In this document: positions 1 through 64,000 of the stretch, piece after piece
Position numbering within the stretch: position 1 is the first letter of the stretch
Layout of the letters: each line of letters begins with the position of its first letter
Source of the DNA: Eledone cirrhosa
Taxonomy: Eukaryota
DNA: 64,000 bases
Assembly (NCBI GenBank): GCA_964016885.1
Contig: OZ024749.1
Coordinates: 27,590,001 to 27,654,000 of the forward strand
Direction of reading: 5' to 3'
Program-made: the position numbers and the translations under genes
Notes under the pieces: model-generated
The model's database searches: none
What the model saw: only the letters and a program-made list of their open reading frames with translations
What the model was told of the DNA's origin: nothing

Positions 1-160
1 TACAGCCCTTTACGTTCTGAGTTCAAATCCCGCTGAGTTTAGCTTTCCCTTTCATCCTTCTGGGTTCGATAAAATAAAGTACCAGTAATGCACTGGGGTT
101 GATTTAATCGACTATCCCCTTTCCACCAAAATTGTGGGCTTTGTCCCTAAATCAGAAACC
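1..160 (+). mobile_element. tRNA-derived SINE (5' part outside window), family recurring through the window
   Basis: B-box-like GAGTTCAAATCC followed by the shared body ...CTTTCATCCTT...GTTCGATAAAATAAAGTACCAGT...CTGGGGTTGATTTAATCGACT, also seen at 305-498, 4121, 19370, 20219-20765 and 57618. Confidence 0.75.
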
Positions 161-304
161 TTTATTTTTTTGTTGGCTACAAGGGCCAAAACAGAAAAAA
201 ATAATTTAATAGGTATTTTGCAAGAAACCCATATTTGTACCATCCTGTGCTGTCCTTAATATATTTTTTGTAAATCCTTTGTGGTTAATAAAGGTTTCTT
301 ATAT

Positions 305-498
305 AGGCACAAGGCCAGCAATTTTGGGGGAGGGGAAAGTCGATTAAATCAACCCAGTGAGTGACTAGTACTTTATATTATCGACCCCATAAGGATGAAA
401 GGCAAAGTTAACCTCGGCGGGATTTGTTCTCAGATCATAAAGGGCCGTAACTCTATGCTGCAAAGCATGGCATCCGACCCTCTGTCAATCCACCACCC
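305..498 (-). mobile_element. tRNA-derived SINE, same family, reverse orientation
   Basis: Reverse complement of the SINE body (ATCGACCCC...AAGGATGAAAGGCAAAGTTAACCTCGGCGGGATTTG) and tail GGCACAAGGCCAGCAATT. Confidence 0.75.
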
Positions 499-1204
499 TT
501 ATAATTGCATTAATAATAATAATCTATTAATATATAATATGCTTGTGTATTTGTCTGTCACAAGAGATGAGTGACGAAGGAAGGGGTGGTGACAAACTGA
601 CAAAGGAAGGTGTGATAACGTCAACTGAGAAAGGAAGGGGTGATAACATCGACTTAGGAAGGAAGGGGTAGCAACATCCAATATTCGCTACATCTGTGTG
701 TGTATATGTATAGCAAATTGGCTTCACACATTGGCTGTTATGATTATGTGTGTTTGTGTATGTGTATATGTGTGTTTATGTAAATTATATTCATATATGA
801 TATTTGTGTGAGTGTATATGTGTTTTGTGTGTTTATTTAGAAAGATACATAGACAATAGACTTACAAACACACGAATCTACACCTACATATATATAAACA
901 GACACTTGGAAAAAATATTTATAACATACATACACATTTATGCGATAACTGAGGAAGGAGGAGGTGGTGAAACACTATAGAAATTCAGCGTTCTAAGATT
1001 CACCACAGCTGTATGTTTGTGTGTTTGTATCACTTATGTGAGTGAGCGCGAAGGAACCAACCAACCAACAAACAAACAAACATATCTTTTTTATATTATT
1101 TATAGATATTACAATTAACTGTCATTTTTTATGGCATGGCGCCAGCTAGTAAAAATAATAATTTCCGTTTCTTTCATATGTGTTCTTTTGATATGTGATT
1201 GCAG

Positions 1205-1304
1205 GCAATCCATTTGGACCCTTCTGGGATGGCTTAGGTGTTGAGTTTGATAGCAACATGCCTTACACAATCACCTATCAACTGCCAGAACTATGGAAAG
1301 AAAG
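1205..1304 (+). CDS. POFUT1: Protein O-fucosyltransferase 1 (GT65), internal exon; upstream exons outside window
   Basis: AG/GT-bounded; translates (G)NPFGPFWDGLGVEFDSNMPYTITYQLPELWKE(R); GNPFGPFWD is a POFUT1 hallmark; phase joins next exon. Confidence 0.9.
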
Positions 1305-1414
1305 GTAACTACATTTCTCACATCTAATCTACTGTCACCAACTTGACAATACTGAACAAGATATATAGCTTTGTTTGTTTCCTCAGTCCACCTGGTTGTC
1401 TGCAGGTTTCACTA

Positions 1415-1740
1415 AATGTAGGAAGAGTTTAGAAGCTTATGAAGGGTTTAGAAGTTTATGAAGGGTTTAGAAGTGTAGGAAGGGTTTAGAAGCTTTTGAA
1501 GGGTTTAGAAGCCTTGAAAGGGTTTAGAAATGTAGGAAGGGGTTTAAAAGCCTTGAAAGGGTTTAACTGTGTAAGAAAAGTTTAGAAGCCTTAGAAGGGG
1601 TTTAGAAATCTTGGAAGGGTTTATCTGTATAGGAATGGTTTAGAAGTGTAGGAAGTGTTTAGAAGCCTTGAAAGGATTTAGCTGTGTCGCAAGGGTTTAG
1701 CCATGTAAGCAGGGTTTAGCTATGTAGGAAGGGTTTAATT
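1415..1740. repeat. Minisatellite, ~20-bp unit (GAAGGGTTTAGAAG...)
   Basis: About 15 degenerate tandem copies visible. Confidence 0.85.
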
Positions 1741-2139
1741 TGTTTGTTGGTATTGTTGTTGTTTAACCCTACATCAGTCCTGATCAAAGATATTCCAGCT
1801 TTGCCCATTTCCTAGACATAGTGCATGAAGGACGACATCAGGGTGTGATATGATTTGAGGGAGATTTTGTAGCGGGTTGAGTTTATCATTAATGGTGTTG
1901 TTATTGTTTAACCCCAGGTCAATCTTGATGAAGTAAATCTATTCATCCATTTTTAAGAGATCAGGGTGGCGATTCAGGGAAATTTTGCTACTGTTTTTAT
2001 CAGTTTGACTGGACCACACCATGGTTCCCTTGCTGTATTCTTAATCTACTAAATATATATCCATGTATATGTTGCACCTTTTCTTTGAAAAGGTGTGAAA
2101 AAACCAGTGCATAATTTATGTACATGAGTTACAAAACCT

Positions 2140-2590
2140 TGATTCAAAATAAATGGTACATTGTAAATGTATATAAAATGGAGATGTGACTTATCTACTG
2201 GACCAACAAAACCTCAATTTAAAATATATACTACATTGTAAATGTTGTATAAAATGGAAGTGAAAGTTATCTACTGGACATACAAATCTTCTGTGCAAAA
2301 TATATGGTATATTGTACAGAAAACATGGAAAACATGGATGGAAGTGGTGAGAGCTGACCTCAGATCACTGAAGCTCACAGAGGAGATGGCGAAGGACCAT
2401 GACAAATGGAGAGATGCTGTGCTGAAGAGGACCCGTCCCACCTTTGCAAGCAGGGAAAAGTGGACATATGATGATGATGATGATTGGAAATGTAAATTAT
2501 CTACTGGACATACAAATCTTCAGTGCATAATATATGGTACACTGTAAATATTGTATGTAAGATGGAGGTGTGACTTATCTTCACAAGTAC
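2140..2590. repeat. Degenerate ~75-bp tandem repeat interrupted by an RTE LINE 3' fragment (~2325-2483)
   Basis: Repeated TACATTGTAAAT...AAAATGGA...TTATCTACTGGAC; insert translates KTWMEVVRADL...DHDKWRDAV and ends in (ATG)n; a related unit occurs at ~16940-17020. Confidence 0.65.
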
Positions 2591-2657
2591 ATGATAGATA
2601 TATGTTATTCTTTGTGTTTATGTTTTGTTTTCTTGCTTTTTTCCTCTCCCTGTTAAG

Positions 2658-2853
2658 GTATCCAGCATCTAAGTACCCTGTGGTTGCCATGCGAGGTGCT
2701 CCTTCCAGCTTCCCTGTCTCAGAACAATATGTTTCCTTACACAAATATCTATACTGGTCAGATGCCATTGAGGCACGAGTCAATGATTACATTGTAGACA
2801 CTTTTGATGGAAAAGACTTCATTGGTATCCACTTACGGAATGGTGTCGACTGG
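2658..2853 (+). CDS. POFUT1: POFUT1 exon (GAP..FP and HLRNG.DW motifs)
   Basis: YPASKYPVVAMRGAPSSFPV...FIGIHLRNGVDW, containing the conserved GDP-fucose-binding Arg; TAAG acceptor and GTAAGT donor. Confidence 0.93.
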
Positions 2854-4120
2854 GTAAGTGATATTGCTGCATCAGTTTAATCAGGGAGAAAAGAAGACAC
2901 TTTTTAGGGTCTCTAAGACTGCTGGGAGGGAGAGATGTCTTGAAATATTGTTGTTTCAGTTTAATCAGGCAGGAGAGAAAGGCAGTGCCTATGGACGTTT
3001 TTTAGGGTCTCTAAGACTGCTGGAAGGGAGAGAAGACGATGTCTTCAAATTTATGACTTAACCTGAAAGCTTGCAACAAAGCAGACCCCACTAAAAGCAC
3101 CTAAGTATTATGTGGTGGATTTAGTCAAAATGTTGTCTCATTCTGCCTTTTCTATAAATATTTAAAAACGACTACAGGGAGCAGATGTGGACTCCACAAG
3201 TCGTAGTGAAGGCAACCTGTCTAGGAGAGTAGACACTCCAAGGAAAAACTGACTCAGGGTAGAGAGGACTCTTGAATCCAGTAAGACAACCTCTCTAGTG
3301 CTGGTGGCACGAATAATGCACCCAGTCTATACTGTAAACTGATTAGTGATAGGAAGAGCATCCAGCCAGAAAAAAAATCCTGGATACATACAATATCTAG
3401 GAATTTTATTATCCAATGTATTGTACCCCTTTTTTAAAGAACAGTAGAGTGTGATTTGAAGAAAATTTTGGCTGTTGTTTTTAGCTGTTTAAGCGATCTC
3501 CCTTGCCGTCCTCTGGGGAAACGCCTTCTCCATTCTGTCCACCGGGGCTGTGGGTGGGCCCCATCGCGTACCAATACATTAGTTAAATACCATTCTTTCA
3601 TCTCATACATATATACATGTTGTGTACTTTATAACTTAAAGTCTACGACTTCAGTTATACCATTTACGTGGTTTTGTCTTTGCGTGCAATTTTTCTCCCC
3701 GCTCCACATATGACGTATTATCTTCGTTTTTTCCGTTCATTGCCTGAGAACGTCTCTAATAGAATATTAGTCTATGACTACTTAGAAAAAAAAAAAAAAA
3801 AAAAAAAAAGTCGACAGTTGAGAGTCAGACTGAGGAATGCAAAGTTATTTCCCTTGCTCCTTGGTGTCAAGGGCAGACAACTCTATAAGTTACAAGCTCA
3901 ATAGTTATTAGGAAGATGGAGCATATAGTAAATTATAATACATCGATTCCTGGTACTTTACTGCTACTATTTTGTAGACCCTAGGAGGATAAAAGGCAAA
4001 GTCAGTGCCATCAGGATTTGAACTAAAAACGTAGACATAAATATCACAAGATATTTTCTCTACTGCATTATTACTGCTGCTGCCGCTACTACTACTAACT
4101 ACCACCACTGCTACTGCTCT

Positions 4121-4210
4121 TAGAGTTCAAATCCCGCCGAGCTCAACTTTGCCTTTCATCCTTTTGAGTTCAATAAAAAAAGTCCCAGTCTAGTACTGGG
4201 ATCGATTCTT
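4121..4210 (+). mobile_element. SINE fragment (an opposite-strand fragment lies at ~3935-4035)
   Basis: GAGTTCAAATCCCGCCGAGCTCAACTTTGCCTTTCATCC match to the family. Confidence 0.65.
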
Positions 4211-4443
4211 CCTCTATATCTCTTTCTCACTTCCATTCTTTGGAAGAAATCTGCTGTACTCAGACCTGGAGAGGGATGGGCTCTGCCAGGCTTAAAATGT
4301 CCCCAAAACACATAATAATAATGATCATGATAATATATTGTTTGCTAAATCATTTTAGGATGTTATGAGTGAATGTTTTAACGATTGGGCATTGATTTTG
4401 TTTTGTTTTAACAGAAGTGTCTTTTTATTTCTATTTTCCACAG

Positions 4444-4574
4444 TTGAATGCCTGTGCTAACATTGATAAATACAAGATGACATCATATATGGCATCACCT
4501 CAATGTCTGGGATATTCAGGGAATCGTATAGTGACACATGAGATTTGTTTCCCTTCTGTCCAGGAGGTCGTTAG
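4444..4574 (+). CDS. POFUT1: POFUT1 exon
   Basis: LNACANIDKYKMTSYMASPQCLGY...EICFPSVQEVV(R); MASPQC motif; CAG acceptor, GT donor, phases consistent. Confidence 0.92.
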
Positions 4575-4942
4575 GTACAGTAACAAGACTTTTCTATTGG
4601 AAACATGAACATTACTCATCCACCTCTTTCTCTCTCTTTCGTTCTCATATGTGTGTGTGTGTGTGTGTGTGTGCATATATATATATATATAAATCCATTT
4701 GGTTTTGGTTTATTAAAATCCGTAATGCCTGCGCTAACACTGATAAATTCATTACGGATTTTAATAAACCAAAATCAGATGAATATGGCTTCAGATTTTT
4801 ATTGATATATAATGCTCCACCTTACACTTTTATACAGGTTGATGAGCGCTTACATTTATCAACTTCACAACCAACAGACCATTATGTGGTCCACACAGCC
4901 TTCTTTGGTTAACCCCTTACTATAATTATATATATATATTCA

Positions 4943-5038
4943 TTTAAGGCTAAATAGGGAGTCTTGTTACACTGGAGTTTTGCCTGTTTTTCACAGGGTC
5001 ATCCAGGTGAAACTCCAGACTTACTGTTTAGCCTTAAT
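4943..5038. mobile_element. Short MITE-like element with TIRs and TTAA ends
   Basis: TTAAGGCTAAATA ... TGTTTAGCCTTAA, plus internal CTGGAGTTT/AAACTCCAG inverted match. Confidence 0.45.
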
Positions 5039-5099
5039 AAGATTAATATTTAAACGCTACTTTGGTATTGAGTTCTCTTTTCTCTCAGTTGTCAGTCAA

Positions 5100-6265
5100 C
5101 TACATATGGTGTAAGTGTAAAGAGAACTGGACGATCATCAATGAGATGACAGGGAGGAAGAGAGGGAGTTCGAGGTCAGAACCTGAGGATAGGAAGAGGA
5201 AGTGACTAGGAGAGCTGCCTTCCACAGCCCAGAACTCCGGGGAAGTCAGACAGCTGTTTGAGGAACTGGATATTGAGACAGGACCCTCCACCAGAGAGGA
5301 GCTTCAGAGAGCCAAAAAGAAGATCAAGGAGGGCAAGGCCCATGGAGAAGATGGAGTGGCATCAGAGGTGATGAAGAGGTGTGATTTTGATGATATCATC
5401 CTGGAGTTCAGGATTAAAGAAAAGAGTTTCCCCCGGATCAGTAATATCGTCCCAATACCAAAGAAGGGAAATCTCTCTAACACAAACAATTACAGGGGGA
5501 TTTCATTAATGTCACTTGTGGCAAAGACCCTGAGAAGAAGCTCAGGGACAACCAGAACGGCTTCAGAGAGGGAAGATCAACCACCAGTCACATCCTGATG
5601 CTGAGGAGAATTTTAGGAGGAGCTAGAGCAAAGAGCCTTCCTGCTGTCATGGTTTTCATTGACTTTAGGAAGGCCTTTGATTCTGTGGACCATTACTGCC
5701 TGATGAAGATTTTACAGGCTTATGGAATCCCCAAGCAGATAGTGGACCAGATATCACTGCTCTCCACCAACTTACACCTGATGGGATGACGGAGTTCTTT
5801 GAGATACTGACTGGAGTACTCCAGGGAGATACATTGGCTCCCTACCTTTTTATCATCACAGTGGACTATTGTATGCTCCTTGCACTAGAGAAGCACCAGG
5901 ACTCTGGCTTCACTGTAGCACCGGCTCAGAGCAGGAGAGTTAAGGCTAAAAAGATATCAGTTGCTGAATTTGCTGATGACATAGTTCTGGTGACGGAGGC
6001 AGAGGAGTTGATGCGAGAAGTGGAGACTGTGCCGATGAGTGTGGGGATGAGAATGAATGACATTAAGACGAAGTATCTGGTAGAGAACATTAAGAAGCCA
6101 TAGAAGATTTTGAATGTAGGCGGGAAGCCACTAAAGCTGGTTGAGGATTTCCAATATCTGGGAGCAAAGATTGGGAACACAGAGGATGATGTGGTTGAGA
6201 AGAAGCGCAAAAGCCTGGGTGACACGTCACAGTTTGAGATCGGTGTGGAAGTCAGACCTTCGTAA
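5100..6265 (+). mobile_element. Decayed RTE-clade LINE fragment (same family as 43926-45615)
   Basis: Frameshifted RT pieces [48 protein letters not shown]; collinear with the 43.9-kb copy but with deletions. Confidence 0.92.
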
Positions 6266-6491
6266 AGGTGTTACGGGATCTAAAAAAAAAAACAGTAATA
6301 CACGGGGGTCGATTTAATCAATTTTTCTGCTCCCCTCAAATTGTTGGTTATGTGCTTAAATCATAATCTATTATTATTATTCATACATATAACACATATT
6401 GCACTTCAGATTTCAAATACAATGAAATGAGGAAAGAAGGGGAAAAATATCTTTATCATGGGTTTATATTTTTAACCTTTAAATTTTTCAG

Positions 6492-6597
6492 ATTAACAAA
6501 AGCTATTGTTATTAAGACTGGAGTCAACCATATTTTTGTTGCCACTGATAAAGACCCCTTGATTGAAGTTTTACAGAAAAATTTGGAAGATCAAAAG
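6492..6597 (+). CDS. POFUT1: POFUT1 exon ending at a GC donor
   Basis: (R)LTKAIVIKTGVNHIFVATDKDPLIEVLQKNLEDQK; FVATD motif; AAG/GCAAGT gives the phase 0 required by the last exon. Confidence 0.88.
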
Positions 6598-6774
6598 GCA
6601 AGTGGATACACACATACACAAACATACATTCATAGTTGTAGACATATACATACTTACATGCACACCCATATACATACTCAAACACACACACACTTATACA
6701 TAGATACATATATATATATATGTATACACATATGCCTAGTTTCTCTTTATGCTTTGCCATTCATGTATATTAGT

Positions 6775-7221
6775 ATTACACATCCATCGCAGCATGCAAG
6801 CTTCATTTCTTTCCAATCTATGTAAGTCTTCTGCACACAACGCCCAGGTCTCACTACCATGCAACATTGCTGTTTGTATGCAAGCATGATACAGTCTGCC
6901 TTTCATTTTGAGGGAAAGACCTTTTGAAGCTACCAGGGGTAGTAGCTCCCTGAACTTCTTCCATTCCGTTTTTACTCTGGCTACTATACTTTCGGAACAC
7001 CCACCTCTGCTGCTAATTTCATCACCCAGGTAGCAGAAGCTGTCTACTGTTTCTACCGAGCCTTCCCAGAATTAGATACCGTTTGTTTCCTGTGGTCGTT
7101 TACTGCTTACTGCCCCAGTGCAACTGCTACATGTAAAGCCTACATTCTTAGCTAAACTTCCTGAGATCCCACTACATCTCTTGTACACTCATAGTTTGCA
7201 TTTGGGACAGAGGATGGAATT

Positions 7222-7222
<1 letters not shown>
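6775..7222 (-). mobile_element. RTE-clade LINE internal fragment (family of 62733-64000)
   Basis: Collinear with ~63355-63800 (GGTCTCACTACCATGCAAC, GTAGCAGAAGCTGTCTACTGTTTCTAC). Confidence 0.88.
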
Positions 7223-7253
<31 letters not shown>

Positions 7254-7348
7254 AATACATACACACACACATATATATATAAATACATACACATATAAAT
7301 ATATATATATATATTTTAAAGATACTTCCTTTTTTTTCTTTTTAATAG

Positions 7349-7510
7349 GTCCAGATATTCCATTTAGATCCATGGTTACCTCAGCTGGATCTTGCAATCT
7401 TGGAGAAATCCAAACATTTTATTGGAAATTGTGTATCTTCCTTCACATCATTTGTGGCTCGAGGCCGACTACGAGATAAAGCACCGACATCTTACTGGGG
7501 CTTCAGCTGA
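7349..7510 (+). CDS. POFUT1: POFUT1 terminal coding exon
   Basis: VQIFHLDPWLPQLDLAILEKSKHFIGNCVSSFTSFVARGRLRDKAPTSYWGFS*; DL.IL...HFIGNCVSSF motif; poly-T tract + TAG acceptor; TGA at 7508-7510. Confidence 0.93.
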   Translation, partial: VQIFHLDPWLPQLDLAILEKSKHFIGNCVSSFTSFVARGRLRDKAPTSYWGFS

Positions 7511-7584
7511 TCTCAGATTATTATCTCTGTTTATCTCTTCACATCCTGTACCACATGAAATCACATTAGCAAGACATTCTTGAA

Positions 7585-8225
7585 AAGTACAAAACACTAC
7601 TAGTGTTAATTAAGAATTAAGAATTGTTGTCTTTACTTCAATACTGCCACTAGTTGAGTTGTAGAGATTATAAATATTTAATACAAACAACATTATGACT
7701 GCATCACATTGAGAATAGAACTCTTTACTTTAATATTGAAAATTTTCACAGCAATCTATCCATTAATAAAGTTACTATAATCACTTAAATTAACAAACCA
7801 CTGAAACCATATTGGTAAGACATTATTGAAGAGTACAAAACAACAATATTATTGCCGCTAATTAGAAATTATAGTCTTTACTTTAATATTATAAATTTTC
7901 ACAACAATCTGTCCACTAAACGTTATAAATATTTGGTTCAAAATAGCACCACATTAAAACTTAGCCTTTACTCTAATACAGTAAATTTTCACAGCAATCT
8001 GTCCACTAGTAAATATACTATAAATATTTAGTACAAACAGTACTATGGCTGCATCACATTAAAATGTAATATTTACTCTAATACAGCAAATTTTCACAAC
8101 AATCTGTCCAGTACTAAAGATACTATAAATATTTAGTACAAGCAGTACTATGGCTGCATCACATTAAAACTTAATCTTTACTTTAATACAACAAATTTTC
8201 ACAACAATCTGTCCACTAGTATAAT
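7585..8225. repeat. Degenerate tandem repeat (~80-150 bp spacing) in the probable POFUT1 3' UTR
   Basis: AAATTTTCACA(G/A)CAATCT(G/A)TCCA recurs at ~7740, 7893, 7983, 8088, 8192; AATAAA hexamers at ~7765 and ~8530. Confidence 0.7.
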
Positions 8226-8714
8226 AGCACTATAACAAAGTTGTTTTTAGATATTTTCTGTTAAGTCAATACAGGATGATAAGAGTTAAAACAACCAATC
8301 ATTATGTCTCATTGTTTGTTTGTGTCTCTGTCTGTTCATCTAAAGATTGAAGCCAAAGGGAGGAGTGCCAAAAATCTCTTCAAGCCATTTTGTAGCATAA
8401 GATCAAATACCAAATGAAAGTCAGATGCCAATCTCTATGTAAATCTGGTCTTCTAAAATAATATATTTTGATGGGGTAAGTTTATCCTTTCAGTGAATGG
8501 TAAAGTTTATATTTTTATTTAACAGACAAAAATAAATAAATAAATAAACTTTGAATAATTGTTTTTAATCATAGGTACAAATTCAGAAAATGTTTGACCA
8601 CCCACCCCTTCCTCTACTCATTGATGGATTAAGGGCAAAGTTTACCTTGGGTGCAATGTGAGGTCCAGTGGTTAGGGTGTTGGACTAACCCTAACCCTAA
8701 TATTGTTTATGTAT

Positions 8715-9505
8715 TTGATTCCTGGTTTGGGTGGTGATTTGGTCCCCCAGATAGCAGAAGCTATCAACTATTTGTATGAGATCTGTGCAATTGATGGGGC
8801 ATGCTATTTGAGGATCTTTGCTTACTATCCCTGTGCAGGGTTCACATATGAAGTCCGTGTTTTTTGCTAGCCTGCCTGTTTTCCCATACATCTCTTGTGT
8901 ACTCACTGTCTGCATTTGGAAAACTGGATAGAATTTATGCCTACCCCTTTCCTGCATACTGAGGGTATCATAGCTCTGTTTCCTCTACTGCTCGCAAGGA
9001 ATTTGGTCTTGGTCAGGTTGACTTAGAGGCCTTTTGTTTCCAAGTTATGCCTCCATGTCTGAAAGTTATTCTCTAATTCTGTCAGACTTGGCTAAGAGCG
9101 TCAGGTCGTCAGTGTATCGTAGTTCCCAAGGGCAACCAGTCTTAAATTCCTCTGTTATAGCCTGTAGGACAATAATGAAGAGGAGGGTCTAAGGATGGAA
9201 CTCTGGTGAACCCCCACTTGTACGCTAAATTCCACACTGTATTCATTGTTGATTTTAACTTTGTTGGTGGCCCCTTTGTACATGGCCTGCACTGCTCTCA
9301 TGAGCCACTCATCTATGCCATGTTTTCTGAGGGCCCACCATATTATGGGTCGAGGGGACTGTCAAAAGCTTTCTCTAGGTTTACGAATGCTAGTGAGAGC
9401 AACTTGCTTTTAGTCAAGTACTACTCCTGCATTTGCCTCACAAGGAACAGGACGTCGTTGGTGCTTTTTCCCAGCACAAATCCAAATTGCATCTCATTTA
9501 GGTGT
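8715..9505 (-). mobile_element. Decayed RTE LINE fragment (RT core to Cys-rich insert)
   Basis: Reverse strand shows EMQFGF-like, KAFD-like and TDDL segments and DSFCYLGD. Confidence 0.8.
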
Positions 9506-9544
9506 ATACTGACTAGGTTTGTATGCAATGGTAGTCAGGTCTTC

Positions 9545-10412
9545 TGTACAACTGCATGATGCCAAAGGTCTCGATCCAGTGTCATTGTCTTAGAGAGGTG
9601 TAGGTGGGAAGGTCAGTTTTTATCACCTTGTCCCAGGTTTTTTTTGGTCTACCCACTCCGCAGCTTCCATCAATTTTCATTGCCCTGCACTTTATTATAC
9701 AGCTATTGTCCTTCATGCGCATCACATGTCCATACCAGCGCAGTCTCCTCTCCAGAACACAACATTTGATACCTCTTATGCTTAGTTCGTTACCATTACA
9801 CATCCATCAGAGCATGCAAGCTTCATTTCTTTCTAATCTACGCAGGTCTTCAGCACACAATGCTCACTACCATGTAATGTCGCTGTTCGTATACATGCAT
9901 CATACAATCTGCCTTTCATTTTTAGAGAAAAACCCCTTGTGGCCAACAGCAGTATTAGCTCTCTGAACTTTTTCTATCCCATTCTAACTCTGGCTACTAC
10001 ACTTTCAGAGCACCCTCCTCCACTGCTGATTTTGTTACTCAGGTAACGGAAGGTGTCTACTATTTCTATAGAATCATCTGGGCAGTTGAAGGAGATATCA
10101 CCCAGTGGGTCCTTGCTACTTACTGCACCTGAACATCGGCCACATATAAAATCTACATTCTTAGATAGCTTACCTCTGATCCCACTGCATCTTTTATGTA
10201 CCCATAGTTTGCATTTGGGACATAGAAAGGAGTACGCAGAAACTCCATTCTTACACACTGAGCATGGCCATTTCCCAGAGGGAACCTGTGCCCTATTCTC
10301 CTTTCTGCATACTAGAACCTTAGCCAAGTTGACTCTAAGTCCTTTTGATTCAAGGCCATGCTTTCATGTTTGGAACTTCCTCTCTAGTTCAGCCATAGAT
10401 TCAGCTATGAGA
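9545..10412 (-). mobile_element. Decayed RTE LINE 3' fragment
   Basis: KWPCSVCKNGV...CPKCKLWVHKRCSGI and RRLRWYGHVMR...GRPKKTW; collinear with 63100-63985. Confidence 0.9.
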
Positions 10413-11799
10413 GTTTCTTAAGAAAGGAAGCAAGAATGTAGATGAAGTTTCTTAAGAAAGAAACCTAAACTCGAAAAAGTCGAACTTTCTTAAGAAAGAA
10501 ACTAAGAATGTATATGAAGTGTCTAAAACCAACAATGTAAATGAAGTAAAAAAAGTTAAAAAAATAATCACATTTTTTTTTTTAGCAAAAGGTCTGCATG
10601 CCAGCCCAGATAGTCCCAGGCCCACTTAGCAATCGCACGCCACCACGAAACGAACGTCAGTCACCCAGACTGGGAGTCCGAGACGCAGCTCATGCACCAG
10701 CTCGAAGGCCGCAATTCTACTGAGTAGAATACTCATACTTATGGGTACTTTTCACATTTTTTTGTTTAAAAAAAAAAAACGAAACGAATGGAGGTAATTT
10801 CGGGAGTAAATATATTTACAAGAAAATTGATAGCGCATTGGTGGTATTATGACGATATCTGAATTGGGTTTTGCTTTAAAATATGAAATTATATTTATCA
10901 GAAATATCGTCTTGAGACCAACGCATTAACAATTTTCTGTATTCCGAACGATTTACCTCCATTTATATATTTTTTTTCAATCGAAAATCACTTACCTCCG
11001 TATAGACGACAGTCCAGCTACATTATTGACGTGCTTCTTTCGCCCTCTGACCAGCGTTTATTTGGCCGTGGGACGTATACGCTATAAAACTCCTTAGATA
11101 TTACGTGAAGTATATGATTCTTTCGCCTTCTAGCCTTGTACTGACCAGGATCCTACGAGAAGTATGTCCTTAAACTGTTCCTGTCGAATTCTAAGCAGGC
11201 CACAGAGGATCCTACCAAATATTCCTTTGTCCTGTCTATACATTCACCAAAGGATACACAATTGATGGACAACTATAAGTTCATTCCCTAACAGCACACA
11301 CACATATATAAGCAAGACGACGCATGCAAGCGTGGGAGAAACTATGGGACATTGACCAATGTTTTAGTTGACCGTAGGAGATCCTATGGAACATATGCAC
11401 CCTGAAGAAAACTAACGTTTAAATAATTATTTCTGACATTATGGCAGGCGGGCTTTGCGCTGTGTTCTTCAGCAAGACACTTTATTTGACGCTGCTCCAG
11501 AAATGAGTTGGACAACATCAGTGACGTGGAGCTACACTATGTCGACAAAGAGCAAGTCTTCCAAAACGAATTTATAACAAAACATGAGGATATCATGAAG
11601 GGAACTAGAAATTTACCAACTAAAATAATAAAAAAAATACACATTTGTGGGAGGAGGTGTTGTATTACATTAGAAGGTAAGGTGTGGCAGAAACTAAACA
11701 AAACTAACGTTTAAATAATTATTTCTGACATTAGGGAAATAAAAATTAGTTTCAATAAAACTGATCAACATAAAATAAAGCTTTATTAGAAAAATCCAA

Positions 11800-13090
11800 G
11801 TAGGGGGAAAGACATGAGCAGGGAGTTCCATGGAGCCAACATTCTGGACGAGAAGGTCTGGCGGTACTGATTTACACATAAACGCGAGCGTATGTATGAG
11901 GGCTAGAGGCGTGGGAATGACCATTAAACATAGCAGAAAAAAATGTATGTATATATATATATATGCATGTGTGTTTCATTTCGCAAGTAAATTTATTTGT
12001 ACGTGTATTTTTTTTAGTTTAAAAGTGGGTGAATATGTGCAAGAAAGCTACAGTAAATAAAATACTTCTTCACATGAACACAATATTCAAAATGTGAGAG
12101 TTATTGACATAAAATGTATGTGTATAGAGAGATGGTGCTAGTATACAGCAAAGAAAACATTACATACTTATTTAGATGAAAACATGTATCCAAAATGAGA
12201 AGAGTTCTATAAAGGGGCAGTAACTCCAAACAAAGGTAGATAACTCTAATCAAATTTAAGGCATGAGTCATTGCTCGTGCGGTGAAGGACGCACGCCAGC
12301 CTACCAACAAGGCTGTATGCCTCTGCAGCGATTCAATCTTCAGACACATAGAATGGTTCATGCCATGCATAAGTAGGCAATGAAGTCCGAACCGCTACGC
12401 AAGGCCGCATTACTATTTAATAAATTAGTTATATTTATAGGTAACATTTTATTTATTTAAAAAAAAAAAATGGGAACGGAAAGAAAGCGAGATAACATGC
12501 CTCAAAATATATTCCGTGTGTTAACTCACTCTCATCCCATTTCTATATATAAATTAATTAAAAAAACTAGTATTTTGTACATACATACAGAACAATTAAT
12601 ATGGAAATAAATATGCTTATTTGAAGATGGTAATAGATATCTTACAGACAGATCTGTTTCTGGAAATAATAGTGTACTTTTGAGGGGGAAAGGCATGAGC
12701 AGGAAGTTCCATAGAGCGAACATTCTGGACCAGAAGGACAGGGAGTACTGATTCATACATAAACGTAAGCGTATGTATCAGGGCTAGATGTGTGGCAATG
12801 ACCATTAAATTAGCTATAAACAATTTATAGCAGAAAAAAAGATATGCATATATATATGTGTGTGTGTTTCATTTCTCAAGTAAACAACCACCATTAATGA
12901 AATTTAAGGGTCAGTCCGCCTGGTAGTGCCGGCTGACAGGAACAGCCATTTCACTTTGTCAAGCTTGCACTTGCAGGTAGCCAACTCTGATCCAATTGCA
13001 GTGAATAGGGATGTGGTGGGGAAGACGAGCAAGGAGTTCCATGGAACAGATATTCCTGAAAAGAAGGACTGGTGTGGGTCCTGCAGGGAT
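11800..13090 (-). mobile_element. Three decayed LINE 3'-end fragments (11800-11995, 12683-12882, ~13015-13090)
   Basis: First two are ~200-bp near duplicates; reverse translation SFWSRMFALWNFL resembles the SF..R...LWN.LP end motif of CR1/L2/Jockey ORF2. Confidence 0.5.
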
Positions 13091-13318
13091 GAACACCATA
13101 TGTGATTTGACGAGGAGAGACAAGGGAATCAGGAGTGCTTTCTCAGAGGAAGGGAGGAAAAAGTTTAGATTCTTTTTTTCTCTTTTGTTTGTTAGTGATA
13201 AAAAAATACAAGATACATAATTGTTTCTTCTTTAGCCACATTAAGGACTATTTCATATTTATCAAATAAACATCCCTGTATTTGAAGAGTATTTCATTGG
13301 AGCCACGTCTATAGTATC

Positions 13319-13369
<51 letters not shown>

Positions 13370-13699
13370 CATCATCATCGTTTAATGTCTATCTTCCAAG
13401 CTAGCATGGGTTTAGACGGTATATATATCTATATATATATATAATATCTATATATATAGTATATAGATATAGAATTGCTGGAAAAATAAAGACATGAATA
13501 AACAACAAAAACATCATTTCAAATAAAAACAAAAGCCAAATTTTAAAACAAAATTTTATGAAAAAGATCAACTGTATGAGAGAGGGGAAGGGGCCAGTTA
13601 AAAACACTAAAGCGTTTATTGCAAATATTATTATTATTATTATTATTATTATAGTAGCTGGTTTTGTTGTTTCATTAAATAAAGTTTCATATAAGGTAC

Positions 13700-15400
13700 A
13701 CATCAGGTACCTCCTTCCATTTCAGTGTACACAACTAACTGTACCTCTTCCTAGCCAAATATTATCTCATGGGTAGTAGTAGTATATAAACACACTGTTT
13801 CCCAATGAGGTACATAAATATGTACCCTTACCAGATTAAGATATATCCCTGCAGCAGGCCTATGTTGGGTACTTAGTTGACGTTTTTTTGTCAAATAGTA
13901 TAAATACTACTATATGTGTAACATACACTTGTCAGTTAGATCACAGATCACATGTACCCTTTCATATACCCTTATGTACCCCAGATTGTTAATATCACAC
14001 TGACAGGTAGTTAGTGAAACCCAACCCAGTCTCTTGTGCAACCCCTTAAGTAGTACACATCAACAGAAATGCTGTGATATTCCAGCAACCAGTGGAGGAC
14101 AATGGTAATCCATGTACCACAGAATGCTGTAGTACCCGATAATCCGTGTACTATTGAACACAATAGTACCCTGTAACCCATGTACCACAAAACAATACTC
14201 CCCTGTAGTCCATATATCATGGAACACAGTAGTACCCTGTAATCTATATACCACAGAACACAGTAGTACCCCTGCAAAACTGTACCATAGACATACAATA
14301 GTACCTTTGTAATAAATGTATCACAGAGGTTCTGTGGCACCCTGCAAGCAATGTACCCCAGAAGTGCAATAGTACTCTTGTGAACAATAAGATACTAGGA
14401 TGCTGAGTGCTCCCAAAACAAAAGTAATTTTGTAAGCAATGTACCCATAGTGTCCAACACTATTCGCTACAGCAGTTCGGTTTAAAATGTACCCTAGGAG
14501 TACAGGACTTCTGTCAAAAACTGTATGCACATGCAACAGTTCAGCATTTCTGTTAATAATATACCCCAGAAATAGAGAGCTACTGTAAGCAATATTACCC
14601 AAGGAGTACATCACTTACCCTTTCATAAGAAATGTACACCAGGGGGGTTTACAAAAGTTTACTATAGACAGTTATGAATAAAAAGTACCGAGTTCAATTG
14701 TAAATGTTGTTAGGTATGTTAGTATTGTTAGATATATTGCAGTTGTTAGGTCCAAAGTAAGACCTATGTTCAAAGGCATTCCAGCCCATCGTCTGTGATG
14801 TGATGTCTGTAGGTGCTGTGAAATCATTAAATCCACCAATATTGTGCCACTGCGTGTTGTTAGGTCTGGAAGCAGGGTGGGGCATTGTTAAATCTAGGGG
14901 GTTTATACCTGTGAGTGTTGTCAGGCCTGTAAAACGTGGTTATGTCAGTAAGTGTTGTGAGGACATTAAAATCAAAAATGTTATATCTGTGGGTGTTTCA
15001 GGCTTGGTTGGGGGCACTATTATATCTGTCGTTGCTGTTAAGTTTGGGGTGAGTACATATACCTCAGGTTAGTGTTAGGTCTGGTTGAAAGTTGAGGTAT
15101 TTTGATATCTATAGTTGCTGTTAGGTTTCATTGAGGGAAGGGACACTGCTCTTATATCTGTGGGCATTTCAGGCTTGGCTGGGGGCACTGTTATATCCTT
15201 GGTTGCTGTTAGTTTTGGGGTGAATTCATACATCTGTGGTGGTTGTCAGGTTTGGTTGGTGGAAGGGCCACCATTCTTATATCTGTGGGTGTTTCAGGCT
15301 TGGCTGGGGCACTTTTATATTCTTGGTTGCTGTTAGGTTTGGGGGTGAATTCATAAACCTGTGGTAGTTGGGGTGGTAGGGTGGCTGGGGTTATGGTTAG
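13700..15400 (-). other. Probable long 3' UTR of the DOCK gene, with degenerate GTACC-rich and ~55-bp repeats
   Basis: Downstream of the TGA at 16634 on -; AATAAA on - at ~13615-13620; no convincing coding signal. Confidence 0.35.
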
Positions 15401-15696
15401 TTCATTAAATCCATCTATTGATGTTGTAGATGGTCGTTAGGTGAGTTGAAGCAATGATGTTCTAAAAGAGAAGTTATTGGTCGGATGTGTTAGCAAGAAT
15501 GTGTAGATGGCATTGTTGGTTGTTTGTTAGGTTGGTGATGATCAAGTGAAGCAGTGAAGGTCTGGTGTTAAGGTCAGCGGAGCAGTGGCTCACCGGGAGG
15601 AGAGCACAGGAATTCAGTTCATATCACAGAAATGATAGAAAAACAGTTTTGGAGATCAATCAATTCTAATTGACCAATTAATTATATTTGTTGTCT

Positions 15697-16272
<576 letters not shown>

Positions 16273-16633
16273 AAAAACAATAGATTCGTTAAAACTGCAG
16301 TGGTAAGAGAGGAGTTTTTGTTGTTGTTATCATGTGGTCTGCAAAACTTGCAGTTGATGAAGGACAGACACAGAAATATCCAAGTGTGTTTTAAACTATT
16401 ACAGCAGAAACGTTCTGTTGGAGACAGAATGTGGATGCAGAAACGGTCAGACTGGGGACTGGGTGGTGTCGTGGTTGGTGGTGAAGTAATCAAATATATG
16501 CTCCCACCACCATGACCACCTCCACCATTGGCATTACCATTGTTGTCACCATTGTCATCGTCACTGTCGTCACCACCATAATAATCCTCTTTGTTAACAT
16601 ATCTGCTGCATTCTGTTTGGCTCCCCTGTTGTG

Positions 16634-16735
16634 TCATACAGTGCTGGCTCCGGATGTATTATTGAGAAGACTAATGATGGATGCTGTGTGACGGCCCTGG
16701 AGGCTACCAAGACTGTATCGACCGGAGAGAAACTG
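16634..16735 (-). CDS. DOCK9: Probable terminal coding exon of the DOCK9/10/11 gene
   Basis: Long poly-T tract + TAG/CAG acceptor; phase 0 matches exon 55779-55641; [33 protein letters not shown], loosely like DOCK-D Ser-rich C-termini. Confidence 0.6.
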
Positions 16736-17423
16736 CTATAGAAACAGAAAAAAAACAAAAAAAAACAATAAACTAATCAGAAATTTAAATTGTAGTTATT
16801 ATAGCAACAAATTATACAACATATTTTTTTACAATAATTATTTATATAAAAAAAAAACTTTTCTATTCCTACCGCAGAAAATAGGGTATATACTTGTAGG
16901 AAAGTCACTCTTTTCCCACAAAAGAAAAAAAAAATAGCATGCGACCTATCTACTGGACATACAAAACCTCATTTCAAAATATATACGATATGTTTGTAAA
17001 CGTATGTAAAATGGAGGTGTATTTATAGATAAGTATATATAGTAATATTTCAGACATACAACAAATATATAGACACAGATACCATATATATATTTGCGTA
17101 TAAGTCACACATTTGTTATTATAATGAATGATGAACGAATTCTTAAAGAAATGAACTTGTGAAATATTGATGATGCTTAAATAAACTCTGATGATGCCGA
17201 CATAGAGCCAACACCTGAGGGTTAAGTTATAAAACTACAAAATTTTGCTGATTTTAGGCCGGTAGAAACATATGCTTGTTTGACAATGCTTTAAATCTTT
17301 GGTGTTTTTGAAATTAATATATAACAAGCTCTACATGAACCCCATTGCATTGATCTCTTAATCAACTGGTAAAGCAGTTTAACTACTCCAGTAAATAATA
17401 TTACTACTATTATATATATATAT

Positions 17424-17598
17424 ATAATTAGTTACAAAAATGACATATATAGGTACTTAAGTTTCATTGGCTTATTTACCCTAATTCATTCAGCCTGTCA
17501 TAAAATTAAAAATAGCTCCCCATAATTGTTTGACAGGCTGGATGAATAAGCCAACAAAACCTAAGTACCTGTACATGTCACTTTTGTAACTAATTATA
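17424..17598. repeat. Foldback / MITE-like inverted repeat
   Basis: ATAATTAGTTACAAAAATGACAT...TTGGCTTATT pairs with AATAAGCCAA...ATGTCACTTTTGTAACTAATTAT; inner CAGCCTGTCA/TGACAGGCTG. Confidence 0.8.
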
Positions 17599-17765
17599 TT
17601 TAACTCGTCCTATGGACTGAGTACTATAATCCTTAGATATTAATATTAAATTTATACTACAGTTTGCAAGAGATGTCAACATGAATGGACCTGTTATTTT
17701 TATCTAAAGACATTTTTTCCAATTCTAACCCGCCCGTCACCCCAATCTATCTTATTTCCCATTCT

Positions 17766-17803
17766 TTCTTCTGATGAAGGACTAGCATCCGAAAGGTTAA
17801 GAC
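17766..17803 (+). ncRNA. Degenerate minimal hammerhead motif (probable PLE remnant)
   Basis: TCTT-CTGATGA-AGGActagcaTCC-GAAA-GGTT-AAGA; stem III imperfect. Confidence 0.4.
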
Positions 17804-18149
17804 TATCTTCCTGCTATTAACCTAATATATTCCTTTCAAGCATTAACCTAATATATTCCTTTCATATACTGTACCGATTGTGTTATTTCTGTTTACCTTT
17901 TACATACATACATATATATATGAAAGTCAATTCAATCGTGACACTGATTAAGTTAACTGAAAACTAGCAAATCATGTGGAGTATGTGGCAATAAATGACA
18001 TATTGAGGCTGATTAAAGAGGAAGGAGGACAAAGCTCACTAAGCAAACGTTGGTACATGCAATGACAACATGCAGGTAAATCAAGGGTAGATAATCATGC
18101 ATTACTGCTACATCAATGTATAAACAAAGATAAGAAAACGACAAATCAC

Positions 18150-18560
18150 TGTACAACATATCTGCATAAATCACTGTACAAACAAGGACAGAAAACAGCA
18201 TGTATAAACAAGGGTAGATAACCACATGTCTCTGTACAAAATATATGTATAAACAAGGTTAAATAACCACATGTCTCTACAAAATATATGTATAAACAAG
18301 GGTAGATAACCACATGTCCATGTACAAAATATATGTATAATCAAAGGTAGATAACCATAAATCACTGTACTAACGAGGGCAGATAACTAAACGTCCCTGT
18401 ACAAACAGGGACAGATAACTAAATATCACTGTACAAACAAGGCCATATAACCAAATAGGGGTAAATAACCACATATTTCTACATAAACAAGAGCAGATAA
18501 CTGCATATCACTATCTAAACAAGGGTAAATAATCACACATCACTGTAGAAACAAAGGCTG
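18150..18560. repeat. Degenerate minisatellite (AAACAAGGGTAGATAACCACAT...)
   Basis: About 10 copies visible. Confidence 0.8.
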
Positions 18561-18699
18561 TAGTGTACACACACATTATAGGAGAGGCAGGGAAAGACAG
18601 TCCCCTTTATAGGAGACAGTGGTTAGACAGTATTAGAGGAGGGAAACAAAAGGATAGTGCTCTATGTAGGGGAGAAGGAGGTTGATGTAGTGTAGTGCT

Positions 18700-19030
18700 C
18701 TATAAAGAGGAAAATAGAGAGCTCTAAATATTGGAGAAATGGGGTGGAGAATAGGTTACTCCATATATGGGAGCAGGTGATGAAGAATAGAGTGCTCTAC
18801 ATATGGAAGAAGTGGGGTGGAGAATAGAGTGCTCTATTTGGAAAAGGGGGTGAAGAATAGAGTGCTCTACATATGGGAGCAGGGGGTGGAGAATAGAGTG
18901 CTCTATATATGGGAGCAGGGGGTGGAGAATAGAGTGCTCTATATATATATAGGAAAAGGGGTGGAGAATAGAAGGGGGAACAATAGAATGCTGTATATAG
19001 AAGGGGAGAGAACAATAGAGTGTTCCCTAT
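18700..19030. repeat. ~33-bp minisatellite (GGGGTGGAGAATAGAGTGCTCTATAT...)
   Basis: Tandem copies; explains the repetitive ORFs at 18797 and 18817. Confidence 0.85.
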
Positions 19031-19369
19031 ATATAAGAGAAGGAGCTTGTCTAGTGCAGTCATTCCAGATGAGTTACTGTTAAAACAAAGATGGGAGGTT
19101 GATTACAAAGATGATGATGATGATGATGGTGGTGGTGGGGAGGAGGAAGATATTGTTGAGGATTATGATAATAATAATAATTGTTTCTACTTTAGGCACA
19201 AGGCCAGCAATTACTGGTACTTTATTTTATAATAATAATAATACAATAAAGATACAACAATGAGAAGTCTCTACAAGTTAATATCTAAATTAGATTATCA
19301 ATACATAATGCATGAATTTTGATAAGTATTAATAAGTTAATATCAAATCTATATTATTAATACAGAGCT

Positions 19370-19530
19370 TTGTGGCATAGAGTTACGCCTCTTTAGGTTC
19401 TGAGTTCAAATACTGCTGAGTTTAGCTTTGGCTTACATCCTTACGGGGTCGATAAAATAACGTACCAGCAACACACTGGGGTCAATTTAATCGACTTTCT
19501 CCTCCTCCCAAATCACTGGCCCTGTGCCAG
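19370..19530 (+). mobile_element. tRNA-derived SINE
   Basis: GAGTTCAAAT...CATCCTTACGGGGTCGATAAAATAA...CTGGGGTCAATTTAATCGACT. Confidence 0.75.
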
Positions 19531-20218
19531 AGAATATGCCATAAGTTTTAATAAGTATTATTAACAAGATAAACTATGTTAACAGACATTATTTCTGTGA
19601 TAAGTAGTATCAACAAGATAATGTCTAATCTACATTATCAATAGGGTATATATCAATAGGGTATATTATCATGTCATCAATATTGTATGTCCATTTTTCC
19701 ATACTGGCATGGGTTGGACGTGTCATCACGGCTCGTGACAAAACAGATATTCCAATAATATTTCATGTATTGTTCGTACTTTGGAAGGGTCATATTGCCA
19801 ATAACAAACACACACAATCACACATTGCTTTTCATTTGTTTTATTATCAATCAATTAGATAATTAATAATTAAGTAATTAATCATTTAGTTAATTAGTTA
19901 ATCAGTTTGTCAGAGTTCTTTTATTGCAGCATGGGACTATAACCATGACAATAGAGTAAATACTGGTGAATAGGAAGTACATTTTCACCAATAAGGTCAA
20001 AGAGTGTGACAAAAGAAATCTGGGAAACTTTTTAAGCAATTAAGTAGTTATCTAATTGATGATATAACCAAAGTGAAAGCCAACCAGTATGTGTGTCTGT
20101 GTGTGTTTCATTTCTTAATTTTCTCTCTTCTTCAAACTCCATAGCTAATCTAATTTTCCAAAAATATATTTTATTTGTAATAATTATTTTGCCCCCTCCC
20201 TCCATTGTTGTTGTTATT

Positions 20219-20765
20219 TGGCAGTATTGTTAGAGTGTTGGACAACATGCTTTGTGACAGAGTTACAGCTCTTTACATTCTGTATTCGAATCCCACCTGA
20301 GTCAAATCTTTCTTTCATCCTTTCATTGCCAATACAATAAAGTACCAGTCAAGTACTGGGGGTCGTTATAATCAACTTTCCCTCTCCACCCAAATTACTG
20401 GCCTTGTGCCAAATGCAGAAATAATAGGACTGGCAGTATCGGTAGAGCGTCAGACAATATACTTTGTGGCATATAGTTAGTTTTACCTTTCATTCTTAAG
20501 GGGTTGATAAAATAAAGTACCAGTAACTCACTGGGGTTGATTTAATCGACTTCCCCCAAAATGTTAGCCTTGTGAGTAAATCAGAAATTATTATTATTAG
20601 TAAAGGGTCGGACGCCATGCTTTGACGCATAGAGTTACGGCCCTTGCCATTCTGAGTTCAAATCCTGCCGAGGTTAACTTTGCCTTTCATCCTTACGGGG
20701 TCGATAAAATAAAGTACCAGTAATACACTGGGTAATTGCTGGCCTTGTGCCAAAAGTAGAAACAA
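20219..20765 (+). mobile_element. Three head-to-tail SINE copies (~20219-20420, 20430-20585, 20603-20765)
   Basis: Head TGGCAGTAT..TAGAG in the first two and shared body ...GATAAAATAAAGTACCAGT in all three. Confidence 0.75.
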
Positions 20766-21113
20766 TTATTATTAGTAGTAATATCAGTATTACCATCTCA
20801 TGCTTAAGTACGACAATACCCGTTTCAACACGATTTCATATCAAGAATCTTGCAACATAACTAATATAGACTATCAATAAATAATACACACATGTCATAA
20901 TTAGAATAATCTACAAATATAATTTAGATTATCAATAAATAATATTATCAATCAAAATAAAGATTTGCTTAGAAATATACAATAAAAAATATTTATCAAT
21001 TAAAAAGAACAAAAAAAAAAATCAAAACCAAATTGTATTCAAAGTTTGATAAACAGGAGACAAATGTTGATATTGGTTATTACAACCTTACAGTTGTTAG
21101 TTAAAGTCTTGCG

Positions 21114-21160
21114 CCAGCAGCAGCAGCAGCAGCAGCAACACCAGCAACATCAGCAGCAGG
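21114..21160. repeat. (CAG)n trinucleotide repeat
   Basis: Direct inspection. Confidence 0.9.
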
Positions 21161-21290
21161 CTAGCCCCACCCTTCAGCCACCATACCCATCACCACACAC
21201 AGTTCACTATCTAGAGCAATCCTACTAGTTAACAGAACATGCAATTGTTAACCAGTTATATCACACATATATATATACATATATTGTGTG

Positions 21291-21326
<36 letters not shown>

Positions 21327-21416
21327 AACACACACAATATATATATATATATTTTTTTTTTTTTCATATAGAAAAGCTTCTAAGGACTAGAACTGTTTCA
21401 TTCATGAGAAATCACA

Positions 21417-23333
<1,917 letters not shown>

Positions 23334-24174
23334 TTCATTTCATTTCATTTGAGTTTGAGTCCATGCTCAGGCCAAGTCGAAGACTCCAACCTCAGAGTCT
23401 GGTGTGGTTGCCAGGTTGGATTCTCTGTTTAATTTTGACATGTGTAGGAGCGAGTTTGAGTCAGTTTGTGCTCGTTGTGTATATCCTGGGAGATGGGGTT
23501 CAACTCTAATGGTGCTTAAGTATCTATCCAGCTGCAATTTGAATGATTCCACACTGCATCCCGATAGATTTCTGACATGTACCGGAATGGAGTTGAATAG
23601 TTGTGCCCCTCTAACCAACAGACTTGACTCTCGCAGGGTTTTTGCTGCCTGGCCAGCCCTTTTGTTGATTGGTGGTAGCTGGCAGCGCCTTCCGTGGCGC
23701 AGTGAGTGGTAGGTTTTGATACCAAAGTTTGGCACCTTTTGCTCTATCATTTTCCAAATGTATATAATTCGGTATTGCTCAAATCTTCTTTCTATTGAGT
23801 ACATCTTCAAGGTTCTGAGTCTTTGCCAATAGTCCAGGTCCCTCGTTTCTGAGAAGTATGAGGTAAAATTTCTTTGGAGCGATTCCATCTTAGATAGTTG
23901 GCCCTTTGTTGTTGGTGACCACAAATGAGAACAGTAGTCAATCCTCGGAAGTATCATACTGTTCCAGAGGGTTTTCATTGTTGAGGTATCTCTTGATTTG
24001 AAGGTGCGCAAGATCCACCCGCTGTACTTTCTTGCAGTAAGACAGACTGAGTCAAGGTGTTCTCTGAATTTTAAGCTGGTTCCCATGTGGATGCCTAAAT
24101 CTTTCACACACTGTTTTTCCATTATTTGTTGTCCTGATGGGTTTCTGTAGTTTGTTGTATTTTTCAGATCTTCT
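23334..24174 (-). mobile_element. 5'-truncated CR1/L2-group LINE (ORF2 C-terminal part, 23367-24122)
   Basis: KDLGI...GWILRTF...PRIDYCSHLWSP...LESLQRNFT-like...LFNSIP...FK.QLD.YL; (AAATG)n 3' tail; flanked by (TA)n on both sides. Confidence 0.88.
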
Positions 24175-24208
24175 ATATATATATATATAAATATGTATAT
24201 ATAAATAT

Positions 24209-24247
<39 letters not shown>

Positions 24248-24280
24248 CACAATGATATTAAATAAATGGAAACTATATTT

Positions 24281-24337
24281 ATTCTATTATATATATTTCA
24301 AGGGTACCAAAAAACTTACGCTTTCATCAGATAAAAT
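24281..24337 (-). ncRNA. Minimal type I hammerhead ribozyme in a ~150-bp island between TA tracts
   Basis: Minus strand AUUUUAU-CUGAUGA-AAG...CUU-GAAA-UAUAUA-UA-AUAGAAU: 7-bp stem I, intact core, palindromic stem III. Confidence 0.7.
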
Positions 24338-24399
24338 ACAAAGAGTGTTTTATAAATTTTGACATAGCCAAGGATAATCATACCTTATCAGTTGAATAC

Positions 24400-24680
24400 A
24401 AATATATATATATATATATACATATATATTGTATATATACATATATATATACATATATATTGTATATATACATATATATATACATATATATTGTATATAT
24501 ACATATATATATACATATATATTGTATATATACATATATATATATATATATACATATATATTGTATATATATATATATACATATATATATATACATATAT
24601 ATTGTATATATACATATATATATATATATATACATATATATTGTATATATACATATATATATATATATATACATATATAT

Positions 24681-24715
<35 letters not shown>

Positions 24716-25163
24716 TGTATATATATATATACATATATATATACATATATATATACATATATATATACATATACATATATATACATATACATATACATAT
24801 TGTATATATATATATACATATATATATACATATACATATATATATACATATACATATATATATATATACATATATATATACATATATATATATACATATA
24901 TATACATATATATATATATACATATATATATACATATTGTATATATATATACATATTGTATATATATATATACATATATATATACATATTGTATATATAT
25001 ATATACATATATATATACATATTGTATATATATATATACATATATATATACATATTGTATATATATATATACATATATATATACATATTGTATATATATA
25101 TATACATATATATATACATATTGTATATATATATATACATATATATAACTTAATTGTTTATAC

Positions 25164-25194
<31 letters not shown>

Positions 25195-25257
25195 CATATA
25201 TATATACATATATATATATACATATATATATACATATATATATACATATATATATAC

Positions 25258-25290
<33 letters not shown>

Positions 25291-25580
25291 CATATATACA
25301 TATATATATACATATATATACATATATACATATATATATACATATTGTATATATATATATATATACATATATATACACATATATATATACATATACATAT
25401 ATATATACATATATATATATACATATATATACATATATATATATATACATATATACATACATATACATATATAAATATATACATATATATATATACATAT
25501 ATAAATATAAACATATATATATATATACATATATACATAAATATATACATATATAAATATATACATATATATATATATAC
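24400..25580. repeat. TA-derived compound satellite (TACA/TTG interruptions)
   Basis: Direct inspection. Confidence 0.97.
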
Positions 25581-25634
25581 ATAAAATGTTAAACAAATAA
25601 TGAACAAACAATTCCTTATATTAAACAAAAAAAG

Positions 25635-25789
25635 TTCACTATTTAACGATCGTTTCTAGGGCATATATGTGTTATAATTGGTATGCATATTTAACAGATC
25701 TATGTACAAAATTATACAAAATTATACAAATTATCAAGATTAAATATACATACCTAACTCATATATACGCCGTCTTCAGAAATAATGAA
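25635..25789 (-). ncRNA. Type I hammerhead ribozyme of PLE unit A
   Basis: Reverse complement of 36788-36942. Confidence 0.7.
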
Positions 25790-26557
25790 GTATATTTATT
25801 GATAATAACAACAATTCAAAATATCAGTTCAAAATTGACCAATGAAAACACAAAGGGTTAAAAAGCAGTTTGGTGTGTGTATATACATGTAAAACCCTAC
25901 ACACATTTTACAATAATGTGTGTATAATCTGTATGTGCATACTAAAAAGATGGATGCAAATAAAAAATTTCAAGGTTAATATCTCTGTAAGCTTAATGCG
26001 CTGATAAGATACGCAATGATACTTATGGAGTCAAGCATATAAATATATTTTTTTCATACTCACACATATCAGTATAATCACACATACATGTGCGTATATA
26101 TATAAAAATATACACATAACCACGAACACACAAACACACACACTCCCCCACTCACATTTATATATGTGGATATAAAATCATAAGCAAATAGAAATTAAGT
26201 CACTCACATAAACACACTGGTACACACATTTCAAGATCAAGATACAGAAATTAGGTGGGAGGGGGGGGGGTCAGTATTAGACTGTCAGACCAGACAACCT
26301 TAATATAAATGTATCTATAAATTATGAAAAATAAAAAAATAAAAACAATAAAATATAAATACATATAATATAATGTACATACGCATACAGATATACATAC
26401 ACATACATACATGTACGCGCACATAGAGATATCCATACATACATACATACACACATACCTATACTGTCATACACACACATACATTTACACGAACATACTC
26501 ATACACATATAAAAAGATATAAATACGGACACACACACGCGCAACACATACATACAT

Positions 26558-26614
<57 letters not shown>

Positions 26615-26727
26615 TATACACACACACGTAGACTCATATATATATACATACACATACATACATTTATACACAAACATATATATATATCCCACACTCATAC
26701 CACCATAAAAACACATACAAACATCCA

Positions 26728-26778
<51 letters not shown>

Positions 26779-26995
26779 ACATACACACACGTACACACAT
26801 ATGTATATATACATACATATATACACACATACACATATATAAATCCACACACACACATAAAATACAGACATGCACATATATATATATATATATATATATT
26901 TCATTACTCTTATATATACACATAGTATATATACATACACAACCTCACTTATACACATATACACAGAAGTTATATTACAATAATAATAAAGAATA

Positions 26996-27026
<31 letters not shown>

Positions 27027-27305
27027 CATATATATACACACATATAGACATATACATACACACACATACACATACATACATACATACACATACATACATA
27101 CACCTAAATATAAACATATATAAATACATACATACGAATAAAGACATATATTCACACATAGACACCTATATACACATATATATATATAAAATATATATAT
27201 ATATATATCTATATACACACACATACACATACATACACATATATATATATACATATATATACACATATACACACACGCACACACATACAGACACACATAC
27301 ACACT

Positions 27306-27340
<35 letters not shown>

Positions 27341-29059
27341 ATGTGAGTGTGCGCAAATACACATATATATATATACACACACACATACAAACACACACAA
27401 ACTTATACATATGCATACGCACACTCACACACACATATATCACATAGATACGAAGATAAACATATAAATAGAGAGACATATAAATATATACAGAACCCAT
27501 ATACACATACATACAAACACGCATATACATATATATACATATATACACACATATATATTCCTATATACAAGCATACACATACACACACATATATACATAT
27601 ACATACACATATACATATCACACATTCACATACACGTACATATATAATACATATATATACACATATATATACATATATATGTATGTACAATCATATATAC
27701 ACACTCAATCTTACATTCATATTTACATGCTCATATATGTATTTTTATATTTAGAAATAAATACCAAAAAAACTATATAGACACCTATCTACACATATAT
27801 TCATACATATACACTTACAAAAACAGATGATAATAGTATGGGGGAAAGGGGGGGTTTGGAGAAGGGGATCAAAGTAAATATATGTTTCAAGAAACATATA
27901 ATATTTTCCATATCTTAATTCAATGTATGTTCCTACATATTTTCAGTGCTAGGAAATACGAAATCTATGCATCACAAAATAAAAAAGTATATTATTAATC
28001 ATATGTCAACTAAACCAAAGATAGTCAACATATTGATTTCCAAGGTGTAAATTAGTTAGGTTTATAATATTTGAGGCAGAATTATGAAGTCAAACAGTAG
28101 TAGAATATTAATTACATTATAACTAAATTAAAGTTAATAACGTTATGGTATCAATATTAGGAGATGAATAGGGAAAAGAAACCCAAATAAAAATAAAATA
28201 AAGTATTACATCGGTAGTAGCATATAAATTATATGTTAACTAAGTTAAAAATTATATATTTATTTCAATAGTATATGTTAATTAGTATATGTTAATTAGG
28301 TATACAATACATAAAGCAGATATTGTATTTCATCAATAGCATAATATAATTATATGCAAATAAAAATCAAAATTAATACGCATACATATACATATACATA
28401 CACATACACATACATATACATATACATACACATATACATATATATATATACATATATATACACATACATACATATATAGTCACATAAATATACATACAGA
28501 TACACATATAACACACACATATACATATACATATAGATATACATATCTTTTCCAAAAAATTTGCACAGAATACATTAACTAGGTATATATCCAAGAACAC
28601 CTCCCATTCTATAATTACATGACATTCTGCAATTTGTCTGTACAATGATACTAATTTTAAGCAAATTAAAGTTAAAATTAAAGTTTTAGGTTGATTAAAG
28701 CTAAAACCAAATAATAAATATATTTCCAAAATGTATATTAATTAGGTCAATAATACTAAAAATTCTTTCTCCGTCATAGGATACATGATATTATTTTGTT
28801 ATATTTTATCTGTAAAAGAATTATAATAAAAAAAATTATTATAATAAAAGGTTAAACTAAATTAAAAAATTATAATAAAAGGTTAAAATAAGTTAAAATT
28901 AATCTATAAATTAAATTACTGAATATATATTAGTAATATTTAAAGGTTTTTCAAAATTAATGATTACATAAAATTTTCTCATCTGTAATAAAATATTAAT
29001 TAAATTAAATTTATAGGTTAACTAACATTTAAATTAAATTAAATTCTAGAATAATGTTA

Positions 29060-31437
29060 TTAATTAGGTTTATAATATTTAAATGTTTTTTTTAGTTTAT
29101 GATTACACGATATAATTAATTCCTGTCTTTTATTTAATAAGATATCCCTAGACTTCATTATTTCAAATAGTTCTTGGGAACATAATCTACATTCCTTTCT
29201 ATTATTTTGATAAGGGGTGGCTCTTTTGAGCACACTCCAGGTCAAATCATATTTTATATTTTTATTTTTATAACTATTGATTTTTTCTGCTAGAGATGTT
29301 GTATTAGCCAGTGCGGCATTTTTAAAGCTATGTTTGTGGGTATTATATCTTGTCTTAAAATTGTTAGAGGTAGCTCCTATATATGAGCAAATAGAATCTT
29401 TAGTTTTAACATTACATTTATAGACTATGTTGTTAACAAGACAATTCCCTTTTAATGGGCAGTTTGTTTTGTTTCTACAGTTACATCCTTTCGTTAATTC
29501 TGTATTTGAGGAGATATTATTGTTAATTTGATGTACTGGTGGTATACTTATAGTTTTCTTACATTTATATGCATTATATGCACTTATATTTTGTTTTATG
29601 TTATTTGTTGTAGAATATGAGAATTTAACTGTAGACCTATTTAAGATTTGATGGTATTTGTGGTTTGGCGGGAAGTTTTTCTCAAGGATATAAAAAAATT
29701 TTTTAGCAATATTATCCTTAACTTGTAAATTAAAAGGAGCATTATACCAAGTAACTCGTCTATTACGGTTTCTATGTTGTTTATTATTTTTATTATTTTT
29801 ATATGTTGTATCATGATTTTTACTAGGAGGAATAATGTTAATGATCTCACCACAACTATTTTTAGTTATATTTGTAGATTTAGGTGTTTTATCTTTTTTA
29901 TTAGGAGTTTTATTATTAATATTTATTATAGTCTTATGATGAGTAGTTTTTTGAGGGTTACTATACTTAATATTAAAAGATTTAGTATTTTGGGGTATAC
30001 TGTGGGTGGCATTTAGGTGTGTACTTTTCATTTGGTGTTTGTTGGTAATATTATGCTGTATGCTTTCAGTATTTTTAGTAGAAGGTATATACTCTAATCT
30101 ATTTTTGTGGCCACTTCTATCTAGAGCTTCATTATAAAAGGTCGCATTTTTATCAAATACATCTTGGTTAGAAGAAAGGTTAGAAATTCTAAGTGATATA
30201 TTATATGCAAGGTTTTTAAGGATAGATTTAGGGTGATTAGATTGTGAGTGTATGTAATGTAAGTTTTGGTTAGGTTTATGGTAAGGTTGGTATATACCCG
30301 TAGCTAAATCTAAAGTTATATCTAGGAAATTTACTACTTTACTTGTTTTTTCAAAAGTAATATTAAGATTATAATAGTCTTTAAGGAAAGTTCTAATATG
30401 CTTTTTGTTTTTTTCGATTTCTGAAAGGCTAAGGTTGTTAGAAAGAAGAAGACAGTCATCACGATATAAACCACCTTTGAGGTGGGGAAAAGAGGCATTT
30501 ATGTTGAAAAGGAGAAAGAGGCCCACAAGATCAGTAATTTGGGCAGAATCGCTTGAACCCATAGTAATATCAAAAAGATTACTATAAGTGTTTCTGGTCC
30601 AGTATTCATTCTGAAATTCAATAAGTGTTTGTCTAGCATGTGTAATAATGTTAATGTCATCCGAAGTTAAACTAGATCTATTTTTAGCAAATATTAATGC
30701 TTTGTTCAGGAGTATGGGTGATATAGAAGAATAATAATTATCTATATCAAACTGTAGGAAAGAAGCAGAAGATTTACACCTAATATTTTTAAACCAATTA
30801 ATTACCTGGGAGGTGTTTTCCCAGAGTGGTAAAATAACGTATTTTCTTATTTGTGGGATGACTCTATCTAAAATTTTTTTGCTAATTATTCCAATATCTG
30901 ATTTGGAGGGACATATAAGTCTAATAGAAGGATTAGAGTTAAAGTTAGATTTGTGATCTTTCAGGTTGAAGTGTGGACTTCTCAATGCCAAAGGTTCAGT
31001 TCTATCTTCAATATTTAGTTTTTTTACTATGTTGTGTGTTTTGTTGTTGATGTTGGTGAGTGACGCATTATTAGATTTTTTATAACTTTTTCTGAGTTCT
31101 TTATATATGAACTCATTATAATGTTCAATATCCATATGATACAAGTTACCAGTTTTGTCCGAGTGGACATGGATTTTTTTAGACTTTTTTAGGTCCAATA
31201 GGGTAGAATCAAGGTCCTTTTGAAAGACGGATTTATACTTTTTAAATTTTAGGTGTTTAATTAAATTAAAAAGGTCTTTCTCGAAGTCTTCAAGTAAAAA
31301 GTTGTGTGGTGGATTCTTGTAAGTGTTGAAATCATACATATATTTCCGATCTGCTTGTTTAGATTTCCTATCAAAGTGGTAGGCTCTCCATCTAACCCTT
31401 CTGATAAAATTATTAGTTTTCTGAATCATAAGGAGTA
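29060..31437 (-). CDS. PLE RT + GIY-YIG endonuclease ORF (unit A)
   Basis: QFDIDNYYSSI, ITMGSSDS, GLYRDD, NFLDITL; CNCRNKTNC linker; IVY...YIGAT...RYNTH; ends KTFKYYKPN*. Confidence 0.9.
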
Positions 31438-31447
31438 TGGATATCAT

Positions 31448-33523
31448 ATGGATATTGAACATTATAATGAGTTCATATATAAAGAACTCAGAAAAAGTTA
31501 TAAAAAATCTAATAATGCGTCACTCACCAACATCAACAACAAAACACACAACATAGTAAAAAAACTAAATATTGAAGATAGAACTGAACCTTTGGCATTG
31601 AGAAGTCCACACTTCAACCTGAAAGATCACAAATCTAACTTTAACTCTAATCCTTCTATTAGACTTATATGTCCCTCCAAATCAGATATTGGAATAATTA
31701 GCAAAAAAATTTTAGATAGAGTCATCCCACAAATAAGAAAATACGTTATTTTACCACTCTGGGAAAACACCTCCCAGGTAATTAATTGGTTTAAAAATAT
31801 TAGGTGTAAATCTTCTGCTTCTTTCCTACAGTTTGATATAGATAATTATTATTCTTCTATATCACCCATACTCCTGAACAAAGCATTAATATTTGCTAAA
31901 AATAGATCTAGTTTAACTTCGGATGACATTAACATTATTACACATGCTAGACAAACACTTATTGAATTTCAGAATGAATACTGGACCAGAAACACTTATA
32001 GTAATCTTTTTGATATTACTATGGGTTCAAGCGATTCTGCCCAAATTACTGATCTTGTGGGCCTCTTTCTCCTTTTCAACATAAATGCCTCTTTTCCCCA
32101 CCTCAAAGGTGGTTTATATCGTGATGACTGTCTTCTTCTTTCTAACAACCTTAGCCTTTCAGAAATCGAAAAAAACAAAAAGCATATTAGAACTTTCCTT
32201 AAAGACTATTATAATCTTAATATTACTTTTGAAAAAACAAGTAAAGTAGTAAATTTCCTAGATATAACTTTAGATTTAGCTACGGGTATATACCAACCTT
32301 ACCATAAACCTAACCAAAACTTACATTACATACACTCACAATCTAATCACCCTAAATCTATCCTTAAAAACCTTGCATATAATATATCACTTAGAATTTC
32401 TAACCTTTCTTCTAACCAAGATGTATTTGATAAAAATGCGACCTTTTATAATGAAGCTCTAGATAGAAGTGGCCACAAAAATAGATTAGAGTATATACCT
32501 TCTACTAAAAATACTGAAAGCATACAGCATAATATTACCAACAAACACCAAATGAAAAGTACACACCTAAATGCCACCCACAGTATACCCCAAAATACTA
32601 AATCTTTTAATATTAAGTATAGTAACCCTCAAAAAACTACTCATCATAAGACTATAATAAATATTAATAATAAAACTCCTAATAAAAAAGATAAAACACC
32701 TAAATCTACAAATATAACTAAAAATAGTTGTGGTGAGATCATTAACATTATTCCTCCTAGTAAAAATCATGATACAACATATAAAAATAATAAAAATAAT
32801 AAACAACATAGAAACCGTAATAGACGAGTTACTTGGTATAATGCTCCTTTTAATTTACAAGTTAAGGATAATATTGCTAAAAAATTTTTTTATATCCTTG
32901 AGAAAAACTTCCCGCCAAACCACAAATACCATCAAATCTTAAATAGGTCTACAGTTAAATTCTCATATTCTACAACAAATAACATAAAACAAAATATAAG
33001 TGCATATAATGCATATAAATGTAAGAAAACTATAAGTATACCACCAGTACATCAAATTAACAATAATATCTCCTCAAATACAGAATTAACGAAAGGATGT
33101 AACTGTAGAAACAAAACAAACTGCCCATTAAAAGGGAATTGTCTTGTTAACAACATAGTCTATAAATGTAATGTTAAAACTAAAGATTCTATTTGCTCAT
33201 ATATAGGAGCTACCTCTAACAATTTTAAGACAAGATATAATACCCACAAACATAGCTTTAAAAATGCCGCACTGGCTAATACAACATCTCTAGCAGAAAA
33301 AATCAATAGTTATAAAAATAAAAATATAAAATATGATTTGACCTGGAGTGTGCTCAAAAGAGCCACCCCTTATCAAAATAATAGAAAGGAATGTAGATTA
33401 TGTTCCCAAGAACTATTTGAAATAATGAAGTCTAGGGATATCTTATTAAATAAAAGACAGGAATTAATTATATCGTGTAATCATAAACTAAAAAAAACAT
33501 TTAAATATTATAAACCTAATTAA
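31448..33523 (+). CDS. PLE RT + GIY-YIG ORF, N-terminally truncated (unit B)
   Basis: Same protein from MDIEH onward; the ORF-track N-terminus (31304-31441) is antisense of unit A. Confidence 0.85.
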   Translation: MDIEHYNEFIYKELRKSYKKSNNASLTNINNKTHNIVKKLNIEDRTEPLALRSPHFNLKDHKSNFNSNPSIRLICPSKSDIGIISKKILDRVIPQIRKYVILPLWENTSQVINWFKNIRCKSSASFLQFDIDNYYSSISPILLNKALIFAKNRSSLTSDDINIITHARQTLIEFQNEYWTRNTYSNLFDITMGSSDSAQITDLVGLFLLFNINASFPHLKGGLYRDDCLLLSNNLSLSEIEKNKKHIRTFLKDYYNLNITFEKTSKVVNFLDITLDLATGIYQPYHKPNQNLHYIHSQSNHPKSILKNLAYNISLRISNLSSNQDVFDKNATFYNEALDRSGHKNRLEYIPSTKNTESIQHNITNKHQMKSTHLNATHSIPQNTKSFNIKYSNPQKTTHHKTIININNKTPNKKDKTPKSTNITKNSCGEIINIIPPSKNHDTTYKNNKNNKQHRNRNRRVTWYNAPFNLQVKDNIAKKFFYILEKNFPPNHKYHQILNRSTVKFSYSTTNNIKQNISAYNAYKCKKTISIPPVHQINNNISSNTELTKGCNCRNKTNCPLKGNCLVNNIVYKCNVKTKDSICSYIGATSNNFKTRYNTHKHSFKNAALANTTSLAEKINSYKNKNIKYDLTWSVLKRATPYQNNRKECRLCSQELFEIMKSRDILLNKRQELIISCNHKLKKTFKYYKPN

Positions 33524-35242
33524 TAACATTATTCTAGAATTTAATTTAATTTAAATGTTAGTTAACCTATAAATTTAATTTAATTAATATTTTATTACAG
33601 ATGAGAAAATTTTATGTAATCATTAATTTTGAAAAACCTTTAAATATTACTAATATATATTCAGTAATTTAATTTATAGATTAATTTTAACTTATTTTAA
33701 CCTTTTATTATAATTTTTTAATTTAGTTTAACCTTTTATTATAATAATTTTTTTTATTATAATTCTTTTACAGATAAAATATAACAAAATAATATCATGT
33801 ATCCTATGACGGAGAAAGAATTTTTAGTATTATTGACCTAATTAATATACATTTTGGAAATATATTTATTATTTGGTTTTAGCTTTAATCAACCTAAAAC
33901 TTTAATTTTAACTTTAATTTGCTTAAAATTAGTATCATTGTACAGACAAATTGCAGAATGTCATGTAATTATAGAATGGGAGGTGTTCTTGGATATATAC
34001 CTAGTTAATGTATTCTGTGCAAATTTTTTGGAAAAGATATGTATATCTATATGTATATGTATATGTGTGTGTTATATGTGTATCTGTATGTATATTTATG
34101 TGACTATATATGTATGTATGTGTATATATATGTATATATATATATGTATATGTGTATGTATATGTATATGTATGTGTATGTGTATGTATATGTATATGTA
34201 TGCGTATTAATTTTGATTTTTATTTGCATATAATTATATTATGCTATTGATGAAATACAATATCTGCTTTATGTATTGTATACCTAATTAACATATACTA
34301 ATTAACATATACTATTGAAATAAATATATAATTTTTAACTTAGTTAACATATAATTTATATGCTACTACCGATGTAATACTTTATTTTATTTTTATTTGG
34401 GTTTCTTTTCCCTATTCATCTCCTAATATTGATACCATAACGTTATTAACTTTAATTTAGTTATAATGTAATTAATATTCTACTACTGTTTGACTTCATA
34501 ATTCTGCCTCAAATATTATAAACCTAACTAATTTACACCTTGGAAATCAATATGTTGACTATCTTTGGTTTAGTTGACATATGATTAATAATATACTTTT
34601 TTATTTTGTGATGCATAGATTTCGTATTTCCTAGCACTGAAAATATGTAGGAACATACATTGAATTAAGATATGGAAAATATTATATGTTTCTTGAAACA
34701 TATATTTACTTTGATCCCCTTCTCCAAACCCCCCCTTTCCCCCATACTATTATCATCTGTTTTTGTAAGTGTATATGTATGAATATATGTGTAGATAGGT
34801 GTCTATATAGTTTTTTTGGTATTTATTTCTAAATATAAAAATACATATATGAGCATGTAAATATGAATGTAAGATTGAGTGTGTATATATGATTGTACAT
34901 ACATATATATGTATATATATGTGTATATATATGTATTATATATGTACGTGTATGTGAATGTGTGATATGTATATGTGTATGTATATGTATATATGTGTGT
35001 GTATGTGTATGCTTGTATATAGGAATATATATGTGTGTATATATGTATATATATGTATATGCGTGTTTGTATGTATGTGTATATGGGTTCTGTATATATT
35101 TATATGTCTCTCTATTTATATGTTTATCTTCGTATCTATGTGATATATGTGTGTGTGAGTGTGCGTATGCATATGTATAAGTTTGTGTGTGTTTGTATGT
35201 GTGTGTGTATATATATATATGTGTATTTGCGCACACTCACAT

Positions 35243-35277
<35 letters not shown>

Positions 35278-35550
35278 AGTGTGTATGTGTGTCTGTATGT
35301 GTGTGCGTGTGTGTATATGTGTATATATATGTATATATATATATGTGTATGTATGTGTATGTATATAGATATATATATATATATATTTTATATATATATA
35401 TGTGTATATAGGTGTCTATGTGTGAATATATGTCTTTATTCGTATGTATGTATTTATATATGTTTATATTTAGGTGTATGTATGTATGTGTATGTATGTA
35501 TGTATGTGTATGTGTGTGTATGTATATGTCTATATGTGTGTATATATATG

Positions 35551-35581
<31 letters not shown>

Positions 35582-35798
35582 TATTCTTTATTATTATTGT
35601 AATATAACTTATGTGTATATGTGTATAAGTGAGGTTGTGTATGTATATATACTATGTGTATATATAAGAGTAATGAAATATATATATATATATATATATA
35701 TGTGCATGTCTGTATTTTATGTGTGTGTGTGGATTTATATATGTGTATGTGTGTATATATGTATGTATATATACATATGTGTGTACGTGTGTGTATGT

Positions 35799-35849
<51 letters not shown>

Positions 35850-35962
35850 TGGATGTTTGTATGTGTTTTTATGGTGGTATGAGTGTGGGATATATATATA
35901 TGTTTGTGTATAAATGTATGTATGTGTATGTATATATATATGAGTCTACGTGTGTGTGTATA

Positions 35963-36019
<57 letters not shown>

Positions 36020-36787
36020 ATGTATGTATGTGTTGCGCGTGTGTGTGTCCGTATTTATATCTTTTTATATGTGTATGAGTATGTTCGTGTAAATGTATGT
36101 GTGTGTATGACAGTATAGGTATGTGTGTATGTATGTATGTATGGATATCTCTATGTGCGCGTACATGTATGTATGTGTATGTATATCTGTATGCGTATGT
36201 ACATTATATTATATGTATTTATATTTTATTGTTTTTATTTTTTTATTTTTCATAATTTATAGATACATTTATATTAAGGTTGTCTGGTCTGACAGTCTAA
36301 TACTGACCCCCCCCCCTCCCACCTAATTTCTGTATCTTGATCTTGAAATGTGTGTACCAGTGTGTTTATGTGAGTGACTTAATTTCTATTTGCTTATGAT
36401 TTTATATCCACATATATAAATGTGAGTGGGGGAGTGTGTGTGTTTGTGTGTTCGTGGTTATGTGTATATTTTTATATATATACGCACATGTATGTGTGAT
36501 TATACTGATATGTGTGAGTATGAAAAAAATATATTTATATGCTTGACTCCATAAGTATCATTGCGTATCTTATCAGCGCATTAAGCTTACAGAGATATTA
36601 ACCTTGAAATTTTTTATTTGCATCCATCTTTTTAGTATGCACATACAGATTATACACACATTATTGTAAAATGTGTGTAGGGTTTTACATGTATATACAC
36701 ACACCAAACTGCTTTTTAACCCTTTGTGTTTTCATTGGTCAATTTTGAACTGATATTTTGAATTGTTGTTATTATCAATAAATATAC

Positions 36788-36942
36788 TTCATTATTTCTG
36801 AAGACGGCGTATATATGAGTTAGGTATGTATATTTAATCTTGATAATTTGTATAATTTTGTATAATTTTGTACATAGATCTGTTAAATATGCATACCAAT
36901 TATAACACATATATGCCCTAGAAACGATCGTTAAATAGTGAA
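36788..36942 (+). ncRNA. Type I hammerhead ribozyme at the PLE B/C boundary (pseudo-LTR)
   Basis: Stem I UUCAUUAUUU/AAAUAGUGAA (10 bp); CUGAAGA 36798-36804; GAAA 36921-36924; palindromic stem III AACGAUCGUU; GUU triplet; long stem II. Confidence 0.72.
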
Positions 36943-37285
36943 CTTTTTTTGTTTAATATAAGGAATTGTTTGTTCATTATTTGTTTAACATTTTATCTTG
37001 ACTCTGTATACCATTTATCTTTCACCGAAATTGGATTTTCATTACATCTCTTATTTCCATGATATCCGGAATACATTGAGTTCTTCATACGGATTGGACA
37101 CTACCGTAAACTCTTGGTAGATTTATCTACATAATTTTGCTCCTATTTTCACGGAAATATTCGTATTTTTGTACTGTATGTGTGTATTAATTTTATATTT
37201 ATGTATAAACATATATATATGTATGATTTTGTAAACCCATATACATTTAGTTGAGCTCTTTCAATTGTCCATCATCCATATCACA

Positions 37286-39757
37286 ATGGAAAAACAATAT
37301 TTAGGAACCTCCTTAAAAAACATACCAATACCTTCTAAGGACGACTTCTTACTCCTTATGATTCAGAAAACTAATAATTTTATCAGAAGGGTTAGATGGA
37401 GAGCCTACCACTTTGATAGGAAATCTAAACAAGCAGATCGGAAATATATGTATGATTTCAACACTTACAAGAATCCACCACACAACTTTTTACTTGAAGA
37501 CTTCGAGAAAGACCTTTTTAATTTAATTAAACACCTAAAATTTAAAAAGTATAAATCCGTCTTTCAAAAGGACCTTGATTCTACCCTATTGGACCTAAAA
37601 AAGTCTAAAAAAATCCATGTCCACTCGGACAAAACTGGTAACTTGTATCATATGGATATTGAACATTATAATGAGTTCATATATAAAGAACTCAGAAAAA
37701 GTTATAAAAAATCTAATAATGCGTCACTCACCAACATCAACAACAAAACACACAACATAGTAAAAAAACTAAATATTGAAGATAGAACTGAACCTTTGGC
37801 ATTGAGAAGTCCACACTTCAACCTGAAAGATCACAAATCTAACTTTAACTCTAATCCTTCTATTAGACTTATATGTCCCTCCAAATCAGATATTGGAATA
37901 ATTAGCAAAAAAATTTTAGATAGAGTCATCCCACAAATAAGAAAATACGTTATTTTACCACTCTGGGAAAACACCTCCCAGGTAATTAATTGGTTTAAAA
38001 ATATTAGGTGTAAATCTTCTGCTTCTTTCCTACAGTTTGATATAGATAATTATTATTCTTCTATATCACCCATACTCCTGAACAAAGCATTAATATTTGC
38101 TAAAAATAGATCTAGTTTAACTTCGGATGACATTAACATTATTACACATGCTAGACAAACACTTATTGAATTTCAGAATGAATACTGGACCAGAAACACT
38201 TATAGTAATCTTTTTGATATTACTATGGGTTCAAGCGATTCTGCCCAAATTACTGATCTTGTGGGCCTCTTTCTCCTTTTCAACATAAATGCCTCTTTTC
38301 CCCACCTCAAAGGTGGTTTATATCGTGATGACTGTCTTCTTCTTTCTAACAACCTTAGCCTTTCAGAAATCGAAAAAAACAAAAAGCATATTAGAACTTT
38401 CCTTAAAGACTATTATAATCTTAATATTACTTTTGAAAAAACAAGTAAAGTAGTAAATTTCCTAGATATAACTTTAGATTTAGCTACGGGTATATACCAA
38501 CCTTACCATAAACCTAACCAAAACTTACATTACATACACTCACAATCTAATCACCCTAAATCTATCCTTAAAAACCTTGCATATAATATATCACTTAGAA
38601 TTTCTAACCTTTCTTCTAACCAAGATGTATTTGATAAAAATGCGACCTTTTATAATGAAGCTCTAGATAGAAGTGGCCACAAAAATAGATTAGAGTATAT
38701 ACCTTCTACTAAAAATACTGAAAGCATACAGCATAATATTACCAACAAACACCAAATGAAAAGTACACACCTAAATGCCACCCACAGTATACCCCAAAAT
38801 ACTAAATCTTTTAATATTAAGTATAGTAACCCTCAAAAAACTACTCATCATAAGACTATAATAAATATTAATAATAAAACTCCTAATAAAAAAGATAAAA
38901 CACCTAAATCTACAAATATAACTAAAAATAGTTGTGGTGAGATCATTAACATTATTCCTCCTAGTAAAAATCATGATACAACATATAAAAATAATAAAAA
39001 TAATAAACAACATAGAAACCGTAATAGACGAGTTACTTGGTATAATGCTCCTTTTAATTTACAAGTTAAGGATAATATTGCTAAAAAATTTTTTTATATC
39101 CTTGAGAAAAACTTCCCGCCAAACCACAAATACCATCAAATCTTAAATAGGTCTACAGTTAAATTCTCATATTCTACAACAAATAACATAAAACAAAATA
39201 TAAGTGCATATAATGCATATAAATGTAAGAAAACTATAAGTATACCACCAGTACATCAAATTAACAATAATATCTCCTCAAATACAGAATTAACGAAAGG
39301 ATGTAACTGTAGAAACAAAACAAACTGCCCATTAAAAGGGAATTGTCTTGTTAACAACATAGTCTATAAATGTAATGTTAAAACTAAAGATTCTATTTGC
39401 TCATATATAGGAGCTACCTCTAACAATTTTAAGACAAGATATAATACCCACAAACATAGCTTTAAAAATGCCGCACTGGCTAATACAACATCTCTAGCAG
39501 AAAAAATCAATAGTTATAAAAATAAAAATATAAAATATGATTTGACCTGGAGTGTGCTCAAAAGAGCCACCCCTTATCAAAATAATAGAAAGGAATGTAG
39601 ATTATGTTCCCAAGAACTATTTGAAATAATGAAGTCTAGGGATATCTTATTAAATAAAAGACAGGAATTAATTATATCGTGTAATCATAAACTAAAAAAA
39701 AATTTAAATATTATAAACCTAATTAATAACATTATTCTAGAATTTAATTTAATTTAA
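37286..39757 (+). CDS. Full-length PLE polyprotein: RT + C-terminal GIY-YIG (Hydra-clade-like)
   Basis: ATG 37286 MEKQYLGTSLKNIPIPS; SDKTGNLY; RT motifs incl. YRDD; CxCx5C linker; VY..YIG, CRLC, KRQELIISCNH; 1-nt deletion near 39700 alters the last residues relative to A/B. Confidence 0.92.
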   Translation: MEKQYLGTSLKNIPIPSKDDFLLLMIQKTNNFIRRVRWRAYHFDRKSKQADRKYMYDFNTYKNPPHNFLLEDFEKDLFNLIKHLKFKKYKSVFQKDLDSTLLDLKKSKKIHVHSDKTGNLYHMDIEHYNEFIYKELRKSYKKSNNASLTNINNKTHNIVKKLNIEDRTEPLALRSPHFNLKDHKSNFNSNPSIRLICPSKSDIGIISKKILDRVIPQIRKYVILPLWENTSQVINWFKNIRCKSSASFLQFDIDNYYSSISPILLNKALIFAKNRSSLTSDDINIITHARQTLIEFQNEYWTRNTYSNLFDITMGSSDSAQITDLVGLFLLFNINASFPHLKGGLYRDDCLLLSNNLSLSEIEKNKKHIRTFLKDYYNLNITFEKTSKVVNFLDITLDLATGIYQPYHKPNQNLHYIHSQSNHPKSILKNLAYNISLRISNLSSNQDVFDKNATFYNEALDRSGHKNRLEYIPSTKNTESIQHNITNKHQMKSTHLNATHSIPQNTKSFNIKYSNPQKTTHHKTIININNKTPNKKDKTPKSTNITKNSCGEIINIIPPSKNHDTTYKNNKNNKQHRNRNRRVTWYNAPFNLQVKDNIAKKFFYILEKNFPPNHKYHQILNRSTVKFSYSTTNNIKQNISAYNAYKCKKTISIPPVHQINNNISSNTELTKGCNCRNKTNCPLKGNCLVNNIVYKCNVKTKDSICSYIGATSNNFKTRYNTHKHSFKNAALANTTSLAEKINSYKNKNIKYDLTWSVLKRATPYQNNRKECRLCSQELFEIMKSRDILLNKRQELIISCNHKLKKNLNIINLINNIILEFNLI

Positions 39758-41445
39758 ATGTTAGTTAACCTATAAATTTAATTTAATTAATATTTTATTA
39801 CAGATGAGAAAATTTTATGTAATCATTAATTTTGAAAAACCTTTAAATATTACTAATATATATTCAGTAATTTAATTTATAGATTAATTTTAACTTATTT
39901 TAACCTTTTATTATAATTTTTTAATTTAGTTTAACCTTTTATTATAATAATTTTTTTTATTATAATTCTTTTACAGATAAAATATAACAAAATAATATCA
40001 TGTATCCTATGACGGAGAAAGAATTTTTAGTATTATTGACCTAATTAATATACATTTTGGAAATATATTTATTATTTGGTTTTAGCTTTAATCAACCTAA
40101 AACTTTAATTTTAACTTTAATTTGCTTAAAATTAGTATCATTGTACAGACAAATTGCAGAATGTCATGTAATTATAGAATGGGAGGTGTTCTTGGATATA
40201 TACCTAGTTAATGTATTCTGTGCAAATTTTTTGGAAAAGATATGTATATCTATATGTATATGTATATGTGTGTGTTATATGTGTATCTGTATGTATATTT
40301 ATGTGACTATATATGTATGTATGTGTATATATATGTATATATATATATGTATATGTGTATGTATATGTATATGTATGTGTATGTGTATGTATATGTATAT
40401 GTATGCGTATTAATTTTGATTTTTATTTGCATATAATTATATTATGCTATTGATGAAATACAATATCTGCTTTATGTATTGTATACCTAATTAACATATA
40501 CTAATTAACATATACTATTGAAATAAATATATAATTTTTAACTTAGTTAACATATAATTTATATGCTACTACCGATGTAATACTTTATTTTATTTTTATT
40601 TGGGTTTCTTTTCCCTATTCATCTCCTAATATTGATACCATAACGTTATTAACTTTAATTTAGTTATAATGTAATTAATATTCTACTACTGTTTGACTTC
40701 ATAATTCTGCCTCAAATATTATAAACCTAACTAATTTACACCTTGGAAATCAATATGTTGACTATCTTTGGTTTAGTTGACATATGATTAATAATATACT
40801 TTTTTATTTTGTGATGCATAGATTTCGTATTTCCTAGCACTGAAAATATGTAGGAACATACATTGAATTAAGATATGGAAAATATTATATGTTTCTTGAA
40901 ACATATATTTACTTTGATCCCCTTCTCCAAACCCCCCCTTTCCCCCATACTATTATCATCTGTTTTTGTAAGTGTATATGTATGAATATATGTGTAGATA
41001 GGTGTCTATATAGTTTTTTTGGTATTTATTTCTAAATATAAAAATACATATATGAGCATGTAAATATGAATGTAAGATTGAGTGTGTATATATGATTGTA
41101 CATACATATATATGTATATATATGTGTATATATATGTATTATATATGTACGTGTATGTGAATGTGTGATATGTATATGTGTATGTATATGTATATATGTG
41201 TGTGTATGTGTATGCTTGTATATAGGAATATATATGTGTGTATATATGTATATATATGTATATGCGTGTTTGTATGTATGTGTATATGGGTTCTGTATAT
41301 ATTTATATGTCTCTCTATTTATATGTTTATCTTCGTATCTATGTGATATATGTGTGTGTGAGTGTGCGTATGCATATGTATAAGTTTGTGTGTGTTTGTA
41401 TGTGTGTGTGTATATATATATATGTGTATTTGCGCACACTCACAT

Positions 41446-41480
<35 letters not shown>

Positions 41481-41759
41481 AGTGTGTATGTGTGTCTGTA
41501 TGTGTGTGCGTGTGTGTATATGTGTATATATATGTATATATATATATGTGTATGTATGTGTATGTGTGTGTATATAGATATATATATATATATATTTTAT
41601 ATATATATATGTGTATATAGGTGTCTATGTGTGAATATATGTCTTTATTCGTATGTATGTATTTATATATGTTTATATTTAGGTGTATGTATGTATGTGT
41701 ATGTATGTATGTATGTGTATGTGTGTGTATGTATATGTCTATATGTGTGTATATATATG

Positions 41760-41790
<31 letters not shown>

Positions 41791-42007
41791 TATTCTTTAT
41801 TATTATTGTAATATAACTTATGTGTATATGTGTATAAGTGAGGTTGTGTATGTATATATACTATGTGTATATATAAGAGTAATGAAATATATATATATAT
41901 ATATATATATGTGCATGTCTGTATTTTATGTGTGTGTGTGGATTTATATATGTGTATGTGTGTATATATGTATGTATATATACATATGTGTGTACGTGTG
42001 TGTATGT

Positions 42008-42056
<49 letters not shown>

Positions 42057-42169
42057 TGGATGTTTGTATGTGTTTTTATGGTGGTATGAGTGTGGGATAT
42101 ATATATATGTTTGTGTATAAATGTATGTATGTGTATGTATATATATATGAGTCTACGTGTGTGTGTATA

Positions 42170-42222
<53 letters not shown>

Positions 42223-42992
42223 ATGTATGTATGTGTTGCGCGTGTGTGTGTCCGTATTTATATCTTTTTATATGTGTATGAGTATGTTCGTGTAAATGTA
42301 TGTGTGTGTATGACAGTATAGGTATGTGTGTATGTATGTATGTATGGATATCTCTATGTGCGCGTACATGTATGTATGTGTATGTATATCTGTATGCGTA
42401 TGTACATTATATTATATGTATTTATATTTTATTGTTTTTATTTTTTTATTTTTCATAATTTATAGATACATTTATATTAAGGTTGTCTGGTCTGACAGTC
42501 TAATACTGACCCCCCCCCCCCTCCCACCTAATTTCTGTATCTTGATCTTGAAATGTGTGTACCAGTGTGTTTATGTGAGTGACTTAATTTCTATTTGCTT
42601 ATGATTTTATATCCACATATATAAATGTGAGTGGGGGAGTGTGTGTGTTTGTGTGTTCGTGGTTATGTGTATATTTTTATATATATACGCACATGTATGT
42701 GTGATTATACTGATATGTGTGAGTATGAAAAAAATATATTTATATGCTTGACTCCATAAGTATCATTGCGTATCTTATCAGCGCATTAAGCTTACAGAGA
42801 TATTAACCTTGAAATTTTTTATTTGCATCCATCTTTTTAGTATGCACATACAGATTATACACACATTATTGTAAAATGTGTGTAGGGTTTTACATGTATA
42901 TACACACACCAAACTGCTTTTTAACCCTTTGTGTTTTCATTGGTCAATTTTGAACTGATATTTTGAATTGTTGTTATTATCAATAAATATAC

Positions 42993-43147
42993 TTCATTAT
43001 TTCTGAAGACGGCGTATATATGAGTTAGGTATGTATATTTAATCTTGATAATTTGTATAATTTTGTATAATTTTGTACATAGATCTGTTAAATATGCATA
43101 CCAATTATAACACATATATGCCCTAGAAACGATCGTTAAATAGTGAA
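42993..43147 (+). ncRNA. Type I hammerhead ribozyme of PLE unit C
   Basis: Identical to 36788-36942. Confidence 0.72.
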
Positions 43148-43338
43148 CTTTTTTTGTTTAATATAAGGAATTGTTTGTTCATTATTTGTTTAACATTTTA
43201 TCTTGACTCTGTATACCATTTATCTTTCACCGAAATTGGATTTTCATTACATCTCTTATTTCCATGATATCCGGAATACATTGAGTTCTTCATACGGATT
43301 GGACACTACCGTAAACTCTTGGTAGATTTATCTACATA

Positions 43339-43925
43339 TATATACATATATACATAAATATATACATATATATATATACATATATATTGTATATATATAT
43401 ATATACATAAATATATACATATATATATATACATATATACATAAATATATACATATATATATATACATATATATTGTATATATATATATATATATATACA
43501 CATATATATATTGTATATATATATATATATATACATATATATTGTATATATATATATATATACACATATATATTGTATATATATATATATATACATATAT
43601 ATTGTATATATATATATATACATATATATATTGTATATATATATATATACATATATATATTGTATATATATATATATACATATATATTGTATATATATAT
43701 ATATACATATATATTGTATATATATATATATACATATATATTGTATATATATATATATACATATATATATTGTATATATATATATATACATATATATATT
43801 GTATATATATATATATATACACACATATATATTGTATATATATATATATTGTATATATATATATATACATATATATTGTATATATATATATATTGTATAT
43901 ATATATATATTGTATATATATATAT
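43339..43925. repeat. TA-derived compound satellite
   Basis: Direct inspection. Confidence 0.97.
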
Positions 43926-45609
43926 CACAGGTAGGAAGAGAAGGTGTTTGAGTCAAATCCAGGGAACGGGGCCCGAGGATAGGAAGAGGAAATGGCTAGA
44001 CCATTTTAGGACCCTACTAGGAGAGCCACCCTCCACAGCCCAGAGCACTGGGGAGATCAGGCGGCTGTTTGAGGAACTGGATGTTGAGACAGAGCCCTTC
44101 ACCAGAGAGGAGTTTCAGAGAGCCAAGAAGAGGATCAAGGAGGGCAAGGCTCATGGAGAAGATGGAGTGGCATCAGAGGTGATGAAGAGGTGTGATTTTG
44201 ATGATATCATCCTAGGTTTCTGTAACGGGGCACTGGAGAAAGGAGTTGTCCCGAATCAGTGGAGGATCAGTAACATCGTCCCAGTGCCAAAGAAGGGAGA
44301 TCTCTCTAACACCAACAACTACAGGGGGATATCACTGACGTCACTTGTGGCAAAGACCCTCAACAGGATGATTCTTAACAAGATCCAGCCTGAGATAGAG
44401 AAGAAGCTCAGGGACAACCAGAACGGCTTTAGAGAGGGTAGATCAACCACCAGTCACATCCTGATGCTGAGAAGGATATTAAAGGGAGCTAGAGCAAAGT
44501 GCCTTCCTGCAGTCATGGTTTTCATTGACTTTAGGAAGGCCTTTGATTCTGTGGACCGTTACTGCCTGATGAAGATCTTACATGCTTATGGAATCCCCAA
44601 GAAAATAGTGGACCTGATATCACTGCTCTACACCAACACCAAAGCCCAAGTCATTACACCTGATGGGATGACAGAGTTCTTTGAGATACTGGCTGGAGTG
44701 CTCCAGGGAGATACATTGGCTCCCTACCTTTTTATCATCGTAGTGGACTATTGTATGCGCTTTGCACTGGAGAAACACCAGGACTCTGGCTTTACTGTAG
44801 CACCGGCTCAGAGCAGGAGAGTTAGGGCGAAAAAGGTATCGGATGCTGAATTTGCCGACGACATAGTTTTGGTGACAAATACAGTGAAGGAGGCAGAGGA
44901 TTTGATGCGGGAGGTTGAGACTGTGTCGATGAGTGTGGGGCTGAGGCTGAATGAGACTAAAACAAAATATCTGGTAGAGAATGTTGAGAAGCCAGAGGGG
45001 ATCACTAATGTAGGTGGGAAGCCGCTAGAATTGGTTGAGGGCTTCCTGTATTTGGGAGCAAAGATTGGGAATACGGAAGATGATGTGGTCGAGAGGAAGA
45101 GCAAAGCCTGGGCAGTGTGCCACAGCTTGAGATCGGTGTGGAAGCCGGACCTTAGTAGAGACCTGAAAATCCGCCTCTTCATTGCTGTAGTGGAGTCTGT
45201 GCTGCTGTATCGGTCTGGGACTTGGACACTGACCAAGAAACTCACTCAGATGGTGGATGGGTGCTACACGAGAATGCTGAGGATGGCTCTGAACATTAAT
45301 CAGTATACACTGAGGATGAAAAACTCAGAGCTGTATGGGAGCATCCCAAAAGTCAACTCAAAAGTGACACAGAGGAGACTGAGGTTAGCTGGACATGCTC
45401 ACCGACATCCAGAGTTGATATTGCACTCAGTGCTCCTTTGGGAGCCCCTACATGGACACACTAGAAGAGGAAGACCAAGGTTAACATATGTTGATGCCCT
45501 AAGGACAGACACTAGTCTGTTGGAGACGCAGGACATGGCAGCGATAATGAGGCATAGAGACCGCTGGAGAGAACTCATCCATCGATCTCGGGAATTTTAC
45601 TCGCCTTAG

Positions 45610-45615
<6 letters not shown>
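43926..45615 (+). mobile_element. 5'-truncated RTE-clade LINE with an uninterrupted RT frame (stop 45607-45609)
   Basis: [69 protein letters not shown]; no endonuclease part; inserted in TA satellite. Confidence 0.95.
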
Positions 45616-50885
<5,270 letters not shown>

Positions 50886-50995
50886 ACACAGAAACATACA
50901 TATATTAAATATAGAAGAAAATATTAGTAGTTAGATAACTCTTTCAAGTGTTAGTACTCTGACAAACTACTACTACCACACCACCATGGACTCAC

Positions 50996-51082
50996 CGAAA
51001 CAAACAGTGGCGTCCCTGGGACTGAGGCATGGTGACAGCCAAGTTGAACAAACGTGCAGAAAAGGTGGCCTATGGTGAATAC
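50996..51082 (-). other. Candidate 87-nt cassette exon in the DOCK last intron
   Basis: CAACAG acceptor and G/GTGAGT donor; length a multiple of 3; open in phase 0 and phase 1; no recognisable homology. Confidence 0.3.
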
Positions 51083-51139
51083 CTGTTGAGATACTTTGAT
51101 GCAAAAATTATTTGTGTGTGTGTATATGCGTGTGTGCGT

Positions 51140-51177
<38 letters not shown>

Positions 51178-52351
51178 CAGAAACAACCAAATTAACAAAG
51201 ACTTGTGCAAAATCATGCAGTAAAGATACCTGAGGAGGCCTTTAGCAAGCAAAGCCATTTTGAAAACTCTAATTACATAGACACACACACATGTACATGT
51301 ATGTATGGTGAAGATGTATATATATATATCTTCACCATACATACATAGACACACACACACACATGTACATGCATGTATGGTGAAGATATATATATATATA
51401 TATATAGTTTAACAATATTTTCGATATATTGAGTGCTTTTCATTTTGGCATATAACACTTGTTCAACTGCTTATATATATATGTATATATGTATGTGAAT
51501 GTATGTGTGTGTATGTATGTGTGTGTATGTATGTGTTTCTTTGTATGTGTGTGTGTTTGTATGTATGTGTGAATATGTATGTGTGTATGTATGTATGTAT
51601 GAATACATTTTATACAAAAATTAGAAGTACTGGTGACAAATGCACACACATATCACAGAAACACACACACACACTTACACACATCCCCCAACAAGAATCA
51701 CAACAACTATGATGAAACATGGCGGTAAAACTTATGATGTCAACTAGTAGTAGTATTAATAGTAGTAGTAAGGATGGGAGGTGATGGTTAAGAAAATCAT
51801 GAAAACAACAACAAAAACATTAACAACAACAACAAAACACACACACAAAAAAAAAATCAAATGTGTTTGCTAATCCAAAAAAGATCAACTTTACAAACTA
51901 ACCAATAAAATTTGCAAGCAAAAATATGCAGACAATATTTAACAGGACATAAACACCATTCCATCATATTTGACCAGGCCAAATTCACACAACTTGCTCC
52001 ACCGCTTAACTGAACACCTCACTATTGGCTTTGCTTCTTTCTTCTATTTGTTTGGTGTTTTTTTATAGTTGATTAACTCCCCTTTCATACTGGTTCCCCA
52101 GCCCCAACTGTAGCCAAAACATTTCCAACCTGATACTGCTTGCTGATATTCTACAATTCTCCAAAATAACTAGAATTAGAACTGTTTATGTTTATCTAAT
52201 ACCTTCACATCATAACTTTTAACCTTCTAGGTGCATTATGTCGCTGATAGAGTAATCTCCCCTTAATGCATAAAACAATGTCAAGGGAAGCAATTCATAA
52301 CAAAATTCAGTGTGCTAAAGGTTAAATTATGTTTCAAACCACCATTATATA

Positions 52352-52452
52352 CAGGGTGTCCCCCCCAAATGTATACACACTTTGATTATCTGTACAGACA
52401 ATATTCATTAGAATGCTGTTGAAGTGTGTAATCATTTTTTTGGGACACCCTG
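52352..52452. mobile_element. Tc1/mariner-type MITE
   Basis: TA-CAGGGTGTCCC ... GGGACACCCTG-TA terminal inverted repeats with TA duplication. Confidence 0.8.
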
Positions 52453-52965
52453 TATATATGGAGTTTCTTAGTTAAAGAACTACAAAGATTAAGTTTATAA
52501 GCGTATTCAATACATATGAATTTGCTTAATCTGAAGAGTATATATATATATATATAAACTATAATATAATGCATATTGATTAAGTTACTCAACAAAGGAA
52601 GCTCAATGAACGAGAATTTTTTGTATATTGTTTGAATTTATATATATATGAAAATTGAATTGAATTAGCAGCTTTTGCTGTATATTTGACTCTACTGTAA
52701 TGACCCATTGAGCATGTTGTAAGTAACCAGATCAAAATCTTTGTATAACAATCTAAAGTTTTATTATATATATATATATTCTCCTAGTGTTTAGCTCTAT
52801 GTAAACTTACTTATTTCACTCCACATGGTCTGTTTCTGTTTGGAGTGAAACAAAACGTGTATGTAACTGCAAGTTTTTAATTTGGTTGAGGTTTAAAAAC
52901 TAAACTCATTCTATGGTTAACCTCTGGCATAACATCCACCAATCAGAAATGAAAGCTGCTATCAG

Positions 52966-53088
52966 CTACGTAAGCAAAGTTTTTGGAGATACAGACATAT
53001 GTCGGCCAGACAAGCAAGCAAAATAGCCACTACCATCTTGTTGTCTGTTGTCTGACATTTGACATTGGCCAAAGACTGACCTTCTTCT
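52966..53088 (-). other. Candidate alternative (possibly terminal) DOCK exon
   Basis: Long pyrimidine tract + CACAG; phase 0 RRRSVFGQCQMSDNRQQDGSGYFACLSGRHMSVSPKTLLT*; weak internal donor at 53033. Confidence 0.3.
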
Positions 53089-53699
53089 CTGTGTGTTGAG
53101 GGAGGCGGATGAGTAGAGCAGAGCGGAGCGGAGCAGAAAGAATAAGAACAACAACAACAAAAGAACAGAGAGAGAGAGAGTGAGCTAGTGAAACAATTTC
53201 TGCCATATCAAGAAACCACAACAATGTGAGAGATAGAAAAATGTAAGAGAAACAGTAACAGCAACATGGAAGAATGCATGTTAAGGGCATCCATACAGTT
53301 ACCTCTATGTGACAGCCATTCACTGTAAATAACCCAAGCTAGTTGGTTGTTTCAGCTAAGCCTGATAAACATATCTGAAAATGTGTTTACACACCACACA
53401 TTAAAACAAGTGTAACACTAATTGTAGTGTAGTAAAATGATTCAAGGGATTTAAAGTTTGAAAACACACAAAGATTTTTTTAAAAACAACGCGTTCAATT
53501 TACACAGGTAACAATATATATGTGTTTACAAATAAAAATAGATGACCAGAGACCAAAGGACAAATTATAAATACAACTAGAGTTACAAAGACACACATGC
53601 ACACACACCTCACATACCACACTATACATACACTGCACCACACACACACACATGGTTGGTCAACTGGACACCTTAGGAAATAGAACAGAGAAGATAGTC

Positions 53700-54110
53700 A
53701 CTCATGTTTGGACAGTTGACAAATGTTGGAGTGAGAGTAGGACGAGAATAGAGTCCCTCACATCTGGTCAGTTGATAGTGTCGGAGGGAGGGTAGGGTGA
53801 GAATAGGGTCACACATGTCAAGAGAATTGAGACAATGTTGGAGAGAGAGGAGGGCAGAATCCCTTAATGGTCAGGAGAGTTGACAGCAAAGCTGGAGGCA
53901 GGGTAGTGCAAGGACAGAATCACTCAGTGGTCAAGACAGTTGACAATGTTGGAAGGAGGGTAGGGCAAGGGAAGAATCACTCAGTGGTCAAGTGAGTTGA
54001 CAGTAATATTGGAGGGAGGGAGTGGTGAGAGTCACTCCATTGTGTGGTCAGTTGACAATGTTAGAAGGAGGGGGAGGTGAATGTCTCTCTGTTGTGTGGT
54101 CAGTTGAGAT
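53700..54110. repeat. Degenerate ~55-bp minisatellite (CAGTTGACAATGTTGGA...)
   Basis: About 7 copies. Confidence 0.7.
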
Positions 54111-54274
54111 AATAATATTGCAGGTTTCTAGTGATGTAACTGGTGATGTGGGTGATGTAGTCAGGAGTGGGGTGAAACTGGGAGGATGGGATGGGATGGG
54201 ATCCAGGAGTTCAGAGTTGTGTTGTAGTTTAATGAATTATGTAGTAGTAGTTGTAACTGCAGTATAGTGACCCT

Positions 54275-54440
54275 AATAGTACTGTACTGATATCAATAGT
54301 ACTGTACTAACATCAGTAGTACTGTACTAACTTCAATAGTACAGTACTAACTTCAATACTACTGTACTAACTTCAATACTACTGTACTAACTTCAATACT
54401 ACTGTACTAACTTCAATACTACTGTACTAACCTCAATACT
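54275..54440. repeat. 20-bp minisatellite (TACTACTGTACTAACTTCAA)
   Basis: About 8 copies, several exact. Confidence 0.9.
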
Positions 54441-55640
54441 ACATTATTAAGGGTATAGGTGGGATACAGAAGCAGAACCTGACCATTACAATGATGATGA
54501 TAATAATAAGAGTAAGAATAATAATGGTTTCTAATTTAAGCACAAGGCCAGCAATTTCTGGTGGGGAGAGGAAAGTCGATAATATCGACCTCCCCCACCA
54601 AACAACAATAAAAACAACAATAATAAAATAATAATGAATATGAGAATATTGACAATAATAATAATAATAATGATGACCACAATGAAAACATAATAATAAT
54701 GACAGTGATGATGATGATGATAATGATTTCTTTATTAACCACAAAGGGTTTACATCAAGAAAACATTATGATGGCACAGGATGAAAACAGTGTGTGTATG
54801 TGTCGGTGTGTGGGTTTTGCATGTAAACAAATTTTAACAATGTTAAAAGGGAAACTGATGATAATAATAATAATAATGATGATGATGATAATGATGATAA
54901 AGCAAAAACAAAGAGACAGTTTGCTAAATGTTGGTTAAAAACATAAAAAGTAGAATTAAGCTAAATATATCAACAAGTGTCCATGTATTTAAAGACAAGA
55001 TCCACTCTAATCTCTATTGTCTATATTGTCTAAATTATTTCAATTGACTAATCTTATTGGAGTTATCTCCCTTGATTGTTTTTTTCTTCTTTTTCCATTT
55101 TAAAACACTGCCATCCTCTACCTAGATAGAGTTTTTATCTACTAATTGTGTGGATAACCTCAACTAATCAACGTAGTATTACAACTACACTATAATATAT
55201 TTACATATCCATAGGTTGGGGCCTCTGCCAGTGAAACATTGCTTCAAAAACATTAAAAAAGGGCCTCATGATGAGTATGAATCCCTTCATGGGGTCCTGA
55301 CTTGTAAGGCTAACACTTGCTTTAGCAAGAAAAGATAAAAAATATATTGGCTCTAACATGCTGGCTGCAACTAGAAAACTTTCTCTCTTATCCACACATA
55401 GATATATGAATGTTGAGGGATGTGTGAGTGAAATCTTGGATGAGATTACACAGAAAGTGGAGGAGAGTGAGAGCGTGAGTGTTACTTTATCACCAACAAT
55501 CTCCCCTCTTCTCTCTTATCCACACATAGATATATGAATGTTGAGAGATGTGTGAGTAAAACCTTGGATGGGACTACATAAGAAAGTGGATGAGGGGAGA
55601 GGTCAATGAGAGTGAGAGTGTGAGTATGAGTGTTACTTAC

Positions 55641-55779
55641 TTTATCACCAACAATCTCCCCTAGTTTTTCGTAGATTTCATTAAAACCAGCCTTCAGTGA
55701 CTCATGGTAGTCTTTCTGTTCTGTCTCAATTAGTTTGGCATTCAGATCTAATGCCTCACTGCAGATATGGATAAAGTTC
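55641..55779 (-). CDS. DOCK9: DOCK9/10/11 exon (end of DHR-2)
   Basis: NFIHICSEALDLNAKLIETEQKDYHESLKAGFNEIYEKLGEIVGDK; CAG/GTAAGT; phases consistent. Confidence 0.9.
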
Positions 55780-55789
55780 CTGTAATGAG

Positions 55790-56352
55790 AGAGTGGAGGG
55801 TAGTTAGAGACAGTGTCGAGTGGGGGGTGGTTAGAGACAGTGTCGAGTGGAGGGTGGTTAGTGGAGTGGAGGGTAGTTAGAGAGAGTGTCGAGTGGAGGG
55901 TGGTTAGAGACAATGTCGAGTGGAGGGTAGTTAGAGACAGTGTCGAGTGGGGGGTGGTTAGTGGAGTGGAGGGTAGTTAGAGAGAGTGTCGAGTGGAGGG
56001 TGGTTAGAGACAATGTCGAGTGGAGGGTAGTTAGAGGACAGTGTCGAGTGGAGGGTAGTTAGAGGACAGTGTCGAGTAGAGGGTGGTTAGTGGAGTGAAG
56101 GGTAGTTAGAGAGAGTGTCGAGTGGAGGGTAGTTAGAGACAGTGTCAAGTGGAGGGTGGTTAGTAGAGTGGAGGGTAGTTAGAGGACAGTGTCGAGTGGA
56201 GGGTGGTTAGTGGAGTGGAGGGCGGTTAGTGGAGTGGAGGGTAGTTAGAGACAGTGTTGAGTGGAGGGTATCTAGAGACAGTGTTGAGTGGAGGGTGGTT
56301 AGAGACAGTATTGAATGGAGGGTGGTTAGAGATAGTGTTGAGTGGAGGGTGG
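55790..56352. repeat. G-rich ~17/29-bp minisatellite (GAGTGGAGGGT(A/G)GTTAG...)
   Basis: More than 20 copies abutting the exon acceptor. Confidence 0.9.
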
Positions 56353-56561
56353 TTGGTTTGAGATAAGTGACTAAGGGAAGAAGGCAAATGAAAAGGGAAA
56401 AAAGAGAAATAAGAAAAGAAGAGGGAGATGAGGAAATGAGTAGCAGAAAGAGAGGAGGTAGAGATGTTGACTTACCTGAGGAGGGTGAGGGGGTGTAAGA
56501 GAAAGAGATGTGGACTTACTTGAAGAGGGAGAGAAGGAGGTGTAGTAGATGTCGACTGACT

Positions 56562-56762
56562 GAACCCTTTAGCATTTACATTACTATTATATTTTCATGG
56601 TAAAGGCTTTACCTCACATAATATGGAATCTACGAAATTTTGATATTTATTTTGAGAACAATACCTTAACGTCAGTATGAGGGGTCGGTTATGGCTGGTT
56701 TGAACAGAAAGAGGTGAGAGGATTCTGGCCGGATATGGCCGATTTAAATGCTAAAGAGTTAA
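56562..56762. mobile_element. piggyBac-like MITE remnant
   Basis: AACCCTTTAGCATTTA ... TAAATGCTAAAGAGTTAA inverted ends. Confidence 0.5.
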
Positions 56763-56880
56763 GGAAGGAGAAGGAGGGGGAGGAAGAGAGGGAAAGAAGT
56801 AATAGTAGTGGTGGTGGTAGTGGTAGTAGTGGTGGTGGTGGTGGTGGTAGTAGTGGTGGTGGTAGTAGATGTTGACTTAC

Positions 56881-56981
56881 TTAAAGACATCTTTAAGTGC
56901 TGCCACTTTACCAACTGGATACCTGCTGACTTTGTCTTTACTGAGGAAGGCTTCAGCATAGGCTAATGGACCAGCATGTAC
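56881..56981 (-). CDS. DOCK9: DOCK9/10/11 exon (DHR-2 nucleotide-sensor region)
   Basis: [33 protein letters not shown](K), cf. VNAGPLAYARAFL of DOCK9; CAG/GTAAGT. Confidence 0.92.
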
Positions 56982-57036
56982 CTGCAGAGAGACAGTAGAA
57001 AAGTTGGGGACATAGAAACCATCAGACATTGTGCTG

Positions 57037-57615
57037 CAGCAACTGCAATAGCAACAACTGCAGTAGCAACAGTTGCAGTAGAAACAGCTGCAGTAGCAAC
57101 AGTTGCAGTAGAAACAGCTGCAGTAGCAACAGCTGCAGTAGCAACAACTGCAGTAGCAACAGCTGCAGTAGCAGTAGTTACAACAGCAGCAGTAACAGGA
57201 TTTAATGGCAAATTTTTTATTATAACATACACACACATCATGACAGATACACATACACATCACGGCAGACACATACATACACATCATGACAGACAGACAC
57301 ACACACACATCATGGCAGACATATACACACACATCATGACAGACGCCCACATACACACCACAACAGACACATCACGACAGACATATATACATACACACAC
57401 ATATACATCATGAAAGACACACACACACACACATCATGAAATGCATACACAAAAACATGCATGCACACACACATACAGACATATCTACACACACACACAC
57501 ACACACACATGACAGAAAGATAGACAGACACTGGAGGGCAATAGGAGCAGAGTTCAATTATAGCAGACACACACACACACACATCATCATTACACATATA
57601 TGCATTCACACACAC
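57037..57615. repeat. 15-bp minisatellite (GCAGTAGCAACAGCT) followed by a CA-rich repeat
   Basis: Direct inspection; source of the ATV-repeat and Cys-repeat ORFs. Confidence 0.88.
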
Positions 57616-57617
57616 AT

Positions 57618-57797
57618 TTGGCAGTATTGGTAGAGGGTCGGACACCATGCTTTGAAGCATAGAGTTACCTCCCTTTATGATCTGAGTTCAAATCCTGCCG
57701 AGCTTAACTTTTCCTTCCATCCTTACGGGGTCGATAAAATAAAGTACCAGTAATGCACTGGGATAATTGCTGGCCTTGTGCCAAAAGTAGAAACAAT
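57618..57797 (+). mobile_element. tRNA-derived SINE
   Basis: TGGCAGTATTGGTAGAG head, GAGTTCAAATCC B-box, shared body; nearly the same as 20603-20765. Confidence 0.8.
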
Positions 57798-58029
57798 TAT
57801 GATAGAACATATAAGATACATAAACTATATTTCAGTTATGGGCAACCTTTATCAAGCAGTGAACCACGTAGGATATGGCTCATCATAAGGTGGGCCACAC
57901 TACTAAAAACATTTAAGACAATTTTGAAATTAGGCGTGCCATTCAGAAAGCCACAGTTTGACCATGACTATTATTGGCTATATATAGAATTTATAGGGTA
58001 TATAAATAAATATGATATATATAAAAAAA

Positions 58030-58322
58030 CTCCATTTCCCTCTGAGGTACAAGTCCGAGCAAGGTTGTTTGAGGAAGACCAGCAGTCGCCCATGCATACC
58101 AGTCTCCCCTCTCCACGTTACCGATGATGTCCAAGGGAAAGGCTATGGCCAATACAGCTTGGCACCAGTGACGTCGCAACTCATTTCTACAGCTGAGTAA
58201 ACTGGAGCAACGTGAAATAAAGTGTCTTGCTCAAGGACACAATGCATCACCCGGTCCGAGGAGAATTGAACTCACAACCTTTCTATTGCAAACCCAATGC
58301 TCTAACCACTAAGCCATACACC
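58030..58322 (-). mobile_element. Second SINE family (tRNA head + CORE-like body)
   Basis: Minus strand A-box TGGCTTAGTGG, B-box GAGTTCAATTC, then TGTGTCCTTGAGCAAGACACTT; a fragment of it lies at ~11450-11530. Confidence 0.75.
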
Positions 58323-58368
58323 TTCATATATATAAGGTTATAGTGTATATATAAACTATATAGCTTAC

Positions 58369-58559
58369 CTGAGTGCTGACACAACCCTGTAGGTTTAAAT
58401 GGAGTTTCTTTACATCAGGCGTAACAGCTCGGACAACTTCCTGTAAATCGACCACTTTGTTATGTAACTCATCAATGGCTACTTCAATAGGAGACATCTC
58501 TTGCTCGGTGTGTTCAATAATTTCGATCCTTTTCTTCACATAAGGGAAGGTATGTGAGG
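58369..58559 (-). CDS. DOCK9: DOCK9/10/11 exon (DHR-2)
   Basis: (T)SHTFPYVKKRIEII...SPIEVAIDE...DVKKLHLNLQGCVSTQ; FPYVKKRI and PIEVAIDE motifs. Confidence 0.93.
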
Positions 58560-59319
58560 CTAGAGAGGGACAGGGACACAGAGATAAATAGATGGATAGA
58601 TAAATAGATAGATAGATAGACAGATAGACAGCATAGTATATTTGAAATTATACACTAAGGGAAGATATGTTAGGCTAAAGAAAGATAGATATGTACAATT
58701 TCAAATATACTGGTCTATCTATCTATATATATCAGTCTCTCTCTCTAGTCTCACATACCCTCCCTTATGTACAATTTTAAATATATTGTACTAAGGGAAG
58801 GTATGTGAGCCTATAGAGAGAGATTGATATATATAATAGATAAATAAATAGATAGATAGTACAGTATATTGGAAATTCTACAGTAAAGGAAGGTATGTGA
58901 TGCTAGAGAGATAGAGACAAACAGATAAAGAGTACAGTGTGTTTGAAATTATACACTAAGCAGTCAAACTATATGGCCTTTTTTTAAACCAAACCCATGT
59001 TATCTATGAACTCAAGTAAACACAAACCATTATCCTACAACCAACACCACCTACCAGACCCATACAACAAGACAAATTAAAATTCAAACATGTCTTTCAA
59101 AACTGAACCCCAACTCTCCCAGTAAAACAACAACCAGCCTCCACTAATTACAGGTATGAGGGTAAGGGACGGCATTGGACTGCAGTCATTATATGTAATT
59201 TCTATAAACACATTGAATACAAACAGTTTCACTTATGCCATAATCTCCATTGAGGGGAATACAAACTAGACAAATTAATATAGGCAATATGACTGCCGCC
59301 ATTACACATTGCTTGCTGG

Positions 59320-59610
59320 TGTCTTGACAAAAAGCACCCAGTCCACCATGTAGAGTGGTCATGTTTGCGCCACAATAAAAAAGCACCCACCCCATTCCGT
59401 ACAGTGGTCATGCTAATGTCTTGACAAAAAGCACCCAGTCTACCCTGTAGTGGTCATGCTGCTGTCTTGACAAAAAAGCACCCAGTTCACTTTGTACAAT
59501 GGTCCTGTTTGTGCTGCAGTAACAAAACACCCAGTCCACCCTGTAAGTAAGGTGATTATGCTTGTGCCATGATAAAGCACCTAGTCCACTCTGCACAGTG
59601 GTCATATTAC
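59320..59610. repeat. ~50-bp minisatellite (AAAAGCACCCAGTCCAC...GTGGTCATG)
   Basis: About 6 copies. Confidence 0.75.
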
Positions 59611-59792
59611 CACAATGGATTGCATTAGATGTGTAGCAATGGGGTCCTCAAAAACTGATAGATATTGCAGCTATGAACAGATCATAAGATCAGCTGTAGG
59701 AGCAAAGGCTGACCAAGGGGCAAAAGCTCTACCACCACCACCACATTTAAACCATTGTGCCAAATAATGAAATAGAAGGAGGAGAGACATAC

Positions 59793-60003
59793 TGGTCAGT
59801 ATTGTCCGTAGTTTGTACTGTTCTGTAATGGAGCCATGGGCAGGTCCATTCTTGGTGAAAGGGGTTTCAAACATGAAACGTTGGATGTTATTGTTGCGTT
59901 CAAATTCTGTGAGACGGTCTTTGGACTCTTCCTTTGTGAAATATGGGGTCACATAGGTGACCTGGATGAAGGCAAATTTAGGGTCAAGTTCATCAACGTT
60001 CAC
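59793..60003 (-). CDS. DOCK9: DOCK9/10/11 exon (DHR-2)
   Basis: [22 protein letters not shown]...[21 protein letters not shown]...RTILT; CAG/GTATGT. Confidence 0.94.
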
Positions 60004-60515
60004 CTGAAAATATAGAATAGTCCATGTTATTTATAGGAGTACAACAGGATCAACATAATTTTCATCACCATCATAATTAACATTAAACACACCAAGCAAG
60101 GTTAACTGTTTATGATTTTAGCAGGCTTTGAATCTATGTAGGGATATGTTGCTCATAAAAAGGAAAAAAAAATTTAGCTGAGAGAGAGGGGGGGGGGGGT
60201 GTTTAGAGGAAAGAGGTATTAACAACAAGAGGCAAGAGAAATAGGGAATGTTGTATAAAGACATATAATCACACACTCACACATCCAGGGACACGCAAAC
60301 ATATAGACATACACACACTCAGAGACAACATACAGACACACACAGATTCACATGCATACATACTTGTACAGACTCACACACACACACACGCATAGAAACA
60401 CAGACATATATGATATACAGAAAACAACATGTCATCAGTGTATTTATGTCTTAAGTTATTGACAATCAGAGAAATAGCATCGATGGAACTAAATGAAGAA
60501 TTAATCACTGCTAAC

Positions 60516-60662
60516 CTTCTTGGAATCCATGATCAACTTTACGTTTTCTCTGCCATAACGGTATGAATATAAATTGGAGAGTCGGTCACAAATCTCGGAA
60601 AGGTTGGTTACTTTTGGTTCTTTATAGATATATTCTTTGCCGTTTTCTTCATCAAAGTGAGC
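60516..60662 (-). CDS. DOCK9: DOCK9/10/11 exon (DHR-2); upstream exons outside window
   Basis: [49 protein letters not shown]; [10 protein letters not shown] motif of the DOCK-D subfamily; symbol denotes the subfamily, not a specific paralog. Confidence 0.93.
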
Positions 60663-61093
60663 CTGAAATTACAACAAACAATAATAAACAATAAAACAAT
60701 GTTGTCTCTGATTGAGACGAAGCAAGAGTGTGTTTGCATACATATAAAAATGAGAAAACTCATGGCTTAGAACAGCTGTTAAAACAGCTAAATGCTGTCA
60801 AAGACAGTGATGGGCAAAAATGTCTCAGAGGACAGAGACCAGCGGCTGTTGGTCAACAGAGAGACAATCCACAAAGCGGGTGACAGGCAGGCTAAATATA
60901 GAAAAGACTGAAAGAGGAGGAGGATAAGTAGAAGTGTACTGGTGCACAGAAGTGACTGGAAGAAGGAAATAAAGAAAGGTGATATACAAGGCAAGTTTAC
61001 ACATACACACACACACAGCTTGACTCTCAGCTCTCAAATCAGTAAAATGGTTTTGCATGATTTAATTAAGAATACCATATTTATATATATATA

Positions 61094-62495
61094 TATATGA
61101 AATATAAGAATCAAAGAACTGTTCAAAACATTATTGTGCTTACAGCTGTTTCCTCCAAACCGAGGTTTGGATTCTTCGGAGCAATTTATTAATGCATGGA
61201 CAGTTATATGACCTCCTCTTCAGCCGAGAGACATACCAATACATATTCAAACATTGATACATATTCAAACATTGTGGGTCAACATTCATTACAGAATTTA
61301 GAGTGGCAGTACACACTTCGAGATTACATTTATATTAATAGGTACAATCAAAAATCAAAGATATAGGTTAAAGTACAACATGAAGATAAGTGGTTATATA
61401 GTGCAAATGTTATACGTGTGGCACGCATGCGCGTCTTGTTTATATAGTGTGGCAGAGAGATATGTGTGGTAGAGGCACTTAGGTAGGTAAATAAGAGTGT
61501 TAGGTTGGTAGATCTGGTGGCAAAGTCTTTATATGATTGATGTAGTCTGTGTGTGGAGAAATATTATAAGCATTAAAGATAGTGCAAGCATTAAAAGTGT
61601 TATAAGTATTGGAGATGCACAGCGCAGGGATGTCAAGTAATTCATGTACTTCGGCATTTTCATGGTCAAGGGAGTGTATATTTCGATTATATGCCTTTCA
61701 CATAATCCACGACAATCCAGTTAGAGATCGTAGTCTGGTGTTCTTTAGTTCGATACAGGAGGTTGTTACGTTTCGAGAGACGCCATTGAATTCCGGTATT
61801 CAATGGCGTCTCTCGAAACGTAACAACCTCCTGTATCGAACTAAAGAACACCAGACTACGATCTCTAACTGGATTGTCGTGGATTATGTGAAAGGCATAT
61901 AATCGAAATATACACTCCCTTGACCATGAAAATGCCGAAGTACATGAATTACTTGACATCCCTGCGCTGTGCATCTCCAATACTTATAACACTTTTAATG
62001 CTTGCACTATCTTTAATGCTTATAATATTTCTCCACACACAGACTACATCAATCATATAAAGACTTTGCCACCAGATCTACCAACCTAACACTCTTATTT
62101 ACCTACCTAAGTGCCTCTACCACACATATCTCTCTGCCACACTATATAAACAAGACGCGCATGCGTGCCACACGTATAACATTTGCACTATATAACCACT
62201 TATCTTCATGTTGTACTTTAACCTATATCTTTGATTTTTGATTGTACCTATTAATATAAATGTAATCTCGAAGTGTGTACTGCCACTCTAAATTCTGTAA
62301 TGAATGTTGACCCACAATGTTTGAATATGTATCAATGTTTGAATATGTATTGGTATGTCTCTCGGCTGAAGAGGAGGTCATATAACTGTCCATGCATTAA
62401 TAAATTGCTCCGAAGAATCCAAACCTCGGTTTGGAGGAAACAGCTGTAAGCACAATAATGTTTTGAACAGTTCTTTGATTCTTATATTTCATATA
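61094..62495. mobile_element. Near-perfect 1.4-kb palindrome, probably an inverted pair of PLE-type 3' ends
   Basis: ~700-bp arms mirrored about 61794/61795; hammerhead-like motif near each outer end; TA context. Confidence 0.75.
62406..62452 (+). ncRNA. Variant hammerhead motif (mirror copy 61137-61183 on -)
   Basis: UGCU-CCGAAGA-aUCCAAACcucgGUUUGGAg-GAAA-CAGCUG-UA-AGCA; core has C at U4. Confidence 0.45.
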
Positions 62496-62653
62496 ACTGC
62501 TCTGTAAATCATCTGATGTTTTTACATTGAGCTACTTAACTTACTGGTAATAAGGTAGTAATACATTACTGCCTACCACTATTTAGGGTGTGTGTAAAAT
62601 ACTTACAACTGCTTAAGGTTTTGTGTTTACATAACCATAAATAGTATAACTAA

Positions 62654-62656
<3 letters not shown>

Positions 62657-62735
<79 letters not shown>

Positions 62736-62752
62736 TCATCATCATCATCATC
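62657..62752. repeat. (TA)n followed by (CAT)n retroposon tail
   Basis: Direct inspection. Confidence 0.95.
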
Positions 62753-64000
62753 ACCGTTTTACGTCCGTTCTTCCACGCTAGCATGGGTTAGACGGGTTGT
62801 CCTGTTGTGGGCAGTGTCTGGTCGGCTGACCATGCCTTGCTCATACAGGAACTGATCTGGCTTGATTTCTACAGCTGGATGCCCTTCCTAACACCAACCT
62901 CATTTACAGTGAGTGCTGGGTGCTTTTTCGTGGCGCCTACACGTCCACTTTACAGTGTGGGCTGGGTGCTTTTTTGCCGTGGCACCTCCACGACCACCTT
63001 GCGGTGGGGGGGGGGGGGGGCATATTGTTTATATGCTTCAGCATGTACCCATGGGAGGTCGGGTACCCTGTATTACTGCGTGACGCCAGAAGTCACGGTC
63101 GTGTGTCATTGACTTTGAGAGGTGTAGTTGGGTAAGGTCGGCTTTTATCACCTCATCCCAAGTCATCTTGGGTCTCCCCACTCCGCGGTTTCCATCAACT
63201 TCTAGTGCTCTGCACCTTTTTATGCAGCTGTCATCCTTCATACGCATCACATGTCCATACCAGCGTAACCGCCTCTCCTGCACGCAGCATTTGATTCCTC
63301 TTATGCTCAGTCTCTCTCTCAATTCATTTATGCTTTGTCGTTCACGTATATTACTGTTACACATCCATCGGAGCATGCAGGCTTCGTTTCTCTCTAATCT
63401 ACGTAAGTCTTCCACCTTCAGCGCCCAGGTCTCACTACCATGCAACATCGCTGTTCGGATACACGCATCATACAGTCTGCCTTTCATTCTGAGGGAGAAG
63501 CCTTTTGCAGCTAGCAGTGGTAGTAGTTCCCTAAACTTCTTCCATCCCGTTCTTACCCTAGTTATTGTACTTTCTGAGCACCCACCTCCGTTGCTAATTC
63601 GGTCACCTAGGTAGCAGAAGCTGTCTACTGTTTCTACAGGGCCCTCCCAGAGATTGGTGGTACTTGTTTCCTGTGGCTGTTTGCTTGCTGTTTCAGCACA
63701 GCTGCTGCATGTGAATCCTACATTCTTAATTAAGCTTCCTGAGATCCCGCTACATCTCTTGTGTACCCATTGTTTGCATTTGGGGCAAAGAATGGAGTTC
63801 CTACCTACACCTTTCCTACATACTGAGCAAGGCCATTTCCCTGAGGGGATCTGGGTTCTGTTTTCTCGTCTACTTATAAGGACCTTAGTCTTTGTCATGT
63901 TGACTTTGAGGCCCTTTCTCTCTAGTCCCTGCTTCCAGGTTTGGAATTTATTCTCTAGTTCTACCATAGATTCAGCTATGAGTGCGAGGTCATCAGCATA
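62733..64000 (-). mobile_element. RTE-clade LINE, 3' part (continues beyond window), open frame to 63038
   Basis: YADDL at the window edge, FCYLG, LHGSETW, RRLRWYGHVMR, GRPKMTW; Cys-rich insert; 3' region ends in (GAT)n. Confidence 0.93.

Follow-up and report, generated by a model that had tools for sequence, protein, structure and literature searches.

How does a mobile element come to lie in a genome as three almost identical units, one inverted against two in tandem? The question is raised by a 17.8-kb array in the window, by which we mean the whole 64,000-nucleotide stretch of Eledone cirrhosa DNA analysed here. Self-BLAST and pairwise alignment confirmed the inverted and tandem layout described in an earlier note on this DNA, and gave a period of 6205 bp (43201-36996). 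The natural border between units B and C was refined to 37131/37132, not 36996/36997, because B and C form one seamless run; unit coordinates are window positions minus 37131 (Table 1). The reported near identity also held. Pairwise alignment revealed a single substitution among the three units (26966, in A) and five indels in all, the units being 99.7-99.9% alike. Unit C is one base shorter at about 39702, three more repeat-length changes (AT, TATA, CC) were found in C alone, and a 6-nt change is private to B. The 4-nt insert at the A/B junction appears to be locally templated. A match of 9-12 nt between the flanks could be a target-site duplication, but it lies within the TA repeat and is hence uninformative.

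Units this alike might be expected if one unit had been multiplied by an assembly or fold-back artefact. We regard this as scarcely credible, since the junction is asymmetric and carries an insert, the outer ends differ by the same 135 nt as elsewhere in the family, the same build was found at 22 other loci, its landmarks recur in a relative's raw short reads, and the window is free of N. The A/B joint itself was also sought in sequencing runs of relatives about 95% alike, and none was present among the matches listed. The number of tandem units at this locus is possibly off by one. The array is thus confirmed as genuine and as typical of its family, which is young, unusually long and of Penelope type. 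That the array is itself exceptional was not supported: inverted and tandem arrays are the usual long form of the family, and those at C10b, C4b and C3a reach 20-23 kb. The ribozyme, paired ends, stop site and unit homogeneity described below, which the earlier note did not mention, are more telling than the array itself.

Table 1. Features of the array, by position in the window.
Feature	Position	Strand	Remarks
Interrupted (TA)n-rich target, left part	24402..25580	.	
Unit A, inverted arm	25581..31437	-	unit 219-6070; outer end is the short 3' site, joins (TA)n
Head-to-head junction, 4-nt insert	31438..31441	.	with flanks, repeats a 9-nt stretch few bases inside B
Unit B, inner, 5'-truncated	31442..37131	+	unit 515-6205
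Unit C, full period	37132..43336	+	unit 1-6205; outer end is the long 3' site, joins (TA)n
Interrupted (TA)n-rich target, right part	43337..43925	.	
ORF of A, open	29060..31437	-	about 21 N-terminal codons missing
ORF of B, open	31442..33523	+	about 120 N-terminal codons missing
RT + GIY-YIG ORF of C	37286..39757	+	823 aa, frame shifted after CxH motif
RWR motif of C	37394	+	aa 37
DKT motif of C	37628	+	aa 115
YRDD motif of C	38321	+	
N/K-rich linker of C		+	aa 477-579
CxCx5C linker of C	39302	+	aa 673
YIG of C	39404	+	
CxxC of C	39596	+	aa 771
CxH of C	39680	+	aa 799
3' UTR, about 3.3 kb	39728..43002	+	about 1/3 purine-pyrimidine microsatellite
5' stop of short arms, family-wide, unit 5865	42996 (36791 in B)	+	putative capped transcription start
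Hammerhead fold, type I, in C	42993..43147	+	fold z -5.3
Stem I of C hammerhead	42993-43002/43138-43147	+	
Core of C hammerhead	43003-43009	+	
GAAA of C hammerhead	43126-43129	+	
Hammerhead fold in B	36788..36942	+	sequence identical to C copy
Hammerhead fold in A	25635..25789	-	sequence identical to C copy
135-nt tail between short (6070) and long (6205-6207) ends	43202..43336	+	on C end, missing from A end
Predicted bulged hairpin, starts 4 nt past short end	37000..37082	+	z -1.1, not significant; z -0.1 in L265
Predicted bulged hairpin, starts 6-8 nt past long end	37139..37256	+	z -3.0; closing pattern as in short-end hairpin

The element carries a single frame encoding a reverse transcriptase (RT) with a C-terminal GIY-YIG endonuclease, in which VYK...YIG is accompanied by R, H, E and N in the alignment of homologues. 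The best fold matches of a predicted protein model were telomerase RTs; Pfam gave no match for the ORF or for two homologues. We found 79 homologues carrying Hydra motifs, and 19 of them were aligned. Every motif behind the proposed Hydra-clade reading (DKT, CxCx5C linker, no CxxC between the half-motifs, terminal CxxC/CxH) is present, and the linker, CxxC and CxH, around a conserved E and N, are conserved in the alignment. The N-terminal part has no Cys before DKT (and so no CxC) and no GxK[FY]; the Eledone cirrhosa ORF has RWR where most homologues have RWK. Motifs A and B are 64 aa apart, the insertion-in-fingers domain being absent (65 aa in Hydra-1_Obim, counted by eye). CCHH is absent from the endonuclease, which has two Cys nine residues apart that are not conserved as a pair. 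Naiad and Chlamys elements are defined by an N-terminal endonuclease, CxC, DKA and IFD (PMC8557442 section 6), whereas here the endonuclease is C-terminal and the motif is DKT; the CCHH endonuclease and DKG of Penelope/Poseidon, Neptune and Nematis are likewise lacking. These motifs support assignment to a Hydra-type Penelope-like element (PLE). With the C-terminal EN+ PLEs of the Hydra clade, including Hydra-1_Obim of Octopus bimaculoides (Craig et al. 2021, PMC8557442), the family shares the single RT + GIY-YIG ORF, RW[K/R], DKT, the CxCx5C linker, the lack of CCHH, terminal CxxC and CxH, a type I hammerhead near the 3' end, (TA)n targets and a fixed 3' end. It differs in a disordered N/K-rich insert of 100 aa, in the 135-nt tail and in the 116-nt stem II of its hammerhead, the listed Hydra motifs measuring 80-100 nt in all, flanks included. 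By eye, Hydra-1_Obim and the Eledone cirrhosa element belong to different families.

The unit was also noted as unusually large, and at 6205 bp it is twice the size of the 27 listed Hydra families (1080-3045 bp) and exceeds the clade's general shortness of <3 kb, a tendency in that paper and no criterion (PMC8557442). For PLEs in general, a size of 4-6 kb is given (PMC6431247). The size of the unit is explained by its 3' UTR, which is 3.3 kb long, against 0.7-1.3 kb in sister subfamilies, and has grown from 0.7 kb, probably through microsatellite and local duplication, not through a second gene. We also considered whether the UTR had captured host DNA or a second gene, and rejected this, as only microsatellite read-through frames were found and the shorter sister UTRs share homologous stretches.

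The frames of A and B are open, as had been claimed, but both are N-terminally short, and that of C is frameshifted directly after CxH (other copies encode 813 aa). No unit in the window is intact, and the locus is an ordinary, non-intact family member. The view that the family is young and, to judge from sequence, active is supported by 41 full-ORF matches at 99-100% identity, intact frames in 38 of 40 other full ORFs and 52 synonymous versus 37 non-synonymous variants.

Every insertion ends at unit 6070 (short) or 6205-6207 (long), joined to (TA)n, and outer ends adjoin TA repeats throughout the loci read. Where two arms were present, their ends were unlike: this was so in 23/23 cases where both ends could be seen, out of 34 insertions selected by ORF (8 of the 34 had one arm only), in 7/7 new pairs at ribozyme-selected loci, in 34/34 pairs among the first 100 pattern matches on C1, in 11/11 further C1 pairs with a tiny partner arm, and in 14 of 15 palindromic mini-copies, the remaining one being unreadable. 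Pairs with two like ends were absent from all of these samples of the genome. For 18/29 unpaired C1 matches, no partner was visible within the sequence retrieved. Raw reads of a related organism carried the long end on (TA)n in three runs (603-774 reads per run), and the short end in one run (108 reads among the matches listed). Arms of long insertions reach 2.8 units and start at unrelated points (219 and 515 in the window), with 0-7 nt overlap or inserts. EN+ PLE insertions are known as partial tandems with an inverted 5'-truncated copy and a one-sided 30-40-bp tail (PMC8557442 section 6; PMC3846280; PMC2377424). The head-to-head inverted arm, tandem units, one-end tail and internal promoter at the repeat start are thus shared, but the tail is optional or often one-sided in those papers, whereas the Eledone cirrhosa family pairs unlike ends without exception in the insertions read, and has arms of up to 2.8 units.

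Short arms have a second landmark, a 5' stop at unit 5865 that long arms read through. Arm ends at 5863-5868 accounted for 28 of 100 pattern matches on C1, and 782 palindromic junctions at 5865 were counted genome-wide (control, 0). A non-templated G precedes 5865 in 5/15 arms, and in one run of the related organism 118 raw reads had loose ends at 5865, with a strand-switch joint there. Stops occurred in 28/82 first-pass arrivals and 0/28 on later passes (Fisher p 9e-5), the first-pass sample having been picked by position and the later-pass sample by ORF identity. Unit 5865 is likely a capped transcription start. The palindromic mini-copies measure 545 bp and show 0-1 differences in 12/15.

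We consider it rather likely that each insertion is made by two RTs that start on a single RNA, each from its own fixed site, and copy it into either side of a (TA)n cut. Transcription would start, capped, at 5865; the endonuclease would cut both target strands, one target 3' end priming at 6070 and the other at 6205; and the two cDNAs, having stopped at unrelated points, would be linked head to head through microhomology or short inserts of templated sequence. The 545-bp palindromic mini-copies would derive from the capped linear RNA, and arms exceeding a single unit (B+C, for example) would arise from a monomer read more than once. The dual-priming reading agrees with work on Poseidon_Ac (PAc), for which reverse transcription from two internal start sites and cutting of both strands were reported in vitro, together with a predicted dimer (PMC11167929). 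As in the present family, the PAc start sites bracket the tail downstream of the hammerhead, and the target is AT-rich; PAc differs in belonging to another clade, in having its start sites within the ORF, 30-40 nt apart, and in showing no strand preference in vitro, one-of-each pairing not being reported and a linear multi-copy mRNA being proposed (PMC11167929). Alternatively, an antisense template could yield the inverted arms by folding back and priming itself, as proposed for Adineta vaga Penelope elements (PMC3846280), and the frequent palindromic junctions at 5865 would suit this. However, we judge it very improbable, as the unrelated starting points of long arms and their overlaps or inserts argue against it, the 5865 palindromes include extra bases that vary, as expected of two run-off cDNAs, and fold-back leaves the pairing of unlike ends unexplained.

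Variants private to one insertion point to a single template. Loci diverge from each other by 0.10-1.44%, and 94 of 110 insertion-private variants occurred in all covering units, 15 in one unit and 1 partially (C7b arm 0, cut off and misaligned, and a separate second C21 insertion were excluded); of those shared by all units, 75 were shared across both arms and 47 across tandem units. At C1269, ten A>G changes private to the insertion cluster within 92 nt and recur in both arms. Six insertion-private variants are present in every window unit covering them, which supports the single-event origin put forward earlier. One derived variant at unit 6107 of C4b was present in 2/4 units, the inner ones of both arms. 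Arrays might also arise or be homogenised after insertion, through tandem duplication by unequal exchange and conversion between repeats, for which direct and inverted repeats are good substrates. This would account for identity within loci and for the C4b variant. It nevertheless appears improbable, as it leaves the one-end-of-each rule, junction microhomologies and templated inserts unexplained, gives no reason why wrapped arms never begin at 5865, and the short mini-copies are equally homogeneous.

Under dual priming, long arms could also be copied from linear multi-unit read-through RNA (from a host or upstream promoter) or through template jumps among the RNAs of one source unit, with no circle and an idle hammerhead. 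The C4b variant, common to inner units only, counts in favour of this and against a monomer circle, which leaves it unexplained. We nonetheless find a linear template unlikely. It would keep source-unit differences, yet most private variants occur in every covering unit of their insertion; each long arm has a 5' end of its own, with no later-pass stop at 5865; and arms of at least two wraps are rare as sources (3/59). A short-end arm copying the penultimate unit of a linear multimer, an idea first suggested by the window, C4b and C10b, was rejected: polarised distinguishing substitutions were private to one unit, C4b 6107 excepted (C4c arm 0 was misaligned in this comparison).

A means of closing a circle may be provided by the predicted ribozyme near the 3' end, which was found through motif search and folding and has a type I fold with full core. 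The C copy has a palindromic stem III and a predicted cut after 43137. Over 13 subfamily sequences, 95% of cells were paired, versus 24-58% when the pairing was slid; covariation was weak (one pair with two-sided change; 450/500 shuffles as high). The first pair of stem II is C-A, the cut site in the Eledone cirrhosa subfamily is U, and an Rfam scan detected no hammerhead, all of its matches being of microsatellite to miRNA models. Arm ends were not enriched at the predicted cut, where 4 arms begin genome-wide versus 3 at a neighbouring control position, which favours the linear template, as do the finding that PAc hammerhead cleavage is dispensable in vitro and the multi-copy mRNA put forward for PAc (PMC11167929). 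Three arms starting at 6007-6008 in fetched loci were rejected as cleavage evidence given these counts, and two of them sit on microhomology. Whether the monomer template would be a circle closed after hammerhead cleavage we put at about even odds. The fuller scheme, in which a ribozyme-closed circular RNA of 6.2 kb is dimer-primed at two hairpin-marked sites, one per strand, giving multi-unit cDNA in both directions, and capped uncut RNA yields palindromic mini-elements only, is offered tentatively, as somewhat less probable than even.

PLEs are the closest mobile relatives of telomerase, and the mechanism of their tandem and inverted insertions and the role of their hammerheads are open questions (PMC11167929), the ribozyme's role being called 'a mystery' (PMC7761336). 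The present family, a Hydra-type element that doubled in size via UTR growth and appears still active, has young copies in the thousands and many ORFs that are intact, and its proposed start site, cut site and two priming sites have exact coordinates, so that dual priming and a circular template can each be put to a direct test. If the fuller scheme were true, it would represent the integration mechanism of Penelope elements, readable from genomes.

In animal non-LTR retrozymes, too, a type I hammerhead is present in every unit of a tandem array; their circular RNA has been shown or proposed, and they are thought to be PLE-mobilised (PMC7761336; bioRxiv 10.64898/2026.07.22.740005). Their units are small (150-300 bp) and non-coding, whereas the Eledone cirrhosa unit, with its putative circle, is 6.2 kb, coding and autonomous.

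The window contains three near-identical blocks by self-BLAST, units A, B and C of a Penelope-like element (PLE) array, and the almost complete identity claimed for them in the earlier note is borne out by pairwise alignment: the differences are a substitution at 26966 and five indels, of which C alone has four and B alone one. Units B and C run into one another without a seam and repeat every 6205 bp, A meets B head to head across a 4-nt insert that copies bases just inside B, and a (TA)n-rich tract adjoins both outer ends of the array, whose total length is 17,756 bp or 2.86 units. The open frames also claimed stood in part: a complete standard ORF is missing from all three units, since A and B have lost their 5' ends and the frame of C changes past the CxH motif.

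Extent of the array units (unit coordinates are window positions minus 37131)
Feature	Unit coordinates	Strand	Basis
Unit A	219-6070	-	alignment
Unit B	515-6205	+	alignment
Unit C	1-6205	+	alignment

By its motifs, the element is placed as a Hydra-type PLE, as had been suggested: all Hydra-clade motifs defined in PMC8557442 (section 11) were found in the protein and are kept in 19 aligned homologues out of 79 found. The window ORF had no match in a Pfam search, and an AlphaFold model of its protein (mean pLDDT 81; aa 477-579 disordered) has telomerase RTs as best structural matches. The unit is indeed unusually large, its period comparing with 1080-3045 bp in the 27 Hydra families tabulated in PMC8557442, one of them from octopus; identity with that octopus family was rejected on comparison by eye. 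At least 41 full-ORF matches at 99-100% were recovered from the 3.0-Gb genome (40 of 3595 candidates scored), 38 of 40 other full ORFs encode an identical 813-aa protein, and family ORF variants comprise 52 synonymous vs 37 non-synonymous changes. A 28-mer from the 3' region matches the genome exactly 1271 times and a degenerate C-terminal pattern, which also picks up sister subfamilies, 2489 times; relatives of the family were found in sequencing runs from several other organisms. Similar arrays, the longest about 23 kb, are common among ORF-bearing loci, so that the array is not the exception it was taken for; the window locus is real but typical for an unusually long Hydra-type family. Wrapped arms (longer than one unit) are rare in the positional sample, where 3 of 100 matches were internal. 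Copies of this family make the insertion mechanism testable.

Insertions have their outer ends at one of two places, unit 6070 or unit 6205-6207, give or take a few bases. One end of each kind was observed in 23/23 two-armed insertions selected by ORF (34 insertions, the others being 2 cut off, 8 one-armed and 1 at a contig end), in 7/7 new pairs selected by ribozyme, in 34/34 pairs from the first 100 pattern matches on C1, in 11/11 insertions with a tiny partner arm and in 14 of 15 mini-copies (545-bp palindromic insertions), the remaining one being unreadable; these samples partly overlap by a few shared loci. Arm-arm junctions show 0-7 nt of overlap or short inserts, often locally templated, and a bulged hairpin is predicted past each end, at 4 nt (z -1.1) and 6-8 nt (z -3.0). 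Raw reads from a related organism carry the same landmarks, which are therefore not products of this assembly. At C4:201.70 Mb (L049), target DNA surrounding a TA tract has been duplicated in inverted orientation, without mismatch, to form the 5' flank of a one-armed insertion. A three-unit arm at C1:273.65-273.67 Mb (L193-L194) skips internally from unit 272 to unit 5991, so that one of its units lacks its start codon and the two priming sites.

Arms ended at unit 5863-5868 in 28 of 100 matches (exactly 5865 in 15), and palindromic junctions at 5865 number at least 782 genome-wide. In 5/15 arms, 5865 is preceded by a G for which the element offers no template; by eye, 13 of the first 50 listed junctions show the same extra G and a further 7 are ambiguous. 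An untemplated G of this kind is known to arise when a cap is reverse-transcribed. Given this and the internal promoter of Penelope described in PMC2377424, a capped transcription start at 5865 is the likely cause of the stop. The palindromic 545-bp mini-elements (at least 782), which annotation would call MITEs, most likely each join two run-off cDNAs copied from the repeat region.

Loci diverge by 0.10-1.44% (median 0.64%), and substitutions between units of the same insertion are rare. Variants that are private to a single insertion and lie where at least two of its units can be compared number 110; 94 were in all units, 15 in one unit and 1 was partial; six private variants are present in all units of the window array, supporting the single-event origin proposed for it. 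Later conversion may also account for the likeness of units. In an arm table compiled by hand, with first-pass and later-pass samples selected differently, wrapped arms stopped at 5865 in 0/28 arrivals vs 28/82 on the first pass (p 9e-5). From these missing later-pass stops and the shared private variants it follows that the template of long arms had no 5' end at 5865 and passed through a one-unit bottleneck. Read-through RNA plus template jumps may also yield long arms; the simplest reading of the template is a ribozyme-closed circle, the long arms then being copied from circular RNA. Tandem-plus-inverted structure with a one-sided tail (PMC8557442, section 6; PMC3846280) and two RT start sites with a predicted dimer (PMC11167929) are already published; strict unlike-end pairing, a cap-site stop and the copying of an autonomous PLE from a monomer template were not found in the searched literature, which covered few subscription papers. 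Among ORF-selected loci, 12 wrapped arms end in unit 5869-6205 on the last pass, more than its 340-nt length suggests, and may have collided with the other priming site. Both arms of the insertion at C1269 (L009-L010) share a private cluster of ten A>G changes within 92 nt (unit 5317-5408), which likely derives from RNA edited by ADAR and then copied into DNA, or from a source copy outside the sample that already carried the edits.

No hammerhead was detected in an Rfam scan of the window sequence. A hammerhead core lies at 43003 in unit C, and folding predicts type I with a 116-nt stem II (z -5.3; 0/200 shuffles as stable). In the 13 subfamily sequences compared, this fold pairs 95% of cells; 13 pairs vary on a single side and one pair on both sides, which is compatible with the fold and weak as covariation. 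Arm starts showed no pile-up at the predicted cut in a genome-wide count (4 vs 3 at a control position). The predicted cut site is A in sister subfamilies (L244, L248, L255, L265, L271) and U in the young family. From stop codon to ribozyme core, the UTR spans 3275 nt, 32% of it alternating purine-pyrimidine repeat. The core lies at most 1.5 kb downstream of the C-terminus in 6/30 loci read, whose UTRs measure 702-739, 1081 and about 1290 nt; longer sister UTRs gain microsatellite and duplicated blocks. Because other Hydra families have short UTRs, we infer that the length change ran from short to long.

A LINE reverse transcriptase that has lost its 5' end but keeps its frame open (43926-45609, +; Pfam RVT_1, E 6e-33), and which we take to be RTE-like, is bordered by the right flank of the array on one side and by a TA-rich tract of 5.3 kb on the other; several elements have thus inserted into the same microsatellite. 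A DOCK-family gene is represented by two exons (DHR-2 lobe C) at 55485-57371 (-). The short coding stretch at about 6480-6600 (+), presumably protein O-fucosyltransferase exon-like, had no Pfam support for that assignment. Other LINEs have left decayed pieces at 5206-6103, 9974-10363 and 23367-24170, one of which includes a PHD finger.
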